Of a stretch of DNA of 64,000 nucleotides, positions 1-64,000 are shown in pieces. The DNA is from a virus. Its lineage: Duplodnaviria > Caudoviricetes. The notes under the pieces are model-generated. The model saw only the letters and a list, made by a program, of their open reading frames with translations. It was not told the origin of the DNA and searched no databases. Numbering within the stretch: position 1 is the first letter of the stretch; every line of letters begins with the position of its first letter. The position numbers and the translations under genes were made by a program. The stretch is from the IMG/VR virus record IMGVR_UViG_3300029288_005871, positions 1 through 64,000 of that record; one strand, given 5' to 3'.

Positions 1-530
1 TCGTACTCTGGCTGGTGGTGGTTGAACTGGTAGACGTACTCTTGGTAGTAGAGGTTGATTGGCTGGTGGTTGTACTTGACGTTGAGGTAGTAGTTGATCT
101 GGTAGTACTCGTACTCTGGCTGGTGGTGGTTGAACTGGTAGACGTACTCTTGGTAGTAGAGGTTGATTGGCTGGTGGTTGTACTTGACGTTGAGGTAGTA
201 GTTGATCTGGTAGTACTCGTACTCTGGCTGGTGGTTGTTGAACTGGTACTTGTTGATCGGGTAGTACTTGTTGATTGGCTGGTGGTAGTTGAACTGGTAG
301 AGGTACTCTTGGTAGTACTTGTTGACTGGCTGGTGGTAGTTGAACTGGTAGAGGTACTCTTGGTGGTAGACGTACTCTGGCTGGTAGTAGTTGAGCTGGT
401 ACTTGTTGATCGGGTAGTACTCGTTGATTGGCTGGTGGTTGTACTTGACGTTGAGGTAGTAGTTGATCTGGTAGTACTCGTACTCTGGCTGGTGGTTGTA
501 CTTGACGTTGAGGTAGTAGTAGAGGTAGTA
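1..530 (-). repeat. Coding tandem repeat of 51/57-nt units (SSTTTSQSTSTT[K/R]S[TT]TST)
   Basis: 17- and 19-aa units; exact 108-nt duplication of 1-108 at 109-216. Confidence 0.95.
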
Positions 531-1162
531 ATTACAGCTGCTGGAGAAAAAGAAGCTGCTTGAAATCCCCAAGAATTAGTAGTCCCTGTAAAATTTACCG
601 TTTGATTTCCCGCAGGAGTTTTGGGACCATTAGTATCTTCTATCGATAATTTAGTAGTTGTAAGAATAACTAAATCATCTACTACTGAAGTTAAACCAGC
701 CGTCAATCCACCTGCTGAAACATAAGTTATTCCACCAATTACCCAACAATTATCAGCTACTGTTGTTACAGTTAAAGAAGGATTACTAGATGTACCAGTA
801 CCTTCTGCTACTGCATCAGGTTGTCCAGTTTGAGCAACACCTGTATATGAAACAGCTGCACCATTAGCATACGCTACCACACCTGTCCAAGCAACAGATA
901 TAGCATGTTCTCCAGTAGCAGGATTAAGAAGATAAAAAAGAGCTTGTGTAAGATTACCTTGAGATCTTCTTGAACCAACCAAAGTCATTGATACGTTATT
1001 GTATTTGCACGATGAAATGTAAGGAGAACCTTCAGAATCATAAACTCCTGCAGATACAAACAGGATTAAATTAGAACCAGTACAAGTATGATTCCAAGTT
1101 AAAGGACTAGCTGGGGATGTATCTACTGAACCATTAGAAACTGAATCTCTAGCAATAGCCAT
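2..1162 (-). CDS. Probable virion/surface protein with mucin-like Thr/Ser repeat tail (partial, runs off window edge)
   Basis: ATG at 1162 (MAIARDSVSNGSVDTSPASPLTWNHTCTG...). About 210 aa of beta-rich sequence, then open Thr/Ser repeats to the window edge. Absent from the ORF track because it has no stop codon in the window. Confidence 0.85.
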   Translation of the reverse strand, partial: MAIARDSVSNGSVDTSPASPLTWNHTCTGSNLILFVSAGVYDSEGSPYISSCKYNNVSMTLVGSRRSQGNLTQALFYLLNPATGEHAISVAWTGVVAYANGAAVSYTGVAQTGQPDAVAEGTGTSSNPSLTVTTVADNCWVIGGITYVSAGGLTAGLTSVVDDLVILTTTKLSIEDTNGPKTPAGNQTVNFTGTTNSWGFQAASFSPAAVITTSTTTSTSSTTTSQSTSTTRSTTTSTSSTTTSQSTSTTRSTSTSSTTTSQSTSTTKSTSTSSTTTSQSTSTTKSTSTSSTTTSQSTSTTRSTSTSSTTTSQSTSTTRSTTTSTSSTTTSQSTSTTKSTSTSSTTTSQSTSTTRSTTTSTSSTTTSQSTSTTKSTSTSSTTTSQST

Positions 1163-1171
1163 GTTTTCCAC

Positions 1172-1204
1172 AAAAAAACTCCCAGAACAATCTGTTCTAG
1201 GAGT
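1172..1204 (-). terminator. Putative intrinsic terminator/attenuator hairpin
   Basis: Minus strand ACTCCTAGAACA-GAT-TGTTCTGGGAGT followed by a T run, just upstream of the ATG at 1162. Confidence 0.5.
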
Positions 1205-1264
1205 TAAATTTTCTCCTCTAATTTTAGTTATAGCACTTTGCTATTTTTTAATCAAGAAAGATTT

Positions 1265-2194
1265 TTAACGGGGATCATCCACAAAAATCTCTTCAGTTTT
1301 TAACTTTCTCTTATTCCCAAACGGCTCATTCTCTCTTGGCGGATAAATAGGGCTATTCACCCCAATAGAACTATACTCAAATAAAGCATTTGTATCTTGG
1401 AAAGTTTTATGAATATATGGTACTATATCATTTCTAGTATGTAATCCTTCTCTACTTTTAGACCACCAGTGCCAAACAAAAGATCGCATAGTTGCAGAAG
1501 CCCTACCTCCTGCAAGATAAATTCTATGTACATATTCATAATCCTCCCCTCCACCTGGTCCAAATCTCTCATTATAAAGTCCTACTTTTTTTAATGTTTC
1601 TCTTTTAAAAACTACAAACCAACCAGCAAAACCTTCAATATGTCCTTGCCGATGAGCTAAAAGCATATCATAGCCTTTTGGAGTTCTAGCCATTTCTAAA
1701 GTAATTGGAGAACCGTCTGGAGCTTTAGGATAAATATTTTCTTTTACTTGTATTCCCCAATCTGGACATTGATTTCCAATAATCCATTTACCATCACTAC
1801 CAAGCCCATAACCCCATCCAGGTTCGATTGGAGATGCGGGACAAACTGCAAACATTTCAGGGTATGCCACAAATTGATCCATTAAACCTTGCCAGTAACG
1901 AGAGTCTAAAAATTCCACGTCATCATTACAACAGGCTACGTATTCAGAACCCCAATGAAGAGCATGAAGTATTGCTTCATTATTAGCTTTAGAAAACCCC
2001 ATATTTATTCTTCTAGGATTTCTTATTATTAAATCAGCATAATTGTGAACTAAACCATAACAGCCATCTTTAGTCTGATCTACTACAATTACCCTGAAAT
2101 TTATAGGAGTAAATTTATATAAAGTCTCTAAAGCCTTTCCGATATAATCTTTTACTACTGGAATAAAAATAAAGGTACAATCTATTTTAGCCAT
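1265..2194 (-). CDS. Glycosyltransferase family 2
   Basis: IFIPV..VIVVDQ, NMGFSKANNEA, CCNDDVEF (DxD), GLYNERFGPGGGEDYEY. Confidence 0.9.
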   Translation of the reverse strand: MAKIDCTFIFIPVVKDYIGKALETLYKFTPINFRVIVVDQTKDGCYGLVHNYADLIIRNPRRINMGFSKANNEAILHALHWGSEYVACCNDDVEFLDSRYWQGLMDQFVAYPEMFAVCPASPIEPGWGYGLGSDGKWIIGNQCPDWGIQVKENIYPKAPDGSPITLEMARTPKGYDMLLAHRQGHIEGFAGWFVVFKRETLKKVGLYNERFGPGGGEDYEYVHRIYLAGGRASATMRSFVWHWWSKSREGLHTRNDIVPYIHKTFQDTNALFEYSSIGVNSPIYPPRENEPFGNKRKLKTEEIFVDDPR

Positions 2195-2378
2195 ATTTTA
2201 TTTTAATCGTCATATAATCAGTATTAACTTTATTTACTACTAACCGATCATCCCTGTATTTTTTAGGCAACCTTACTGAATCAATTTTTAAACCTAACTT
2301 CCAAGCTAGTTCAGCTAATTGATTTACCTGATTAAATGGAAAATTATCTTTAAGTTCAATATCTACCATAATTACCAT
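2187..2378 (-). CDS. Hypothetical protein
   Basis: 63-aa ORF overlapping both neighbours in the operon. Confidence 0.55.
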   Translation of the reverse strand: MVIMVDIELKDNFPFNQVNQLAELAWKLGLKIDSVRLPKKYRDDRLVVNKVNTDYMTIKIKYG

Positions 2379-4645
2379 CCTCCTTTAATAACTGGAATAA
2401 TCCTCTCTGTTATATCTTCCAAACTCACATAATAGTGCATTGGCAAAAGTAAATATCTATCCTCTAAATAATCCATATTCGGACAGTTATAGACTCGCCC
2501 GCCAAAGACAGTGTAGCGGTCAATTCTATAATGGGTCGGGTCAGACTCAATATTGTTTTCTAAAAGTTTTCTTTTTAGATCCTCCCTTTTTTCCACATTG
2601 ACGGTACAGAGCCAATACCCAGGCTCTACCCCTTCTTCAATATTGGTATTTAACATCTTAATCCCTGGGATATTTTTTAAGCCTTCCTGATAAGCTTGAA
2701 ATCTTTTCTTAGCCCCTTCAATTAAAGTTTCCACTTCTTTTAATCCTTCAATTCCCAAAGAAGCATAAACATCGCTTAACTGGTATTTAAAACCAATTTC
2801 CCAAATGTCTTTTTTCCATCTGTCCTCATGCTTGGCTTTTCGGTCTATACCAAACCACCTAAGTCTTTTTGCCTTCTCTTCCAATAATGGATCTTCCAAA
2901 GTTAACATCCCACCATCAACAGTCGTCAATGTTTTAATTGACTGAAATGAAAAGCAGCAAAAATTAGCCGTTTCGCCAATATTTTTCCCCTTGTATTTTG
3001 CCCCTATCGCTTGAGCTGCATCCTCTATTACAGGCACATTCCATTTTCGGGCAATTTTCAAAACCCGATCAAGTCTGACAGGATAGCCGCCATAATCAAC
3101 CACGACTATGGCCTTGATCCTCTCGCCTCTTTGCTTAAAAACTTCCTCCAAATGGTCACAGTCAATATTTAAACTGTCTTTCTCAATATCACAAAAGGTT
3201 ACTTTTGCCCGTTCATACAGGGCAGGTGAATATGAGGCAGCGCAATTATGCAAAATAAATCCATTACTAATAAAATTATGATTATCTTTTACATCAATAC
3301 AATAAACATAAGCATTTTTTTTATAACCATCATCTGGTTTATATTTATCATCAACATATACTTTATCATAAAAAGGTTCTACGTTGCCTAAATCCCATAA
3401 TGATTTATCAAAAGGATATTTTCTTTTTATATCCTTTGGTAATTTATATCTCATTGATGTTGGAACATAAGGAGCAATTATAGAAAAAAATACTTTAGCA
3501 GAATTATGCAAATTTTTGTATTGACCGTTACCTATATATAAATGATATACAACTTTATTATTTTTCTTTAGAGTCTGAATATTTGATTTTAAGCCTAATT
3601 GATGTAAAATCTTATTTAATCTTTTTACTTCTGGCAAAGAATATCTATCAGTACAAATAATAGCAGATCCATTACCTCTGTAACTTTTACCACCATTCAA
3701 TGCTCCATCATCCATATACCAGACTGCTAATGTTAAAGCATTAAAATCATCCTTATTCAAGTCATTAGGAATAATTCTTTTTGAATCTTTATAAAATCTT
3801 TTCCTAATCAATTTCCATTGAATTCCAAAAGAAGATCTGACACGAATAAACGGTTTACTATTACTAGCTTTCCTATAAGGAATAAATTCATATTTTAAGC
3901 CAAAATCAGCTAATGCTTTCTTCTTTAAATCTATATATTCTTTTTGTTTTTCAGTATGACCTATATACAATCTACATTTCCCATCATTTTTATTTCTTAT
4001 TGATAGACTAATAGCACCATCACCCAATAACATTCCTAATAACAATTTATTTTGATTTTTATTTAATTTATATTCATTAATATAAACCAAATCACCTGTT
4101 TTTAATCTTCCAGCTTCAATATAGCCTTTAGGTGTTAAAACTCTATGGTCAGTAGTTACCCATATCCCACTTTTATGTCCCAAACGGTTATTATTTGCAT
4201 TATTAAAATATAATCTTATCAACTCTCTATTACCTATATAATTCTTATACCAATTAGTAATTTTTTTTGCTTCTAATTTAAAAGTTCGCAAATTGAATGA
4301 AATTACTTTACCACTATATTTTTCTTTAACAATTTTTCTAATACTAACTCTTTTTCCATTTTCTAATAAAATAGTAGCATTCTTATGAAGACAACTGAAA
4401 ACTGGCCCGACAACCTCATCCCCTTCTTTTATCCCTGCTAAAATATAGGCCAAATGCAAAGAAGCCGTTCCTGAAGAAACAGCGATAGCCTTATGATTGT
4501 GAGAGATCTCTTGCTCAAATAATTGTTCAAATTTATCGACTTTCGGCCCTTGCCCGATAAATCGACTATCCATTGTCTGTCTGGTTGCATTTTTAGCAGC
4601 TTCTGACAAATATGGTTTGAATAATACTATTCTATCATTGTCCAT
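2372..4645 (-). CDS. DegT/DnrJ/EryC1/StrS PLP-dependent sugar aminotransferase, intein-containing
   Basis: AVSSGTASLHLA, IEDAAQAIG, FSFQSIKTLTTVDGGML (PLP lysine). Likely start MDNDR at 4645. Confidence 0.92.
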   Translation of the reverse strand: MDNDRIVLFKPYLSEAAKNATRQTMDSRFIGQGPKVDKFEQLFEQEISHNHKAIAVSSGTASLHLAYILAGIKEGDEVVGPVFSCLHKNATILLENGKRVSIRKIVKEKYSGKVISFNLRTFKLEAKKITNWYKNYIGNRELIRLYFNNANNNRLGHKSGIWVTTDHRVLTPKGYIEAGRLKTGDLVYINEYKLNKNQNKLLLGMLLGDGAISLSIRNKNDGKCRLYIGHTEKQKEYIDLKKKALADFGLKYEFIPYRKASNSKPFIRVRSSFGIQWKLIRKRFYKDSKRIIPNDLNKDDFNALTLAVWYMDDGALNGGKSYRGNGSAIICTDRYSLPEVKRLNKILHQLGLKSNIQTLKKNNKVVYHLYIGNGQYKNLHNSAKVFFSIIAPYVPTSMRYKLPKDIKRKYPFDKSLWDLGNVEPFYDKVYVDDKYKPDDGYKKNAYVYCIDVKDNHNFISNGFILHNCAASYSPALYERAKVTFCDIEKDSLNIDCDHLEEVFKQRGERIKAIVVVDYGGYPVRLDRVLKIARKWNVPVIEDAAQAIGAKYKGKNIGETANFCCFSFQSIKTLTTVDGGMLTLEDPLLEEKAKRLRWFGIDRKAKHEDRWKKDIWEIGFKYQLSDVYASLGIEGLKEVETLIEGAKKRFQAYQEGLKNIPGIKMLNTNIEEGVEPGYWLCTVNVEKREDLKRKLLENNIESDPTHYRIDRYTVFGGRVYNCPNMDYLEDRYLLLPMHYYVSLEDITERIIPVIKGGW
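3245..4393 (-). mobile_element. Intein with LAGLIDADG homing endonuclease (383 aa)
   Basis: FS|CLHKNAT...NGFILHN|C splice junctions; motifs LLGMLLGDGAI and LAVWYMDDGAL. Confidence 0.93.
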
Positions 4646-4655
4646 ATTTTCTCTT

Positions 4656-5132
4656 TCATTTATTAATAACAAGTAGTTTAAAAATTCCTTTCTGTCTCCA
4701 ACCATTACCTTCATCAAAAGGCACTGTTATCCAATCTCCTTTAAAACCAAATTTCTCTATCTCTTTATCTTCATTATAAGTACAGTCTACCCCAATAATA
4801 ACAGTTCCTCTTGGAATCCTATCTAAAACTTTTCTAACAATGCCTGTTACTACCCATAAATAATAAACATCTGCTTCTGGAATACTATCCTGTAAAATAT
4901 CTCCTTTAATCACATTCAATCCAAAACGGCTTCTTGCTATAATAGCTCTATCTATATCTCTTTCTACTCCTATAACATCCTTTGCGTATTTTTTCATCCT
5001 AATTAAAATATCCCCACAGGCACAACCTAAATCACAGACTACTTTATCTTTAATAATATCTTTTATTGCCTCTACAATAACTAATGGAGAACGGTAAGGA
5101 GACTCTAAAACTGTTTGGCTTTCAACTTCCAT
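4656..5132 (-). CDS. Class I SAM-dependent methyltransferase
   Basis: VVCDLGCACGD motif I, IGVERD, IKGDIL. Confidence 0.8.
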   Translation of the reverse strand: MEVESQTVLESPYRSPLVIVEAIKDIIKDKVVCDLGCACGDILIRMKKYAKDVIGVERDIDRAIIARSRFGLNVIKGDILQDSIPEADVYYLWVVTGIVRKVLDRIPRGTVIIGVDCTYNEDKEIEKFGFKGDWITVPFDEGNGWRQKGIFKLLVINK

Positions 5133-5655
5133 ACTTATCAAAATAATCCTTGTCAATTAAAGAAAACATTAAATAATCCCTATACTTTCCATTCCTGAAA
5201 AGTGCTTCTCCCTGTATTCCTTCCAGTTTAAAACCTATTTTTTTATAAAGCTCTTGGGCTACCTTATTGTATTCCGCTACCAATAACCATATTCGGTGAA
5301 TATTCAAATGCAAAAAAAAATACTTTATAAACTCCAGAAAAGCCTCCTTGCCAAAACCTTTTTGCCTGTAAGTCTTGTCTATATCTACCCCGATTCTTAT
5401 TGACCTGTTTACCTTGTCCCATTCATCAGCCCTTAGTATACCGATAAATGTTCCCGTATCTTTATTCTCAATAGCAAAATATATTTTAGTCGGGTCGTTG
5501 CTCATTTTTTCAAACCAATCTACCTGCTTTATCTCATTTATGGGGGAAACATTTGTTAACCAATACCATGTATCTTTATCACTCCTCATTTTTCTTAACA
5601 GGGGTAAATGTCTTTCTTCTAATGGTATTATTTTTAATCTTTCAGTCTCTAACAT
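5122..5655 (-). CDS. GNAT N-acetyltransferase (RimJ/PseH-like)
   Basis: IGVDIDKTYRQKGFGKEA acetyl-CoA motif; N..AQELYKKIGFKLEG. Located upstream of the sugar aminotransferase. Confidence 0.85.
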   Translation of the reverse strand: MLETERLKIIPLEERHLPLLRKMRSDKDTWYWLTNVSPINEIKQVDWFEKMSNDPTKIYFAIENKDTGTFIGILRADEWDKVNRSIRIGVDIDKTYRQKGFGKEAFLEFIKYFFLHLNIHRIWLLVAEYNKVAQELYKKIGFKLEGIQGEALFRNGKYRDYLMFSLIDKDYFDKYGS

Positions 5656-5846
5656 ATTATGGATACTATAATATATTTATTCTTCTTTTTCCAGTCTATT
5701 CAACCAATCTATTAAATACTCCACAACAGCCTTATAATCTATCTCTATACTCTTACTGCCATCACTAAACTTAAAATCAGAATCAAACTGGGCAGCCAAT
5801 ATTAAAGCCATCAATTTCTTTTTTATTATCCCGATTTCTATTGTAT

Positions 5847-6485
5847 TCATAGACATGGTTTAATTAAACCTTTATCCCAAGCCTCACTAATAAAATAAAA
5901 TTCACTTTTATCATTCCAAGGCACACCAGCCTGTTCAATCTGTTCCAAACCATTAGGTTCTCCATTCTCCATTTTCCATGTATGACCATGTACCTGCCAA
6001 GGATGACAAGTACAATAGGTTTTTAATCCTTGAGGCCGTTTATCCCAATTATAATGCTGGTCAGCTACTACATAACCTCTTTGCATTAAAATATTATAAA
6101 CTAGTTGTGGATTACTGTTAACTGGCTTTTCTGAATTCGGCAATTCATTATATGGTTGTGGATATGTTATTTCCCATCCAGGAGCCTTAAATACTTTTAC
6201 AAATCCTCCTATAAATTCCACATAATCCAAAAAATTATTAGTTTGCTTTTCATCCCAATATAAACATTCAAAATTACTATTGTGGCTAAATCCATGCACT
6301 CCCAATTCCAGCCAATCGGAATGGGGTTTTAAAAGATCAATCATCTCGACAGAAGTTTTTGCTGGTATAGTAAATAATGTTGCTTTAAAACCAGGATATT
6401 TACTCCTCCAATAAAATAAAATACTTAACCCATTCTTCTGAAAATTATCTTCAAAATCATCAAAATCGGCTATAACTTTATTCAT
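5847..6485 (-). CDS. Polysaccharide deacetylase (NodB/DUF2334-like)
   Basis: ADFDDF, KATLFTIP, ELGVHGFSH, FKAPGW motifs. Confidence 0.65.
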   Translation of the reverse strand: MNKVIADFDDFEDNFQKNGLSILFYWRSKYPGFKATLFTIPAKTSVEMIDLLKPHSDWLELGVHGFSHNSNFECLYWDEKQTNNFLDYVEFIGGFVKVFKAPGWEITYPQPYNELPNSEKPVNSNPQLVYNILMQRGYVVADQHYNWDKRPQGLKTYCTCHPWQVHGHTWKMENGEPNGLEQIEQAGVPWNDKSEFYFISEAWDKGLIKPCL

Positions 6486-7167
6486 ATTTATCCATTAAAA
6501 ATCTGCATACTTCATTCCTGTTTTTATAATGTTCCCCTTCCCGACATTGACCTACATTTCCGTCAGGAAGTTCAACTAAATCAGTTTCTTCATTAACAGG
6601 GATTACAAAATTCTCCCCATGCCCTAAATATTTATTCCCTAAGCATAAGAAAACATCATCCAAAGACTTTTTAGGTAAATTAGGATACATATTACGAAGT
6701 TGTAATCCGTAACCTAATAATTTTATCGGTACAAAATAAGTCCTAATAATAATATCAACAGGGACTGATTCTGAATAATACCCTCTTCTTAAACACCTAT
6801 CATTAGTATATGGAGTATCAGTATTACCCAAAATACTTCCTTCCAATCCTAGAATAGCATTTGGCAATCTTTCAGCATAATCAACAAAATTTTTTAAAGT
6901 ATCCCTATTGACGCTTAAATCATCATCTATAAACAGGCAATAGTCAGTTTCACAGACTGTTCCTAAAGCAAAACGGACAATCGGCAGGAAATTTTTAGAA
7001 GAACGGATAATTGTTGTCCTTTCATCGTTAAATACTATTTCTGGATTATCAATAAAAATAATAACTTCATCAGGTTTAACTGTTCCATTCAACAGGTCAT
7101 TAATTATTTTTTTAAGATTTTCTTCCCGCTCCTTATAATGTGATAAAATAATAGCTGTAATCTTCAT
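6478..7167 (-). CDS. GT-A fold glycosyltransferase
   Basis: TAIILSH, CLFIDDD (DxD), LDDVFL. Confidence 0.75.
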   Translation of the reverse strand: MKITAIILSHYKEREENLKKIINDLLNGTVKPDEVIIFIDNPEIVFNDERTTIIRSSKNFLPIVRFALGTVCETDYCLFIDDDLSVNRDTLKNFVDYAERLPNAILGLEGSILGNTDTPYTNDRCLRRGYYSESVPVDIIIRTYFVPIKLLGYGLQLRNMYPNLPKKSLDDVFLCLGNKYLGHGENFVIPVNEETDLVELPDGNVGQCREGEHYKNRNEVCRFLMDKYE

Positions 7168-7940
7168 GTTGGTTTTACTTCATTCGTGACAGTTTTAAAA
7201 TTAAGCTCATTTGCACTTACATCAATATCTTCAGTCTGTTTTTCTAATTCTATATCCTGTCTAATATAATAAGTTGCACTATTAACATGCAATACCATAG
7301 CTTTAGTAGCACCGACAACCGATAAACCATTTTTTGCTAACCGTTCATAAATATCTTTTTCCCCAAAAAACATTTTTATTTTTTCATTCCAGCCACCAAT
7401 CTTTTCAAATGTTTCCCTAGTCATCATAATCATACCAGCATCCCTTGCCCCCTGCGTTGCCTCAACTGTTGATGAATCAAGGTTATATGCCCATTTAACA
7501 TACTCCCTGGTTTTAGGAAACTGGTTTGGTTGGACAGCACCAGCCAGTTTATTATCCAAAAAATATTTCATATTAGATAGCCAACCCTCAGTTACAATTA
7601 CATCGTTTTGCATAAAACACAGGTAATCCCCTTTTGCTAATTTCGCTCCGATATTATAGGAACCATACTGGCCAGGGTTTTCCATATCTTTCAAATATTG
7701 CTTTATACATATTCTATCTTCCCTCTTATTCAATAGAAATACTTTAAAAGTATCAAAGAAAGTCAATTTTTCTGCCCCAACTGGGATAGTATCAATTAAA
7801 ATAAGCTCATAGTCCTCTTCATCAGTATATTTAACCACTGATTCTATTGCCAAGGCAGTTATCTGACGCATTAATTGGTTTAGGTCGTATGCTAATATGA
7901 TTATTGAAGTTAAAGGTTTATTTTTCTGCATATTTTTCAA
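7164..7940 (-). CDS. Glycosyltransferase family 2
   Basis: TSIIILAY, YNIGAKLAKGDYLCFMQNDV, IGGWNE..FGEKD. Confidence 0.88.
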   Translation of the reverse strand: MKNMQKNKPLTSIIILAYDLNQLMRQITALAIESVVKYTDEEDYELILIDTIPVGAEKLTFFDTFKVFLLNKREDRICIKQYLKDMENPGQYGSYNIGAKLAKGDYLCFMQNDVIVTEGWLSNMKYFLDNKLAGAVQPNQFPKTREYVKWAYNLDSSTVEATQGARDAGMIMMTRETFEKIGGWNEKIKMFFGEKDIYERLAKNGLSVVGATKAMVLHVNSATYYIRQDIELEKQTEDIDVSANELNFKTVTNEVKPT

Positions 7941-8439
7941 TAAAGGAATCTATATTTCTAAAATCCTGTACTCTCTCTTTAATCACATCTTTGTTCCAAT
8001 TCCACCATTTTATTTTTAGTAACTTTTCTATTTTTTCTGGAGGAAAACGATATTTTTTAATTATCATTGGATTGCCAACTACCACAGCATAAGGTGGAAC
8101 ATCTTTGTTGACAACTGTTCTCATACCTATTCTGGCTCCATCACCGATAGTTACCCCGTCAAGAATAACCGACTCATAACCTATAAATATATCATTACCG
8201 ATATTAATAGTTCCTCTTGAATAACCGACATGATAATCTCCACCAAATTCTGTTCCAAAAGGATAATTACTTACCCTATCTATATCTTGAACACAGGGGT
8301 AATTCATCTGTCCACAGAAAATTACTTTCTCAGCAATAACGGTATAATTTCCAATTATTACTTCAGGGCAAAAAAATTCAATAGCACCTGCCCCATAACG
8401 AGAGCATTCTCCTTTAGTTATCATGAATTCCTCCCCCAT
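7918..8439 (-). CDS. Hexapeptide-repeat (LbH) O-acetyltransferase, CatB/Vat-like
   Basis: INIGNDIFIG..VTIGDGARIG..DVPPYAVVVGNP..KWWNW. Confidence 0.88.
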   Translation of the reverse strand: MGEEFMITKGECSRYGAGAIEFFCPEVIIGNYTVIAEKVIFCGQMNYPCVQDIDRVSNYPFGTEFGGDYHVGYSRGTINIGNDIFIGYESVILDGVTIGDGARIGMRTVVNKDVPPYAVVVGNPMIIKKYRFPPEKIEKLLKIKWWNWNKDVIKERVQDFRNIDSFIEKYAEK

Positions 8440-9134
8440 TTTTTCATAAAATAAACATTATCATCAAAATCTCCCCAGTCAAATAAGTCATGGTTATTTG
8501 TCATATTTTCCCAAGTCATTGAACCCAAATGGGTAATATGAGAAAATAGATAATTACCCACCCTAACTTGTTTCTCCGCTATCCGCATATTATAGTCCCG
8601 ATCACAGGCTAAAACTAAATTTTCATCAAGTAGACCAATTTTTTCATAAGTGTTTCTTTTAAAAATACTGCAATTACCTGCTCCTCCTGAAAATGTTTGT
8701 CCATTAATATATTCTTTTCTTTTCATTCTTTCTAAATATTCTTTTGCATCAGTTCTATCTGACCAAGGAATTACTATATCTAGTAGATCATTATCAATTG
8801 CTTCTTTTGCATATTTATACCAGTCCTGATGAACCATCACATCATTAGCTAAAATACATAAATAATCCGAGTGTGCCTGAGCAATCCCTAAATTTATACC
8901 TTTCCCTAAACGCAAGTTAACTCCCTTCTGAGGTAAATAAATATCATCTTCAGTTAATTCATTTTGTATTTCAGGAAACAGTTGAGACTGGTTATGAACC
9001 AAAATCAATTCCACCTCATAGGGATAAGTAAAGTACCTTAAATTCTGAATACAATTAATAGTCAATTTATACAGGTACCAGTTATGTAACATCACTTGTA
9101 ATATAACTGAAACAGTTTTTTCTTTATCCATCAT
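8421..9134 (-). CDS. Glycosyltransferase family 2
   Basis: GINLGIAQAHSDYLCILANDV, KIGLLDE..DRDY. Confidence 0.85.
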   Translation of the reverse strand: MMDKEKTVSVILQVMLHNWYLYKLTINCIQNLRYFTYPYEVELILVHNQSQLFPEIQNELTEDDIYLPQKGVNLRLGKGINLGIAQAHSDYLCILANDVMVHQDWYKYAKEAIDNDLLDIVIPWSDRTDAKEYLERMKRKEYINGQTFSGGAGNCSIFKRNTYEKIGLLDENLVLACDRDYNMRIAEKQVRVGNYLFSHITHLGSMTWENMTNNHDLFDWGDFDDNVYFMKKWGRNS

Positions 9135-9496
9135 ATTTCTAGTTTAACAGCGTTTTTTACATCTGGTAGAATTGCCTCTATCCTTTTACATTGCTCTGTA
9201 TATAATCCCAAAATATCACGATAGGGATGATTATAAAGAACATTACTACTACAATAGTCAACTGGTTCTCCATCAATAAAATCAATCAAGAAAAAATCCT
9301 TATAAGTGTCATTCCTATCAATCCAACCAAAAACATATAAATGTCCTTTCTTCTCATTCATCCTATCCCATTTAACCGCAGGTAGTTTATTCAACCAGTC
9401 TGTAATTTTTGCAATTATCTCTGGTGTCATTTTATTAAAGCCAATGCTCTCTGAAAAAATAAATCCCAAGATGGAATATTTTTTTCCCAAGTCCAA
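9131..9496 (-). CDS. Hypothetical protein
   Basis: 121-aa ORF in operon context. Confidence 0.55.
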   Translation of the reverse strand: MDLGKKYSILGFIFSESIGFNKMTPEIIAKITDWLNKLPAVKWDRMNEKKGHLYVFGWIDRNDTYKDFFLIDFIDGEPVDYCSSNVLYNHPYRDILGLYTEQCKRIEAILPDVKNAVKLEI

Positions 9497-10446
9497 TCCC
9501 TTTCCACCATTTCACGGCCTTTCCTGCCCATCTCAATTCTTTTATCAGGATTATCCCGTAAATAGATAACCGCTTCCCTTATCTTTTTAGCCATCTGGTC
9601 AACATGGTCGTAAGCCCAATTACGGGTATCCTCTTTCGGATCATCTGGTAAAATATGGATTGCTGCTCCTGCTTCCACTAAATCCTCACTTAATCCGCCA
9701 TAAGTACATATTACGGCTTTTCCACAGGCAGATGCCTCAATTGTCGGAAAAGAAACCGAAACATCAGCATCAGTTTCAATTAAAACATCAATATTGTTAT
9801 AAACATTGGGCATCCCAATCCAAGATTTATTACCGCCTTCAAGCCTTCTTAAAAATTCCCTACCGCCACAGTACTCAATTTCTTTCACAGGCAATGATTG
9901 TTGGGAATAAAACATCAGTTTAATTCCTTCCAAATCAATCAAAGGCATCAACAAATCTTTTACCTGCTTTCTGGGACTATGTGTTTTTCCGACAAAACCT
10001 ACATGGAGTAAGTTATCCTCTCTGGCTAATGGATAAGGTTTAAAAAGATTGGTATCAATTCCTACTCTGGTTTTAACATAAGGTAAATCTCTTTGTTCCA
10101 AATATCTATCCGTTACCCTGTTTGTCGAAGCATAACAGATACCTTTTATATCCTCCACTTCTCCAGGTTCCCAGACAATCCCTGCCATTTTATAGTAATA
10201 CTTCTCCTGTTCCTCCAAGTGGGTAATTGAAGTAAAAGTAGGCACTATCAAATCATAACCGTTCGGGTTTTTATAAAAATTAGGTTGGTAGCCGATTGGA
10301 AAATTACCTGCAAAATCCGTTGTGTCAGCCAAAGATAAGTCAAAAAGATATTTATTGCCTAAATAACGGATAATATATTCAATATGGTTATCCACATACC
10401 AGGCTTCAGGTAATGGCTTATGCCGTAGAAATAATATTTTCTTCAT
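9427..10446 (-). CDS. Glycosyltransferase, GT-B fold (GT4-like)
   Basis: VGIDTNLFKP, YNNIDVLI..SFPTIEASACGKAVI, EMGRKGR..WTWE. Confidence 0.88.
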   Translation of the reverse strand: MKKILFLRHKPLPEAWYVDNHIEYIIRYLGNKYLFDLSLADTTDFAGNFPIGYQPNFYKNPNGYDLIVPTFTSITHLEEQEKYYYKMAGIVWEPGEVEDIKGICYASTNRVTDRYLEQRDLPYVKTRVGIDTNLFKPYPLAREDNLLHVGFVGKTHSPRKQVKDLLMPLIDLEGIKLMFYSQQSLPVKEIEYCGGREFLRRLEGGNKSWIGMPNVYNNIDVLIETDADVSVSFPTIEASACGKAVICTYGGLSEDLVEAGAAIHILPDDPKEDTRNWAYDHVDQMAKKIREAVIYLRDNPDKRIEMGRKGREMVERDWTWEKNIPSWDLFFQRALALIK

Positions 10447-10985
10447 ACCTTTATTCCCCAAAAATTTAAAAAAGTATCATTAAATCGGCTGATCCCTAAT
10501 TCATATTTAGAAAAAATACTATCAATATCCAAAACACTCTTTACATTCTCTTCTGTTATATTCTTATAATAATTAGCCCATTCACCATCCATTTTTGCAG
10601 TCATAGAATCTTCTGGCAGACTATCTAATGTTCCATGCGGTTTCCAAACACAGCATGGGACAGAAAAAAACATTAATCCCTCACTCTTTGTCAAACTTAC
10701 CATCTTCTGCAAAGTCTTTTGCCAATACATATCATGTTCCAAAGCATTAGTTGAAAAAACTACATCAAAAGAACCATCGGGAGCATCATATTCATGAGCT
10801 ATGCAAACAACGTCTACACCTCCATAAGGCTGAACATCCAAACCGATATAAAGATTTGCCTTAAAGAAGTTCCTGAAACTGCCATTTATGTTAGCAGCAC
10901 CTATCTCTAATACTTTAACATTATCAAAATATTGGGGAAAATTATTTTTTAGTTCCTGACACCAATCCATTTGGGAATTAATCAT
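10443..10985 (-). CDS. Class I SAM-dependent methyltransferase
   Basis: VLEIGAANING, FDVVFSTNALEHD. Confidence 0.85.
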   Translation of the reverse strand: MINSQMDWCQELKNNFPQYFDNVKVLEIGAANINGSFRNFFKANLYIGLDVQPYGGVDVVCIAHEYDAPDGSFDVVFSTNALEHDMYWQKTLQKMVSLTKSEGLMFFSVPCCVWKPHGTLDSLPEDSMTAKMDGEWANYYKNITEENVKSVLDIDSIFSKYELGISRFNDTFLNFWGIKV

Positions 10986-10990
10986 ATTTT

Positions 10991-11575
10991 TTAAAGCCTT
11001 ACTCTAGCCATTTCACCTATAAGTTCCGCTTTGTCACCAAAGGTTTCATCTACTACCGGCTTTACTCCGTCAGAATTTGAATCAATATAATCATGGAAAA
11101 GCATCGTTGATCCTGGCTTCATTAAAGGCAACCACATATCCACATTCTTTCTGACCGACTCATAGTTATGGAAACCGTCAATAAAGATAAGATCAACAAA
11201 AGGCTGTTTAAAAATCTTAGCAAAGATATCAGCATCCCCATGAACATATAAGCCATATTTTTCTAATCCTACTATTCCTTCTTCTTTAAAAAAATCCCGT
11301 CTGCCGATAGAAACTTTTTCTCCATTAGCAAAGGCTTCACCAGGATCATTTATGTCTATCCCAATCCTGATTATCCCTGGTTTAGCCAGCTTATGGGCTA
11401 CATAAAAGGATTTACCTTCATCCACACCGATTTCCACATATATCTGCCCAACTTCCAGCTTATCCAACTCTTCTTTTAAAAGCCTGATATTCTCCTGGTC
11501 AAAAACGCCTTGAATTTTTGTATCAGCATAATCTTCTATTTCCCGAAGAGATAATTCTTTTTGTTCTTCATCCAT
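10991..11575 (-). CDS. Class I SAM-dependent methyltransferase (Methyltransf_24-like)
   Basis: YVEIGVDEGKS, DLIFIDGFHNYE..FHDY. Confidence 0.88.
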   Translation of the reverse strand: MDEEQKELSLREIEDYADTKIQGVFDQENIRLLKEELDKLEVGQIYVEIGVDEGKSFYVAHKLAKPGIIRIGIDINDPGEAFANGEKVSIGRRDFFKEEGIVGLEKYGLYVHGDADIFAKIFKQPFVDLIFIDGFHNYESVRKNVDMWLPLMKPGSTMLFHDYIDSNSDGVKPVVDETFGDKAELIGEMARVRL

Positions 11576-11576
11576 A

Positions 11577-12104
11577 TTATTCTCCTTCTTTATAATATTT
11601 AGCTAAAAATATTTCGATATCTTTAAAATCCTCAATCCTATCCCTAATTTCCTGGTTAGACCACAACCACCACTTAATTTTCAAAAGTTTTTCTATCTGA
11701 TCAGGTTCATAACGGTAATGAACTATTCTTGCTGGATTACCTACCACAACTGCATAAGGCGGTACGTCTTTAGCAACTACTGCTCTAGCTCCAACTATTG
11801 CTCCATCACTAATTGTCACTCCATCTAAAATAAAAACATCCCTCCCCATCCAGACATCGTTACCGATATTTATCGGACCACGACTAACACTATCGGCAAA
11901 ATATGGCAATTTCCAATGGTAATTAAAAGAATATGGGGTAACTGCTTTTTTATGTGTTACCCAGACATGGTTTATAGCTCCACAAAATACTACTCCTGGA
12001 CCTATTTGGGTAAAATTACCTATAGTTATGGTTTGATGCACAAAAGCATCATATACTTCATGTTGATCATCAAGCATTGAATTTTTACCTATTGTTATCG
12101 GCAT
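11577..12104 (-). CDS. Hexapeptide-repeat (LbH) O-acetyltransferase, CatB/Vat-like
   Basis: INIGNDVWMG..VTISDGAIVGARAVVAKDVPPYAVVVGNPA; paralog of 7918-8439. Confidence 0.9.
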   Translation of the reverse strand: MPITIGKNSMLDDQHEVYDAFVHQTITIGNFTQIGPGVVFCGAINHVWVTHKKAVTPYSFNYHWKLPYFADSVSRGPINIGNDVWMGRDVFILDGVTISDGAIVGARAVVAKDVPPYAVVVGNPARIVHYRYEPDQIEKLLKIKWWLWSNQEIRDRIEDFKDIEIFLAKYYKEGE

Positions 12105-13222
12105 ATAAATAAACTCCTTGTCCCAGACTCCTTAACTTCACCTTTATATTCAAATTCCGTATAACCTAACTTACCAAATTCCTTTGGATACTTTATTCTT
12201 TCTATATCTTCCATTTCAGCCGCATTGCATTCCAAAAATAAAGTCCCTTTGCATAAATCCCGCATATATTGATGGAATCCTATATGGGCATTCATGGAAA
12301 ATATAGTTACTATATCAAACTGGTTCAACCCTGTTTCTTCTTTAACGAGCTGCTGAATATTATCCTGAGTTAAATCACAACCGACAGTTTCTATATCAAA
12401 AAACTCATGAAAATTTGCCATTTCAAAAGTAGCATTTGCTATTTCAGAAGTATCAACCCCGACTATTCTTTCCGCATTCCTTTCCTTTGCCCAAAAAAGC
12501 ACTTGGCCACCGCTACAGCCGATATCCAATACAGTCTTACCTGTCAAATCCATATCTGACATACCCATAAGCTCATATCTTTTATAAGACCGGCAACCTT
12601 CTATTCCGATAGAAGGAATATGCTGATAAGCCTTACTGTCATTACCCCAGAAAGCAGTTTTTTGGTATCTTTTATATAAATCCTGTTTATATTTTTCCTT
12701 ATCATCAAATTTAAACTCATCAAAATCAATAAGCTTCTCATTAATAAAATTAGCTGAATAATAATCCTTACCATAAACACCTATAAAAAACTCTTTTAAT
12801 TTTTCTGTATATTCATTCCATAAAACCGGCGATCTGTCTTTATGGGGAAAAGAACCTTCCAGATACTCTACTATATGGGATTTATAAATACTTCCGTCTA
12901 TATCTTCTACCTCTATAACGTCATAAACTCTTGGGGCAAAACCTTTTAGCCATGCGATATTTTTAATGATATATTTATCCATCGTAAATCCATCATTCTG
13001 AAATTGGAAATTTACTTTTACTGTTACTAGCAGATTAGGAAATCTTTTTACTATTTCAGGAAAATAATCTGAAACCTTATCTTTTTTTAAGATAAATGAA
13101 TTTCCTCCTACATGGCAGTCTGGAAAGTCTTGGAATGCCCCCCATACCTCCATGTTCCATATAAAATGTTCATTCTCATCTCCTATAATCGGTAATTTTT
13201 TTATGGATTTATATTTTCTCAT
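12095..13222 (-). CDS. Kinase-like domain fused to a SAM-dependent methyltransferase
   Basis: N-half: FAPRVY, IVEYLEG, DYYSANFI, KLIDFD. C-half: TVLDIGCSGG..IVGVD. Confidence 0.7.
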   Translation of the reverse strand: MRKYKSIKKLPIIGDENEHFIWNMEVWGAFQDFPDCHVGGNSFILKKDKVSDYFPEIVKRFPNLLVTVKVNFQFQNDGFTMDKYIIKNIAWLKGFAPRVYDVIEVEDIDGSIYKSHIVEYLEGSFPHKDRSPVLWNEYTEKLKEFFIGVYGKDYYSANFINEKLIDFDEFKFDDKEKYKQDLYKRYQKTAFWGNDSKAYQHIPSIGIEGCRSYKRYELMGMSDMDLTGKTVLDIGCSGGQVLFWAKERNAERIVGVDTSEIANATFEMANFHEFFDIETVGCDLTQDNIQQLVKEETGLNQFDIVTIFSMNAHIGFHQYMRDLCKGTLFLECNAAEMEDIERIKYPKEFGKLGYTEFEYKGEVKESGTRSLFICR

Positions 13223-13818
13223 TTAATTGCTTTCATTCTAAAATCAAATTGCGGTTCTGCATGACCAATTGGACCTGAATTACCATGACCAAAACCGACA
13301 GGTATTTCCTCAATATTAATAAAACCTCTCTCATTTAACTTAAACCTTAAATATTCTTTTGAATATCCGCAGAGATGAAATTGTCCTTCTCCATCACATC
13401 CTGTTGTTCCATATAATAAACCCATCACCCTATACCAAGGATGAAAGTCAGAATCAGTAATATGGACTTTAGGAAACATTTCACAAGCTCTGGTTAAATC
13501 TGGCACTTCAATTTCCACAATCCCACCTAGTTTGCAAACCCGATGAGCTTCTTTAATAGCCAAATTTCCATGTTCCATTGAAACATGCTCTAAGACATGG
13601 ACTAAAATTACCCTGTCAAAAGTATTATCGGGAAAATCCAAATGAACTATATCCCCGTAAACCCAAGGAGATTCTGGATGATCCTGATTCCAAGTATCAG
13701 CCAAAGGCTTATAAGTTAAAGGCACAGGAGAACCTGGATAATAATATTTGTCGATATTTGTGAAGCCCAAAAGTGGGACATTACCGCACCCCAAATTAGC
13801 TTGTTTTAAGTTTTCCAT
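13219..13818 (-). CDS. Class I SAM-dependent methyltransferase (type 11)
   Basis: NLGCG..GFTNID, HVLEHV, VEIEVPD. Confidence 0.85.
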   Translation of the reverse strand: MENLKQANLGCGNVPLLGFTNIDKYYYPGSPVPLTYKPLADTWNQDHPESPWVYGDIVHLDFPDNTFDRVILVHVLEHVSMEHGNLAIKEAHRVCKLGGIVEIEVPDLTRACEMFPKVHITDSDFHPWYRVMGLLYGTTGCDGEGQFHLCGYSKEYLRFKLNERGFINIEEIPVGFGHGNSGPIGHAEPQFDFRMKAIK

Positions 13819-14807
13819 AAACCGCCTTTCAAATATCTATCAATTAATATCATTAGTTCCTTTATCCTTGCTTTAGACGTAAACCTATCCCTACCTATCT
13901 TATAACCTCTTTGGGCTATTTTTTCTCTTTCTTCATCATGGCTTAAATAATACTCTATTTTTTGATTAGCTTCATCTATACTGGAAAAGTACTCTGCCCC
14001 ATCCCGCAAAAAAAGTTCCATCCCTGGAGCATACTGGTAAAGCAAAAAACCGCCCAAAGTCAGCACTTTTCCAGTCCGATTGCTCCAATAACCCCAAGTA
14101 TCAGGATTAACTGAGAATCCTAAACATATCTTTGTCTCTGCTACTTTTTGAACAAAATCATAACCATATACAGGCGGATAAGCTTCCAATCCCAACTTCT
14201 GCCAACCTTCATGATTCCAGCCAAAACATACTACTTTATGCTTTTTATTTATTTCTGGTATCCAAACCAGTCTATCTCCCTGACCAATACAGCTACCAAA
14301 AAATGCCACGTCATATTTCACTTCAACTGTCGGTGCAATTTCTAAATTAATCCTGTCAAACTCTTCAGAAGAAACATCCATAGGAAAATAATAACAGTTG
14401 GTAAAATCTTTATATTGCGGATGAAAAATATCATTAGAAATGTATAAATCTGCACTCTTTACCATTTGGTCATGCCCATGAGGAAACCCTTCCATACAAT
14501 CCCAAACCCAAAAAAAAACTGGAGCTTCTTTTAAACTTGTCCATTCTTTCAACTTACTGATATATTTACCATCGTTAAAATGATTCCATTTACAGATAAT
14601 ATTAACATCTACATCTCTAAATGGTACTTTATCCTGCCAATTATCATCCCATTCACCATCACAAACCGCCTTCCAAATGTCTCTGGGAATTCTCCTGACT
14701 TTATGCCCCAACTCTTCAATTTCCCTTGTAAGCATCACTTCATCGCTTATTTCTCCCACATAGCCTGTCTGGTAATTCCCGATAAAATTAATGATTAACT
14801 TTTCCAT
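13806..14807 (-). CDS. Glycosyltransferase, CgeB/Glyco_trans_1_2-like
   Basis: YDVAFFGS, TKICLGF..SNRTGKVLTLGGFLL, KIEYYLSHDEEREKIAQRG. Likely start MEKLII at 14807. Confidence 0.85.
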   Translation of the reverse strand: MEKLIINFIGNYQTGYVGEISDEVMLTREIEELGHKVRRIPRDIWKAVCDGEWDDNWQDKVPFRDVDVNIICKWNHFNDGKYISKLKEWTSLKEAPVFFWVWDCMEGFPHGHDQMVKSADLYISNDIFHPQYKDFTNCYYFPMDVSSEEFDRINLEIAPTVEVKYDVAFFGSCIGQGDRLVWIPEINKKHKVVCFGWNHEGWQKLGLEAYPPVYGYDFVQKVAETKICLGFSVNPDTWGYWSNRTGKVLTLGGFLLYQYAPGMELFLRDGAEYFSSIDEANQKIEYYLSHDEEREKIAQRGYKIGRDRFTSKARIKELMILIDRYLKGGLWKT

Positions 14808-15615
14808 ATTTCCCTTCCCATTCTGGTACAAACTTTCTAACAGGTGGATCTGGTATAGCGAAGTTCGCCTCCCAAATACCATTATCGGTTCTGTCAAATC
14901 CCCACTTTTCTTTAAAATAAGCGTAATTCCTAAATCTATAACTGTCATTTTTCGGTTCAAACGTGCCCGAAGTCTGGCTGAAATGATAAACAATACAATT
15001 AGTATTTTGGTAAGGCTGTACTCCAGCTAATCTGATTTTATATTCTAAATCAGAGTCAGAATTTGAACCCCATTTTCCATAATTTATGTCATATCCACCT
15101 ATTAAATTCCACAACTCTCTTTTAATTAAAAATGGCAAGTTAAAACCAGTGTTATAACCTACTCCTTTATAATTCCTAGCAAACTCCAGCCATTTTGCTT
15201 TATCAAAATCACCACCAGCTCCACCACAAAAATATACTTCAAAAGTAGGTGCACCAGGACGAGGTTCTATCAGTTTCGGAGAAAGACACATTACAGAAGG
15301 AGGTATTTCATCAATTAATTTCTCCCACCATCCTTCTGAGTAAACCATATCATCATTTGTCACTAGTATCCAAGGAGTACTAACCGTTGCTACTGCTGCA
15401 TTTACAGCCTTACATTGGCCTTGTTCTTTTAAAATAATATCTCCCAAGTGAGAACAAGATTGACCTTCTATGGGTGAACCATTCTTAGCTATAATCTTTT
15501 TTATATCTGGTACTGTTTCTTCTAAAGAAGTTAAACACTGATCTAAGGCGTATTCAGATTCTGTAGTTCCACCTAAGTGCGGGATTATAATCGAAACCGT
15601 TTTCGGATCAATCAT
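14788..15615 (-). CDS. Glycosyltransferase family 2
   Basis: VSIIIP, AVNAAV..ILVTNDD, IGGYD..SDSD. Confidence 0.88.
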   Translation of the reverse strand: MIDPKTVSIIIPHLGGTTESEYALDQCLTSLEETVPDIKKIIAKNGSPIEGQSCSHLGDIILKEQGQCKAVNAAVATVSTPWILVTNDDMVYSEGWWEKLIDEIPPSVMCLSPKLIEPRPGAPTFEVYFCGGAGGDFDKAKWLEFARNYKGVGYNTGFNLPFLIKRELWNLIGGYDINYGKWGSNSDSDLEYKIRLAGVQPYQNTNCIVYHFSQTSGTFEPKNDSYRFRNYAYFKEKWGFDRTDNGIWEANFAIPDPPVRKFVPEWEGKYGKVNH

Positions 15616-16792
15616 TTTTAGATAATAAAACTAACCAATTATAATGGCCTTCATCTGAATTAACTGTATCCCCTTGTGTTTCCTGTTCAACCTTCAAATT
15701 ATTCTTCTTAAATTCCTCCATTAAAACCTCTCTTGAATACTCCTGCAAAAAAGTGTCTTCCCACGGTTCTTCATCTGGCTCTTTCCCCATCCTATTTATC
15801 GGGTTTATATTGGTTCCTTTAACGACAAATGACCGCCAGAGAACAATACAAATATACTTTCTGGCTACTCTTTTGGCTTCCCTAATTGCCGACTGGTAAT
15901 CATCCAAGTGATCCAAACAGTGCATAAGTAGAACACTATCCCAACTGTTGTCAGGTTCAGTCAAATGCCTAGCGTCCTGTACTTCAAAATTACCTTCGGG
16001 GAAAGTCTTTTTTGCCACATCAACCATGGCTGGAGAATAGTCAGTCCCTTTATAATCAAAATTCCACCTGCCCTCACTTTTTTTAATTAGTTCATAAATC
16101 GGACCTGTACCCATACCTATGTCAAATAAGCTTTTTACTCCCTTTTCTTTTAAAAGATCAAGAAGATAAATCCTGTGCTTCCTTGGCCCATGCTGGTATG
16201 GCGTATAAAACGTATCCCAATAAGTCTTTAAACTATACGGTTTTTTTATTCCCCAAAATCTTATTGACACTTCAGAGTGTCCTGGATCATTAAAATAGAA
16301 CATTTCATGCTTTTCAAAAATCGCATCCAAATCTAAAACACTTTTTATATCTTCTATAGTTAAGTTTTTATAATAATCTGCCCATTCACTATCCAATTTA
16401 GAGGTTAAAGAATCAGCAGGATTATTAGTTTTAGTCCCATGTTCAGACCACTGGCTTGGAGTACTAAACCACATTAAACCATTTGGCTTTAACAAGGCAA
16501 CCATTTTTTTCAAGGTTTTACGCCAATACATATCATGCTCCAATTCGCTGGTTGAACAGACCACATCAAATGACTCATCAGGAACATTATATTCATGAGC
16601 GATACTTACTACATCCACGTTTTTATAAGGTGCTATATCCAACCCAATATATTCACAGTTATCAAACCAACCTTTGTTAGTACCATTCATGTCAGCACTT
16701 CCTATATCTAATACTTTAACATTGTTAAAATACTGCGGAAATTTCTGTTTCAGCTCGTCTTTCCATTTATTTTCCAAATGATCTCCAGCCAT
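15608..16792 (-). CDS. Tandem two-domain SAM-dependent methyltransferase
   Basis: Two motif-I sites (VLDIGSA, LFDIGMGTG). N-domain paralogous to 10443-10985. Confidence 0.85.
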   Translation of the reverse strand: MAGDHLENKWKDELKQKFPQYFNNVKVLDIGSADMNGTNKGWFDNCEYIGLDIAPYKNVDVVSIAHEYNVPDESFDVVCSTSELEHDMYWRKTLKKMVALLKPNGLMWFSTPSQWSEHGTKTNNPADSLTSKLDSEWADYYKNLTIEDIKSVLDLDAIFEKHEMFYFNDPGHSEVSIRFWGIKKPYSLKTYWDTFYTPYQHGPRKHRIYLLDLLKEKGVKSLFDIGMGTGPIYELIKKSEGRWNFDYKGTDYSPAMVDVAKKTFPEGNFEVQDARHLTEPDNSWDSVLLMHCLDHLDDYQSAIREAKRVARKYICIVLWRSFVVKGTNINPINRMGKEPDEEPWEDTFLQEYSREVLMEEFKKNNLKVEQETQGDTVNSDEGHYNWLVLLSKND

Positions 16793-16796
16793 AATG

Positions 16797-17777
16797 CTAT
16801 ACTGCCTCCCATGGATAATTTTTTATACCAAAATGCCCATATCTGGCCGTCTGTAAATAAATTGGTCTTTTTAAATCAAACCTTTCTATAATTGCTTCAG
16901 GACGGCAATCATATTTTGATAAATCCACAAATTCTGAATAGTTTTCATTTATAATGGCAGTCTTCATAATCGGTTCAGATTTACCAATAACATAACCTAG
17001 ACTAACAAGGACTTCATCTGCACCAGATTCATTTAAAACATCTAAAGCCATAAACCTTGCCATATATGCTCCGCTCCTGTCCACTTTTGTCGGATCTTTA
17101 CCGCTAAAACTCCCGCCTCCGACAGGAACTCTCGGACCATATTGATCTACTACTATTTTTCTTCCCGTACAGCCGGAGTCTGCTTCCAGTCCTCCAATAT
17201 TAAAAGAACCGCAATTATTGCAATAAGAAGTCGGAAGTTCTTTATTACAAGAGTCTAAATGACTACCATACCAATTTATAAGATAATTTTTCAGTTCTTC
17301 CTGTGATTTTCCCTGAATTGACAAAACAATATCCGTGATTTCCCCGTCATTTATTGTTACTTGGGATTTCCCGTCAGATTCAAAAGGCTCTAATAATTTT
17401 CTGGCTAAATACATTTCCTGGGGAATACTCATTTTATTCTCCCTGCAAGCATAACCTGTCATAATTCCCTGATCTCCGGCCCCGCCCTTATCTACTCCTT
17501 CGGCAATTTCTGGCGACTGGACTACCAGATTAGATAATACTCCTATTTGTTTTTTTGTCAGGTCAAAATAAGTTTTTCTGGCTATCTGGCAATAATCCAA
17601 ACAGGCTTCTGTTGTTATTTCTCCTACTAATATTACTGTACCATGACCTCCGATTGCCTCAACCGCCACCCTTGAATCTTTATCCTGTCTTAAACATTCA
17701 TCTAAAATAGCATCAGCTATCTGGTCACAGATTTTATCAATATGCCAAGCAGTAACCGATTCAGCTGTATAAATCAT
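16797..17777 (-). CDS. metK: S-adenosylmethionine synthetase
   Basis: AESV..H.DKICDQIADAILD, GAGDQG, DGKSQVT, GGGSFSGKDPTKVDRSGAYMAR, TARYGHFG. Confidence 0.95.
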   Translation of the reverse strand: MIYTAESVTAWHIDKICDQIADAILDECLRQDKDSRVAVEAIGGHGTVILVGEITTEACLDYCQIARKTYFDLTKKQIGVLSNLVVQSPEIAEGVDKGGAGDQGIMTGYACRENKMSIPQEMYLARKLLEPFESDGKSQVTINDGEITDIVLSIQGKSQEELKNYLINWYGSHLDSCNKELPTSYCNNCGSFNIGGLEADSGCTGRKIVVDQYGPRVPVGGGSFSGKDPTKVDRSGAYMARFMALDVLNESGADEVLVSLGYVIGKSEPIMKTAIINENYSEFVDLSKYDCRPEAIIERFDLKRPIYLQTARYGHFGIKNYPWEAV

Positions 17778-17790
17778 ATTTATTTTTAAA

Positions 17791-18537
17791 TTATTTGTGA
17801 ATCCAAGTCTTCTGATCGTAATCTTCAATATTCCCATATACCCATAAAGGAGGCCAGAGATCTCTATGCCCATGGTCTTCCGGTTTCATCTCTTTCGGAT
17901 AACCCCAATAATCAGTTTCATCTTTAATTCCGAAAGCATGGAAAGCATACATATTATTTGTATAACCGTATTTATAACCAACGGCAGATAACCGTGAACA
18001 AAGGGTCGATTCTTCGTGATTTCTTCCTGTCCTGATTACTTTTTCCCACCCACCAGCTTTCCAAACCGCATCCCGTCTCATAAGTCTCATTACTGCACCA
18101 GTCATCGGTGTATACAATATTTCTCCGTCATTCGGATGTTTACTGGGTTCGAGTCCGATAAATTTATGCGGCTGTAAAGCCAAAGCCCCCAAATCTGGTC
18201 TTTTATCCATTATTGCTACCATCTGAGTCAACCAGTCTGGCTCTAAATTAGGCACAAGAATATCATTATCCGAAGTAATAAAATAATCCGATTCCGCCAT
18301 TGCCAAAGCTAAATTCCATGCGTTATGGATTCCTGTATTGCTGGACGGTTTAATTGCCAGAAAGATTTTATTCTGTTTTAAACCTTCCTCAACCACTTCA
18401 TCATTACCACCCTGATTGATGATAAAAAGGCGGTATGGATATTTAGTCCGCTCTTCCAAATACTTTAATGTTTGTTCTGTATAAGCCTGTCGCAAAAAGC
18501 AGGTTATAAAGATATCTATTGGTTTTACGTTTTCCAT
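17791..18537 (-). CDS. Glycosyltransferase family 2
   Basis: IDIFITCF, AWNLAL..YFITSDND, AGGWE..HEES. Confidence 0.87.
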   Translation of the reverse strand: MENVKPIDIFITCFLRQAYTEQTLKYLEERTKYPYRLFIINQGGNDEVVEEGLKQNKIFLAIKPSSNTGIHNAWNLALAMAESDYFITSDNDILVPNLEPDWLTQMVAIMDKRPDLGALALQPHKFIGLEPSKHPNDGEILYTPMTGAVMRLMRRDAVWKAGGWEKVIRTGRNHEESTLCSRLSAVGYKYGYTNNMYAFHAFGIKDETDYWGYPKEMKPEDHGHRDLWPPLWVYGNIEDYDQKTWIHK

Positions 18538-18815
18538 ATTTCCCACCATTTCTTCTTTTTAATTTCCACTACCCCATGAAGCCCTAATCTAGCTTGGCAA
18601 TCCCAACATGGCCGAAAAACCCAATTAGGATTCATGTCATAAACCGCCTTTTCCTCATTACATAACCAACACATCAGGTTATGCTGAACCGCTGGACCAG
18701 AATCCAACAGTTCTACATTTACTGACTTACCTAATTTAGTTACCCAATGTGTTTTACAGGTGTTTTTCTTTTTCATCTTTTCTTTCCTATCTTTACTGCA
18801 CCGCAAATTTTGCAA
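18525..18815 (-). CDS. Hypothetical Cys-rich protein
   Basis: CxxC pairs; operonic. Confidence 0.5.
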   Translation of the reverse strand: MQNLRCSKDRKEKMKKKNTCKTHWVTKLGKSVNVELLDSGPAVQHNLMCWLCNEEKAVYDMNPNWVFRPCWDCQARLGLHGVVEIKKKKWWEIWKT

Positions 18816-19063
18816 TTGCCTTTTTCGTCTGGATCATGTCCGTTTATGCTAGTACAAGTATCACAAACAAAATCTTTAATAGTCATAATATTCTTATTCT
18901 CATCTATATTATCCATCCTCTTAATTTCAAACAATCCATAAATTGGTGGCATTGTTTTATAAACAACAAAATAGTCATCACCTAACCATTTTCCAAATTT
19001 ATCTAATTCTTCCTTAGAAAAACCTATTAAACTTTTATTGATTAAAACTACATATTTAGCCAT
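18773..19063 (-). CDS. Hypothetical protein with C-terminal CxxC..CxxC
   Basis: 96-aa ORF; operonic. Confidence 0.55.
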   Translation of the reverse strand: MAKYVVLINKSLIGFSKEELDKFGKWLGDDYFVVYKTMPPIYGLFEIKRMDNIDENKNIMTIKDFVCDTCTSINGHDPDEKGNCKICGAVKIGKKR

Positions 19064-19064
19064 A

Positions 19065-19244
19065 TTAATTTGTTAAATCATTAGTAATCGCATTTGACTC
19101 ATTCAATTCCCTTCTATCCCAACTCCTATGAACTACTATCCAACCATCTCCCACTCTTTCTACCTTCGGACAACAATCACAAAACTTGCTTTCCTGATGG
19201 TTATAAATATCATTTATAGGCCAGACATGCCAAGTATTTTTCAT
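19065..19244 (-). CDS. Small His/Cys-rich hypothetical protein (59 aa; not in ORF track)
   Basis: MKNTWHVWPINDIYNHQESKFCDCCP..VVHRSWD; fills the gap and overlaps the upstream stop codon. Confidence 0.55.
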   Translation of the reverse strand: MKNTWHVWPINDIYNHQESKFCDCCPKVERVGDGWIVVHRSWDRRELNESNAITNDLTN

Positions 19245-20062
19245 TTTTGGTATACAAAATATAAATAAAAATCTACTGGTAAACTATGATATTTCCTTGT
19301 GTATTTGTACCAAATGTAAAAATCGTTTCCCATCGGATTACCCAACTCCTTAACAAACTTTTTTCCTCTTTCTTCTACGTCAACTTGAAAAAATGATCTA
19401 ATCTCAGGAAACTCCAATTGTGCCATACAAGAAAAATCCCACGGACTACAGGCTGACAATTCCCCCCTCCGATGATAAATCTTCTCCATCTCATCCTGAT
19501 TTTCTGGCGTAAAGTTTCCATGAGGGAACCCGCCTAACTCTTCATAAACGCTACGGTGGAAAATAAATGTCCCATTGACTATTTTGCCACCCCCAAAGAT
19601 TTCATGTCCTACCGCCTCTTTAGTAGGCGCAAACGGCCCTCTGGTAGTCATCTTACCATCCTTATGGATATAAATTGCCCCGAAATTAAACATTTTATAA
19701 TCTGGATTTTCATTTATGATTTTAGCTAAAATCTGCAAGGCATAAGGGGAAAGTTGATCATCAGAGTCTAAAAAAACAAACCAGTCATTCTTAGCTAACA
19801 GCATGGCTTCATAATAACAGTTTATCCTCTCCAGATGGAGAGGATTACTTATTATATTCAGCCAAGGATAAAGTAGCTTCATCCCTTTCTTTTCTTCCTC
19901 AGTTAAAGGCAAAGTTGACCCATCCTCATAAACAATATGCTCAAATTTACTAGATGGATAAGTTTGTCCCGCTATACTATAGATAGCCCTAAATAACCCT
20001 TGCTTACGGTCATCACTGTATAAAAAAACAGGGGTTATTATAGAAAAAGTCGGTTCACTCAT
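19241..20062 (-). CDS. Glycosyltransferase family 2
   Basis: FSIITPVF, IVYEDGS, WFVFLDSDD, LGGFP. Confidence 0.9.
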   Translation of the reverse strand: MSEPTFSIITPVFLYSDDRKQGLFRAIYSIAGQTYPSSKFEHIVYEDGSTLPLTEEEKKGMKLLYPWLNIISNPLHLERINCYYEAMLLAKNDWFVFLDSDDQLSPYALQILAKIINENPDYKMFNFGAIYIHKDGKMTTRGPFAPTKEAVGHEIFGGGKIVNGTFIFHRSVYEELGGFPHGNFTPENQDEMEKIYHRRGELSACSPWDFSCMAQLEFPEIRSFFQVDVEERGKKFVKELGNPMGNDFYIWYKYTRKYHSLPVDFYLYFVYQK

Positions 20063-20856
20063 TTTGACTCTTTAATTAATCCTTCATTAATTTTCTCTGC
20101 CACATTTAAAAGGCTTAATCCTTCTGGATGATATTTACTGACAAAAGATTTTAGATCTTTCCTTAAACAATGGCCTCCAAATCCCCTGTATCCTCCCTGC
20201 CAAACATCCCACCCGTTTTTACTCCCCCATTTATGAGCCTCCAAAGTTTTTTTTACCTGTTCATAATTTGCACCTGATTTTTTAGCCACATCAAAAATCT
20301 GGTTGGCATAAATAACTTTCAAGGCAAAAAAGCAATTCATGGAATATTTTATAAGTTCAGCCGTAGTCGGATCACAAAGAATAAACCTTTTATTATAAAC
20401 CAGATTACCAGTAAATATTTCTTTCAATTTTTCCCTGATAATAAGGTTTCTACAGCCAATCACTATAAATTCAGGATACAACTCATCCTCAATCGCCGTT
20501 GCCTCTGTCAAAAATTCAGGAATATGGGCTATTTCCAACTTGTATTTTTTAGATAGATAATCCGTAGTTCCAGGAAGAATAGTAGAACGGATAATAACTA
20601 TTGGCTTTGTTTGTACCTTATTTTTGATAAATTTAAGCCAGTAATGAATTGCCTGAAGATCCTGCTCACCATTATTCTTTGTAAGTGTCGGCAAACAAAG
20701 AAAAAAATGTTTTTTTCTGGTTAATTCATCAATATCAATATTACCACTATCCTTGTTATAATAATCAGGAATTTTTAAAGCATAGCTGGTAGCTTGACCG
20801 ACTACACCATAACCGATTATCACTGATTTATAAGCTTGTATATCTTTCATATTCAA
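20059..20856 (-). CDS. UDP-glucose/GDP-mannose dehydrogenase family protein
   Basis: IIGYGVVG, CLPT, IRSTILPGT, PEFL, AELIKY..N, GFGGHCLRKD. Confidence 0.9.
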   Translation of the reverse strand: MNMKDIQAYKSVIIGYGVVGQATSYALKIPDYYNKDSGNIDIDELTRKKHFFLCLPTLTKNNGEQDLQAIHYWLKFIKNKVQTKPIVIIRSTILPGTTDYLSKKYKLEIAHIPEFLTEATAIEDELYPEFIVIGCRNLIIREKLKEIFTGNLVYNKRFILCDPTTAELIKYSMNCFFALKVIYANQIFDVAKKSGANYEQVKKTLEAHKWGSKNGWDVWQGGYRGFGGHCLRKDLKSFVSKYHPEGLSLLNVAEKINEGLIKESK

Positions 20857-22154
20857 TCATTTGAGTAAAAAATGGGCTCAATTTCATTTTTAAAAATCCA
20901 CATCGGGTTTCTATATCTTTTTAATCTCTTCTGCTGTGCCAATACCATATTATTCTCTATCTCATACTTTATCCGCATCGCCACATCATGATAAAACCCA
21001 TGCTCATCACTATAAGTAGTGGAAATATCACCATCTAACCCGTCAAAACCGATATTTGAGGAAAACTGCTTATAAATAGCATGTCGGCCATAAATATCCC
21101 TGAACGGAGCAAAATCATGGTTCAAAACGAGTAAGTTGCCCAAAAGTGCCGCTTCCTGAGCTACCAGAGAATAAGTCTCGCTTTTACTAGGCATAATAAA
21201 TACATTTGAAAGTTCCATCAGGTCATGTACCGCTTTATTAGGTATACTCACATGCCAACTTTCATGGAATTCCGAAGTAAATGTCAAATCCTGATCATTT
21301 AAACCCCAATCTATAGCTATCTGGTGCAAATCTTTACGGTAAGTTACCTTATCCCCGCCAGTCGAATGGAAATCACAAACTACTACCCTTACAGAATAGT
21401 TCAGTTTTTTCAGCTCTGCCATAGTCTTTATCACTACTTCTACCTGTTTACCCCTGTCTAACCTAACAGGGTATATAGCCATAGCATCGGCATTAAATAA
21501 ATTTTTCTCCATTGCCAATTGCGTTACCATCGGTTCCCATTTACCAAAGCTCGGCAGGTTAGTAGAATGATGAACCACTTTTACTTGGTCTTCCTCATAA
21601 CCAAAGTTTCTGGCAACTCTTGGAATAGAATAAGAATTAGGGAAAATGACAAAACTATTAGGAAAACGGGTAGCTATGACATCAAAATAAGCATCACCCT
21701 GTTTCAGTTCCTTGCCTAAAGTATAAGGGGAAGTAGCTGAATGTACCCAATGAAGCCACCTGATTTTTTTGATATGCTCGTCTTCATCTATCGCTTTTCT
21801 GGCGGCAAAATTAAGTTTTAAACTTTCTGGCTGATAAATCAAGTCATGAGTTAAAACAACATCAACATCTTTTAAATTCTCAACCAATGCCACTTTCAAC
21901 TTTTCCACATCATCTTTAAATGTGGCATCTACCGCTTCATTTATATAATTACTACAAGGGACTACAGGAATATACCGCAGTTTTACTTGGGGAAGTTCAT
22001 AGACATCTTCCCTCCTGAATCCCGCCTTGACAATTACTACCGGCTCATATCCGCCAGCAACCAGCATCCGTATCTGGTTTGCCACTACGCCACATAAAGA
22101 ATAACTACCGTCATGTGAAGTGAACGAAGTCAAAATTGCTACAACCTTAGACAT
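20853..22154 (-). CDS. Glycosyltransferase, GT-B fold (GT4-like)
   Basis: LTHD, PVRLDRGKQVE, LSNVFIMPSKSETYSLVAQEA. Confidence 0.82.
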   Translation of the reverse strand: MSKVVAILTSFTSHDGSYSLCGVVANQIRMLVAGGYEPVVIVKAGFRREDVYELPQVKLRYIPVVPCSNYINEAVDATFKDDVEKLKVALVENLKDVDVVLTHDLIYQPESLKLNFAARKAIDEDEHIKKIRWLHWVHSATSPYTLGKELKQGDAYFDVIATRFPNSFVIFPNSYSIPRVARNFGYEEDQVKVVHHSTNLPSFGKWEPMVTQLAMEKNLFNADAMAIYPVRLDRGKQVEVVIKTMAELKKLNYSVRVVVCDFHSTGGDKVTYRKDLHQIAIDWGLNDQDLTFTSEFHESWHVSIPNKAVHDLMELSNVFIMPSKSETYSLVAQEAALLGNLLVLNHDFAPFRDIYGRHAIYKQFSSNIGFDGLDGDISTTYSDEHGFYHDVAMRIKYEIENNMVLAQQKRLKRYRNPMWIFKNEIEPIFYSND

Positions 22155-22180
22155 TTTTACTCCTTTAATTAATTTATTAA

Positions 22181-22330
22181 TTATTGTTTAACCTGCTGTG
22201 AAGGTTCTAACTCCTGAGTCAAAGTGCTTGGTACTGGTTTTACCTCCACTTTCTCCGGTTGGCTGTTAAGCTTTGGTTTTTCGTAATTAGGAACTTTTAC
22301 ATCTTTTGGTCTATCCTGAATATCTGCCAT
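22181..22330 (-). CDS. Small Pro/Lys/Gln-rich hypothetical protein (49 aa; not in ORF track)
   Basis: GGAGGTGA Shine-Dalgarno before the ATG at 22330. Confidence 0.5.
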   Translation of the reverse strand: MADIQDRPKDVKVPNYEKPKLNSQPEKVEVKPVPSTLTQELEPSQQVKQ

Positions 22331-22373
22331 AAATTATCACCTCCCCTATTGTTAACATAACAACATATAAATA

Positions 22374-22760
22374 TCAAGCCTGAATTATCCCTAAAACGGT
22401 TGTGCCGGATATTGTCACTACTGACACAGGTTTATTTACCCAAACCTTCTCCATAACCTCACCTGAATCCAACCGATAACCGCCATTCCTGCCAGTTGTT
22501 AAATAACATTCTATCCTGCCTTGGTTCTTAAAAGTAGCAAACCTACCACTACTTATATCCTTAAAAAGAGCCACAGGCTCAGTTGAAACAGACACTTCAG
22601 CAATTATTGTTTCGTGCATTGAAATTTTCACAAAATCCACCAGATAGTCACGAAAATCATTCAAAAAGTCAAAATAAATATGTTTTAAATCACTTCTTCT
22701 TTTGATGGATTCACTGACTTCTTTATTATTGTCTAAATCACTATACATTTGTTCATTCAT
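22374..22760 (-). CDS. Hypothetical protein
   Basis: Likely start MNEQMY just after the head-protein stop codon. Confidence 0.55.
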   Translation of the reverse strand: MNEQMYSDLDNNKEVSESIKRRSDLKHIYFDFLNDFRDYLVDFVKISMHETIIAEVSVSTEPVALFKDISSGRFATFKNQGRIECYLTTGRNGGYRLDSGEVMEKVWVNKPVSVVTISGTTVLGIIQA

Positions 22761-22765
22761 TAACA

Positions 22766-24772
22766 TCATTCTCCTGTCCAAATAGCTCCTTCTATTGTCG
22801 TTGGTAATACTGGCAATAGGAAACATCGGCAATTTAGATGTTGAATAGGAGCAGTTACTCCACCTGGAAATTCATCCCCAACTTTTATTGACCCAACTGC
22901 CTCATTTACTAAGCAGATTTCACAATTGTGAACTACCATTCCATTTACAGTATAACTTTGATCTTCCTCTACAGTTAAATTATAAACTATTTGTCCTGGA
23001 AAATTTTTTGTTCTTGGTTTAAGTTGCCACTTATCTAGTTTTCTAATTGCAATTGGCAAGATACAATTCAACTGTTTAATTTTACTAGCTACTTCAAAAA
23101 AATTATTTCTAATTTGTTGACTAGAAAATCTTAATATATTTATTCCATTTTCCTTAAACCATTGATCTTTTTCTTCATCTTTTTTTTGGATATCTTTCAA
23201 ATTATGAAAAAACCCATCACATTCTATAACAGTCTTTATTGATGGTAAATAAAAATCCGCCCATCCCCATTTACCATTATATTTATAAAACCATTGAGGA
23301 ATAAAATTTATATTTTCTTTTATTAAAAACCATCTCATTTTCTTTTCTATAAAAGTATATCCAAGATGATTTTTACCTAAAGATTTATGAGCAAGTTTTA
23401 ACACTTCTTCTTTCCTTTTTTTATCACCATTAATTATTTTAAATGGATGATTAGGATATTTAGCTGTCCTACAATTATTTCTTATATATATTTCTCTAAA
23501 TTTTTCTTCACTATTCCATCTTTTTTTTATTGTTTCTGATGCCTTCTTTCTGGCTAAAACATATTTATATGGGTTTTTAATTAAATCAATCATCTGAGCT
23601 TTCTTCATTAATTTTACTTTTTTATACTTTTTATTAAACATTATTAATCTTTCTTTCTCTCCTTCTCTTTTCCACTTTTTCTTATTAAACTTTTTTGTAG
23701 AACAAGAATTACATATACTACTAGTGAAAGGAATAATTTTCCCACAGATACATTTTTTCCCTATAAAATAAACCATGTCAGAAGATAATAAAGATTTAGC
23801 CTCACACCATATATCTTTTCCCTCTCTTTTTATTAAAATTGGATGTTCATCTGTTACAGTCATTTTTGCCCCACTTCTACAAATACCTCTTGTTTTTAAA
23901 AATATCCTTACTACTTTACCTGTATACGATCTTTTGAATTTTTTTATTACTTTTTTATATCTATCTTTATGTGTTAAAACAAAATCACCAATTTCAATAT
24001 CTTTTATATTTTTAAAACCGTTTAATGTAGAAACTTTTGCATTCCCTCCTAGAATACAAGTCCTTTCATCCTCGCTCGTCACCCATTTATGTTTCTCAAT
24101 TTTATTCCTTTTATAAGTTTCCAGTTCTACCATCCCCATCGCATTCCCTAATTCCGTTTCAGTTATCAACTGTGACCTTTCCCTAATCATCTTTTCGCTT
24201 TCTTTCTTTAAATATTTGGTTATTTCCTCAGTTGTCAAACCTAAAGCCAATCCCTCTTCTAAAACATTAACCACCCATCTCTGGGTGGTCTTATCAACCA
24301 CACCTGTTAAAAAATCAGCCCTTTGTGACAGTTTATTTTGGATCTCTAAATTATTCAACTCAAAATTATGGTCAGGTATCATCTTTTCCAAAGCTGATTT
24401 TCCTCCCTGACTGCCCGCCCAAAGCAGGAAAGTTAAAATAGTAGCCTTCTCACCATCTAACTGCTCACTTAAAGCCAGCCAGATTAACCCTAACCCCACT
24501 AATAAGTTTGGGTTTTCAATCTTTTGTCTCTCACCGATTAAACCTTGGATTTTATCAACTGTCGCCACATGGCTGATTTGTCTCTTTAAAGCTTTTTCTA
24601 TTTTGTTTTTAAATTCTTCAGCTTCTTTCTTCTTTAAAGCCTGATGCAAAAAAATATTTATACCTGCGGCATAAAAATACCTTTGTAAAGATCTTTTAAC
24701 CAGTCGCAAAGCATCGGGAGGCTGATTCAACAGAGTTTTTTTGTCCGTCAAGGATGTTATCAATTTCATCAT
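22766..24772 (-). CDS. Phage head morphogenesis protein (SPP1 gp7/Mu gpF family), intein-containing
   Basis: R..LITETE..A, KHKWVTSEDERT-CEIC..G, HLNCRC. Confidence 0.85.
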   Translation of the reverse strand: MMKLITSLTDKKTLLNQPPDALRLVKRSLQRYFYAAGINIFLHQALKKKEAEEFKNKIEKALKRQISHVATVDKIQGLIGERQKIENPNLLVGLGLIWLALSEQLDGEKATILTFLLWAGSQGGKSALEKMIPDHNFELNNLEIQNKLSQRADFLTGVVDKTTQRWVVNVLEEGLALGLTTEEITKYLKKESEKMIRERSQLITETELGNAMGMVELETYKRNKIEKHKWVTSEDERTCILGGNAKVSTLNGFKNIKDIEIGDFVLTHKDRYKKVIKKFKRSYTGKVVRIFLKTRGICRSGAKMTVTDEHPILIKREGKDIWCEAKSLLSSDMVYFIGKKCICGKIIPFTSSICNSCSTKKFNKKKWKREGEKERLIMFNKKYKKVKLMKKAQMIDLIKNPYKYVLARKKASETIKKRWNSEEKFREIYIRNNCRTAKYPNHPFKIINGDKKRKEEVLKLAHKSLGKNHLGYTFIEKKMRWFLIKENINFIPQWFYKYNGKWGWADFYLPSIKTVIECDGFFHNLKDIQKKDEEKDQWFKENGINILRFSSQQIRNNFFEVASKIKQLNCILPIAIRKLDKWQLKPRTKNFPGQIVYNLTVEEDQSYTVNGMVVHNCEICLVNEAVGSIKVGDEFPGGVTAPIQHLNCRCFLLPVLPTTIEGAIWTGE
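22925..24058 (-). mobile_element. Intein (378 aa) carrying a zinc-ribbon and a DUF559/Vsr-like endonuclease
   Basis: T|CILGGNAKV...VNGMVVHN|C junctions; ADFYLP..VIECDGFFH..KD.WF..G..ILRF. Confidence 0.88.
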
Positions 24773-26462
24773 ATAAATTCATTAAATGAACATCATCCCG
24801 ATATTCAGAATTTATTAATGGAGCAAAAACCATATCTATTTCTTCCCTAGTCTTTGCATTTGACAGACCACTCTTTATTATCACTTGGGTATGATCATCT
24901 AAAATATCTGTTTTAAACAGACGGGGAGACTTACCGTTTTTCCAGTCATTTATGGCAGCTTTTCTCCATTTCCTTAACTCTTCCATTTTATCCCGCTTCT
25001 GGTAGGCTACCGAAGGGACATTAGGAGTTACCATCGCTTCGCCTGATGGCGGTTTTTTTTCATCTGTCGGAGCAGTCTGTCCTGCCGGTTTATAAGGAAG
25101 TATCGGCATCTGGCCAGCATCACTTTGGCGAGCTAGGTCTTTAACAAAGATAGGTCCGATTGGAGTCATAAATAGCGGGTCTTTTGCTCCAGTCGGAGGT
25201 AATCCCTGTCTTAACCGCCATTCATCAACAGCCAACATACCACCTTGGATCATATCCCTTACCGCCTTTACTTCTTCCGGCTTGGTCGCCAAACTGATAT
25301 TAGTCCAACTGAATTCTAACTCTGGATGCCCCAAATCTTCCTGGATTATTTTATCTATTAATTCATTAATAAATATTGATGTCGGATAAAGACTCCTCTC
25401 CCGATCCTGGTTAACAGAAGTAGTTGAAGTCGCCCTATTGGTGTCAAAAGTAAAACCTATAGAGCTTGGTGCTACCCCGAAAACGCTACACGTATTGAGT
25501 AACAACCACTTCTCAAACCTTTCAAAAGTCATATCGGACATTTTTACTGTCGGCTCGTATTTCATTCCTTCTGGCAAAAACTTTAATTTTCGTTGGAATC
25601 TCGGATCACCAGACAACATCGCATCCCAAGCATCCTGCCAAGCTTTTAACTGATCCCTTGAAGAAGCAATATCCCGTGGTACTTCCACAAACCCCTCCGG
25701 TACATTCCCCTCAACGAGACTGGCAAGATTATAGGCTTGTACTTTCAATGCCGTAGTTACTGTAATTATCAAAGATTCCAATGGGGCAAAACCAAACGGG
25801 GTATAAGTTCGGGGATTCATCATTGTATATAAAAGCTCGTCAGTAGTCAGTCTGGCTATTTCCTGTCCTCTTACCCTTTGCACATAAGCTGCTTTATCAT
25901 CTGCCGGAGTAGTACCATCGTTTTCCAATACCAAATCAATAGTTGCCGCATCAACTGGTAAATAACCAATTACATCGCCTTTCCTGTTCCTTTTCCGGTA
26001 TAAAGCGACAGCATCTATAACAAATAGGTCTTCCAAAAGAGTCTTTAACCATGTATGGAAAGTCCTGTTTTTATCGCCTTGAGGCCGTTTCAAAAAATCA
26101 GTTATTTTTTTGCAGTTTGTAACATTAGTTTTATCATTTAAAGTCTCACTGGATAAATCAATCGGGACAATCTTCCAGTCAAGCTGCATTATCTGCGATT
26201 TTCTATACTCAATACATGACCTAGCTATAGGATAATAATTGGAAAAATCACGCAAAATCCTGAAAGAAACACCTAGAGGAAAAGATTTTCGCAGTCCTCC
26301 GCCTGGATAAGGCAAGTTCACTTGCTGGGGATATAAAGAAACTAATAAATCAGATGGTCCTGCTCCTTTATTAAGTCTGGCGGCAACACGACTCTCAACA
26401 ATTTTATCAATTGTTTCACCGCTTGCTTTTAAAATAATGCCGCTTTTTAAGGGCAGCTCCAT
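24696..26462 (-). CDS. Phage portal protein with C-terminal extension
   Basis: Follows TerL; DAVALY, PFGFAPLE, GNVPEGF, CSVFGVAP..IG, LAVDEWR..GLPP. Confidence 0.85.
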   Translation of the reverse strand: MELPLKSGIILKASGETIDKIVESRVAARLNKGAGPSDLLVSLYPQQVNLPYPGGGLRKSFPLGVSFRILRDFSNYYPIARSCIEYRKSQIMQLDWKIVPIDLSSETLNDKTNVTNCKKITDFLKRPQGDKNRTFHTWLKTLLEDLFVIDAVALYRKRNRKGDVIGYLPVDAATIDLVLENDGTTPADDKAAYVQRVRGQEIARLTTDELLYTMMNPRTYTPFGFAPLESLIITVTTALKVQAYNLASLVEGNVPEGFVEVPRDIASSRDQLKAWQDAWDAMLSGDPRFQRKLKFLPEGMKYEPTVKMSDMTFERFEKWLLLNTCSVFGVAPSSIGFTFDTNRATSTTSVNQDRERSLYPTSIFINELIDKIIQEDLGHPELEFSWTNISLATKPEEVKAVRDMIQGGMLAVDEWRLRQGLPPTGAKDPLFMTPIGPIFVKDLARQSDAGQMPILPYKPAGQTAPTDEKKPPSGEAMVTPNVPSVAYQKRDKMEELRKWRKAAINDWKNGKSPRLFKTDILDDHTQVIIKSGLSNAKTREEIDMVFAPLINSEYRDDVHLMNLYDEIDNILDGQKNSVESASRCFATG

Positions 26463-26463
26463 A

Positions 26464-28212
26464 TTAAAATATCCTCTCTCCCTGCAACTTTACCCACCTA
26501 GCAATCCCCCATAAATTATTGGGGTTTAATTGATCAGGTGAATTATGTTCTTCGCCATACGATTCCAAAAGTGCCTGTCCAACCCCGCCTTTTAATAAAG
26601 CAACCCTATTATAACAGCTGGCATGCATAAAATGATCAGGACCGTTTGGCACCCACTTGGCTACTGTATGACCACTCCTTTCATCCATTATTGTCCGTCT
26701 AATAGATGAAGTGAGATGTTCATAAAATTCAGGGATATACTTTGCGTTTACAGGTAAGATTATCAACTGTCCCTGTATCTCACTTATAAGATAGTCTAAT
26801 GAAATAGTCCTGTCAAGATACACTTCAGCCTTAAAATCATCAAAAATATAATATTCCTGGACATTAAACTTCCTCATCGGGTAATAAGCAGCATATACTT
26901 TATTAGGAAACTTTTCTATCAGTTCCCGTACTTTTCTGGTATCAGGATTAGCATCAATCACTAAAACCTGTATATTAAACCTTTTCATCAAATCTTCCAA
27001 AGAATCAGTCGGCCCGAAAAAATCCTTAACTGTCCCGATCCACAGGTATTTATTTTTATTCCCTTCCTTCTGGCTGATAACCACATGGATAACATTACCC
27101 ACGTCAGCACCAGCATAACAACCGCTACCACCTGTCACCATCTCATGTTTTCCCACACAGGCGTTCAAATCACCAATCAATACTTTCTGCCCCTCCGCCT
27201 CATAAGGAATACCTAATACTTGGTTATAAAACTGCTGCAAAAAAGATATGCCGCTGGCATTAGCCTTTTCATAAGAATCAATTAGTTCTTCAATTGTCCG
27301 TCTGGGATTTAATATTCCACTTATCCTGTACCCATGAACTTCGGTATTTGCAGGATTCTGGACAACCCACCTGCCCATCTTAAACCTGTCAATCGGTTTT
27401 TTACAGTTTCTGCAAACCACCTTTTTCTTCTCAAAATCAATATTAAAGAAAAAATCTATCTCCTGTTCAAGTTTACAGTTGTCACAAGTCAGCATCCATA
27501 CCCTCTGGTCGCTGTTTATATATGCCTCATTTATCCCTGTTCCAGGAAAAGTAGGAGTTGATGCTTCCCTACGCCATTTAAGCTCAGAATGCAAAAGCCT
27601 TTTATCAATATACGGCACATGCTCTTGGACGAAACGATCCCTCTCATCTAGGTAAATACAATCGGCATCCACAGTAATTATTTGCTGCTGGTTTTGGCTA
27701 CCACGCAAATATAAAAACCCTTTACCGATCTGTTTCAAACCTACTTTCTTAACTTTATCCTTTTCATCAATATTTCTCTTTTTCTTCTCATCAGAAGTCA
27801 ACACGCCAGTTATACGGGATAAATAATCAGACTGCATGAAAACCGGCTCAAGCCTTGCCTGGACAAAATCGTTTAATTGGGAACTGGTCGGAAAAGTATA
27901 TAAAACATTCTTGTTTAACCTGTCACAAACCCACACAGCCTCAGAAATCAATCTTTCTGAAAAACCCATCTGTGCTGCTTTTTGATAAACTATACTTGGA
28001 AAATTATCTCTGTAAATATCTACGAGGTATTTATGGTCTTCAAAATCCAATGGTTCGCCTCTGGCAGTCAGCCAAACCACTTTAACCCAAGTAAAATAAT
28101 CATCCAATTCCGTATCATTAAGTGTTTTGGCTACTCTGGTTTTCACCAGATTCTCCAGCTCGGCGAGTACGCTCTCGTCTGATGTTTGCAAGTAATTTGA
28201 TAAGTCCCTCAT
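26464..28212 (-). CDS. terL: Terminase large subunit (lambda GpA-like)
   Basis: YQKAAQMGFSE Walker A, IYLDERD Walker B, ASTPT, AGADVG nuclease motif, DHFMHA. Confidence 0.88.
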   Translation of the reverse strand: MRDLSNYLQTSDESVLAELENLVKTRVAKTLNDTELDDYFTWVKVVWLTARGEPLDFEDHKYLVDIYRDNFPSIVYQKAAQMGFSERLISEAVWVCDRLNKNVLYTFPTSSQLNDFVQARLEPVFMQSDYLSRITGVLTSDEKKKRNIDEKDKVKKVGLKQIGKGFLYLRGSQNQQQIITVDADCIYLDERDRFVQEHVPYIDKRLLHSELKWRREASTPTFPGTGINEAYINSDQRVWMLTCDNCKLEQEIDFFFNIDFEKKKVVCRNCKKPIDRFKMGRWVVQNPANTEVHGYRISGILNPRRTIEELIDSYEKANASGISFLQQFYNQVLGIPYEAEGQKVLIGDLNACVGKHEMVTGGSGCYAGADVGNVIHVVISQKEGNKNKYLWIGTVKDFFGPTDSLEDLMKRFNIQVLVIDANPDTRKVRELIEKFPNKVYAAYYPMRKFNVQEYYIFDDFKAEVYLDRTISLDYLISEIQGQLIILPVNAKYIPEFYEHLTSSIRRTIMDERSGHTVAKWVPNGPDHFMHASCYNRVALLKGGVGQALLESYGEEHNSPDQLNPNNLWGIARWVKLQGERIF

Positions 28213-28699
28213 AATCAAGCTTGTCAAGCATATCGTCAAATTTTGTCTTTGGCAAGTTAACATTAACCTGGGTTAAAGATCCAGGAACCTTACTTGCCTG
28301 TCCATCTAAACCTAATGCTTTCCTTTCAATATTAATGCCAGTTTCTATCAATTTTCTAGCTTCATCTGCCGTTTCAGGTTCAATTGTTTCCAAAGTCCTT
28401 AACCCCCGATGTTGTAAAAGCCTGCCAAGTTTTGCCTGACGCTCTGACAATATTCTGGGATTATTAGCCAGTTCCACCCTACCAGCTACTGGCACTATTT
28501 TACCAATATCATTATTCTCCATGGCCTTAACATTACTCTTCTGCTGTCTGTATTTTTCCTCATCCCATCCCTTCATTTTCGTCTTTAAATAGACGCTTTT
28601 AGCTAAACCTTTCTCCTCTAAATATTCATTTACCTTCATCCATGGACCATTGATAAATTCCTGCCGCATCTGGTCATAGTCATATTTTTTCTCAAACAT
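28118..28699 (-). CDS. Probable terminase small subunit
   Basis: Helical protein directly upstream of TerL; N-terminal HTH-like segment, ERKALGLD. Confidence 0.6.
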   Translation of the reverse strand: MFEKKYDYDQMRQEFINGPWMKVNEYLEEKGLAKSVYLKTKMKGWDEEKYRQQKSNVKAMENNDIGKIVPVAGRVELANNPRILSERQAKLGRLLQHRGLRTLETIEPETADEARKLIETGINIERKALGLDGQASKVPGSLTQVNVNLPKTKFDDMLDKLDYEGLIKLLANIRRERTRRAGESGENQSSQNT

Positions 28700-29342
28700 A
28701 CAATTCACCACTTAAAAGTGCCAACAGTTTTCGGCAACTGGGTCTTTTCCAGCCAAAATACTTGCTGACTTTTATATATTCTTCCTCATTATCAAAAACA
28801 AAAGTCAAAGTCATTTTACCGCCTTCTTTTTCATTATACTCTTTACCCAAATCTTCTTTTTCTTCAATATCCAACCCAAAATCATCCCCTTCATCTAAAT
28901 TGGCAAAATCCTTTTCCAGATCACCGCTGGCCATCTTCAACATTAGGTTTAAAGACTTATCTGTTTCCGGCAAAAGCTTTAACAGTTCTTCCTTATCCTC
29001 CCCAAACTCCTCATACAGATGGGAAATAAGCTTTATCCTTTTTTGGGTATCATCTGTTCCTTTCAAACGGTTTATAGTAGCCAATAAAAGGTCAGCGTGC
29101 TTTTCATCCATTTCCCAAACTTCACACCAAACCTCCTTAAACTCCAATTCTTTACAGACGTTAAAACGGTTATGGCCATCCACTAAAACATATTTATCGC
29201 CTCTTTTAACCACTAAAAGAGAGGGATAATTCCCAGTACTGGAAATATGCCTTTTAAGCTTATTGTACTGGTCTGGACTCATCCCGTTCGGGTTCAGGCT
29301 GTTCGGGCTGATTTTGTTTATCGGTATCTTTATTGCCTGCAT
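28692..29342 (-). CDS. ParB/Srx N-terminal domain protein
   Basis: PNSLNPN, LLV..YVLVDGHNR. Confidence 0.82.
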   Translation of the reverse strand: MQAIKIPINKISPNSLNPNGMSPDQYNKLKRHISSTGNYPSLLVVKRGDKYVLVDGHNRFNVCKELEFKEVWCEVWEMDEKHADLLLATINRLKGTDDTQKRIKLISHLYEEFGEDKEELLKLLPETDKSLNLMLKMASGDLEKDFANLDEGDDFGLDIEEKEDLGKEYNEKEGGKMTLTFVFDNEEEYIKVSKYFGWKRPSCRKLLALLSGELYV

Positions 29343-30780
29343 CTTTTGCTAATGCCTCCTGACGTTCTTTCTCTAAATCATTATAAACCCCTGTAAAAAG
29401 GGTATCCCATAACTTTGCTACATTATCCCAGTCCAAAGTTCTTACCCAGGCAAGTGCTCTGTCGGTAATTTTGGCTACTTCCTGCGGATTGTCATAAATC
29501 CAGATCAGTTTCCTTACCGCATCATCCACATTCCCCAACGGCCTGACTCTTTCAAAATCATCCCTGCCGTAACAGACCCATTCCGAACTGGTAGAATTAG
29601 TCTTATAGGGAATTCCCCTGATATTTTCATCAGTTTTTAAAGCATCCAGGTTATCCAAATCCAACCCTTCAGAATTGAATATTTCAGGGATGGAAGTATG
29701 TGATGGAGCCAAATTAATCACCTTAGTCGCCATCGCCTCATTTATCGGTAATCCCCAACCTTCGCCTAAAGACGAAGAAACATGGCAATCCATAATGTTA
29801 TAAAGCAGGTTTAAAGCCTCTGTCGGATAACCGATATTTTCATTAAAGTTTCCTGGCACTGTCCAATCAGTCCCAAATTCCAAGTTAAAATTCTGGGCTA
29901 TTGCCCGTAACGACCCAAAAGTGTCATTCTCCCTAGCATGGATATAAAGGAATGAATCAGGCCGCCTCTTCTGGAATTCCTTGAAAATTTTCATTACCCT
30001 GGCCAAATCCTTTCTCATTTGGTTTCTGGCAACACAGCCAACAATAAAAGTATCCTGCCTGACTTTATTCTTGAAAAACTTCTGCCTGAATGTCTTTCTT
30101 GTCTCTGTATCAACTGGATAAAAATCTTCCTGGCTTATCCCATGCGGGATAGTCAAAATATCATTTTTAAATTTACATGGCTGGACTAATTCATTATTGG
30201 CTTTTTCTATCTGCTCTTTACCATACTTGGTATAAGCTACAGAATAATCAGGAATGGATACTGCCTCTTCTATCCAGTTTCCTTTAAGAGGCGAATCTAC
30301 CGGCCAATAGCTTATTACCCGATACCACATCTTAGGCGGAGTATTCTCCCGATACTTTTTATACATTAAGTCGCCAATCATTCTCATCAGTCCCAACTTC
30401 TGGCCGATTATAGGCAACGGGTATTCCATGATAAACGGATCTTGCAAAGTAAAAATTATGTCCCAAGACGGCTTTATATCCAAATCAGCCCCCCGCAATA
30501 TCTCCACAAACCTTAACCTACCATAAACATCTGTCTCTCCCAAAGGAGCTGCTGGCCAGATCCTGTAAGGATGAGTTTCTGGATCTTTATACCCTCCCCT
30601 ATCATTAATACCAAAAATATCTATATCATACCTGCCTGATCGGGCAAGTCTGGTAAAAATGCCTTTAATTACGCTCGCAAATCCCGTACTGCAAGCCGGA
30701 CTATCGGCAAAAATCAACACTTTTATTTTTTTTGGTTGTTTTTCCAATTCTTCATTTTTTATATTTTCTGTATCTGTCAT
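29260..30780 (-). CDS. Glycosyltransferase, GT-B fold (GT4-like)
   Basis: DSPACSTGFASV, IPHGI, VARNQMRKD, SSLGEGWGLPINEAMAT. Confidence 0.9.
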   Translation of the reverse strand: MTDTENIKNEELEKQPKKIKVLIFADSPACSTGFASVIKGIFTRLARSGRYDIDIFGINDRGGYKDPETHPYRIWPAAPLGETDVYGRLRFVEILRGADLDIKPSWDIIFTLQDPFIMEYPLPIIGQKLGLMRMIGDLMYKKYRENTPPKMWYRVISYWPVDSPLKGNWIEEAVSIPDYSVAYTKYGKEQIEKANNELVQPCKFKNDILTIPHGISQEDFYPVDTETRKTFRQKFFKNKVRQDTFIVGCVARNQMRKDLARVMKIFKEFQKRRPDSFLYIHARENDTFGSLRAIAQNFNLEFGTDWTVPGNFNENIGYPTEALNLLYNIMDCHVSSSLGEGWGLPINEAMATKVINLAPSHTSIPEIFNSEGLDLDNLDALKTDENIRGIPYKTNSTSSEWVCYGRDDFERVRPLGNVDDAVRKLIWIYDNPQEVAKITDRALAWVRTLDWDNVAKLWDTLFTGVYNDLEKERQEALAKDAGNKDTDKQNQPEQPEPERDESRPVQ

Positions 30781-30808
30781 AATTTTTAAAATAAATTAAA
30801 TAATAAGA

Positions 30809-31618
30809 TTACCAACTCATCCAATTCCAACCTTTCTCCTTTTTGTCAAAAGGAGTCTTATAAATTCCTTTCTCTTTTAAAATCATTTCCGGCGGGTGAT
30901 AAGCTTTCTGGTGAAAATCAGTATTCCATTTTCTTCTTATATAATCCCTGTTAGCTTCATAAGTCCTAACATTTTTAGAATAAAGATCCTCATCAACTTT
31001 AATAGTACGGGAACCATAATGGTAAAATTTAGCCCTATTAGTTTTCCCCGCCTTGTTTCCAGATAAAATTATTCTATAGTGCATGTCGCCATCTTCCATA
31101 TAGGCTACGCTTAAATTTTCATCAAACCAACCTACCTTTTTTATAAGCCTGTTATTAACCATAAAACAGGAAAAATGGGGATGCTCGTCAAATGAATCAT
31201 TAAAACTACTACCAAGAATGGTTTTTATTGTCCTTAAAGAATCCCACTGGGAAGCAGTCCACATAATAAACCTCAAATGCCTCTGGGCAAAATCAACCAA
31301 GTTATCAACACAGTTCTCATGGAAAATCAAGTCATTATTAGCGACTATTACATACTCCATACCCTCTGCTAAAGCCATCTTTATTCCCATATTCCAAGCT
31401 GTTCCCACATGATTGCCTTTAGGGTTATCCACCACGGTTATCCCCATCGGGACTTTTGTGGAAAAAGTAGTCGGTCTTAATCCTTTAGCAGAATAATTAA
31501 CTATTAAGTAAAGCTTTAAATTGTGATCTTTAGAAGTTATTGACTCAACAGTTTGCCTAGTAAAATCAGCATGGAGTCCATTCGCATGATAAACGGGGAT
31601 AACAATTCCTAACTTCAT
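30809..31618 (-). CDS. Glycosyltransferase family 2
   Basis: GIVIPVY, AWNMGI, VANNDL, VGWFDE..YMEDGD. Confidence 0.9.
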   Translation of the reverse strand: MKLGIVIPVYHANGLHADFTRQTVESITSKDHNLKLYLIVNYSAKGLRPTTFSTKVPMGITVVDNPKGNHVGTAWNMGIKMALAEGMEYVIVANNDLIFHENCVDNLVDFAQRHLRFIMWTASQWDSLRTIKTILGSSFNDSFDEHPHFSCFMVNNRLIKKVGWFDENLSVAYMEDGDMHYRIILSGNKAGKTNRAKFYHYGSRTIKVDEDLYSKNVRTYEANRDYIRRKWNTDFHQKAYHPPEMILKEKGIYKTPFDKKEKGWNWMSW

Positions 31619-31660
31619 ATTGTTATGTTTATAACATGAGTTTATTGTTTTGTAAACATC

Positions 31661-32602
31661 TTAAAATAGGCTTATCCAAGTCTTCATCGCTTCTTTTAAT
31701 TTCCCAAAATATTCTTCTTCTGGCAAACCCTCAGCTATTTCCAGATAACATTGCTTGACAGTTTTACCTTTCAATTCAATCCTATCAATTATTTCCCAAA
31801 AAGTCTCATTTGCCAATAAGCCTTTACTCTCTTTTTCCAGATTAACCCAGACATTTGAAGCCCGATCATGATTAACCATCGGTTCTCCAGCCAAAACAGC
31901 TAGACCCAAATAATCACAAATCTTTTTGGCAATTATCCCGCACCAAATATCACCCATTCTTTCTACACTATAATCCTTACCCATTAAAGGCCAAAACATT
32001 AAAGGAATTACCTTTCTCTTAAAAGCCAGATTCATGCCACTCATCGGGTAATAATAACTTGGAGGAACAGGAGAAAAAATATTTGCGTCAGCTTCACCAA
32101 TACCATAAGAAAGTTGGGTTACAGCGTCTACGTCAGGTACACCATACCAGCAACCCATATTTATAACAGCTTCTACCTCGCCAGTATTATGGTAAGGAGT
32201 ACCTCTTGGCCTGACTTTTTCCAATGTCCATACCCACCTAGTCAACGGCACAGATAATTTTTTTAAATGGGTTTCCAAAAAAGGCAACGCTCTGGGATCA
32301 GGATAAACATCGTCATCCATAGTGATAACCACGTCAGCTCCATCCTTGTAAGCCTTATAAAAACCAAAACATCTCACTCCATCCGTCTTTTTCCTGATTA
32401 TCCAAGACTTGTCAACCAACTCACAATCAATATCCCTATGGCATAAATGGACAATTTTATTCTCACCTTTGCTAGGCAACTTAAAAGTCTTATAGGCATT
32501 ATCCTCTACCACATAAATTGTGCAAGGAAAAAAATCCCACATCTCCAAGAATTTTTTGATACTTTTCTGCCTGATGGTCGGTACTACTATAGCCGTATTC
32601 AT
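31661..32602 (-). CDS. Reversibly glycosylated polypeptide / UDP-arabinopyranose mutase-like (GT75)
   Basis: TMDDD, RGTPY, W.GVPDVDAVTQL, PMSGMNLAF, DIWCG..KKICDYLG..V..G.P...H.RASN...NL.KE.KG. Confidence 0.8.
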   Translation of the reverse strand: MNTAIVVPTIRQKSIKKFLEMWDFFPCTIYVVEDNAYKTFKLPSKGENKIVHLCHRDIDCELVDKSWIIRKKTDGVRCFGFYKAYKDGADVVITMDDDVYPDPRALPFLETHLKKLSVPLTRWVWTLEKVRPRGTPYHNTGEVEAVINMGCWYGVPDVDAVTQLSYGIGEADANIFSPVPPSYYYPMSGMNLAFKRKVIPLMFWPLMGKDYSVERMGDIWCGIIAKKICDYLGLAVLAGEPMVNHDRASNVWVNLEKESKGLLANETFWEIIDRIELKGKTVKQCYLEIAEGLPEEEYFGKLKEAMKTWISLF

Positions 32603-33183
32603 TTTGTTTCCAAAAGATACTGGTATTCCATCATCCAGTCATCTTTCTCCCAATCCTCACAAAAAAACCTGATCTGGCGGTAATCCTTTACTTTCCAACC
32701 CGACAGCTTAAAAAGGTATTCCCAATTAATCCGGTGGAAAACACTATAATGATTTTTATGCCTGATACAAAACTCTGTAGGAGAAGGTACAGCTATTAAA
32801 ACAAACTTAGTCGCAATCCTTCTTATTTCCAAAAGAAGAATTAAAGGCATCGGTGAATGTTCTAATGCGTGTCTAACTACTGCCATTTCAAAAGAACCAT
32901 CAGGTAAACTGGTAAAGTGCATATCTTCCCGCAATACTTCGTGATCAAGTTTTTCCCCGCCTAAAGTTACCCCTAAAGTCTTTTTACCCATCTTCTTCAT
33001 TTCGTCTAAACAAGGTGCAGTTCCGCAGCCAAATTCAACCGCTGACAAAAAATCCAAATGATAACAAAAATACTGTACCATCTCCTTAGCTGTCTGGGCA
33101 TGATGAGCAGAATAAGGTTCAGTATAAATTTGGCTGGTTAAATACTGATAATGTCTTTCAAAATTAGTGTAATCCATAATCAC
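32599..33183 (-). CDS. Class I SAM-dependent methyltransferase
   Basis: VEFGCG, RHALEHSPMP. Confidence 0.82.
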   Translation of the reverse strand: MIMDYTNFERHYQYLTSQIYTEPYSAHHAQTAKEMVQYFCYHLDFLSAVEFGCGTAPCLDEMKKMGKKTLGVTLGGEKLDHEVLREDMHFTSLPDGSFEMAVVRHALEHSPMPLILLLEIRRIATKFVLIAVPSPTEFCIRHKNHYSVFHRINWEYLFKLSGWKVKDYRQIRFFCEDWEKDDWMMEYQYLLETK

Positions 33184-33853
33184 TTAAACAGGATATCCGG
33201 CCTTTTTTCACTTATCTCTATCATTTCAAGGTAATCAGATGCTTTTAACTTCCTGAAATTCATAAAACCACAATGGTATAAAACAGGCGGCTCAACTGCC
33301 GCCACTTTCATACCGACTTTTCTCACATCTTCGCAAAAAGCAGAATCCTCCCCACACAACTTATCATCCAAATACCTAAATGAGCCTATTATACTTAAAT
33401 CACCCCTTCTGACAAAAAAGAATATCCTGGTTGGTTATTAACAACCAAAATCTTATAACCCCTAAACTCAATTGTTTTTAAAGTCTGGTGATGAGGGTGT
33501 TTTTTCCCACCCACTACCCCAATATCGGGAAAATAATGCAGTACTTCCATTAACCTGGTATCCCAATGAGGCTCATAATAAATATCATCATCAGCAATAT
33601 GGATATATTCAGAAGGCGAAGCTAAAGAAACTCCCAGATTCTTGGCTTCATAAATAGGTACTCGCTTTTCCAGATGCTTATAAATAACCTTTGTCTTTTT
33701 CCTTTTTAAATAATGCTCTATCCCTTCCCAATTATCAGAAGCATCAAGTATCACTATTTCCAGTTCAGAATCAGTATTTTTAATCAATGTTTCTACCGTT
33801 TGTCTTAGTAAAGGAAATCGGTTGTAAGTAGCAAACACTACAGGTAATATCAT
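33180..33853 (-). pseudogene. Glycosyltransferase family 2 split by a 1-nt frameshift at a T6 tract
   Basis: One extra T in the run at 33414-33419 joins ORFs 33395-33853 and 33180-33371 as ..YSFFVRRGDLSIIGSFRYLDDKLCGEDSAF.. Confidence 0.75.
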
Positions 33854-34326
33854 ATCTTTACACTTTCAAAAGACATTGTTTTTTGCCCATGAGTTTCCAG
33901 TTCCTCAAACTTTTTGCAAACTAACCCCGCCTGTTTTAGATAATTTAACATTATCTTCTGATTAAAACCAGTTTGATGTGTTTCTCCATCCCTTGACTGC
34001 CCGCCAAAGATTATATCCATATCCCAACCATCAGTCTGGTGGTTTAACCACCACTGGCAGCACCATACAAAATCAGGAACCCTAATAGTTATCTTTCCTT
34101 CTGGTTTTATCACTCTTGCCCATTCTTTTAAAGTTGGTATGACTTTAGCTTTAGGAAGATGTTCCAACATGTGGGAACTCCAAATTTCATCCACTTCCCC
34201 ATCTTTATAGGGAAGTTCCCAGGCAAAAGCTTTAACATCTACCTCTTCTATATAAGGGTCAATTCTAATCCAATCACCTTCTATCCATTCATCAGGTGAA
34301 CCAGCACCTAAATCTATCCTAAGCAT
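33850..34326 (-). CDS. Class I SAM-dependent methyltransferase (type 11)
   Basis: IDLGAG, SHMLEHL, ITIRVPD; paralog of 13219-13818. Confidence 0.85.
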   Translation of the reverse strand: MLRIDLGAGSPDEWIEGDWIRIDPYIEEVDVKAFAWELPYKDGEVDEIWSSHMLEHLPKAKVIPTLKEWARVIKPEGKITIRVPDFVWCCQWWLNHQTDGWDMDIIFGGQSRDGETHQTGFNQKIMLNYLKQAGLVCKKFEELETHGQKTMSFESVKI

Positions 34327-34328
34327 TT

Positions 34329-35231
34329 TTAACTTTCATTTTTAAAATTAACTATTTTATCACTCTTATAAAAAAATCCGCTTCCTGGCCAAACTTCACC
34401 ACTTCTGAAGCTAAAATCATCATTTACATATAGTGGGAGTACATCTCCCCATTTATTTTTAAATATTTCGGTATTTCTATCATGGGTAAGCAAATCTCCG
34501 TCTTTTTCCACTCCCATTTTTTTATTTATCCATTCTTGGTATTCTGGTCTGACAGCTGTTACTCCCGACACATGATGGCAAGGAACATTAACCACTATAT
34601 TTTTATATCCCAATCTTAAAGAAGCTAAACCCAGCTCACGATCATACAAATGAAAATATTGATAGTTCTGGTCTATTCCATTATTTTTCTTTAGCATTTC
34701 CATCCTGAAAATTAGGGCAAATCCATCAAAAATAGCGACTGGTTTCCACTCTTCCTTCATCCTCATCCCGTGAATTTCTGCCTCAATCATGTTGGACAAA
34801 CCAGCCGCCTGATCCGCTCTTTCCGACATTTGCAATCTCCCGCCATTTGGCAGACATCCCTGCGCCCCAAAAAATCCAGCCATACCTAAATCTTTCATTT
34901 GTTCAAAATAGGAAAGTATTCGTCTGTCCCAATACTGTTCATAAATATAGACATCATTATGGATTATTGCCAAAACATCAGTTTCACAAAGTTCATAAAT
35001 TTGCTGGTATGTTTTTACCAAACCTAAGTTTTCCTTATTCCTGACATAATTTAACTTTTTAGGTTTTATATATTCCCTGAATGTTTTTTCCACTGGATCA
35101 GTAGAATTATTATCTATTATTAACCATTCAACCTCTGGTGAAGTTACGGTTTTTAGAAGTCCTAATATACCGATTATATCCCGCAGTTGGTTCATTATAG
35201 GAATAACTATGGTCAAACGTAAACTTGACAT
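34329..35231 (-). CDS. Glycosyltransferase family 2
   Basis: TIVIPI, IIDNNS, IIHNDV; tandem paralog of 35241-36140. Confidence 0.9.
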   Translation of the reverse strand: MSSLRLTIVIPIMNQLRDIIGILGLLKTVTSPEVEWLIIDNNSTDPVEKTFREYIKPKKLNYVRNKENLGLVKTYQQIYELCETDVLAIIHNDVYIYEQYWDRRILSYFEQMKDLGMAGFFGAQGCLPNGGRLQMSERADQAAGLSNMIEAEIHGMRMKEEWKPVAIFDGFALIFRMEMLKKNNGIDQNYQYFHLYDRELGLASLRLGYKNIVVNVPCHHVSGVTAVRPEYQEWINKKMGVEKDGDLLTHDRNTEIFKNKWGDVLPLYVNDDFSFRSGEVWPGSGFFYKSDKIVNFKNES

Positions 35232-35240
35232 ATTGTTTCC

Positions 35241-36140
35241 TTATAAACTAGGAGTTAACTTCATTTTAAGGATCGCATCACCTTTATACTCTATTATCGG
35301 CCAGATTCTTTCAACTTGTCCACTTCTAAAGCTAAAATCATCATTTACATACAGGGGGAGTACGTCTTTCCATTTATTTATAAATTTTTGTTTATTCTCG
35401 TTATGTATTTTACCTTCTTCAAATCCACTGCCAGTCATTTCTTTTAACCATTTTTGATATCCTGCCGATTCACCTGTTAATCCGCCTATATGGTGACAAG
35501 GAATATCAACTACAATATTTTTATATCCTCTTCTTATAGATTCCAAGCTTATATCACGATCATAGTAATGCAACCATTTGTATCTCATATCAAATCCTCC
35601 GTCCTTCTTTAACATCTCCATATTTAAAACCATTGCAAAAGAATCAAAAATAGCGCATGATCTCCAAGGCTGTCTCATTCTTACTCCATGTATTTCTGCT
35701 TCCAACATATTGGATAATCCAGACATTTGGCCATCTTTTTCTATATCCTGATGTCTACTACCGTCTGGCAGACATCCCTGCGCCCCGAAAAATCCCGCTA
35801 TACCTAATTTATCAATTTCATAGAAATAACTGATTATCCTTTGATCCCAATCTTTCTCATAAATAAAACAATCCGTATGAAGAAGCATTAAAAGGTCTGT
35901 AGTGCAATTTTCATAAGCATATCTATTAGTCTCCATTAAACCAATATTTTTTTCAAATCTGACAAAATTTAATTTCTTTGGTTTAATATATTTTCTCACC
36001 CATTCCTCAATAGGCTCGTCAGATCCATTGTCTACTAATAACCATTCCGTTTCTTCAGAGGTATTGAATTTTAAACATCCCCACATCGGCATTAACCAAC
36101 GCAAACCGTTCATGATGGGGATTAAAATCGTAAGTCGCAT
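35241..36140 (-). CDS. Glycosyltransferase family 2
   Basis: TILIPI, LVDNGS, LLHTDC; shares GFFGAQGCLP..GLSNM.EAEIHG with its neighbour. Confidence 0.9.
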   Translation of the reverse strand: MRLTILIPIMNGLRWLMPMWGCLKFNTSEETEWLLVDNGSDEPIEEWVRKYIKPKKLNFVRFEKNIGLMETNRYAYENCTTDLLMLLHTDCFIYEKDWDQRIISYFYEIDKLGIAGFFGAQGCLPDGSRHQDIEKDGQMSGLSNMLEAEIHGVRMRQPWRSCAIFDSFAMVLNMEMLKKDGGFDMRYKWLHYYDRDISLESIRRGYKNIVVDIPCHHIGGLTGESAGYQKWLKEMTGSGFEEGKIHNENKQKFINKWKDVLPLYVNDDFSFRSGQVERIWPIIEYKGDAILKMKLTPSL

Positions 36141-36141
36141 A

Positions 36142-36594
36142 TTAAAAGGGATAATAAAAACTCTTCAGCTTTTTATCAGGTTTCAAATCCTCGTGTTTCA
36201 TGCCAAAATAATGTGCCACTTCATGCTCCAAAATGTAATATAGGTGTTCTAAAACCAAGTCCTTCTGAAAATAATTAGCAACCAAAATATCATGTTTATA
36301 AACTATAATAGCTGTTTTTTCTCCATTTGGTTGGCCGACAAATTCAGCAAAATTAAATGTTAAACCCCGATAATATTTAAGATAATCAACAGAGCTACAA
36401 ATAAACTGAATGTTTTTACACATTGCCTCTTTCCATAATTTATGTTTTTTTATGGCTAATGAAGTTACAACATTTAACATTTCCTGATAAAACTCTTCAT
36501 CAGAAGGCATATAAACCTTTAATTTCTTTATTCTGGCTTTTCTTTTATTTACTAAGTTAATCTCTTTTTTCATAATTCCTCCTTCTTTGCTCAA
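36142..36594 (-). CDS. Zincin-like metallopeptidase (HEXXH)
   Basis: IIVYK..LEHEVAHYFG. Confidence 0.6.
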   Translation of the reverse strand: MSKEGGIMKKEINLVNKRKARIKKLKVYMPSDEEFYQEMLNVVTSLAIKKHKLWKEAMCKNIQFICSSVDYLKYYRGLTFNFAEFVGQPNGEKTAIIVYKHDILVANYFQKDLVLEHLYYILEHEVAHYFGMKHEDLKPDKKLKSFYYPF

Positions 36595-36751
36595 ATTTCT
36601 GGCAAGGACACTTATTCACACCACAACTATCAAATAAAGTTTTTTTATCCCCAAGGTAATGATGGGCGGCTTTTGAATGGTCACAGTTCTTACAATATTT
36701 CCTTGTTTCTGGATTCCTCATTTTTCCAACTCTTCCTTTACTTTTTTCCAC
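36557..36751 (-). CDS. Small Cys/His-rich hypothetical protein
   Basis: C..C.H....H...C....C.C pattern. Confidence 0.45.
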   Translation of the reverse strand: MEKSKGRVGKMRNPETRKYCKNCDHSKAAHHYLGDKKTLFDSCGVNKCPCQKFEQRRRNYEKRD

Positions 36752-37107
36752 AAAAGGTCACAGATAGGATAAGACTTGCATGGCTTATTTTCCCCAAGCC
36801 AAGCACTCCAATATTTATATGAATAATCATAAGGTGAAAAATCATCTAAAAGTTCCATTAATTGTCCAATAGAAAGTAAAGGCAAACTTAACTTTACCCA
36901 TTCAAATTCTTTCTTCATCTTATTCCAATCCTTCGCCCAAGAATCAAACATTTGATGGACAGCCCATCCTTGAATGTTTGGACTACCTATTTTATAAGTT
37001 GGGGAATAAATATATTCGTTTCCAATCGGTTTCCACCATTTTCTTAATCTTTCTCTCCCTTTTTCTGATAATCGGTTAAGGTCATCCGCTGTTATATTTT
37101 GCTTCAT
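36718..37107 (-). CDS. Hypothetical phage protein
   Basis: 129-aa operonic ORF. Confidence 0.55.
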   Translation of the reverse strand: MKQNITADDLNRLSEKGRERLRKWWKPIGNEYIYSPTYKIGSPNIQGWAVHQMFDSWAKDWNKMKKEFEWVKLSLPLLSIGQLMELLDDFSPYDYSYKYWSAWLGENKPCKSYPICDLLWKKVKEELEK

Positions 37108-37451
37108 ATATGGTAAGTTTTTTTAGGTTTTACTTTACCTGTTGCTTTCCAACCAAACTGGTCGTCAGGATGTTGGGCATATCTTGTTTCAAACGGATCA
37201 AACCGTTTACCCTTTTTATCAATTGCCCACGGCTTACCTGTTTTTTTATCATGCCCAAAAGCTACCGGCTCTCTGGAAAAACGGTGGAAGGCAAAATTAA
37301 TCTTTTCCTTTTTTTCTTCTATTGCTAAACAGCAAAAACGAATCAACTTTTCCCTTCCAGCATCCATTACTTTAAATTCCCATTTTTTAGTTTGTTTACA
37401 AAACGGGCAATTAGTTTTTCCAGTTTTCTTTTTCTTCTGTAACTTTTTCAT
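37104..37451 (-). CDS. Hypothetical protein
   Basis: 115-aa operonic ORF. Confidence 0.55.
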   Translation of the reverse strand: MKKLQKKKKTGKTNCPFCKQTKKWEFKVMDAGREKLIRFCCLAIEEKKEKINFAFHRFSREPVAFGHDKKTGKPWAIDKKGKRFDPFETRYAQHPDDQFGWKATGKVKPKKTYHI

Positions 37452-37635
37452 TTTTAGGTACTACAATAATATCACCATTCTCATCATAAACCTCATAGGC
37501 TTGACATTCACTATTTAAGCAGGTAAAAATATACCTTTTCTTATTCCAGTCTATATGTAAATGAGTATTAGACGGTTTACCCGCCTTTTCACACTCTTTA
37601 CAAAGAATTACAAAATTTTTGATTGTTCCTGCCAT
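37411..37635 (-). CDS. Hypothetical zinc-ribbon protein
   Basis: CKEC..C.N.EC. Confidence 0.5.
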   Translation of the reverse strand: MAGTIKNFVILCKECEKAGKPSNTHLHIDWNKKRYIFTCLNSECQAYEVYDENGDIIVVPKNEKVTEEKENWKN

Positions 37636-37656
37636 AATTTTTTAATTAATTAATAT

Positions 37657-37980
37657 TTACTGCGCCTCTATCGTATTTTCATTTCCAATTATTACATTCT
37701 CTTCTTTTAGTAAAGTTGTAGTAGTTGTTTCTACTCCATCATTACCATTAATCCCTGTAGTCTGAGTTTCCGAACTCCTGCCAATGCTTGTTAAAACATT
37801 ATCCATTTCCTGCTTTTTTCTAGCTGCCATTATTTTCTCAAAAATGGCAACCGCCTTTTTCTTGGTATTTGCCTCAATCCTTACCATATTTGCAGGCAAA
37901 TTAAGGGAATGTAAAAAAGATTCCCTATCCCTTTTCACGGAATAATTTTTTTTATTGATTTTAAACAGGTATCTTGGCAT
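37657..37980 (-). CDS. Hypothetical protein
   Basis: 107-aa ORF. Confidence 0.5.
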   Translation of the reverse strand: MPRYLFKINKKNYSVKRDRESFLHSLNLPANMVRIEANTKKKAVAIFEKIMAARKKQEMDNVLTSIGRSSETQTTGINGNDGVETTTTTLLKEENVIIGNENTIEAQ

Positions 37981-38190
37981 TTATTTTTTCCTCTTTCCCT
38001 CTTTTTTTTCTTTTTTATTTACTGCACTTTTAGCCTCTTTTAATAACTCTTTACCTTCCATTTTCAATACCTCTGTAACTCCTAAATCCGGTAAGAAATA
38101 TTTATAAGCCGCCCATGCCAATAAAACTAATACTAAAATAACCGCTAACCAAACCATAACTATCACCTCCCGTCTATATCCTTTGAGCAA
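37981..38190 (-). CDS. Small single-TM membrane protein
   Basis: Hydrophobic N-terminus, basic tail. Confidence 0.5.
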   Translation of the reverse strand: MLKGYRREVIVMVWLAVILVLVLLAWAAYKYFLPDLGVTEVLKMEGKELLKEAKSAVNKKEKKEGKRKK

Positions 38191-38354
38191 TTAAAACAAT
38201 GCTTATATTGTTTCTTCAGAGTTATCTTCAAAGCCTTTTTCTTACAGATCGGGCAAATTACCAAGTCTTTTATTAAAGACTGTAGAATAAACAAGTGGAG
38301 ATCATTTAGTCCCTTCTTCATTTTCGTCAATGCGGGGCAACGTCTGCCCATCAT
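38163..38354 (-). CDS. Small zinc-finger hypothetical protein
   Basis: CPIC..CFNC. Confidence 0.45.
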   Translation of the reverse strand: MMGRRCPALTKMKKGLNDLHLFILQSLIKDLVICPICKKKALKITLKKQYKHCFNCSKDIDGR

Positions 38355-38394
38355 TGCCCCGCATAAGCCCTGCTAAAAATATGCTAACATTCAT

Positions 38395-38423
38395 AATTTA
38401 CTAAAATATTTTATTGTTGTCAA
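38395..38423 (-). promoter_or_regulatory. Putative sigma70-type promoter
   Basis: TTGACA-17-TAAATT; shares TATTGACAACAA with the promoter at 41820-41848. Confidence 0.5.
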
Positions 38424-38437
38424 TAACATAAATATAA

Positions 38438-39043
38438 CTATTCTGCTTCCCAATCAAGTTGTTTTCCTTCAGACAGATAAAATGGCTTTTTTATCTTGTC
38501 TTTCCAATCCCAGTTTGTCTCTTTTTTCCTAAAGCTTTTTAAAACCACTTTCTCAGTCACTTCATCCAAAAGGTTCTCCCTCATTACCTCATCAGTGAAC
38601 AAAAAATCATATTCTATTCCTTCAATAGTGCAACGGATCGGGTCAAACACATCAAGCCTGATTAACATTTCTTTTTTATGGTTAGTAACAACGGACAATA
38701 ACCAGTTATCCTGTGGCTGTTCCGTATCAAAATCCTCAATAGTTCTAACATCAATATTACTCCAGAAAGTTTCCATTCCCCCATGGCTATGCCACCATAG
38801 CTTCCAGTCAGACGGGCTTTCTCCATTTTTGATCAACTCATCATAAAACTTTGATAATGCCCGTTTATCCAAAACAGTATTGGCATAAGAAACCTCCTGG
38901 TTAAAGATTTTTATATCCTCAACAATTATGGTTTCTTCTTCCTTATTCAACCTAATTTTACCCAAACCACTAATCTCATACCTTACGGCTTCAACATAAA
39001 TCCTGAATTTCTGGTATTCCCTAATGTTAAAAAGCAGTTTCAT
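38438..39043 (-). CDS. JAB/MPN+ metallopeptidase (deubiquitinase-like)
   Basis: EISGLG, LWWHSHGGMETFWSNID (HxHx7Sx2D). Confidence 0.9.
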   Translation of the reverse strand: MKLLFNIREYQKFRIYVEAVRYEISGLGKIRLNKEEETIIVEDIKIFNQEVSYANTVLDKRALSKFYDELIKNGESPSDWKLWWHSHGGMETFWSNIDVRTIEDFDTEQPQDNWLLSVVTNHKKEMLIRLDVFDPIRCTIEGIEYDFLFTDEVMRENLLDEVTEKVVLKSFRKKETNWDWKDKIKKPFYLSEGKQLDWEAE

Positions 39044-40397
39044 GATTATTTTCTAAAGCAGGGGTTCCTGCCTCTGTTATAAATGAACGAATTCTTCTGG
39101 CTCTTAATATCCTTCTTAACCTGTAACTTCCTCCTGACATTTGCCTCTGGAATTCCTCCCAACTTACCGTTTCAAAATCAGTCCTGTTTAAAAATACTTT
39201 ATCTAATTGGCCACCAACTCTGGCTAAATACATTTCTCCATGATCCCTTGTTACAACCAGATTTATTTCCTCAATTAGCCTTTCACCTTCAGGCATACAT
39301 AACCTTAAATAATGTTCTGATGAAAAATTAGTCAAACCAAATCCCCTGAAAGTGTCAAATAATTCAGCTCTAGTTTCATCATATCTGACATTAGACGGAG
39401 GCAAAGTCGAAGTCAACCAATTACTAACAGAATAACTTCCACCTCCACCTCCACCTCCAATAGAACTAAAAGTTTCTTCTAAACTTGAAGAAGTTAATCT
39501 ATCACTTGTTGATTGGATAGTACTCGTTGATACTGATGGAGATGTAGAAACTCCTGACATAGAAATTGATATTAACCTTGCCTCTCCCATTGTACCTATT
39601 TTATTTCCTTTTTCATCTTGGTCATATCTTTCAAAACAGTAATTATCAGGCTGTCTTTTAGCGTGTTTAAAAAAATCACCCCAGCTTTTTACATAACCGG
39701 CATCAATATTCGGGCTGGAGATATAATCTATCAGGTCAACAATCAGTTCATAATAATCCTTTTCCTTAAACTCCTTATCAATATCATTTTTCAAGTTTCC
39801 CCAGCAAGGATGAGTATTATTGATTGTCGGACTGTCATAACCACCATCATGACGCTTGGTAATATTTAAAATTTCAATTCCTTGGTCAAAACTACTTTTA
39901 GAAAAATCTATACGTATCTGGAAAACTCCTAATTCTTTTGCCCTTAACCATTTATCGGCTTTTACTTTTATCAATCTGGTAGTCACAACCAACCTTTTTT
40001 TAGTATCAACTTCTATCTTTTCCACCAAAGTGTTCAGTTTTAACTGAGTAATTAATTTTCTATGTTCCTCTACTAATTCCGAACGCTTGGTTTGCATCAG
40101 CTTTTTATATTTTTCTTCCAGTTGGCCTTTAGTCTTAGCTATAGTCTTTAACTTTTTATCCAATTCCTCCATTTCTTTACCTTGCCTGTCAACCTTATCC
40201 TTTATTTCTCCAGCCCTTTTCTTGGAAAAATCAGTTATCAGCTTAACTACCTTCTCTTCACCATTACCCTTACCCTGCTGAGTAGTTTTTTTACCTTTTG
40301 CCTCAGCAGGGGGGTTAGCTAACCCTGTATAATTTTCAGGATTACCATTAGTTAAAACTTCATTAATTTTTTGATAAAAACCCGCAATTGCCGCCAT
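39027..40397 (-). CDS. Coiled-coil plus E2-like (UBC-like) domain protein
   Basis: LGVFQIRIDF..N..YDSPTI..PCWGN..ELIVDLIDYISSPN; Ser/Gly linker; lies between the Ubl and JAB genes. Confidence 0.6.
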   Translation of the reverse strand: MAAIAGFYQKINEVLTNGNPENYTGLANPPAEAKGKKTTQQGKGNGEEKVVKLITDFSKKRAGEIKDKVDRQGKEMEELDKKLKTIAKTKGQLEEKYKKLMQTKRSELVEEHRKLITQLKLNTLVEKIEVDTKKRLVVTTRLIKVKADKWLRAKELGVFQIRIDFSKSSFDQGIEILNITKRHDGGYDSPTINNTHPCWGNLKNDIDKEFKEKDYYELIVDLIDYISSPNIDAGYVKSWGDFFKHAKRQPDNYCFERYDQDEKGNKIGTMGEARLISISMSGVSTSPSVSTSTIQSTSDRLTSSSLEETFSSIGGGGGGGSYSVSNWLTSTLPPSNVRYDETRAELFDTFRGFGLTNFSSEHYLRLCMPEGERLIEEINLVVTRDHGEMYLARVGGQLDKVFLNRTDFETVSWEEFQRQMSGGSYRLRRILRARRIRSFITEAGTPALENNHETAF

Positions 40398-40398
40398 A

Positions 40399-40866
40399 TT
40401 ATTTTCTTAAAACATCTCTTTTACCATGACAACGAAGACAAAGAGTTAATAATTCATCTTCTTTATGTTCAGGATTTTTTGAATTTCTCCCTTTATAGTT
40501 AAGATGATGAACCGTAATATCTACTCCATAGAATATTTTATGTCTTTCTCTGGTCAATCCACAATCTCTACATTTTTCTCTATCACGTTGAATTACTTTT
40601 TCTCTAATTCCTCCAAATCTAGTTGTATGGTTATATTTAGTTCTTTTAGAAATCTCAGTATAAGGTTTAAGATTTTTTAATCTCCTTTGTTCTCGCCATC
40701 GTCTTTGTTGTTCATATCTTTCTACTCTAGTCCTTAGTTCATATTCCTTTTGTCGTAAAAGAATCCATTCTCTATTTTCTTGGTGATATTTCTTTTGATG
40801 AACAAGTATCCTTTTTTTATTTTTTAAATACCACTGTTTAAAATATTCCTTTCTATCAGAAGTCAT
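40399..40866 (-). CDS. HNH endonuclease
   Basis: RD..KCRDCG..VHH..N..LLTLCLRCHGK. Confidence 0.88.
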   Translation of the reverse strand: MTSDRKEYFKQWYLKNKKRILVHQKKYHQENREWILLRQKEYELRTRVERYEQQRRWREQRRLKNLKPYTEISKRTKYNHTTRFGGIREKVIQRDREKCRDCGLTRERHKIFYGVDITVHHLNYKGRNSKNPEHKEDELLTLCLRCHGKRDVLRK

Positions 40867-40888
40867 AAATACATTATATCACATGAGT

Positions 40889-41131
40889 TCAACATTCTTG
40901 ACCGCCTTCAATATTTTTTACGAGGACTATCCTGTCACCATCTTCCAACTCATAACCCAAATCATCAATCTCTTCACCATTGACATTTATTTCTTCTGAT
41001 TCTTTTTTAGAGATACCAGCTGCCCTTAAAGCTTCTTCGACACTTCTGCTGCCATTCAAAGCCACTTCCTGTACTTTAGAACCGGAACGGGCAACTTTAA
41101 CTATAATTTGTCCAGATTTTTTCTTAGCCAC
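40889..41131 (-). CDS. Ubiquitin-like (ThiS/MoaD beta-grasp) protein ending GG-QEC
   Basis: SVEEAL, INVNGE, LEDGDRIVLVKNIEGG. GGAGGAGGTGA Shine-Dalgarno before a GTG at 41131. Confidence 0.85.
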   Translation of the reverse strand: MAKKKSGQIIVKVARSGSKVQEVALNGSRSVEEALRAAGISKKESEEINVNGEEIDDLGYELEDGDRIVLVKNIEGGQEC

Positions 41132-41146
41132 TATAATCACCTCCTC

Positions 41147-41809
41147 CTAAACCATCATTAAATTAGTAATATCAAAGATGATGTCAAACTTTGTTGACTC
41201 TTTTTTAGCATACTTTTTTACCACGCTCGCCACTAATCCACCACAGATAAAAGTGTTATAAACAATAGACCTTGCCGTACAAGGTTCCTTATGGACATTT
41301 AAAGACAGCTTACTGTCATAATGAAGAATTGAGTTCTTATCATGAGGATTAACAACCAATATCCGCAAAAGTTCCCCACCCATCCTGGCATCTATGTAGC
41401 AATCAAACTTCTTGTTTTCCATAATTAACCGCCAGATTTCTATCCTTTCCTCCATTGAATCTACCGCACAAATTAGCACAGACGAATGACTATATCCATT
41501 TTTTAAAAAATCCTGGAATTTTTTATTTACCTGTTTTATTTCTACCCCGATATTCTCCTTGATATTTTCAGCTAATGCTTTTACCTTATCCTGTCCAACT
41601 TGATCAATCTTATAGAACTGTGAAGCGACATTATGGATAGAAACCTTGTCAAAATCTATCACTGTCAAATCAGTACATCCCATCTTGGCAAGAGCTAAAG
41701 TTGTAAAACTTCCTATCCCTCCTGCCCCGATTATAGATATAGGAAAACCTAAATCTTTTTGGCTGACTAAATCCGTCTGTCTTTTAAAGATATCTTTAAC
41801 TTTAAACAT
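41147..41809 (-). CDS. ThiF/E1-family adenylyltransferase
   Basis: RQ, IIGAGGIGS, DFDKV..HN..Q, K, AVDS, DARMG, EPCTARS (candidate catalytic Cys). Confidence 0.92.
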   Translation of the reverse strand: MFKVKDIFKRQTDLVSQKDLGFPISIIGAGGIGSFTTLALAKMGCTDLTVIDFDKVSIHNVASQFYKIDQVGQDKVKALAENIKENIGVEIKQVNKKFQDFLKNGYSHSSVLICAVDSMEERIEIWRLIMENKKFDCYIDARMGGELLRILVVNPHDKNSILHYDSKLSLNVHKEPCTARSIVYNTFICGGLVASVVKKYAKKESTKFDIIFDITNLMMV

Positions 41810-41819
41810 GCTACCTTTA

Positions 41820-41848
41820 ATTATATAAATTTATTTATTTGTTGTCAA
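41820..41848 (-). promoter_or_regulatory. Consensus sigma70-type promoter of the E1-Ubl-E2-JAB operon
   Basis: TTGACA-17-TATAAT directly upstream of the E1 gene. Confidence 0.75.
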
Positions 41849-41875
41849 TAGCACAACATAAGTTATTACTATCTT

Positions 41876-42682
41876 TTAAGCTAAATCATCTTCGCTTATA
41901 TAGTGTCCAAGATTATTTGCCTTGCTTCTTAGATCACTTCTGATAACTTCATTTTCTGGTAATATATGTATCCCGACAGGAGTTACTTTTATTCCCGTCT
42001 TTTCTATCCCTTCTATCTTTTTAGGGTTATTAGTTAAAAGCCTGATAGACTTAACACCTAGTTTTTCAAGCATTTCACCTGCTACAGTAAAATCCCTACA
42101 CTCGGAAGGAAAGCCCGCATTTTTATAGGCTTTGTCTGTATCTATTATTTCCCCTTTATCATCTTTTCTTTGCTCAATATGCCCGTCATTCCATGAAAAC
42201 ATACCATTAAGTTGTGCCAACTTACCTGCTATTCCTGTTCCCCTTCCCTCCTGCTCAAGATATAAAATTACTCCTCTGCCTTCTTTCTTTATCTGCTCCA
42301 TACTCTCATGAAGTTCATCCCTGCACTCGCAGTTTATGGCATCATAGACCTCATTAGTCCTACAGGATGAGTGCATTCTTACTAATAAATCCTCACCATC
42401 GCCTATTGCACCATTATTAATATTTCCAAACACTAAAGCCTCATGATGTTCTCCCGTTGTCTTATCGCCATAAACGATATAAGTCCAGTCGCCATGTTTA
42501 GTAGGAAGTGGTGATCTGCCAAATTCCTCAATCATACTTTCTCCCTCTTTTTGAAATAGCAGTTTTGTGTGTTCTATTACCGCCCATTTATTGTACCATT
42601 CCTCTCGTCTTGTCCCCTGTATTCCTCTAAATGGATAAAAGTCTAATTCTTCTCTTGTCGGATAACTATTTACTCGCTCCAT
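41876..42682 (-). CDS. ribA: GTP cyclohydrolase II family protein
   Basis: LVRMHSSC..CECR..L, YLEQEGRG.G..K, RDF, LLTNNPKK. Confidence 0.88.
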   Translation of the reverse strand: MERVNSYPTREELDFYPFRGIQGTRREEWYNKWAVIEHTKLLFQKEGESMIEEFGRSPLPTKHGDWTYIVYGDKTTGEHHEALVFGNINNGAIGDGEDLLVRMHSSCRTNEVYDAINCECRDELHESMEQIKKEGRGVILYLEQEGRGTGIAGKLAQLNGMFSWNDGHIEQRKDDKGEIIDTDKAYKNAGFPSECRDFTVAGEMLEKLGVKSIRLLTNNPKKIEGIEKTGIKVTPVGIHILPENEVIRSDLRSKANNLGHYISEDDLA

Positions 42683-42730
42683 ATCACCTTTTAGTTTTTT
42701 TAATTTCTACTATTTTACCTATATTTCTAT

Positions 42731-42916
42731 TTACCTCTTTGCTTTTAATAGATTAGATATATCTTTTAAAGCTTTATTATAGCCACGTGGATACCGCTTT
42801 TCATCAGTCGTTCTTTTCTTATCAATCTTTTTCTTCATTTTTTCAACTTCCTCAATTAGACGTTGACGTTCTTGTTTTATCCCATCATTTACCCCAGAAT
42901 TATAACCTTTATACAT
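42731..42916 (-). CDS. Hypothetical phage protein
   Basis: Operonic; GYNKAL motif typical of small phage ORFs. Confidence 0.45.
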   Translation of the reverse strand: MYKGYNSGVNDGIKQERQRLIEEVEKMKKKIDKKRTTDEKRYPRGYNKALKDISNLLKAKR

Positions 42917-42917
42917 T

Positions 42918-43199
42918 TTATTCTCCTTTGGTTTTAATTTCTTCTAACAAATCAATAATCCTTAAATCCCATTTTAAATTACATTCATTCCAACCATTAT
43001 CATATTCTTGACTTGTAGTTTCTACTAAATCCACTTCTAAACTATCTAATTTTTCATTGATTTCATCTATCCACTTCTCCCTCTCTTTGGTGAAAAGGGG
43101 TTGAATTTCTTTCCAAAAAGTATCCATATTTGGGTGAAATATCCAATTAGTCATTAAATATGCTTGAAATCTCTTTTTTTCCTCTTTAAGTGTTTTCAA
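42918..43199 (-). CDS. Hypothetical phage protein
   Basis: 93-aa operonic ORF. Confidence 0.5.
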   Translation of the reverse strand: MKTLKEEKKRFQAYLMTNWIFHPNMDTFWKEIQPLFTKEREKWIDEINEKLDSLEVDLVETTSQEYDNGWNECNLKWDLRIIDLLEEIKTKGE

Positions 43200-43543
43200 A
43201 GTTCCTCCTCTATAAAAATCCCTCTTTCCAAGTTTATATAATCAAATATCTTTCTTTTAATCCGGTAAACCTCAATTCCCCGATACCCCTTGCAATCTAT
43301 CACCCTCGTCTTTTGGTTCTCATTATCATAGAACATAAAATCAGCAATATAATTTATTTCCCTTATCTTCTTGCCGTTAAGCATATAACCTTCCTGCAAT
43401 CTAAACTTAGGTTGAAGCAATAAATCCTTGATCTTCCCGCACTTCTCAAGTATTTGTAAAGTTTGGTACATGCCCGCCTCTTTCCTTGAGTCAAACACCT
43501 TGCCTAGCTTTATGGTTGGTTGGTTATGGTATTTACTTCTCAT
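43196..43543 (-). CDS. DUF1064-like PD-(D/E)XK endonuclease
   Basis: SKYHN..FDSRKEA, L.LQPKF.L, YIADF, IDCKG, Y.IKRK. Confidence 0.82.
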   Translation of the reverse strand: MRSKYHNQPTIKLGKVFDSRKEAGMYQTLQILEKCGKIKDLLLQPKFRLQEGYMLNGKKIREINYIADFMFYDNENQKTRVIDCKGYRGIEVYRIKRKIFDYINLERGIFIEEEL

Positions 43544-43685
43544 CTACTTCCCTAAACTCCATCACTACCTCAAATGTCTTTTTACAACCATCACACTTGA
43601 CCTCATCGCCAACGCTTACGAACAAAGGCACCTCGTCATCCTCATAGTCGCAATTGGGGCAAATGAAAAGTAGTCTATCGGACAT
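43533..43685 (-). CDS. Small acidic zinc-ribbon protein (50 aa; not in ORF track)
   Basis: CPNCD..VGDEVKCDGCKKTFEV. Confidence 0.5.
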   Translation of the reverse strand: MSDRLLFICPNCDYEDDEVPLFVSVGDEVKCDGCKKTFEVVMEFREVDEK

Positions 43686-43751
43686 AAATTTCTCCTAAAG
43701 CTATGGCTAAACAGATTAAAAATAATAAAATGGCTAAAAAGAATAGCTTGT

Positions 43752-44792
43752 TCATGTTTCCCTCTTAAATTCTGGCATTTCCTCAAGATTGTAGTACCAT
43801 AAAAGGGCATCTTTGGCATTCATACAATCTGGATGAACAGGGATATAATATTCCCTTTTAGTTGACGCATCCCGCATTTTTAAATATTTATGTACTCTAT
43901 CAGGATCATTCTCACCCATATCCAGTCCATAAAGAGTATATTTGTTATATTCTTTATCCCCTGAAGCAAAGCTATCTATCTCTTTTCCTTTTAAAACTTT
44001 CATAAACCTATCACCCATCCGTTCCACAATCACCCTTCTTACCTCAGCATTTTCCTCTTTGGAAAAGTCTTTATATGTTAGCTTTTCAGGCTTCTCAATT
44101 ACCTTTTGGGGAACAACTGTCCCATGCCAATACCAACTCTTTTTATCTCCCCAGATAAGAGCCGGTTCTTTATCGTTATGCAGATGTTTTTCACTATCTA
44201 TGGTTATTTTTGGAAAGGGAATAGCATACATAGTCGTTGAAGATAGCCATAAATAACCCACACCTGACTTTATGCACTTATCAAGTACCTTTATGGTTTT
44301 TATCCGTTTTTTTATTATTGGCAGGTTTTTATAGAAATAGCCTACAAAGACAGGCCAGATAAATTCAAAGTATTCCCATGTTTCGCTCCCAAGATTGCTC
44401 CTAAGATCGCTCCTAAGATCGCTCCCAAGATTGCTCCTAAGATCGCTCCCAAGATTGCTCCTAAGATCGCTCCAAAGATTGCTCCAAAGATCGCTCCTAA
44501 GATCGCTCCCAAGATCGCTCCCAAGATCGCTCCCAAGATCGCTCCAAAGATCGCTCCCAAGATTGCTCCTAAGATTGCTCCTAAGATTGCTCCTAAGATT
44601 GCTCCTAAGATCGCTCCAAAGATTGCTCCCATTTTCATATAAAACAACCTTCCTTTTAGTCGGTAAGAATTGGTTTAATTCTTCTAAGGCTTTTTTCATT
44701 AAAGTTTTACTCTGTTTCTTAGTCCGCCAGCCTAAAAGGATTTTTAAATACCCTTGTAAGAATTTTTGTCTATTTTCTTTAGTATTTCTCAT
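43752..44792 (-). CDS. DUF6745-like phage protein with tetrapeptide repeats
   Basis: LHNDKEPAL.W.D..WHG..VP, EENAEVRRV..E, D.ST.REY..PV.P. Confidence 0.65.
   Translation of the reverse strand: MRNTKENRQKFLQGYLKILLGWRTKKQSKTLMKKALEELNQFLPTKRKVVLYENGSNLWSDLRSNLRSNLRSNLRSNLGSDLWSDLGSDLGSDLGSDLRSDLWSNLWSDLRSNLGSDLRSNLGSDLRSDLRSNLGSETWEYFEFIWPVFVGYFYKNLPIIKKRIKTIKVLDKCIKSGVGYLWLSSTTMYAIPFPKITIDSEKHLHNDKEPALIWGDKKSWYWHGTVVPQKVIEKPEKLTYKDFSKEENAEVRRVIVERMGDRFMKVLKGKEIDSFASGDKEYNKYTLYGLDMGENDPDRVHKYLKMRDASTKREYYIPVHPDCMNAKDALLWYYNLEEMPEFKRET
44383..44630 (-). repeat. 20 tandem 12-nt units encoding [G/R/W]S[N/D]L
   Basis: Direct reading of the repeats and their translation. Confidence 0.95.
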
Positions 44793-44793
44793 A

Positions 44794-45087
44794 TTAATCC
44801 CTCACCTCTCTAGCTTTTTTAGCCGTATAATCGTATTCCCTCGTTCTTAAAACCGCATAAGTGCCCTTGTCTAAATCTATGCTTTTATGCTCCTCATGAC
44901 TTAGTTTCCCCTTATTGGCAACGGTAAAATAGATTGCCTCACCGACTTTAAAAACTTCCCCACCCATTATCCTGTGACTATGGTTAGTCACTTCCCCATA
45001 AACCAAAATATTTCCTTCCTGCCTAATGGCATTCTCTAGCAGTTTGTCAATTGATTTAATTAAAAGATCCCCATGACGTATTATCAT
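44794..45087 (-). CDS. Conserved phage His-rich (cupin-like) protein
   Basis: RHGDLL, GEVTNHSH, HEEH, REY; from recall, the usual gene partner of DUF6745-like proteins. Confidence 0.6.
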   Translation of the reverse strand: MIIRHGDLLIKSIDKLLENAIRQEGNILVYGEVTNHSHRIMGGEVFKVGEAIYFTVANKGKLSHEEHKSIDLDKGTYAVLRTREYDYTAKKAREVRD

Positions 45088-45169
45088 ATATCCTCCTTTA
45101 AATTTTTATAATTTTTCTATCTCCTCATCCCTTAGACCTAAAATTCTTCTAAGCCTAAGAGTCAAGAGA

Positions 45170-45424
45170 CTACCACCAACCGCCTCTTGGGGGTACAGGA
45201 GTTGCCCAAGGTTTCTCAGGTTGACTTGGCTTAGGTGTCGCCCAAGGCTTGGGAGTAGCACTTGGTTTAGGCGGTACACTTGGTTTAGGAGTTGCACTCG
45301 GCCTCATCACAACTGGTGGTTTTGGAGGAACTGGTGGCTTAGGCCAAGTAAAAGCAAAACCTACTGTCGCTGTTAAAAAAACTAAACTTACCAAAGTAAC
45401 TAAACTTATCATCAATTTTTTCAT
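45170..45424 (-). CDS. Secreted Pro/Lys-rich small protein
   Basis: Signal peptide (..TVGFA), then [S/W]ATPKP/PPKP repeats; AAGGAGGTGA Shine-Dalgarno. Confidence 0.75.
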   Translation of the reverse strand: MKKLMISLVTLVSLVFLTATVGFAFTWPKPPVPPKPPVVMRPSATPKPSVPPKPSATPKPWATPKPSQPEKPWATPVPPRGGWW

Positions 45425-45504
45425 TATTAATTCACCTCCTTATTAGCCAACATAATTTTTCTAGGCAAGGTTATAACTTAATATAACCCTGCGTACAAAA
45501 ATTA

Positions 45505-46254
45505 TTAAGGATCAATACGGTCACTTAATGTCGCACAATCTTTACCGTTGAAACGCCATAACTGTACCCAGAGCGTTGCCCCTGGATTTAAACCAAAAAT
45601 AGTCACTTGGTTTACTTCCTTTGACAAATACGGAATACCATAAGGCAAATTATCCTTTTCATATCCGTAAGTAATAGCCCAATGAGTAGTATTCGTATCG
45701 TTCTCATTCCAATTTACCTGTACTGCGTCTGAACTTACCCTTTTATAGGTAAAAGATGGTTTTGCCGGTAATGCTACCGTACAGACACTCGGCTGGTAAG
45801 ATGGATTGTAATTTACGTCTGGGGACCAACTGCATTCGTGTCCGGTTGCCTGTCGGCATTGTTCATCTGTTGGCGGAACCGATGTAACTGTCGGCTCAAC
45901 TATGGTTGGAATCGGAGTCGGAGAATTAGTAACTGTTGGAATCGGACAGTCCCATTCCCATTTTATACACTTTTTTTCTTCCTTAGTGCATTTCCAGCCA
46001 TATTTGACACATACCTTGTAATCACTCCATTTAGTGCATTTGCCCTTTTTATCATATTTAAGGCAAATATAATCCTCTTTTTCACAGACTGGTTCCCATT
46101 TCTTACAGACTGTCTTCCAGTCCTGACAGATCTTTTTACAACCCGTATGGTCTTCCTGCGCACTTGCCGAGGTAAATTTTAAAGAAAGCAAGGAAAGCAA
46201 CAAAACACCTGCTATTAAAAATACTAAAAAAATTATCTTTTTAATATTTATCAC
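45505..46254 (-). CDS. Secreted protein: Cys-rich repeats, Pro/Thr linker, FN3-like domain
   Basis: Signal peptide ..SASA; CKKW/C.KY repeats; PIPTVT linker; V.VNW..YGY..I.GL.P. Confidence 0.7.
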   Translation of the reverse strand: MINIKKIIFLVFLIAGVLLLSLLSLKFTSASAQEDHTGCKKICQDWKTVCKKWEPVCEKEDYICLKYDKKGKCTKWSDYKVCVKYGWKCTKEEKKCIKWEWDCPIPTVTNSPTPIPTIVEPTVTSVPPTDEQCRQATGHECSWSPDVNYNPSYQPSVCTVALPAKPSFTYKRVSSDAVQVNWNENDTNTTHWAITYGYEKDNLPYGIPYLSKEVNQVTIFGLNPGATLWVQLWRFNGKDCATLSDRIDP

Positions 46255-46274
46255 CTCCGATCATTAATATATTT

Positions 46275-46778
46275 TTATACGCTTTGAAACTTCTTTTTTA
46301 AATTATCAACCCAGTTACTGTTTTTAATCTCTTCCAACAAATCGTTGTATTTTCCTCTTTCCTCTCCTACCCGTCTGTCAACTTCATAAGATACCACATT
46401 TTCAATTGCTGCCTGTAATGATTTCATCGCTTCTTCAAGTCCTTTATAAACATCTACTTTCTGTTCCAATTTATTTTCTATATCTGCATAAGTCTTTTCA
46501 CTATTTCTTTTAAGATAGTCTGTTTTTCCAATCGGCTTGCTTATCTTCTGATAATAAGCCACTATTTTCTCTTTCCATACCTTTGACATGTCATAAGCTT
46601 TTAAAGTCCTTTTCACTTTTTCAACATTCTCTTTATTCATTAAACCGTTTAATATCCTAATCCTGCCATAAGCATCATCATGCCCTGTTTTTTCTTCAAT
46701 TTCTTTAACTGTTGCTCCAAAATTATATAGATTTAAAAAAATATCTATTTCTTCTTCTGTCCAATGTCTACCTAGCAT
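46275..46778 (-). CDS. Putative DNA-binding protein (HTH plus coiled coil)
   Basis: HWTEEE..GATVKEI; strong Shine-Dalgarno. Confidence 0.55.
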   Translation of the reverse strand: MLGRHWTEEEIDIFLNLYNFGATVKEIEEKTGHDDAYGRIRILNGLMNKENVEKVKRTLKAYDMSKVWKEKIVAYYQKISKPIGKTDYLKRNSEKTYADIENKLEQKVDVYKGLEEAMKSLQAAIENVVSYEVDRRVGEERGKYNDLLEEIKNSNWVDNLKKKFQSV

Positions 46779-47248
46779 TTTAAATCACCTCCTTCTGTCT
46801 TCTTAAAAATCAAATAATTAAGTTTCGTATATTTTTTGCTTTATTTCTTATCTTTCGGTTTTCTAATATATCAATCTATCTCAAAAACTCTGTTTTTAAA
46901 AATCAGCCATGTTTTTTCTTTCTCCTAAACAGTTTTTCTGAATAGCCCCTGACTCAACATAATGACCCAGGAAGCCCGATACTGTTCTTTCCTTACCCAT
47001 TAGTCATTTTATGCCTAGCATCTTTTTTTTACCCGTTTTTAATCTTTCCTCCCTGAATATATTGTTGTGATTATTATACCATTTATTTTCAGACAATGCA
47101 AGAGGTAATTATTTGAACAGCCACTTCTTAAAACTGGAACTTGACATGCTATCGTAATTTTTCCTGAAACTTCTGGCATACTTGACTACCTTTAAGAAGT
47201 TTATGGCTTTTTCTTTTTCTTCTTTTACCTTACCGCTTTTGGAAAGTT

Positions 47249-48865
47249 TCACCAAATACCACCTCCCGCAAAAGATTCTAAAACAACCGCTTTTTTGTTT
47301 TCAACATCAGTATCAAAAAACTTCAGGTCAACACTACCTACCGCATTACCCTTGGTCTTGGAAACATAAAGCCAGCCATTATCAGTCATCTTGATCTTAT
47401 GGGGATCATCAGCATCTTTTTGCCTGACTACAATCAAAACATCAGTCGAGTCCTGCTTGAAGGAAGCGGAACCGGCTATATCGTCAGAAGTCGGAGCAGT
47501 TTCTTTCTTTTGCTCTTTAGCCCTTTTCCTCAGATGGGCGATAACCATGATGGCCATCTTTTTTTCCTTGGTGATAAACCTCAACCTTTTTAAGACATTC
47601 GCCTGCTCCTGCAAATAATTAGACCTGTCGGTAACAAAATAACCGATATGGTCGATAATAACCAAGTCATAATGCTCCTCCAAAGAATTTATCGTCTTTT
47701 CCAGATCCTGGATGTTCTCAATATCCCTGTCAACAAACAGGTCGATATAACTTTCCTTATCAGCTAAATCCTCCTTGGCCAACTCCCTGTATGGCTTATC
47801 CAGCCTGATTGATGCCAGCATCTCCACAATCTTGTTCCCTGTTTCTAAAGCAATATACAGGACTTTTTTCTTCTGCCTGGCGACATTGACAGCAAAATTA
47901 CAAGCCATAGTGGTCTTACCGACATTAGTATCGCCGGTAAAACAGTAAAGGTTGCCAGGAATAAACCCGACTATCAGGTCATCTAAAGAAGGAAACCCTG
48001 TCTTGGGAGCTATCTTCTCGAATTCCCTTTCTTTTAACCTCTCTTCTACTACCTCTGATACCTTTCTGGGAACCTTACTGGTATTTTTCTTGTTTAGGTC
48101 ATAATACCTGACTGCCTGCCTGAAAATCGTGTCTACCTCATGCTGTGTTAATGGCGGGGTATAATTTCTGCCAATGTTAACCACCATGTCATAAACATTC
48201 CTCTTGTCAAGCCTGTTAAGAAGGCTTCTTGCCAGCCTGAATAAACCATCATTTCTCTCCCCTGCTCCCAAAAACAGGTAGTCGTTGATGTTAACCAGAC
48301 TACTGGTCAGTCTTTTAACTTCTCCAGCAACCTCTGGTGTTGAGGAAAGCGATGGCATGTTTTTTAAGTTTTCCTTTGTCGGCGGGAAAACCCATTCGTA
48401 TTTCAACTCTTGGTTGTCAACTTTCCTAATGGTTGGCGGAATGATGACATAGCCTCCTTCGCTCCTGACATCAATGTTTTTTCCGGCAATATTTACCCTG
48501 TTGCCATAACCTTCTTCAAACTTCAGGAAGAAATGCCTGCCGCCGGTTCCAGTCCTGCTGATCACCGTAGATTTCATCTTAGTGACTAGATCGTTGGACA
48601 AACCGCTTTTTTTAGCACTGTCATCGTCTATAACCATAATGCCGGATAACTTTCCGGTGATTACTGCCACCCCATGTTCTGTTTCGGAAAACCACTTCTC
48701 TAACTCCTCGTCTGAAGCCAACCTGCTTCTATAGGGAACAACTTCGGCAATGGCTGGTGTCTTATTGTTGTTGACCGGAAAGACCGACCATCCGATTTCC
48801 TTATACCTTTTCGCCCATTTGTAAACTTGGTTCATACAATACCTTTCTCTTTGAGTGATGCCCAA
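47249..48865 (-). CDS. Bifunctional Prim-Pol primase fused to a DnaB-like SF4 helicase
   Basis: GWSVFPV, VIDDD, TGGRHFF, DVRSEGGYVI.PP; GDTNVGKTT, IIDHI, IAH, IAGS..QDS. Confidence 0.9.
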   Translation of the reverse strand: MGITQRERYCMNQVYKWAKRYKEIGWSVFPVNNNKTPAIAEVVPYRSRLASDEELEKWFSETEHGVAVITGKLSGIMVIDDDSAKKSGLSNDLVTKMKSTVISRTGTGGRHFFLKFEEGYGNRVNIAGKNIDVRSEGGYVIIPPTIRKVDNQELKYEWVFPPTKENLKNMPSLSSTPEVAGEVKRLTSSLVNINDYLFLGAGERNDGLFRLARSLLNRLDKRNVYDMVVNIGRNYTPPLTQHEVDTIFRQAVRYYDLNKKNTSKVPRKVSEVVEERLKEREFEKIAPKTGFPSLDDLIVGFIPGNLYCFTGDTNVGKTTMACNFAVNVARQKKKVLYIALETGNKIVEMLASIRLDKPYRELAKEDLADKESYIDLFVDRDIENIQDLEKTINSLEEHYDLVIIDHIGYFVTDRSNYLQEQANVLKRLRFITKEKKMAIMVIAHLRKRAKEQKKETAPTSDDIAGSASFKQDSTDVLIVVRQKDADDPHKIKMTDNGWLYVSKTKGNAVGSVDLKFFDTDVENKKAVVLESFAGGGIW

Positions 48866-49746
48866 TAACGGTCATACCTGTCCCTCATGCCGCCTTTTTC
48901 TGGGTGGAAACTCTTAATCGCAAAAGACTGGAACTCATCCCATTCTGGAATATGACCTCTGGTAACATCCATATTCAACCAACGGGTGAGGGTAAAATAC
49001 ATCGTCTTATGCCTTGGATACAACCGCTTCATCTCTCCTCCTTTAACCAGTTCCAAAAGCTCGGAATGCTTTCTCAAAACATATTCCAACCAGATACGGT
49101 TATTGCAGGCAATGTTATAAAGTTCCTGGTTGGTACAGGGAACCATGGCTGTTTTTGCGGAAAGAGGTTCACTTTCAACATTTACCTTTTTCTTTTTTAT
49201 GTTGTTTTTTTGTTTGACTGAATTGGGGGAACCGTTTGTGGAAAGGGGGCTTTTTTGGAGGGGTAATATGTATTTTACAAGAGGGGGGGTATTATTAATA
49301 TATATGGGGGGAGATTTAGGGGAACCTTTTTTGCCAGCTAGTAGGCTTTTTCCTACTAGTAGGCTTTTTCCTACTACCCCCTTGGAATAAGAATGGGGCT
49401 TTATAAAGCCAAAAACCCTGCCTACTAGTAGGCTTTTTCCTACTACCCATCGAGAATATGTTGTATTGAAGCTCCAAACCTTAGTACCTAGTAGGCTTTT
49501 TCCTACTAGTAGGCTTTTTCCTACTAGCTGATCCAAAATTTCCTTTACTGACGGTCTGGAGATGTGGGTAAGTTTTTGAAAATCTGTCAAAGAAATGGCA
49601 TTTTCTTTTTTACCTTCTCCAAGTGTTTTTAAAAGCACCACCCAAATGACTTTCCATTCATTTCCAGACAAATGGAGAGAACATAGCTTTTCAGCTATTT
49701 TAGGAGATATAACGATACTGCCATTTTCTATCTGGGCATTTTCCAT
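48832..49746 (-). CDS. Phage replication initiator, lambda O-like
   Basis: N-terminal LSGNEWKV..LLKT.G..K..IS..F..T wHTH resembling lambda O; internal iterons. Confidence 0.75.
   Translation of the reverse strand: MENAQIENGSIVISPKIAEKLCSLHLSGNEWKVIWVVLLKTLGEGKKENAISLTDFQKLTHISRPSVKEILDQLVGKSLLVGKSLLGTKVWSFNTTYSRWVVGKSLLVGRVFGFIKPHSYSKGVVGKSLLVGKSLLAGKKGSPKSPPIYINNTPPLVKYILPLQKSPLSTNGSPNSVKQKNNIKKKKVNVESEPLSAKTAMVPCTNQELYNIACNNRIWLEYVLRKHSELLELVKGGEMKRLYPRHKTMYFTLTRWLNMDVTRGHIPEWDEFQSFAIKSFHPEKGGMRDRYDRYWASLKEKGIV
49338..49523. repeat. Five identical 18-bp iterons CTAGTAGGCTTTTTCCTA (putative replication origin)
   Basis: Copies at 49338, 49356, 49425, 49488 and 49506, inside the O-like gene. 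Confidence 0.85.
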
Positions 49747-49772
49747 AAGAATAGAAAACTTTAAGTTATAAA

Positions 49773-49976
49773 TTACTGAATGTTATCAGGATTACCTTCC
49801 TCTTTATCTGTCCGTCCCACATTGCTTTCTACAATAATCCCTGTCTTTTGGTCTATAACAACAATACCTTTTCCATAACATGCCTGACAGGTTATTGTTC
49901 CGTATTTAAGCGTGCCAAAGCCGTTACAAAGGCCGCATTTCTGATTAATAAATCTTGGTAAGGATGTATTTTCCAT
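49773..49976 (-). CDS. Small DnaJ-type zinc-finger protein
   Basis: CGLCNGFG..CQACYGKG. Confidence 0.65.
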   Translation of the reverse strand: MENTSLPRFINQKCGLCNGFGTLKYGTITCQACYGKGIVVIDQKTGIIVESNVGRTDKEEGNPDNIQ

Positions 49977-50034
49977 GTCTGTCTTTCCTTTCTTGGAATA
50001 ATAATAAAACTCTTTCTTTTAACTTGTCAATAGG

Positions 50035-50247
50035 TTAAAGAATATTTTCATTAACATAGGTTTTTATTTCTTTCTCTGTCCACTTCCTGCCTTTATTTTT
50101 ATCCTTCCATGGCCTGCCTTCTTTCGGGTGTATTTCGGGTAAAGAGATTTCTTTTACTTCATTTTCTTTAACTTTATGTTTTAAATGTAATGATGCACCT
50201 ATCTTGTCTATTAATTTTTTAAGATGTTTTTTTTCAGATTCTTCCAT
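50035..50247 (-). CDS. Hypothetical basic protein
   Basis: 70-aa ORF. Confidence 0.45.
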   Translation of the reverse strand: MEESEKKHLKKLIDKIGASLHLKHKVKENEVKEISLPEIHPKEGRPWKDKNKGRKWTEKEIKTYVNENIL

Positions 50248-50259
50248 AATTAAAATTTA

Positions 50260-50440
50260 CGGGGCGGGCAAGGCTTTTTTTCCTTGAGATTAAAAATTAT
50301 AAATGCAACGAACATTGCTACATGATACAACTGATATTTAACCCGCCCCGCTTACCTTGTACCGTAGGATACAAGGCTATCTGCCCATGGAAGGTTTTGA
50401 AGAACCTTCCTTCCCGAACAAATGTGTATATTTATTCGGG
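50260..50440 (-). ncRNA. Structured intergenic region (candidate cis-regulatory or small RNA)
   Basis: Four GC-rich stems in an AT-rich background. Confidence 0.35.
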
Positions 50441-50488
50441 CTTTTAAAGAAACAACTTTTTAGATCAAGTTATTTCCTTAGAAGCTTT

Positions 50489-51592
50489 TTAGAAAGCATT
50501 ATTATATAACTTTTGTCCTAAGTAAGTTATAACATTAACTGTAACCGCATTTCCACACATCTTGTATCTTTGCGTGTCGCTTATAAGTTCCCCGTCTGTA
50601 CCATATTTAGTCCAGTTATCAGGAAAACCCTGTAAGCGTTCACATTCAATAGGTGTTAATCTTCTAATAGACATTCCCTGTTTAATTCCGCCAGTATTTG
50701 CCCCATCTACAGTAAAAGAATAATCGCCTTTAATATTTTTCTGGTTGCGTTGTAAAAATTTAAGTGGATGTCTTTTCGGTTGGTTGTTTTCAACAACATA
50801 TTGATTACCATTTTTTTGTCCTAATCTTCTTGTTTTTTGTGAAATGAGTTCAAATTCAGCCACATAAGATCCTGTCGTATTCCCTTTCCAATATTGGGCT
50901 TTGATTGTATTGGCAACATTTTTACATCCCGATATTTTTCCGTTAAATTCCTTGTCATCGTTTCCGATAGGAAATACTTTTGGTCGGGGTTGTCCTCTAA
51001 GATTTCCGATAATGAACACTCTTTCCCTATTCTGTGGGACGCCGAAATTCTTGCTGTTAAGCACTTACCATTGGACATCATACCCAAGCTCAGTAAGCGT
51101 GGCGAGGATGGTTTTGAAAGTTCTGCCAGAGTCATGAGATAGCAGTCCTTTGACGTTTTCCAGTAAACACAGTCTTGGCTGCTTCTTCTTGAGAATCCGA
51201 GCGATGTCAAAGAATAGTGTTCCTCTGGTGTCGTTAAATCCCCCCCGTTTGCCAGCAATACTAAAGCTCTGGCAAGGAAATCCCCCGCATAAGAGGTCGT
51301 GATCGGGGATATCGGAAGCAGGGACAGTTGTGATGTCATGGGTGTCGCACTCCCCGAAGTGTTTTTTGTAGACTGAGGCTGCGTATTTGTCCCACTCGTT
51401 TGAGTAGACACAACTAAAGGCATTGCTGCTTTCCCTCCCCTTTTGGCCGGAGTTAATGTCGGGCTTATCCCCGTCTGGTCGTATATCATCCCTGCTTGTC
51501 CGTTGCTCTTGTATATGTTCCCCAGCTTTTTCAAGTCCATATCTGAATCCTCCTATTCCAGCAAATAAATCTATAAATCTGATTTTTTTCAT
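50489..51592 (-). pseudogene. DNA cytosine-5 methyltransferase interrupted by an in-frame TAA (51065-51067)
   Basis: Motifs I (DLFAGIGG), IV (GFPCQ), VI (ENV), VIII (PQNRER), IX-X all in one frame; QW*VLNSK. Confidence 0.85.
50821..51540 (-). CDS. Overlapping alternative-frame ORF inside the methyltransferase gene (239 aa)
   Basis: Open for 239 codons; contains LGNIY..GQAG.IYD..GISPTLT and SLSEILE....KYFLSE, both methyltransferase-variable-region-like. Confidence 0.5.
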   Translation of the reverse strand: MDLKKLGNIYKSNGQAGMIYDQTGISPTLTPAKRGGKAAMPLVVSTQTSGTNTQPQSTKNTSGSATPMTSQLSLLPISPITTSYAGDFLARALVLLANGGDLTTPEEHYSLTSLGFSRRSSQDCVYWKTSKDCYLMTLAELSKPSSPRLLSLGMMSNGKCLTARISASHRIGKECSLSEILEDNPDQKYFLSETMTRNLTEKYRDVKMLPIQSKPNIGKGIRQDLMWLNLNSFHKKQED

Positions 51593-52149
51593 TCTACCAG
51601 TTTCTTCAACAATTCTACTTCAGTTTCGTTTTCTTTTCCACAGTTATGGCTTGAACAGAGATAGAGAACTCTTTCCTTTTTACCTTCTGATTCATAAACA
51701 GTTACCTTGTAGATTCCTATGGCTTCTTTCAGGCAGAATTTGGCTTGGCATTTATGCTGTTTAAGTGTAGTTTGTGGTTCTGGAGTTTCTATAACAGGTT
51801 GTAGAACGCTGTTTATAGGAACTGGAGGTATCTGGTCAGTTTTAGCTTCATCTGCATTGATCTGATGCAACTTGTTAGAGTTTTTATCACCTTGCATTGA
51901 TTTAATGTCATCAATCTGATGCAAATTATTAGAATAATTATTAGTCTGCATCAATCTGATGCCATTGATCTGATGACTGGCATTAATCTGATGCACTTCT
52001 TGTCTTAAAGCCTCTTTTAACTCTTTTGTTAAGTTAAAATTACGAATTAAATGAAGAATAAAGTCATTAATTGATATAAATCCATCATCTTTAAAATGTT
52101 CTTTAATCTTGGAATAATATTCATCTGGAATATTGATAGTTGTTCTCAT
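51589..52149 (-). CDS. Ribbon-helix-helix (CopG-like) protein with HQI[N/D] repeats and C-terminal Cys cluster
   Basis: MRTTINIPDEYYSKIK..SINDFILHLIR. Confidence 0.6.
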   Translation of the reverse strand: MRTTINIPDEYYSKIKEHFKDDGFISINDFILHLIRNFNLTKELKEALRQEVHQINASHQINGIRLMQTNNYSNNLHQIDDIKSMQGDKNSNKLHQINADEAKTDQIPPVPINSVLQPVIETPEPQTTLKQHKCQAKFCLKEAIGIYKVTVYESEGKKERVLYLCSSHNCGKENETEVELLKKLVE

Positions 52150-52258
52150 AATTTAGTCTGCATCGATCTGATGCAACCTGTCAGTTTAGCTTTAAAAGCA
52201 TTAATCTGATGCAAGTATTATTATCTTGCATCAATCTGATGCCATTGATCTGATGCAA
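51853..52258. repeat. Nine copies of a palindromic GCAT(Y)(R)ATCTGATGC motif
   Basis: ATCTGATG cores at 51860, 51914, 51954, 51968, 51986, 52166, 52204, 52234, 52248. Confidence 0.85.
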
Positions 52259-52267
52259 CCTGTCAGT

Positions 52268-52441
52268 TTAAATCTTGTTAATTGATTTTAATGATTCTTG
52301 TTTTTTTAATTCTTTCTCTTTAGAAATATCTTTACGAATAAGATCAAGAATATAAGAAGAAAAGGTTGTATAGCCTTCTACAGGAAGTCTTTCTTTGATT
52401 TCAGAAGCAAATTCATTAGGAATAGTAAGAGATATTCTCAT
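52268..52441 (-). CDS. Ribbon-helix-helix protein (57 aa; not in ORF track)
   Basis: MRISLTIPNEFASEIKERLPVEGYTTFSSYILDLIRK; paralog of the N-terminus of 51589-52149. Confidence 0.7.
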   Translation of the reverse strand: MRISLTIPNEFASEIKERLPVEGYTTFSSYILDLIRKDISKEKELKKQESLKSINKI

Positions 52442-52449
52442 GAGTGCTT

Positions 52450-52479
52450 ATTATAACACCAAATTTACACATCTGTCAA
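52450..52479 (-). promoter_or_regulatory. Leftward sigma70-type promoter (near-leaderless transcript)
   Basis: TTGACA-18-TATAAT with TGn extension, 8 nt before the ATG at 52441. Confidence 0.7.
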
Positions 52480-52864
52480 TAAGTAACCTATTACATCTTG
52501 TCATTACCTTTTGGAAGAATCTGGCACAGATTTGGAGGAATCCACCTTACCTTGACTGTAGATATTTTTTGTATTTCAGGGGGTAGGGGTGTCATGTTCA
52601 TGACGTAAATTAAATAATTTACGACATAGTTTTAGCTTTGATTTAATTATTTTATTTATTATTTATATATAAATAATCTTATAATAATCTTTTAAAGTTT
52701 TATTTTTTTAAGATATCTTATATATATTGTACGATATATTAAAGATTAAAATAAATATAGTTATTCCTTTAATTTCTTTTTGTAACAATCTATTTTTATC
52801 ATTTTAAATACTATAGGTAAAATAGGCTTTTTTATTATTCTTTTTTTTAGCTTCAATTTGCCTA

Positions 52865-52893
52865 TTGACAGGTTGATTTTCCTATGTTATATT
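52865..52893 (+). promoter_or_regulatory. Rightward sigma70-type early promoter
   Basis: TTGACA-17-TATATT with TGn extension. Confidence 0.7.
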
Positions 52894-52937
52894 ATATAAG
52901 AGATTAAAAGTTATAAGTTTAAGAAAGCACTAAAAAC

Positions 52938-53132
52938 ATGATACAATTTATAGATTTCATACCTCATATTTTAATAGTATTATTCTTTTTTATCCTCATA
53001 GTAACAGGTATCAACAGCGTTGATTATAGACCTCAACAGCTTAAACCCAATTATTCCAAGAAAAACAAAAAGACTACCAGGCTTATTCCCATTCATTCAA
53101 AGGACGGGCTTACTTATCTTGAATTAAATTAA
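52938..53132 (+). CDS. Small membrane protein
   Basis: N-terminal TM segment; first gene after the promoter. Confidence 0.55.
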   Translation: MIQFIDFIPHILIVLFFFILIVTGINSVDYRPQQLKPNYSKKNKKTTRLIPIHSKDGLTYLELN

Positions 53133-53137
53133 ACAAG

Positions 53138-53323
53138 GTGGTGATATTTATGGACTATGTACATATAAACATTAAAGTATCTAGGAATTCATCAAATAAG
53201 CTAGGAATTATTATTTTATCAATCTTTACTATTTATATGCTTTGTCAATTCAGCAGAGCATGGGGCAGTAAAGAAGGTTACACACAAGCTATAAATGAGT
53301 TAAGAATAGAACAAGGCAAGTAA
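53138..53323 (+). CDS. Small membrane protein
   Basis: Central TM segment. Confidence 0.5.
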   Translation: MVIFMDYVHINIKVSRNSSNKLGIIILSIFTIYMLCQFSRAWGSKEGYTQAINELRIEQGK

Positions 53324-53676
53324 AGCTTTGACTATTGGCTTCGTATTCTTAACATACGAGGCCAAAAGCTAAAACTTTAAAAACTAGCACATTAATAATT
53401 TAATACTATCAACCCTATAAACTAGAGCAAGCGGGAAGGATTAAAATGTCTAAAAAAGACTATACAAAAATAGCGGATATCTTTAAAAATAACCGCTTTA
53501 ATAGTAGAAAATTTAAAGAGTATATAGAACAATAAGCAGATTATAAACTTACCTATCTAGTGGTGAGCTTGTCGAACCATTAAATAGGCTCATTACAAAA
53601 AGTTATAAATCGCTTGCTCTGATTTATGGGGTTGATAATCACTGGCAGATATAAGGGTATAGCGGGAAGGTAAAAC

Positions 53677-53979
53677 ATGACTGAATACTATAAATTAGTT
53701 ATTGATAAAACAGCTCGACCAATGGGAAATAATAAGGAATGGTCAAGATACGATCAGGAAATAAAATACTTTAAAAGTATAGAGGAAGCAAAAAAATATG
53801 TAAAAGATCAATATTTTTATTGCAAAACAAAGTACAAAACTTTTAATGATAATGAAGAAGGCCAAACTGGTTGGATTTATGCTTTTAAAAGTGATCCCGC
53901 TAGTTATGATGATTGTAAACATTATGAACAACACTGGATAAACTTATTTAGAATACATTCAAAACCATGTTTATTCTAA
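53677..53979 (+). CDS. Hypothetical early protein
   Basis: 100 aa; Shine-Dalgarno present; enclosed by an inverted repeat. Confidence 0.75.
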   Translation: MTEYYKLVIDKTARPMGNNKEWSRYDQEIKYFKSIEEAKKYVKDQYFYCKTKYKTFNDNEEGQTGWIYAFKSDPASYDDCKHYEQHWINLFRIHSKPCLF

Positions 53980-54054
53980 AACATTTATAGCTATACCCTT
54001 ATATCTGCTAGTGATACTTATATCTTTATACCTGGCAAGCTAGGAAGGAAAACC

Positions 54055-54375
54055 ATGCACAACGAAACAATAAACATATGGACTGCTGGAGCGTTAGAAA
54101 CCCGTAAAATATCTATTGTAAACAATGCAACCGATATTTTAGAGCTGATAAAAATAGGCAAGAAGCTAAATAATTTCTATACCCATTCATGTAATGGGTA
54201 TAATTCAGAGAAATATGATCGTTTAGCTTTAAAATGGGAGAAAAAAGCCCAAGAGATAACCAAACGTATGAAAGTATATATTTACTTTCAAACTGACCCA
54301 AGAGGCGGAACTATCTATATAGATAATAAACCAATACCAAACAATAATTATACGCAAGCTGTATTTTTAGGATAA
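54055..54375 (+). CDS. Hypothetical early protein
   Basis: 106 aa, CNG..QTDPRG; enclosed by an inverted repeat. Confidence 0.75.
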   Translation: MHNETINIWTAGALETRKISIVNNATDILELIKIGKKLNNFYTHSCNGYNSEKYDRLALKWEKKAQEITKRMKVYIYFQTDPRGGTIYIDNKPIPNNNYTQAVFLG

Positions 54376-54505
54376 TAAATAAGCCTTGCGGGATAGCTTG
54401 AGTTCGCAAGGCTTCAAGCTATCCAATAAAAAACAATATTAAAACATTAAATAGCTTGCCAGATATAAAGATATAACAATATAAACAAAAGGGAGGTGAT
54501 TATAT

Positions 54506-55114
54506 ATGATTTTAGATAAAAAAATTATGGGTGTTTGTTCGATAGCTTCAACAGATGAAACACGGCCTATTCTAACAGGTGTATTACTAAAAGATAACAA
54601 GGCTATTGCAACGGACGGTTATTCACTTATTGAAACAGAATTGCCACATATTGACAATGTGGAAACTAAACTGCCTCCAACGGGCAACCAATATATAAAC
54701 GGCGAAACCATGCTTATATCAGCTGTGCAATTATCTAAAGTTCTTACTAATATTCCGAACAAACCGAAGCTACCTATTTTAGGTTACGCTTGGACTGCTA
54801 AAAGTTCAAATGAAAAAACCGTTAAAATTGTATCAAGCGACTTGGAAACAACAAACGCACCGGAAATAATGACTATTGAAGGTAATTATCCAGATTATAA
54901 CAAAGTTAAACCTGTAACAGAAGTTAAAGCTAAAATAACGGTAAACGCTAAATATCTTATAAAGCTTTTACAGGCTGTCATTAAAACAGATCCCGATCAA
55001 ATCAATAATATTGTAACAATCGAGGTTCGATCAGAAAAAGAACCAATAGTTATCAAAAACGGTAACGGGGAAAATTCAAAAACTTATGCTATGCAAATGC
55101 CTTGCAGAGTTTAA
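54506..55114 (+). CDS. Truncated DNA polymerase III beta-clamp-like protein
   Basis: STDETRPILTGV, IATDGY.L, IEGNYPDY..V, VNAKYL; 202 aa. Confidence 0.78.
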   Translation: MILDKKIMGVCSIASTDETRPILTGVLLKDNKAIATDGYSLIETELPHIDNVETKLPPTGNQYINGETMLISAVQLSKVLTNIPNKPKLPILGYAWTAKSSNEKTVKIVSSDLETTNAPEIMTIEGNYPDYNKVKPVTEVKAKITVNAKYLIKLLQAVIKTDPDQINNIVTIEVRSEKEPIVIKNGNGENSKTYAMQMPCRV

Positions 55115-55287
55115 GGCTTTACTATAACCATCTGTTACAGGTGGTTATAGATAAAATCTTAAATTTCTAAAATTAAAATAATGCTAGTAAAACCTTATAG
55201 TAAATTTAGGCTCAAAGCTAAAGGCAACCGAAATCCCGTCCTACAGCTTTTAGGCCACTAGCCTATAGAATTGGAGGTGATTAAATT

Positions 55288-55467
55288 ATGGACTACTATT
55301 ATAGACAATACTTAAAAAGGCATAATCTTGACCAAACCACTACATCAACTAATAAGTCAATAGACGTATACAAACAACTAAGCGACTACGATAAACCTAA
55401 AAAAGAAAGATGGCTTGATAGCGCAATCAACAAGATCAATAACGGCTACCTGATCGAGACTTATTGA
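55288..55467 (+). CDS. Small hypothetical protein (59 aa; not in ORF track)
   Basis: GGAGGTGA Shine-Dalgarno. Confidence 0.55.
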   Translation: MDYYYRQYLKRHNLDQTTTSTNKSIDVYKQLSDYDKPKKERWLDSAINKINNGYLIETY

Positions 55468-55474
55468 CTACCAT

Positions 55475-55513
55475 AAAACCACTGGCTATTTTTAATCCGG
55501 CTGGTGGTTTTTT
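55475..55513 (+). terminator. Putative intrinsic terminator
   Basis: AAAACCACTGGCT..GGCTGGTGGTTTT plus a T run. Confidence 0.5.
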
Positions 55514-55540
55514 ATTCCTTCTTTTACCTTGCTCTACCTC

Positions 55541-55569
55541 TTGACTTTCTTATTATAATATGTTATTAT
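55541..55569 (+). promoter_or_regulatory. Putative sigma70-type promoter
   Basis: TTGACT-17-TATTAT with TGn extension. Confidence 0.5.
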
Positions 55570-55600
55570 ACTTACAACAATAGTTTAATGGTTTTAAAAC

Positions 55601-56170
55601 ATGATACAAACTCAATTACCACTTTCATCTATTGCCGGTAACGAAGTAGCCAAACGTGCTATAGAAATCTCTTTAACCGGCAACCATTCTATAAACTTTA
55701 TAGGCAATACCGAGGCTATTCTACTTTCCAACCGAGCTAGATTTTTAGGTTTAAATTCTAAATCTTTAAAACCGTGTTCTTGCGGTAACTTTAAAGATCC
55801 TAATAACGCTTGCTCCTGTACTCCTGAACAATTACAGACTCACTACAACCAACTGGAAAACCTACAGGCTGATCTTACCATCTATACTACCAAACCAACC
55901 TATGAGCAGATTATACGGGCTTACAATAACCAGAATGAGGCCGAGTTAACCTTGCTCGAACGGGTAAAACAGGCTAAGACAAGAGAGATAAAAATAGACC
56001 TGCCTAAAATAGATAGTTTACTATCTCAAGCTACTAAAACATTATTACTCGATCAACTTCAATTCCTAAAAGTGTTAGAAATATCTAAAACCATAGCCAA
56101 ACTTGCCAATTCCCCAGAAGTAGAAAACCAGCACTTAGCAGAAGCACTACAATACAGGTTTAAAACCTAA
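55601..56170 (+). CDS. Mini ComM/YifB (Mg-chelatase-like) protein lacking the ATPase core
   Basis: IAGNEVAKRAIEI..GNH, PCSCG..C.C, ISKTIA.L..H.AEALQYR. Confidence 0.7.
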   Translation: MIQTQLPLSSIAGNEVAKRAIEISLTGNHSINFIGNTEAILLSNRARFLGLNSKSLKPCSCGNFKDPNNACSCTPEQLQTHYNQLENLQADLTIYTTKPTYEQIIRAYNNQNEAELTLLERVKQAKTREIKIDLPKIDSLLSQATKTLLLDQLQFLKVLEISKTIAKLANSPEVENQHLAEALQYRFKT

Positions 56171-56187
56171 AAAGGAGGTGATAATTT

Positions 56188-56409
56188 ATGATTGAGCCAA
56201 TTACAAAAAACATGAAAGAATATCTGGAATGGCAAGATAAATATGGTGTTACTAAATTTATTGATGATAAAACAGGTGAAGGCCATAGAGGGGTAATAGT
56301 ACAAAACAATGGGACAGAAGCGATTGTTTATGGTTTAACAGGAAAATATGTAAACCAATTAGTAAAAATTAAAGAAGTAAATCCTGACCAGTGGGCAATA
56401 ACTTATTAA
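56188..56409 (+). CDS. Hypothetical early protein
   Basis: AAAGGAGGTGA Shine-Dalgarno. Confidence 0.7.
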   Translation: MIEPITKNMKEYLEWQDKYGVTKFIDDKTGEGHRGVIVQNNGTEAIVYGLTGKYVNQLVKIKEVNPDQWAITY

Positions 56410-56437
56410 ATATTATTCATAAAGGAGGTGAAAAAGT

Positions 56438-56896
56438 GTGGACAAAGTTAAAAAACAGGCACAACATTTATATGACGGTTTTACCCGTATTGATATTGAC
56501 CATGATGAAGGCGAAGAAGCTACAAGGCTAGTCTTAAAAGATGAAATAAAATCTGATAGGTGGGAAGAATTATCTGATTTATTGTTTGATGTAGGAGAAG
56601 AAACAAAACTTTCTCAAGATAGTACCTACGAGTTTACCCATGAAGCACTAGGCTTAATATCAGACGCTACAGGTGAAACGGGAAATGAGCTAAGAGAAAT
56701 AGGCTACGGGATCGAACCAGATGTATACACTTCTACTCTAACCGAGTGGCTTAATGAAAGTAACTATCATGTCTACTTTTTAGATGAAGCTATAGACAAC
56801 GGAGCTAAAACTGGTTTTGATGCTTTGGCTATGGCACAACAAGAGGCAAAAAGACAGGTTTTTGATCTAGTATTAGACCATTTACTGAAAAAATAA
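56438..56896 (+). CDS. Acidic early protein
   Basis: 35 D/E versus 15 K/R in 152 aa; strong Shine-Dalgarno; GTG start. Confidence 0.75.
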   Translation: MDKVKKQAQHLYDGFTRIDIDHDEGEEATRLVLKDEIKSDRWEELSDLLFDVGEETKLSQDSTYEFTHEALGLISDATGETGNELREIGYGIEPDVYTSTLTEWLNESNYHVYFLDEAIDNGAKTGFDALAMAQQEAKRQVFDLVLDHLLKK

Positions 56897-56971
56897 TTAA
56901 GGCTTTACTTTACCCGTAAACCTTTGCGGGTAAAGATAAGGGCTTAATAAATAAAAAGGAGGTGATTAAAT

Positions 56972-57142
56972 ATGACCGAACAATTAAAAAATGACGCTTA
57001 TACATTAGCTAATTATGTTTCTCAAGAAAGCCTACAATCAGAACTTGACGACTGTTTATATGCTAAAAAAAGCGGAGATAGTTATTCACAGTTAAACAAC
57101 GTAATCAAGGTTATTAAAATGGCAATAAAATTATTAAATTGA
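56972..57142 (+). CDS. Small hypothetical protein (56 aa; not in ORF track)
   Basis: AAAGGAGGTGA Shine-Dalgarno; stop codon forms the start of a stem-loop element. Confidence 0.6.
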   Translation: MTEQLKNDAYTLANYVSQESLQSELDDCLYAKKSGDSYSQLNNVIKVIKMAIKLLN

Positions 57143-57209
57143 GGCTTGACTTAGCCGTCTATTTTTAGATGGCTAAGATGAGGTTTTAATTAAAAGGAGG
57201 TGAAAAATT

Positions 57210-57380
57210 ATGGTTACTTATACCGAAAGATGGGGTAATTTATGGCAACTATTTATTAAAGAAACCTACAGTGAAAGAGATAAAAAATTTTGGGTCACTA
57301 AAAAAGAAATGTTTGAATTAGATAAAAAATTCGAGAGGTTTTTATTTAAGTTAAATGAAAACTTAGGTATAGCCGGTTAA
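57210..57380 (+). CDS. Small hypothetical protein (56 aa; not in ORF track)
   Basis: AAAGGAGGTGA Shine-Dalgarno. Confidence 0.6.
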   Translation: MVTYTERWGNLWQLFIKETYSERDKKFWVTKKEMFELDKKFERFLFKLNENLGIAG

Positions 57381-57409
57381 TAAAAATATAAAAAAGGAGG
57401 TGATAATTT

Positions 57410-57658
57410 ATGAAAGTTTTGCAAGTTAAAGAATATAACCAACAACAAGAGATAAAATATAGCCAAAAAAGTAAAGAATGGGAACCTGGAAAAGGTGGTT
57501 TTCCACAAATAGCTTTTTATTTATTCTATACCACTTATGGAAGTGAAAGACAAACAGGCTATGTTGCATTTAGTGAAAATAGACACTGTGCAATATGGAG
57601 AAGCAAAAAAAGCGAAGCTATTAAAGAATTCCAAAAAAGTTACGGTAAATTATCATAA
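57410..57658 (+). CDS. Hypothetical early protein
   Basis: Strong Shine-Dalgarno. Confidence 0.7.
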   Translation: MKVLQVKEYNQQQEIKYSQKSKEWEPGKGGFPQIAFYLFYTTYGSERQTGYVAFSENRHCAIWRSKKSEAIKEFQKSYGKLS

Positions 57659-57688
57659 AAATTTTAATTAAGAGGAGGTGAATAAACT

Positions 57689-57928
57689 ATGATCTACAAC
57701 TATCAAAATGCCATGAGTAAAAAACATTATTTAAAATGCTTGAGAAAAGCTCCTGAATGGATCAATCAAGACGTACCAGATATTTACAGATCTGATGGTA
57801 CTAGAGCAATTGAATGTACTTTTCCAGAATATAAGTTTTTTGTCTATGCTGATAATAAAGACGAAGCTAAACAGCTTGAACAGTTTATATATCTTAATAC
57901 CGGCAAAATAGCAGAACTATATTATTAA
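57689..57928 (+). CDS. Hypothetical early protein
   Basis: Strong Shine-Dalgarno. Confidence 0.7.
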   Translation: MIYNYQNAMSKKHYLKCLRKAPEWINQDVPDIYRSDGTRAIECTFPEYKFFVYADNKDEAKQLEQFIYLNTGKIAELYY

Positions 57929-58000
57929 GGCTTTATTCTACTGCTTATTAAATTAAGCGGTAGAAATAAAATCTTAATACTAAGAAGGAGGTGATAAATT

Positions 58001-58198
58001 ATGCAAAAATATACCAGAGATGATTTAATAGACAACTTAATTAAAGACGATCTTTATATCCAAGAAACAGAAGAAGCAGCCGACTATTTAGATAATATTC
58101 TAAGAAGTGGTTTTAAAGGTTATTCCCACTTTACAGATGGCGAACTGATCGAAGAATTTAATACCCGTACAGATGAAGAATGGAATTTTATTAAATAA
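58001..58198 (+). CDS. Small acidic early protein
   Basis: Strong Shine-Dalgarno. Confidence 0.7.
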   Translation: MQKYTRDDLIDNLIKDDLYIQETEEAADYLDNILRSGFKGYSHFTDGELIEEFNTRTDEEWNFIK

Positions 58199-58226
58199 AT
58201 TTAAAAAACAGATAGGAGGTGATTTT

Positions 58227-58376
58227 ATGAAATACGATCCTACAATGATAAATGATGAAGGTACTGGGAAAAATTACGAAGGAAAATGCCAAGAATGTGA
58301 TAAAGAAAAAATAATTATTTATGATTATGCTACCCAGAAATGGTTTTGTAAAAGATGTTACAAGGAAAACGGTTAA
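58227..58376 (+). CDS. Small zinc-finger protein
   Basis: GGAGGTGA Shine-Dalgarno before MKYDP; CQEC..CKRC. Confidence 0.6.
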   Translation: MKYDPTMINDEGTGKNYEGKCQECDKEKIIIYDYATQKWFCKRCYKENG

Positions 58377-58462
58377 TAGACCATTAGTATAAATTAAGGC
58401 TTGACTTTCCCCGTTAATTTTAGCGGGTAAAGATGAGGCTTTAAAAAGGAGGTGATTAAATT

Positions 58463-58633
58463 ATGAAAAAATTTAGATTTACAGCCAGAGCAGTAGATGT
58501 ATTGGAAGAAATAATTGAAGCTGAAACAATCGAAAAAGCAGAAAAAATAGCACAGGAGCATTTAGAAAATGGATCAATACCTATAGTCGGAGAGGGATAT
58601 ATTGACAATGAAGAACTTGAGGAGATCAAATAA
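58463..58633 (+). CDS. Small acidic hypothetical protein (56 aa; not in ORF track)
   Basis: Strong Shine-Dalgarno; IEAETIEKAEKIA. Confidence 0.6.
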   Translation: MKKFRFTARAVDVLEEIIEAETIEKAEKIAQEHLENGSIPIVGEGYIDNEELEEIK

Positions 58634-58772
58634 TTGAGGCTTGACTGGCGAGGTAGAGGGGAGTTTGGTAAAGCCTACAAGCAAAACTTTTACCTTGCCT
58701 TGCCAGATGAGGTCTTAATCGCTCTTTAACAAAATAACCCGCCTAAATTGTCTTAGACGGGCTAGTAGTATA

Positions 58773-58940
58773 TTAAAACTGATTAAAGAATTTATCAAGA
58801 GTATTTATGTAATCCTTGTTTATTCTTTCCGTTAGCTTAGTATCACATTTTTCATGGATAAGGCTTGGTTTACCCTCAGCAGTAAATACTTTTTTAACCT
58901 TACTGCTACTAAGGTGTTTTTTACAAAGTAAACATTTCAT
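58773..58940 (-). CDS. Small convergent hypothetical protein (55 aa; not in ORF track)
   Basis: AAGGAGGTGA Shine-Dalgarno; CxxC...HxxC. Confidence 0.55.
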   Translation of the reverse strand: MKCLLCKKHLSSSKVKKVFTAEGKPSLIHEKCDTKLTERINKDYINTLDKFFNQF

Positions 58941-59252
58941 TTATATCACCTCCTTGTTAATGTGCTATTTAGAGTTTAGGATCAATCTAAACCCTCTACT
59001 TTAATTATACACCCGACTTCTTTTTAGCTTTTTTTAAGCCCAAGTTACCAAAAACCTGATCTTAAAAAAGGTTAAAAAAACCTGTCAAGTAATTAACTAG
59101 ATCAAACTATAGCAAATAAAGATGTAAACTGTATCATCTTTTAAACATTATAGGTTCTTTAAGGAAGCTTTTAAAATATTTTACTTGAGGCTAAGTGTTT
59201 TTTAGAAAGAGTAAGTTTAACACCATTTTTTGAGGCTATTCATATAATATGT

Positions 59253-59281
59253 TTGACAATATGGGTAATATGCTCTATAAT
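59253..59281 (+). promoter_or_regulatory. Consensus sigma70-type promoter
   Basis: TTGACA-17-TATAAT. Confidence 0.78.
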
Positions 59282-59325
59282 TAGATAGTATACCGTTTTA
59301 TAAATCAATCAATAAATAAAGCTAT

Positions 59326-59619
59326 ATGACAGACAGTAAAACCTTCTATATTAAGACCTATAGGCGACAAAAACTAGATGAAGCCCTTACCATAGCCGGT
59401 ATCGCTACCAAGAGTACGGCCTATATGTGGCTACTTGCCCGTGAGCGTGAAGGCAGGTTGACTATTCCCCGTGACCCTGTTACCAAACAGCGCAAACTTA
59501 CCCTCCACCAGATACAGGAAATTATAGATGCTTTTCTTCCTGGAGGTACCGGCCAATGGCCGACTACCTTTCAAGCGGAAAGCATGGATGAGGAACTTAT
59601 GGAGGAGCTTAGAAAATAG
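59326..59619 (+). CDS. Putative DNA-binding protein (MerR/excisionase-like wHTH)
   Basis: REREGRLTIPRDPVTKQRKLT..QIQEI pattern. Confidence 0.45.
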   Translation: MTDSKTFYIKTYRRQKLDEALTIAGIATKSTAYMWLLAREREGRLTIPRDPVTKQRKLTLHQIQEIIDAFLPGGTGQWPTTFQAESMDEELMEELRK

Positions 59620-59640
59620 TTCGACAAGCTCACTATAAAT

Positions 59641-60510
59641 ATGACACCAACATACCCATTAAATACTATTAAACATAAGGAAATAACTTATCTCTCAACA
59701 GGTGTAGAGGGATTGGATAAGCTTTTAGGCGGTGGTTTCGTCAAAGGTTCCTCAACCTTGCTTGCTGGCACCAGAGGCGCAGGAAAAAGCACTGTGGCTT
59801 TACAGGCCGCTTCATCTATTGCCGAAGCTGGTTCAACTGTCCTCTATGTTTCCGGTGAAGAAAGCAAAGAACAGGTAAAAACCAGAGCTGAACGGATGTG
59901 TATAGCCAGCGACAAGATTATCCTGAGTGAAAACCCTGAGCTTGGCTCCATCTATGAAGCCCAAGCCACTTCCAAAGCCGACATTATCTTTATCGACTCC
60001 ATGCAACTTCTCTACTGCACCACTGTCAATCGTGTCCAGTACACTCCCACCCAAGTCAGATATTGTCTTTTGGAGCTTTGTAACTTTGCCAGAAGAACCA
60101 ATACCGCCGTTGTCTTTATCGGCCATGCCATCAAAGGAGGCTATATTGCCGGACTGATGACTTATCAGCACATGGTAGACGTAGTATTATTCCTAGAGCT
60201 TGATGAAGATGGCGAAACCAGGATTTTAAAATGCGATAAGAACCGTTATGCTGAACCCTGCGAACCGCAACATTTATTCATGGGCAGAAGAGGCTTATTT
60301 GCTGATCTAATCCAAAACGAACAGAAGCATATAAGGGAACTGAAACTCACCCAACGCCAGCTTAACGAAATTTTAAAAGGCCGTCCGATCTGGACTCCGA
60401 TAGTAAAGCGTGTTTTATCAGGCGCATATATGCCCCAACAGGTTAAAGAAGCTGCCCAACAATTCCTCTACCAACAGGCTGTTAATAAAAATTTTACGGA
60501 GGCTAACTAA
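59641..60510 (+). CDS. radA: RadA/Sms-like ATPase without zinc finger or Lon-like C-terminal domain
   Basis: STGVEGLDKLLGGG, G..GAGKST, LYVSGEES..QV..RAER, IDSMQ, HMVDVV, KNRY-like DKNRY. Confidence 0.82.
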   Translation: MTPTYPLNTIKHKEITYLSTGVEGLDKLLGGGFVKGSSTLLAGTRGAGKSTVALQAASSIAEAGSTVLYVSGEESKEQVKTRAERMCIASDKIILSENPELGSIYEAQATSKADIIFIDSMQLLYCTTVNRVQYTPTQVRYCLLELCNFARRTNTAVVFIGHAIKGGYIAGLMTYQHMVDVVLFLELDEDGETRILKCDKNRYAEPCEPQHLFMGRRGLFADLIQNEQKHIRELKLTQRQLNEILKGRPIWTPIVKRVLSGAYMPQQVKEAAQQFLYQQAVNKNFTEAN

Positions 60511-60511
60511 C

Positions 60512-60844
60512 ATGACTATCTGGCACGAAAAACTAATACCGAAGTTATGCCGACAACACTTGTTAGCTTCATGGAAAGAAGCCCGCCAAGTTTACTTGGT
60601 TATTATTAACCAAGAAGAAAGCAATTACCCCCAAGTCAAAGAATTCCAATACCATTTAAACCGCCTTATTTGGATAATGTATTGTTTCAGGCGGGAATTG
60701 ATTGCCAGAGGCTACCACCCGAAAAGGATACATGATTGTGACGAATACCCGCTGGTTAAAGACTGGAACAGTTACCGCCGCCAGCAATCACTCCACGAAC
60801 AAATTGAAGCATTACGGTTAGAAAAATGTGAATGTGAAATATAA
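60512..60844 (+). CDS. Pyrimidine-dimer DNA glycosylase/endonuclease V family
   Basis: M.IWHEKLIPKL.RQHLL..W.E, E...RGYHP. Confidence 0.7.
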   Translation: MTIWHEKLIPKLCRQHLLASWKEARQVYLVIINQEESNYPQVKEFQYHLNRLIWIMYCFRRELIARGYHPKRIHDCDEYPLVKDWNSYRRQQSLHEQIEALRLEKCECEI

Positions 60845-60860
60845 AAGGAGGTGATATTAC

Positions 60861-61124
60861 ATGAAAAAGACAACACTTGTCAGTTATTTAATTGTAGGTA
60901 TCATTACCGCTATCGTTGCCGGTTATTTAGTCTTTGCCTATGCTCCTAGAAGTGATAAACGCTACAATAGCGAAGCTATCAAATGGCTGGCTGATAATCC
61001 AGGCTATGCTGAAAAGATTTACTCTGCCCACCAGAAATATTTAGATGCCGCTAACCAGGCCATGCTTTCCGAAATTGACGGTATTGGCGGTGGAGTGGTT
61101 AAAGAAACTAAAGAGTCAAAATAA
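60861..61124 (+). CDS. Membrane-anchored hypothetical protein
   Basis: Strong Shine-Dalgarno; N-terminal TM/signal segment. Confidence 0.7.
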   Translation: MKKTTLVSYLIVGIITAIVAGYLVFAYAPRSDKRYNSEAIKWLADNPGYAEKIYSAHQKYLDAANQAMLSEIDGIGGGVVKETKESK

Positions 61125-61462
61125 TAGGGATTGAAGCCATCCGTCCTGCCTATGCTGCGGATAGCCCGTCCAGGCAGGAGATAGCAGCTTTTATCAACCT
61201 TGTTTTTTACAAGTCAGGAATAGCTGCTATCAGATGGGCTAACAGGATAGTAAACTGTGAGAGTGGCTACAATCCCGCAGCCAAAAATGCTTCAAGCAGC
61301 GCATCTGGGCTTTGGCAGTTCATGCCTTCCACTTTTGCCCAAGCAAGCGGAAGGATGGGATTTACTACTGCCGATTATAGTAACTGGCGGCACCAGACAA
61401 TCGTGGCCAAATATATGTATGATGCCAACAGGCAGGTTGAATGGGAGTGCCACTTCTTATAG
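61112..61462 (+). CDS. Lytic transglycosylase (SLT/Rpf-like) domain with no canonical start (not in ORF track)
   Basis: IVNCESGYNP.AKN.SSSASGLWQFMPSTF..W.C; frame is -1 relative to the upstream gene. Confidence 0.75.
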   Translation, partial: RVKIIGIEAIRPAYAADSPSRQEIAAFINLVFYKSGIAAIRWANRIVNCESGYNPAAKNASSSASGLWQFMPSTFAQASGRMGFTTADYSNWRHQTIVAKYMYDANRQVEWECHFL

Positions 61463-61468
61463 GAGTTT

Positions 61469-61816
61469 TTGATTATGCAATTAGACGCTTACAAAAAAAA
61501 GAGCAGGTTTTTTGAAGTAACTTGCAAAACTTACCTGCCTGAACCTTATTCCCAGGTATTTGTTATCAGTACCTATTCCTGGAAATCAGCTGTAACCAAT
61601 GCGGTAAAACTGTTCAGTATTGATAAAAAGATAAAGTTTAAACCCCGACTGCACTACTTTATAAATGTCAAACCCAGAAATGCCAATGTTTGGGATATTG
61701 ACCTGAAGAATATAGCGGTAGATTCCAAACAGGTTCGACAAAAGCTGAAAAGCAACGTGGTTCAACGCAAAAAAACCACAGGTGAATTAGTTGTGGATTC
61801 TTTAAATATAATGTGA
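61469..61816 (+). CDS. Hypothetical protein
   Basis: 115-aa ORF with AGGAG Shine-Dalgarno. Confidence 0.55.
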   Translation: MIMQLDAYKKKSRFFEVTCKTYLPEPYSQVFVISTYSWKSAVTNAVKLFSIDKKIKFKPRLHYFINVKPRNANVWDIDLKNIAVDSKQVRQKLKSNVVQRKKTTGELVVDSLNIM

Positions 61817-61857
61817 TATATTAATTTCAGGAACATTTAGTTCCAAAAGGAGGAATT

Positions 61858-62505
61858 ATGGCAGAAGCCAAAGATAAATCATTAACTACTGTTTCCAAGG
61901 AATGGCTTAACGAACACGCCGACCTTGGTATAGAAACCATTACTTCAAGCGACCTGCCGGTTCCCAGACTTTCGCTAGTCCAAAAGACTTCAACCAAATG
62001 TATTCTCAGGGATGGCAATAACGCCAAAGAGGGTCTTTTTTATTATGCCGGTACCAAGGAGCAATCTGAAACATTCCCTTGCGCCTTGTTATCAGTCAAA
62101 AAAGAGTTTAAGCCGTCTTTCACTAACAAGGAACAGATGGAAGAAGTCTGGACTTTTATCGGTGCTACCGAAAAAGACTGGCTGCCTTTCATTTTTTCCT
62201 GTAGACGGACTTCCCTAAACGGAGCTAAAAGCTTCATCGCCAACGTCAAAATGAGCCATGTGCCGATGTTCTCCTTAAAGGTAGTCTTAGAATCACGCTA
62301 TATCCAGAGCCAAAAGGGGAATTTCTACATAGTTGCCTTTACAGACATTGGTTATCGGGAAAGCCAGGAACAGTTGTTACTGCTTTCTAACCTAGCTAAA
62401 AAATACAAGGCTTATGAGCCGATGGGTGGGGAAGATGTCCTAGAGGAAGAAATACCGCCAATAGAAGAAACAGAGGGTAATCCATCAGGTGATATGCCAT
62501 TTTAA
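61858..62505 (+). CDS. Probable single-stranded DNA-binding protein
   Basis: DLPVPRLSLVQ motif; acidic tail ending DMPF, like SSB C-terminal tips. Confidence 0.6.
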   Translation: MAEAKDKSLTTVSKEWLNEHADLGIETITSSDLPVPRLSLVQKTSTKCILRDGNNAKEGLFYYAGTKEQSETFPCALLSVKKEFKPSFTNKEQMEEVWTFIGATEKDWLPFIFSCRRTSLNGAKSFIANVKMSHVPMFSLKVVLESRYIQSQKGNFYIVAFTDIGYRESQEQLLLLSNLAKKYKAYEPMGGEDVLEEEIPPIEETEGNPSGDMPF

Positions 62506-63656
62506 CCTTTTATAACTGCCAAAGGTATCAGTTTTACTTTAATTTTGACTAACTCCTGTTGGTTAGCCATAACTGTATCTATGTCTTTATATGCTCCAGG
62601 AGCTTCATCTAAATCCTGTATACTTCTGGGCTTGCCTAAAATACTTTCCATTTTTTTTTGTTCTTTTTCAAGATTTAATGTTCTTCTTGCTTCATTCCTG
62701 CCCATTTTCCTGCCAGCTCCATGGGAACAGGACTTAAAACTTTCCTCATTACCTAATCCTTCGACAATATAACTGGTTGTACCCATTGAGCCAGGAATAA
62801 TACCAGTTAATCCTTGGGTTGCCTTTGTTGCCCCTTTCCTATGAACTAAAACATTCTTACCGAAGTGATTTTCCAAAGTAGCATAGTTGTGGGCAATATT
62901 TATCATTGATTCCCATTCCATTGAAAGTTCTTCGGACATAATATCTAAGATTCTATCCATCATTAATTTTCTATTGGCTAAAGCAAAATCAACACAATAA
63001 GTCATTGCCTTAAAATATTCTTCGCCTTCTTTGGTATCTATTGGTAAAAATGATAATTCTTTATCAGGTACATCAGATTGCCATTTTTCACATAAGGCTA
63101 AAGCCTTTTTATGGTATTCAGTTGCGGTTTTCAAACCGAAGTTGCGACTACCTGAGTGAAGCATTATCCAAATAAACCCATCATCGCCTTTTTGGATTTC
63201 AATGAAATGGTTGCCTCCGCCTAAAGTACCTATCTGGTATTGAGCAGACTGTAATTCTTTTTGGATTATCTCAATATCAGGAGCTTTATCAAACCCTTCC
63301 CATTCCTGCTTTTCTTTGTGGTGGTTAAATCCAACTGGTACAGCTTTTCTAATTTCTCCCATAATTTCTTTTATTGTTTCGGTTGGTAATTCTTTCAAAG
63401 AAGTTTTAACAGCTACCATTCCACAACCGATATCTACTCCCACTAAAGAAGGAATTACTACGTATTTAGTAGCCACAACTGATCCTATACTTGCCCCGAT
63501 TCCTAAATGACCATCAGGCATTAAAGCAGTATGGCTGTATAGAAAAGGTAAAGAACTTACTTTTACCATTTGTTCAATACATTGTTCTTCTATTGAATTT
63601 TGGGTAGAAAATACCTTTAAGGGTACTTTCATTTCTTCAGATTTGATTACATACAT
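62502..63656 (-). CDS. rtcB: RtcB family 3'-phosphate/5'-OH RNA ligase
   Basis: MPDGH.G, GVDIGCGM, GTLGGGNHFIE, HSGSR, HRKGAT, PGSMG, SHGAGR, DEAP.AYK. Confidence 0.96.
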   Translation of the reverse strand: MYVIKSEEMKVPLKVFSTQNSIEEQCIEQMVKVSSLPFLYSHTALMPDGHLGIGASIGSVVATKYVVIPSLVGVDIGCGMVAVKTSLKELPTETIKEIMGEIRKAVPVGFNHHKEKQEWEGFDKAPDIEIIQKELQSAQYQIGTLGGGNHFIEIQKGDDGFIWIMLHSGSRNFGLKTATEYHKKALALCEKWQSDVPDKELSFLPIDTKEGEEYFKAMTYCVDFALANRKLMMDRILDIMSEELSMEWESMINIAHNYATLENHFGKNVLVHRKGATKATQGLTGIIPGSMGTTSYIVEGLGNEESFKSCSHGAGRKMGRNEARRTLNLEKEQKKMESILGKPRSIQDLDEAPGAYKDIDTVMANQQELVKIKVKLIPLAVIKG

Positions 63657-63668
63657 AGTTAATACTCC

Positions 63669-63926
63669 TCAAGGTTTTAAATATTCAATATTTACTTCCA
63701 TTTCACCTTTGATCCATTTATTTAAGTCTGACGGGTAATCTTCCCATTCTATTTCCTCAAAACCATCATATTTATCTATCTCTATAAATTTTTTACATTC
63801 TTTTTTAATCTTTGGAATCCAATATTTATTATCATAACCTAATTCCCATCCATACAGATAATGGAATTCAATCCCGTCTTGGCAACCCCAACCAGTATAG
63901 TCATTCCAGCCTCCAACATAAACCAC
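63669..63926 (-). CDS. Hypothetical protein
   Basis: Acidic/aromatic ORF; true start uncertain. Confidence 0.45.
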   Translation of the reverse strand: MVYVGGWNDYTGWGCQDGIEFHYLYGWELGYDNKYWIPKIKKECKKFIEIDKYDGFEEIEWEDYPSDLNKWIKGEMEVNIEYLKP

Positions 63927-64000
63927 ATGGCCTGTTTTAAGTTCAATTAATACTCCAAACTTTAACTCTGTACCTGATTCTTTTTTACTCTCACCGTTAC

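Follow-up and report, generated by a model that had tools for sequence, protein, structure and literature searches.

A hairpin of about 55 bases is repeated at the stop codons of many small early genes in an uncultured phage. It occurs in the window, here the 64,000-nucleotide stretch covering positions 1 to 64,000 of IMG/VR record IMGVR_UViG_3300029288_005871, as six solid copies (e2-e7) and one weak, divergent copy (e1). The explanation we prefer, and to which we give about an even chance, is that these elements are cut-and-protect signals of the RNase III type, served by the host enzyme and tied to the termination of translation, with a design like that of phage SPO1 but not homologous to it, recombination at the repeats being a side effect. 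The structure of the elements, their strand specificity, their covariation, their placement with respect to stops, starts, promoters and terminators, and the reshuffling of genes around them are observed directly. Judging from the signals around them, the early genes would be transcribed as two polycistronic messages running from promoters to terminator. The features are the following.

52865-52893, plus strand: sigma-70-like promoter of the first early operon, 11/12 match, TG-extended
53319-53382, plus strand: e1, divergent copy; the stop of ORF 53150-53323 is at element positions 3-5
53407-54476, plus strand: three abutting long-range duplexes of 25-27 bp with one gene inside each (inverted repeats I4, I1, I3)
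55110-55164, plus strand: e2, short apex, after the clamp-like gene 54506-55114
55475-55518, plus strand: canonical intrinsic terminator at the end of the first operon, 13-bp stem, -15.6 kcal/mol, U-run UUUUUUAUU
55541-55569, plus strand: sigma-70-like promoter of the second early operon, TTGACT-17-TATTAT, with TG
56896-56949, plus strand: e3, short apex, after gene 56438-56896 and followed by AGGAGGTGA
57138-57191, plus strand: e4, short apex
57924-57979, plus strand: e5, short apex, after gene 57689-57928
58393-58446, plus strand: e6, short apex, 17 nt past the stop of gene 58227-58376
58633-58720, plus strand: e7, long apex (L-type), last in the array
58735-58764, minus strand: terminator hairpin of the convergent gene 58773-58940, 15 nt past e7

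Each element is a 24-bp hairpin consisting of a sequence-conserved lower stem of 12 bp and a variable, paired apex. The arms in all copies are UUAAGGCUUGA and AUGAGGYYUUAA, and within the lower stem twelve positions never vary among phages that have hardly any genes in common. The centre is irregular: usually a G.G mismatch is followed by one base pair and then by a bulged A on the 3′ strand. Short-apex copies place 10-12 lower pairs and 11-13 upper pairs around this A, for a duplex of 23-24 pairs, and e7 reaches up to 34. The bulged A, mentioned in the earlier note as one unpaired base in the right arm, is invariant in 20/20 family members. The core U.G / U-A / G.G (5′-UUG / 5′-GAG) with its G.G mismatch is present in 15/20 copies; e2 has U-A at position 11 and its partner, and a C.A mismatch at position 8. 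On one 24-pair structure, 94% of the cells of e2-e7 are paired and 11 pairs show compensatory changes; 0/500 shuffles reach the score, and slid controls are 31-54% paired. Alignment of the 20 distinct copies gives 92.5% paired cells and compensatory changes at 15/24 pairs (0/500 shuffles reach the score). The description of a conserved base below a variable but paired apex is thereby upheld. A K-turn or box C/D reading of UUGA...GAUGA was rejected, as position 11 and its partner covary (G.G / U-A / A-U) and hence face each other; by alignment reasoning, the K-turn register also disrupts the remainder of the lower stem.

Copies e2-e7 each fold as a single long hairpin (z -4.6 to -8.3) and score 59-73 bits with R1, the covariance model built from them, which found no further copies in the whole 82-kb record. 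Seven such stem-loops had been claimed at the outset; six stand as solid and the seventh, e1, is divergent, reaching 14.1 bits (E 0.11 in 7 kb) with the same layout and stop-codon position and a fold of -22 kcal/mol (z -6.1). The sense strand folds better in 23/24 copies, by a mean difference of -11.9 kcal/mol, so that the preference for the sense RNA suggested earlier holds with e1 as the sole exception. A gapless inverted-repeat scan is blind to bulged, wobble-rich stems of this kind, and the threshold of the genome-wide local-fold scan was too lax. The apex of e6 is related to that of e3. The long-apex variant is always last in its array and has a conserved loop, YAAAGCCUC (about 8 nt), complementary to the arms. 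In e7, for instance, the apical loop reads GUAAAGCCU and is perfectly complementary to AGGCUUUAC, which occurs in the 5′ arms of e2 and e3, and in prefix folds of the long-apex variant the 5′ arm pairs with the loop in 6/7.

The elements are placed with precision relative to translation. All copies lie between co-oriented ORFs or past the last ORF, and the upstream stop codon coincides with element positions 3-5 in 16/22 cases (binomial P 2e-4). The strong ribosome site AGGAGGTGA is found immediately after only four elements (e3, e4, e5 and e6). After e2 it comes about 110 nt further on, and after e1 and e7 it is missing, which narrows the earlier statement that most elements precede one. No start codon adjoins e2 or e7. 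At two loci elsewhere in the family (L118 and L136), the element is followed after 0-1 nt by the start of the next gene, for which the 3′-arm GAGG is the sole ribosome site. The earlier view that the elements are not terminators is also sustained: they have A-rich tails without U-runs, the terminator scan calls no element as a whole, and an intrinsic terminator reading is excluded for lack of a U-run. The true terminator at 55475-55518 in the same cluster indicates that the phage uses ordinary terminators where termination is wanted. The first operon is also punctuated by double-stranded RNA of another kind, the three predicted long-range duplexes, whose arms are 53407-53433/53611-53637, 53638-53663/53990-54015 and 54018-54042/54452-54476, and all of which are present in the minimum-energy fold of 53300-54520. 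Duplexes of 25-27 bp that would loop out single genes are the classical shape of an RNase III substrate, and they are counted in favor of the RNase III explanation.

By analogy with known sites, we infer that a cut is made, by what enzyme and where, together with its stabilizing effect. Host RNase III would bind the duplex and cut within or close to the irregular centre, on the 3′ strand. This would leave the upstream message ending in a protective hairpin, while the downstream message would start just upstream, by a few bases, of a very strong ribosome-binding site, which in Firmicute-type hosts protects a 5′ end. A ribosome terminating at positions 3-5 would melt the lower stem and leave the upper stem closed, and in some copies melting may unmask the 3′-arm GAGG that serves as the ribosome site of the next gene. 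The near-identical lower stems could double as crossover points for ordinary homologous recombination.

The closest parallel is found in Bacillus phages. When folded, the host-takeover module of SPO1 shows hairpins at five intercistronic positions, built with a conserved base that holds a stop codon, a 3′-heavy irregular centre and a covarying apex; these hairpins we take to be the mapped SP82-type sites of Panganiban and Whiteley 1983 and Stewart et al. 1998. Work by Panganiban and Whiteley 1983 and Mitra and Bechhofer 1994 reportedly concerns Bs-RNase III processing sites of phages SP82 and SPO1. Both systems feature a hairpin that recurs between very small early genes equipped with strong ribosome sites, and share the conserved base, the covarying apex, the 3′-heavy centre and a stop in the 5′ base (UAG in SPO1, UAA or UGA here). 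The core U.G / U-A / G.G (5′-UUG / 5′-GAG) occurs in 5/5 SPO1 hairpins, against 15/20 copies here. However, the lower stem has 10-12 bp here and 6-8 bp in SPO1, the centre has a single bulged A here and a 2x3 internal loop in SPO1, and the long-apex variant with its conserved loop is absent in SPO1. With filters off, R1 does not match the five hairpins in SPO1 1-14000, only the 3-bp core being common, and the link is therefore one of design only. The phages are unrelated, and cleavage has been shown for SP82, whereas here it is predicted. SP82 and T7 targets with internal loops receive one cut, on the downstream side (PMC1935012), the SPO1 terminal redundancy contains RNase III sites (PMC3896407), and a ribosome-site sequence stabilizes SP82 mRNA (PMC7509114).

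The early sites of T7 (R0.3, R0.5, R1, R1.1, R1.3) are likewise intercistronic on an early polycistronic transcript, with about two helical turns and a central irregularity, which in T7 allows cleavage of the 3′ strand only, a protective hairpin being left at the 3′ end (PMC1935012, PMC8708148). They differ in sequence and host type, have an asymmetric internal loop instead of a mismatch and one-base bulge, and lack the fixed in-stem stop codon seen here. The bulged A on the 3′ strand, together with the G.G (15/20 copies), lies where a loop confining the cut to that strand would be expected, but it is smaller than the T7 and SPO1 loops and may or may not confine cutting as they do.

Several observations fit the RNase III explanation less comfortably. 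RNase III requires little sequence, and the twelve invariant lower-stem positions would be explained at least equally well by a partner that recognizes sequence. Half of the duplex is melted by a ribosome sitting at the embedded stop, which would compete with RNase III, and the RNase III model assigns no function to the conserved loop found in the long-apex variant. A bolder reading makes the element a translation-termination-gated RNA switch and more than a nuclease site. The lower stem is the very portion opened by a ribosome halting at the in-built UAA or UGA; upstream translation would free the SD-like 3′ arm and let the terminal YAAAGCCUC loop capture an arm, and the downstream message would be translated, cut or degraded depending on whether the gene before it is being translated. 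The module would also be an exchange point for accessory genes in a glycan-cluster phage lineage. We think this unlikely as a whole.

Two further readings also place the function of the element in RNA. The elements may be uncut structural punctuation, acting as a barrier to 3′ exonucleases after decay or downstream termination and coupling translation, in that a terminating ribosome would melt the lower stem and so expose the 3′ arm or a nearby ribosome site. The stop at positions 3-5 and the arrangement at L118 and L136 speak for it, as does the length of the lower stem, which approximates the stretch that the helicase activity of the ribosome unwinds ahead of the A site. Yet most copies have a separate, unmasked AGGAGGTGA downstream and do not need coupling, e2 and e7 have no adjoining start, and the constant upper-stem length, the invariant bulged A and the G.G mismatch are left unexplained; we consider this reading unlikely. 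Alternatively, the wobble-rich lower stem, the G.G and the bulged A might be read by a sequence-specific RNA-binding protein or nuclease, of phage or host, that regulates or processes early messages. Such an operator would suit the twelve invariant positions in phages with almost no common genes, the invariant centre and the conserved long-apex loop. A phage-encoded partner is not visible, however, as the only families common to the three large element-bearing records are sugar-modification enzymes (blastp, 1e-4, a threshold that remote homologues would escape). On the host side, one strict two-arm pattern found no true copy in 185,579 bacterial and archaeal species genomes, and hence no use of the motif that would point to a host protein. 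An operator of this kind is distinctly unlikely in our judgment.

The remaining readings give recombination the leading part. Integron-like or HUH-type single-stranded DNA sites, at which the folded plus strand would be cut and rejoined to move cassettes, are suggested by the attC-like layout of conserved base, extrahelical base and variable apex. Like attC sites, the elements follow promoterless small ORFs in one orientation, often contain the stop codon and have variable cassette order between them. Near-identical elements are also set in unrelated flanks. For example, e4 and L154:1760-1813 are 87% identical including the apex, while their flanking genes are unrelated. However, the R″/R′ cores of attC (RYYYAAC ... 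GTTRRRY) are missing from the arms, as the earlier note had already remarked, and the upper stem is kept fully paired and constant in length, two constraints that attC sites do not have. The recombinogenic folded strand of attC is the bottom (non-coding) strand, whereas here the coding strand folds (23/24). A tyrosine recombinase or Y1 transposase, for which the earlier note had advised a check, was not found: Phage_integrase (PF00589) is absent from four element-bearing records (G000, the window's own, with G001, G002 and G006), which are 34-78% complete, such that absence is no proof, and Y1_Tnp (PF01797) is absent from the window's own record. The lack of this HUH transposase and of true chromosomal copies in the 185,579 species genomes (strict pattern) also sets the elements apart from REP/RAYT and IS200/IS605 systems. 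We regard DNA cassette sites as very improbable. Hardly any credence is given to a PeSL-like mobile regulatory cassette, a conserved promoter/terminator module whose main evolutionary role would be accessory-gene shuffling by homologous recombination. The 5′ arm contains TTGACT, TAnnAT-like hexamers lie just before the 3′ arm, and genes are shuffled at the elements. PeSLs of T4-like phages are similarly short conserved intergenic modules between accessory early genes at recombination breakpoints (PMC2839356, PMC4122927), and have been described as recombination points (PMC4122927). Here, though, the hexamers are at least 22 nt apart (more than 50 nt in e7), a wrong spacing on which the sigma-70 promoter reading of TTGACT...TAnnAT was rejected; the promoter scan makes no promoter-like call in e2-e7, there is no terminator tail, and wobble-dependent folding of one strand into a conserved helix points to RNA rather than duplex DNA.

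The family is rare in viral collections. Pattern scans and the covariance model, whose construction the earlier note had advised, found it outside the window's record in three other IMG/VR records and five metagenome contigs, to a total of 20 distinct copies. A loose IMG/VR pattern scan returned more than 117 loci, almost all by chance, of which the model kept only L025, L035 and L118; two further IMG/VR patterns gave non-family loci only, with 0 matches to the model. The single pattern match in the species genomes scored 19 bits with R1 and looks like chance. Rfam 15 has no match at the gathering threshold and, at an E-value threshold, chance-level microRNA-type matches of 19-25 bits. Among 50,697 phage records, blastn returned nothing that matched the region as a whole, and a protein-guided search with the clamp-like and 152-aa proteins found no close relatives.

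Among the relatives, the same elements flank different, rearranged genes. L154 and L157 have one gene and one element in common in differing order with breakpoints at elements, a positive outcome of the check proposed earlier, whether gene order between elements varies. Of the two functions then proposed, RNA processing or cassette recombination, the RNA-level one is favored by strand asymmetry, covariation, the 12+12-bp geometry and the design match to T7, SPO1 and SP82, and a dedicated recombination system is not. The mosaic gene order would be explained by the near-identical lower-stem repeats, and regulatory punctuation may thus double as a crossover point for accessory genes without a dedicated recombinase. 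If the elements are RNase III-type signals, they extend the design of T7 and SP82/SPO1 to an unrelated, uncultured phage lineage. The 20-copy, covariation-supported family exposes its rules: a 12+12-bp layout, a bulged A that never varies, a U.G/U-A/G.G core and a fixed stop position. The textbook picture includes neither the phasing of the stop codon nor a terminal variant whose loop is complementary to the arms. The covariance model can be used to flag early accessory-gene arrays in metagenomic phage contigs.

An RNase III domain is not encoded in the phage's own record. Splicing or ligation of the hairpins linked to RtcB was considered and left aside, with no bulge-helix-bulge motif and no ribozyme match; RNase III ends are not known to be RtcB substrates. 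The window does carry an RtcB gene, at 62502-63656.

The source record is an IMG/VR phage of 82,383 bp with 36% G+C, estimated to be 73% complete, and the window is its first 64 kb. Between 52.9 and 58.7 kb lie about 20 small plus-strand genes with very strong AGGAGGTGA ribosome sites. Two sigma-70-like promoters and a terminator divide this block into two early-looking operons, along which the hairpins e1-e7 are distributed:

52865-52893: sigma-70-like promoter (pattern scan)
53319-53382, plus strand: hairpin e1, divergent
55110-55164, plus strand: hairpin e2, short apex
55475-55518: canonical terminator (13-bp stem, then UUUUUUAUU)
55541-55569: sigma-70-like promoter (pattern scan)
56896-56949, plus strand: hairpin e3, short apex
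57138-57191, plus strand: hairpin e4, short apex
57924-57979, plus strand: hairpin e5, short apex
58393-58446, plus strand: hairpin e6, short apex
58633-58720, plus strand: hairpin e7, long apex

Each of e2-e7 folds as one long hairpin (z -4.6 to -8.3). Their common 24-pair structure has 94% of cells paired and 11 pairs with compensatory changes; none of 500 shuffles did equally well, and sliding the partner columns lowered pairing to 31-54%. A covariance model built from e2-e7 (R1) scores these six at 59-73 bits and detects no further copy in the 82-kb record. The earlier note had described an array of seven stem-loops, most of them followed by a ribosome site. That description is accurate for e2-e7; e1 shares the layout yet scores only 14 bits with R1 and is not a full member, and a ribosome site directly adjoins the hairpin in four of the seven cases.

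Rfam holds nothing for this hairpin family, and the phage collection contains no DNA similar to the hairpin region. Degenerate two-arm patterns were run over the public collections, with R1 serving as a filter on their matches. The wider search proposed in the earlier note recovered true copies in three further IMG/VR records and five metagenome contigs:

G001, IMG/VR record, 74 kb: one copy
G002, IMG/VR record, 12 kb: one copy
G006 (locus L118), IMG/VR record, 41 kb: two copies
L154, metagenome contig: four copies
L151, metagenome contig: three copies
L157, metagenome contig: three copies
L139, metagenome contig: three copies
L144, metagenome contig: same phage as G001

The same kind of pattern scan over 185,579 bacterial and archaeal species genomes gave a single match, which scores 19 bits with R1 and looks like chance. 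Taken over 20 distinct copies, the paired share of cells is 92.5%, and compensatory change is seen at 15 of the 24 pairs. The lineage carrying the hairpins is loose: the window's own record, G001 and G006 have in common only sugar-modification and methyltransferase families (blastp).

The 5' arm of the element is UUAAGGCUUGA, with A or G at position 4 and G, U or A at position 11, and the 3' arm is A-UGAGGYYUUAA. Invariant in all 20 copies are A5, G6, G7, U9, U10 and A12 and, on the opposite side, the bulged A, a U, an A and UUA. Wobble pairs abound in the lower stem, with U9.G in 18 of the 20 copies and, in most, G.U at position 6 or 7. Position 11 and its partner form G.G in 15 copies, U-A in four and A-U in one. 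Past the bulged A, pairing is maintained but the sequence is free to vary. Short-apex copies have an upper stem of 11-13 bp and a lower stem of 10-12 bp, amounting to approximately two turns of A-form helix with an irregular centre mid-way. The sense strand is more stable by 11.9 kcal/mol on average and is the better-folding one in 23 of 24 copies. Folding is strand-specific because of the wobble pairs. This excludes duplex DNA or a cruciform as the functional form and points to action in the transcript or, less likely, as plus-strand single-stranded DNA. In 15 of the 20 copies (e4, e6 and e7 in the window) the 3' arm also reads AUG AGG YYU UAA, a four-codon start-stop frame without its own ribosome site whose AUG consists of the bulged A, the U and the mismatched G; this frame probably just follows from UUAA being palindromic.

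The element is phased with the upstream gene. Its stop codon occupies element positions 3-5 (UAA or UGA of UU[A/G]AGG) in 16 of the 22 copies with a called ORF and ends at position 1 in four further copies; at least 16 of 22 stops would fall in one frame by chance with a probability of 2e-4. The downstream gene at loci L118 and L136 begins 0-1 nt past the element. Its sole ribosome site is therefore the GAGG in the 3' arm, located 8-10 nt before the start, which the lower stem masks.

Long-apex copies are e7, L154:2535, L151:637, L157:543, L118:6198 and those of G001 and G002. Their tip carries the 8-nt loop YAAAGCCU(C) on a short stem. Wherever the end of an array is visible (window, L151, L157, G006) the long-apex copy is the final element, and in G001 and G002 it is the only one. 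The loop is complementary to the arms (GAGGCUUUA); for the window's own loop the match to AGGCUUUAC of e2 and e3 extends across nine bases. When only the 5' part of a long-apex element is folded, the 5' arm pairs with the loop in six of seven cases (-8 to -15 kcal/mol). A separate motif, CCUCAAG, stands just before the ribosome site after short-apex copies of the relatives (L154:2355-2365; L151:100-108 and 365-372; L157:141-150 and 379-388; L139, minus strand, after 761-814); it is absent after the window's own copies. Its CCUCA is complementary to UGAGG of the 3' arm, and the two could form a small alternative hairpin when the 5' arm is occupied.

Gene order between the elements, which the earlier note had suggested comparing, is not fixed among relatives. 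L154 and L157 share, in differing order, one gene (96% nucleotide identity) and a 'CTAGTC'-stem element with its ribosome-site region (82%). In L154 an element is followed by gene X and then by the long-apex element; in L157 gene X comes first, then another element, gene Z, the CTAGTC element, gene Y and finally the long-apex element. One breakpoint of the similarity falls near element position 12, the opposite one at the start codon. Likewise, e4 and L154:1760 are 87% identical including the apex, with unrelated flanking genes on both sides, and five unrelated families are represented among the genes that precede the seven long-apex copies. Just one gene-element pair stays together, that of the long-apex element and a gene directly upstream of it for an 82-83-aa protein with an N-terminal YNGW(T/A)NWETWN motif (G001 3672-3920, G002 3008-3259, L151 389-637; 38-79% identity).

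A known system of similar design is found in SPO1. Folding of the intergenic regions of its host-takeover module (FJ230960, 1-14000) yielded one covarying family of five intercistronic hairpins (locus L173):

7109-7162
11805-11856
12227-12277
12434-12484
12725-12779

These are presumably the sites mapped in the 1983 (Panganiban and Whiteley) and 1998 (Stewart et al.) papers. They share a conserved base, GGUUGCUAGU ... AUGGAGCC, a 2x3 internal loop and a covarying apex of 10 bp. A G.G mismatch lies between a C-G pair and the pairs U-A and U.G, all four being invariant. In two to three of the five hairpins the stem opens with a UAG stop or has one directly before it. The window family has the same design and the same U.G / U-A / G.G core; however, the two are not homologous, and R1 finds no match on the SPO1 hairpins. 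RNase III cleavage sites lie within the SPO1 terminal redundancy (PMC3896407), and SP82 targets have internal loops and a single cut on the downstream side, as do bubble-containing sites of T7 (PMC1935012). SP82 mRNA is stabilized by a ribosome-site sequence (PMC7509114). In the window family, the phasing of the stop codon and the terminal variant's arm-complementary loop lie outside the textbook picture and are worth testing.

The most likely reading, with about an even chance, is that the hairpins are cut by host RNase III in a manner coupled to termination of upstream translation. The enzyme would dock on the two-turn duplex and nick the 3' strand at the irregular centre, leaving an upstream message with a 3' hairpin and a downstream message whose 5' end falls just before a strong ribosome site. 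The embedded stop codon would link cutting to translation, because a terminating ribosome would open the lower stem only. No RNase III domain was detected in the window's own, incomplete record. It is unlikely that the hairpins instead remain uncut and serve as a stabilizer and coupling device. An operator for a sequence-specific RNA-binding protein would best account for the invariant letters, and is a quite unlikely reading overall.

Recombination does take place at the repeats, and homologous exchange between the near-identical 12-bp arms and the shared ribosome sites is enough to account for it. A dedicated single-stranded-DNA recombination site, in line with the cassette-recombination system raised in the earlier note, is improbable: the recombinases sought were not found, Phage_integrase being absent from the window's own record, G001, G002 and G006 and a Y1 transposase from the window's own record, all of them incomplete. 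Hardly probable at all is a PeSL-like promoter cassette. Defining features of attC sites, PeSL, REP/IS200 hairpins and terminators were looked for in the window family and not found.

A second type of double-stranded RNA occurs in the same operon immediately 3' of e1 (53407-54476), where three consecutive small genes each lie within their own long-range inverted repeat (arms of 25-27 nt, 89-96% complementary) and the three repeats abut. The minimum-energy fold of this 1.2-kb stretch retains all three duplexes. A whole functional RNA looped out by a stem is the classical RNase III substrate shape, for instance in rRNA precursors, and by analogy the duplexes look like excision stems for single mRNAs. 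Their position beside the hairpins argues for one reader of double-stranded RNA common to both. In L154, a homologue with 40% identity to the third-loop gene (54055-54375) is followed by a hairpin element instead. After the window's copy, 54381-54424 holds two overlapping, mutually exclusive hairpins, AAGCCUUGCG/CGCAAGGCUU and GGAUAGCUUGA/UCAAGCUAUCC, which may constitute a two-state structure; their loops of 0 to 3 nt make a pseudoknot topology impossible.

Recognizable proteins of the early block are limited to a half-size sliding-clamp-like protein, a Mg-chelatase C-terminal-like protein, a KaiC/DnaB-like ATPase, a pyrimidine-dimer glycosylase and an RtcB ligase. Two look truncated: the 202-aa product of 54506-55114 resembles half a sliding clamp (phage processivity-factor families), and the 189-aa product of 55601-56170 is similar to Mg-chelatase/ComM-type ATPases in their C-terminal part only. 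The RtcB RNA ligase near the block (62502-63656, minus strand; Pfam E 8e-112) is full-length and presumably serves tRNA repair; no connection between it and the hairpins was found. Further upstream, about ten irregularly spaced copies of ATCTGATGCAA (51841-52270) extend from the region upstream of the minus-strand ORF 51589-52149 into its 5' part, adjoining the divergent promoters, and could be iterons, operators or a coding repeat. The O-like replication-initiator gene (48832-49746, minus strand) contains two copies of a 22-nt palindrome, ACTAGTAGGCTTTTTCCTACTAGT (49339-49376 and 49488-49527), and the pair is a candidate origin within the initiator gene, a placement like that in lambda.

Follow-up and report, generated by a model that had tools for sequence, protein, structure and literature searches.

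In ribosomal RNA operons, the sequences flanking the 16S and 23S rRNAs pair across units of several hundred to thousands of nucleotides into helices of at least two turns, and several such units follow one another on one precursor, for which the helix is the entry point of processing (PMC6582327; PMC4838370); these stems are cut by RNase III (PMC6582327). The early polycistronic transcripts of phage T7 (sites R0.3 to R1.3) and of the Bacillus phage SP82 are likewise punctuated by helices of RNase III size, where an internal loop or bulge in the middle of the helix can limit cutting so that a protective structure remains (Panganiban & Whiteley 1983, as cited in PMC4838370; PMC1540722). Substrates of the Escherichia coli enzyme typically span two helical turns, and internal loops or bulges limit it to one-strand cutting, leaving protective hairpins (PMC1540722). 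Furthermore, RNase III of Bacillus subtilis cuts, with a 2-nt stagger, long-range intramolecular mRNA duplexes formed by segments hundreds of nucleotides apart, as described in 2025 (PMC11780869). Pairing between the untranslated ends of one message, controlling nuclease access or translation, has been described for hbs in B. subtilis (PMC5737220) and icaR in Staphylococcus aureus (PMC3868564), and the 23S rRNA IVS of Coxiella burnetii provides a case of a small ORF enclosed by a stem and excised by RNase III from a longer RNA (PMC4990558).

At the DNA level, integron cassettes are tandem single small genes, each with an imperfect palindrome, the attC site. This site, a single local palindrome with conserved R boxes (RYYYAAC / GTTRRRY), lies at the cassette's 3′ end, and its use needs IntI.

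Here we describe the start of an early operon in an uncultured landfill phage, where three neighbouring small genes each lie between mutually pairing sequences of 25–27 bases. The window, i.e. the whole stretch of DNA that was analysed, covers positions 1 to 64,000 of the 82,383-base record IMGVR_UViG_3300029288_005871. As in the rRNA operons, the flanks of successive units pair into helices of at least two turns; here, however, no stable RNA is enclosed, the units being small protein-coding ORFs with ribosome sites, in a phage, with helices 0–4 nt apart and a cleavage that is putative. Whereas the T7 and SP82 sites are local intergenic hairpins, the pairing strands of our locus are 177–409 nt apart with a gene enclosed, and both product ends would pair to each other. 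The B. subtilis duplexes resemble it in their span but are scattered, single and carried by cellular mRNAs, whereas the arrays described here are tandem, proceed gene by gene and are conserved within a group of phages. The hbs and icaR interactions are about 14 bp or shorter, monocistronic and not arrayed, and the Coxiella IVS behaves as a selfish insert within rRNA, whereas here the context is an mRNA operon whose enclosed genes vary. Unlike attC, the arms flank the gene, show no consistent R-box core and are accompanied by no tyrosine recombinase. No published description of such arrays was found.

Three gene-enclosing inverted-repeat pairs at the start of an early operon

The features of the locus, all on the + strand, are as follows.

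52865–52893, +: rightward early operon, predicted promoter (TTGACA and TATATT spaced by 17 nt, the second hexamer preceded by TG)
53321–53380, +: local stem-loop just upstream of module A (-22.0 kcal/mol, z = -5.3)
53407–53433, +: left (5′) arm of module A, 27 nt; partner 53611–53637, 24/27 complementary
53434–53535, +: module A ribosome site (GGAAGG, 53434–53439) and 29-aa ORF (53446–53535)
53611–53637, +: right (3′) arm of module A, 27 nt; adjoins the module B left arm
53638–53663, +: left arm of module B, 26 nt; partner 53990–54015, 25/26 complementary
53664–53979, +: module B ribosome site (GGGAAGG) and 100-aa ORF (53677–53979)
53990–54015, +: right arm of module B, 26 nt; begins 10 nt past the stop codon
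54018–54042, +: left arm of module C, 25 nt; partner 54452–54476, 24/25 complementary
54043–54375, +: module C ribosome site (GGAAGG) and 106-aa ORF (54055–54375)
54383–54426, +: two interleaved, mutually exclusive hairpins in loop C, past the stop codon and ahead of the right arm
54452–54476, +: right arm of module C, 25 nt; 29 nt ahead of the ATG of the clamp-like gene
54506–55114, +: 202-aa sliding-clamp-like gene, next on the predicted transcript and outside any long-range stem
55113–55162, +: local stem-loop after the clamp-like gene (-20.2 kcal/mol, z = -6.9)

These coordinates and counts confirm what an earlier note on this DNA had reported from the letters, namely three inverted-repeat pairs, each around one ORF with its ribosome site. 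The abutment that it described is found between A-right and B-left, with no gap (53637/53638), and between B-right and C-left, with two bases between them (54015/54018), as is the GGAAGG Shine-Dalgarno after each left arm (53434–53439, 53665–53670 and 54043–54048), where the arm's last base lies 13–14 nt before the ATG. With right arms starting at least 10 nt after the stop codon, all arms fall outside the translated region. Each helix holds one to three non-Watson-Crick positions: counted from the outer end, module A has a U-G at position 10 and a C-A plus a U-G at positions 16–17 (positions 11–12 from the loop side), the sole defect of module B is a G-U on the sense strand at position 7, and that of module C is a C-A at position 14, 12 bp from the loop side. 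The five mismatches are without exception transitions, and the partial G-U compatibility claimed for the sense strand amounts to three G-U against two C-A.

Ranked among all long-range inverted repeats of the 82,383-base record, the three pairs take the first three places. The best pair in each of 12 block-wise Markov shuffles of the record reached 17–21 matches, against the 24–25 observed three times side by side, and a chance origin of the three pairs is excluded. All three helices are present in both the MFE and the centroid folds of the 1,096-nt sense RNA, and at 27, 26 and 25 bp they have the length of RNase III substrates (~20–22 bp, two turns, or more; PMC1540722). Copies of the arms of at least 11 bases elsewhere in the record are limited to four 11-base matches, all of the A+T-rich C arms, and the module C arm sequence resembles the module B arms in the opposite order (D17, I22). 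A link of the arms to the repeat array at ~64.1 kb was rejected, with zero words shared, and no Rfam family scored above noise in 52800–56300. An insertion sequence or MITE was also discarded: the arms do not recur apart from these four C-arm matches, the modules abut without duplicated flanks, and the enclosed ORFs match no transposase family.

The predicted promoter at 52865–52893 has 11/12 hexamer matches, a match to consensus only; no other strong + strand promoter lies ahead of the modules, the following one being at 55541–55569. Between it and the last arm, neither a + strand terminator-like site nor a + strand promoter-like site with more than 9/12 matches was found, and all arms are predicted to lie within one transcription unit. 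Among the sequencing runs listed with this stretch, none was of RNA. None of the three enclosed ORFs matched a Pfam or PHROG family. The 29-aa ORF of module A is a shortened relative of the 63-aa gene in the first module of a related contig, L009: its 14 N-terminal residues are 57% identical to that gene (E = 2e-4 for the pair), and the DNA between its stop and the right arm is alignable with L009. The motif AAGTTATAAAYCG precedes the right arm of module A and stands at the equivalent place in L009 and in another contig, L019; tblastn gave no support for a DUF8033 gene remnant in module A, this short DNA motif before the right arm being all that is common. The gene B protein, with 12 relatives at 47–71% identity, all metagenomic, is a small alpha/beta protein with a conserved YDDCKHYEQHW motif, and its model (pLDDT 84) had zero matches among PDB folds at E <= 0.001. 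The gene C protein (6 relatives, 43–80% identity; model pLDDT 68) combines a helical N-terminal part with a beta hairpin and a conserved QxDPRGGTIYxD motif. In loop C, the hairpin AAGCCTTGCG / CGCAAGGCTT is interleaved with GGATAGCTTGA / TCAAGCTATCC; the region folds at -19.4 kcal/mol (z = -3.5) and no U run follows. The clamp-like protein matches phrog_947, DNA polymerase processivity factor (E = 1.4e-13), and Pfam DNA_pol3_beta at E = 2.5e-4, under Pfam's cut-off.

Local intergenic hairpins form a second class of elements in these operons. They comprise 22–24 bp with one bulged base ~11 bp from the base, resembling the T7 and SP82 class of RNase III sites, and occupy positions equivalent to those of the long-range stems, for instance after the gene-B homologue in contig L008. 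The base sequence of the stem-loop at 53321–53380 is identical to that of the elements at 55113–55162 and in L008.

Recurrence, covariation and helix geometry in related phages

Related contigs were located through homologues of the enclosed genes, and the layout is present in at least five other metagenomic phage contigs carrying them. The stems found are listed below.

L009: three abutting stems, 25–26 nt
L019: four abutting stems, 26–31 nt
L008: two stems
L024/L025: two stems, of 27 bp and ~30 bp
L011/L012: a perfect 25-mer and a 14-bp stem that encloses the gene-B homologue
L007 and L015: a single 19-nt stem in each

Neighbouring helices are separated by 0–4 nt, and the arrays of L007, L019 and L024 are preceded by a promoter and followed by a terminator or by the next promoter. 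Single-protein scans of viral contigs returned L006 and L007 only, profile scans of metagenome and viral contigs added only L022 and L023, both stemless, and a 'distant' blastn of 52900–56200 against 50,697 phage records gave zero matches. At 7 of 11 loci the gene-B homologue is stemless, which shows that this gene does not as such depend on a stem, and 'one stem, one gene' is not a strict rule since two stems, the third pair of L019 and the second of L008, enclose no ORF. In L009 and L019, the sole SD-like words (GGAG, GAGG, GGGA) are found within the left arm, in its inner half, 11–12 nt before the ATG; this placement agrees with translational control at least as well as with the simple release of messages.

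A whole-module MAFFT alignment left the arms out of register, so a script compared the stems one position at a time to count covariation. Among the stems around gene-B homologues in the window, L009 and L019, only 5–10 of 25–26 letters are common per arm, and the comparisons give 13, 19 and 15 doubly compensated pairs; module A and the first module of L009 give 10. Compensatory change of the kind that marks rRNA-type stalks is thus present (13–19 doubly compensated pairs), and as base-pair covariation it supports pairing in single-stranded DNA equally. Pairing is kept at 85–100%, with arm letters at chance-level identity and enclosed proteins 57–67% identical. On the gene's strand, the stem imperfections comprise 26 G-U against 11 A-C (one-sided p = 0.01), an excess that is modest and for which strand-biased mutation could account in part.

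The position of the imperfections is also constrained. A defect occurs at positions 11–12 from the loop-side end in 12 of the 15 long stems, for which random placement gives P ~1e-5, or 7e-5 when any adjacent position pair is allowed, and four stems have in common a 2x2 internal loop, 5′-UAAU/5′-AACA, with UAAU always in the 5′ arm. A BHB or archaeal splicing-type motif was rejected, the defects being 2x2 loops or single mismatches and not two 3-nt bulges 4 bp apart. Judged from these sequence comparisons, the helices are under selection for pairing, with fixed polarity and geometry.

The earlier note had also proposed that each gene is a cassette captured into a hairpin able to excise or invert. 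In its wider form, this explanation holds that the genes are inverted or deleted by recombination between the arms, or exchanged between phages, which would vary the early module. Inverted repeats of 25–27 bp are long enough for homologous recombination. Module content does vary among the related phages, the third module holding different genes in the window and in L009 and some modules holding no ORF, and a right arm related to that of the first L009 module closes a different, DUF8033-like gene in the upstream module of L019. This last case partly meets the note's expectation of conserved arms around different genes, but it is the only one, and elsewhere it is the pairing, not the arm sequence, that is conserved. 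Moreover, the arms are private to each pair and thus offer no common site to a site-specific recombinase, and no serine or tyrosine recombinase gene is present, no Resolvase or Phage_integrase domain having been found in the 82-kb record. The ~17 enclosed genes of 8 loci are all in the sense orientation, the asymmetric UAAU/AACA loop is never flipped, as inversion would make it, and recombination leaves the fixed position of the arm imperfections unexplained. No joint, inversion or deletion was seen in contigs of four DNA runs (landfill, wastewater, biofilm), a weak argument as contigs hide rare forms. Altogether, we regard excision, inversion or exchange of cassettes as highly improbable. Two specific candidates of this kind were set aside: a Hin/Gin/Cin-type invertible segment or shufflon, for which there is no recombinase and no common site, the three pairs differing in sequence, and an integron attC, as the arms flank the ORF rather than follow it, the record holds zero tyrosine recombinases, and an R′-like word was seen (by eye) in one L019 stem only, unmatched in the other stems.

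The repeats could also be functionless traces of gene arrival, left by insertion into the loop of an intergenic hairpin or by duplication of a module. These operons are rich in intergenic hairpins, which are possible landing sites, the resemblance between the B and C arms suggests duplication, and the arms commonly begin with ATCA and end with TGAT. Unselected repeats would decay, however, whereas the pairing persists at the level given above despite chance-level arm letters, and the fixed defect position and the G-U excess point to selection; of all the explanations considered, this one seems to us the least credible.

Candidate processing of the early transcript

The remaining proposal of the earlier note, an mRNA folded like a pre-rRNA, is the one favoured by the pairing conserved with changed letters, the G-U excess, the fixed defect and the single predicted transcription unit; in its second half, RNase III would release monocistronic units. 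We consider it fairly likely that sense-RNA stems of RNase III substrate size punctuate the early transcript, leaving end-clamped single-gene messages. The stems are probably selected mRNA folds that let each gene's message be cut out with its ends held closed. We infer that they would act at the RNA and not the DNA level, with RNase III as the enzyme and with end-clamping and stabilisation as the consequence.

One transcript from the promoter at 52865–52893 would carry two small ORFs, the local hairpin, the three modules and the clamp-like gene. Once transcribed, each 3′ arm would pair with its 5′ arm into a helix of 25–27 bp, so that the loop contains the gene with its ribosome site and the three helices adjoin one another. 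With two turns or more, such a helix would be a substrate for the host's RNase III, which may cut near the conserved defect, ~11–12 bp from the loop side. Cleavage there would divide the polycistronic RNA into messages of one gene each; their two termini would still be paired and, as a result, protected against exonucleases that attack from either end. This scheme assumes that the host has an RNase III of suitable specificity; no RNase III or dsRBD gene was found in the phage record, which is 73% complete.

The helices could instead be real RNA structures that work uncut, the 5′/3′ pairing closing the fully transcribed message and either limiting ribosome loading to a burst or keeping out nucleases of mRNA decay, for example RNase Y, E or J. 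Such uncut helices draw equal support from all the structural and covariation evidence, the left arms of the window end right at the ribosome site, and those of L009 and L019 have the SD-like words within them. Precedents exist as well: a 14-bp 5′/3′-UTR interaction modulates RNase Y cleavage of the hbs mRNA (PMC5737220), pairing of the icaR UTRs controls translation (PMC3868564), and a bulge-helix-bulge motif can allow E. coli RNase III to bind without cutting (PMC1540722). Nevertheless, 25–27 bp exceeds what occlusion needs, and helices of this size are cut by RNase III with little sequence requirement, so that escape would need special features (PMC1540722). In addition, the ORF-less stems would have nothing to regulate, and the conserved central defect matches known single-cut RNase III sites. 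We hold a function without cutting to be unlikely, although it deserves more weight than the recombination and gene-arrival scenarios.

A more speculative and rather improbable extension combines both kinds of action in a self-closing message. The 5′ arm would stay free and ribosomes would load only until the 3′ arm is made, after which the clamp would form next to or over the ribosome site, so that a possibly toxic host-takeover protein would be produced in a metered burst while the end-protected RNA persists; in its boldest version, the phage's own RtcB ligase (gene at 62502–63656) would join the ends into a circular mRNA.

Implications for phage early genes

No part of phage genomes is less well understood than the early genes, which serve in host takeover and anti-defence, and outside T7 and T4 little is known of what sets their dose. 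If the stems do punctuate the early transcript as we favour, an arrangement with a helix for every gene would represent a novel organisation of a polycistronic message, in which the processing, the stability and perhaps the translation window of each gene would be independent of its neighbours. Inverted repeats that abut, are private to each pair and have their defect at one helical turn from the loop would offer a simple signature for early modules and gene boundaries in uncultured phages, and could serve in synthetic operons as natural insulator parts. For RNase III biochemistry, direct handles would be provided by the common UAAU/AACA loop and by the constant position of the defect.

Gene-enclosing inverted repeats of the early module

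Three neighbouring early genes of the phage (modules A, B and C) are each enclosed by two mutually pairing arms:

53407-53433 / 53611-53637: pair A, 24/27 complementary, enclosing a 29-aa ORF read from the sequence (53446-53535)
53638-53663 / 53990-54015: pair B, 25/26 complementary, enclosing a 100-aa ORF (gene B, 53677-53979)
54018-54042 / 54452-54476: pair C, 24/25 complementary, enclosing a 106-aa ORF (gene C, 54055-54375)

These pairs, described in the earlier note with one ORF and one GGAAGG word each, are present in the sequence far beyond chance: they are the top three long-range inverted repeats of the whole 82,383-base IMG/VR record (73% complete; the window is its bases 1-64000), with 18 matches for the next best, and the maxima of 12 block-wise Markov shuffles were 17-21 matches. 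The right arm of pair A meets the left arm of pair B with zero gap, 2 bases separate pairs B and C, and GGAAGG lies directly 3' of every left arm, with 13-14 nt from arm to ATG. Searching the whole record revealed no other copies of the arms, except that the A+T-rich C arms have four matches of 11 bases, and none of the three enclosed proteins matched a Pfam or PHROG family. All three helices were recovered in the MFE and centroid folds of the 1,096-nt sense RNA, and also in the antisense RNA, because inverted repeats fold on either strand. Within loop C, 3' of the gene C stop, two hairpins of 10 and 11 bp interleave in an a b a' b' arrangement (54383-54426); they exclude each other or form a pseudoknot, with no U-run downstream.

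The record originates from a landfill metagenome; near-identical pieces turned up in a second landfill run as well as in runs from wastewater and biofilm. Minus-strand genes run for about 50 kb and stop near 52.1 kb; a divergent control region comes next, and plus-strand genes begin at 52.9 kb, where the following features were located:

52865-52893 (+): predicted promoter, near-consensus TTGACA, 17 nt, TATATT, with TG
54506-55114: sliding-clamp-like gene, 202 aa (phrog_947, E = 1.4e-13; Pfam DNA_pol3_beta below cut-off)
about 55478-55515: terminator-like hairpin and T-run, read from the sequence, which looks like the end of the unit
55541-55569 (+): next strong promoter, by promoter prediction

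From the first promoter to the last arm, neither terminator-like sites nor promoter-like sites with >9/12 matches were found on the plus strand. Given this absence, the promoter and the terminator-like hairpin, a single transcript is predicted, carrying in order orf64, orf61, a local hairpin, modules A-B-C, the clamp-like gene, a local hairpin, orf59 and the terminator.

The clamp-like protein has only about half the usual length of a DNA polymerase sliding clamp. In the divergent control region (52160-52275), GATCTGATGCAACCTGTCAGTTTA occurs twice in direct orientation, with GATCTGATGC as a third, incomplete word; they look like operators beside the leftward genes. Repeated palindromic units (CTAGTAGGCTTTTTCCTACTAG) cluster at 49335-49530, in or beside the minus-strand ORF 48832-49746. 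Just past the second early promoter begins a 189-aa protein (55601-56170) in which a Mg-chelatase/ComM-type AAA+ protein is represented by its C-terminal parts only (PF13335, E = 1.7e-8; PF01078, E = 4.6e-8). A full-length RtcB-type RNA ligase gene lies at 62502-63656 (-) (PF01139, E = 2.8e-111, 388-aa open frame). RtcB ligates ends carrying a 3'-phosphate or cyclic phosphate to 5'-OH ends and is usually interpreted in phages as a tRNA repair enzyme; the 5'-P and 3'-OH ends that RNase III leaves are not joined by it.

Stems in related phage contigs

The gene B protein has 12 relatives, all metagenomic (47-71% identity), and the gene C protein six. Scanning the DNA around these homologues, where obtainable, for long-range complementarity revealed stems in the following metagenomic phage contigs:

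L009: three abutting stems, 3611-3636/3944-3969; 3969-3993/4313-4337 (enclosing the gene-B homologue); 4340-4365/4583-4608
L019 (1.6 kb): four abutting stems, 224-250/572-598 (enclosing the gene-B homologue); 600-626/864-890; 893-918/999-1024 (80-nt loop without ORF); 1029-1059/1257-1287
L008: two abutting stems, one without ORF
L024/L025 (via the gene-C homologue): two genes within a 27-nt stem, followed by an abutting ~30-bp stem with a single gene
L011/L012: two genes within a perfect 25-mer; the gene-B homologue within a 14-bp stem
L007, L015: one 19-nt stem each, enclosing a neighbour gene of the homologue

At the edge of L019, an apparent right arm would belong to a fifth stem, the rest of which lies off the contig. 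The gene-B homologue itself is unenclosed in 7 of 11 loci; the stems are therefore a trait of this phage group's early module, not bound to one gene. Downstream, the arrays of L007, L009, L019 and L024 are bounded by a terminator or the next promoter; upstream, by a promoter, or by a terminator-like hairpin in L009.

Many arms open with (T)ATCA and close with TGAT(A), giving TGAT-A-ATCA at module junctions (window 53407-53412, 53632-53643; L019 224-229, 592-605; L024 1735-1740, 2565-2570), which could reflect common module ancestry or a recognition element at the helix base.

Pairing, strand bias and helix defects

Among the gene-B stems of the window, L009 and L019, only 5-10 of 25-26 arm positions are in common, which is chance level, whereas the enclosed proteins are 57-67% identical. 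These stems are nevertheless 88-96% paired, with 13, 19 and 15 positions doubly changed with pairing kept in the pairwise comparisons; module A and the first L009 module likewise differ by 10 such changes. These comparisons indicate that selection is on pairing and not on letters, the arms drifting no less freely than neutral sites yet remaining complementary.

On the gene strand, the imperfections of 17 stems comprise 26 G-U, 11 A-C and 15 transversion-type, an excess of G-U over A-C (one-sided p = 0.01). Counted from the end next to the loop, an imperfection occupies position 11 or 12 in 12 of 15 long stems (random-placement P ~1e-5; ~7e-5 allowing any adjacent position pair); this holds for window module A at both positions and for module C at position 12, but not for module B. 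Four stems (L009 pairs 2 and 3, L019 pairs 1 and 2) share a 2x2 internal loop, 5'-UAAU-3' / 5'-AACA-3', with A-A and A-C mismatches and a G-U two to six pairs outward. UAAU lies in the 5' arm in all four, no flipped form was seen, and the enclosed genes are in sense orientation throughout.

This fixed polarity bears on the alternative that the arms act in DNA, as cassettes inverting, excising or exchanging through arm-arm recombination, since inversion would yield the flipped loop. Module gene content does vary between phages, but nothing indicates such a mechanism: the arms are private to each pair, the record holds no serine or tyrosine recombinase gene, the enclosed ORFs match no transposase family, the modules carry no target duplications and, as weak, contig-level evidence, no rearranged contigs were found in four DNA runs. 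The excisable or invertible cassettes of the earlier note are thus disfavoured. Of the gene swaps between conserved arms that it suggested looking for, there is one partial case: a right arm of L009 module 1 and one of L019 are related and close different genes; the other arms have diverged, with only pairing kept. Modules therefore turn over between phages, with no sign that the arms drive this turnover.

Intergenic local hairpins form a second class of helices (window 53321-53380, 55113-55162; L008 1386-1440, 1815-1863, 2171-2238), whose base is conserved (AGGYTTTAC ... GATAARRYYTTAA) while the apex varies. The five folded into 22-24 bp with one bulged 3'-arm base ~11 bp from the base (z = -5.3 to -7.9). 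In L008, one lies 3' of the gene-B homologue, in the place taken by a long-range arm in the window. Equivalent intergenic places are thus occupied by two kinds of helix, each of about two turns with a central defect. The local hairpins probably provide these operons with a second type of processing site.

Proposed processing of the early transcript

While the structure and conservation of the stems are solid, we infer their function from published RNase III substrate features and precedents: each helix is most likely a target of host RNase III, with the cut close to the central defect. Substrates of the E. coli enzyme typically span two helical turns, and internal loops or bulges can restrict it to one phosphodiester, the remaining hairpins guarding against 3' exonucleases (PMC1540722). 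Stems flanking 16S and 23S rRNA are RNase III cut sites (PMC6582327; PMC4838370), and long-range intramolecular mRNA duplexes are cut by the B. subtilis enzyme (PMC11780869). A host enzyme is assumed since no RNase III or dsRBD protein gene was found in the 73% complete record. Such cuts would break the early transcript up into RNAs of one gene each, the ends of every RNA staying paired with each other.

The main rival is that the helices are real in RNA but uncut, end-to-end pairing governing ribosome loading or nuclease access. Certain motifs allow RNase III binding without cutting (PMC1540722), and end-to-end UTR pairing has precedents in hbs (PMC5737220) and icaR (PMC3868564). In favour of this rival, the left arm in the window sits right at the ribosome site, and SD-like words fall within the arm in L009 and L019.

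In the literature, we found no description of a phage operon with a tandem series of long-range helices, one per gene. Each component has a precedent: stems cut by RNase III, the punctuation of T7 transcripts, and pairing between 5' and 3' UTRs.
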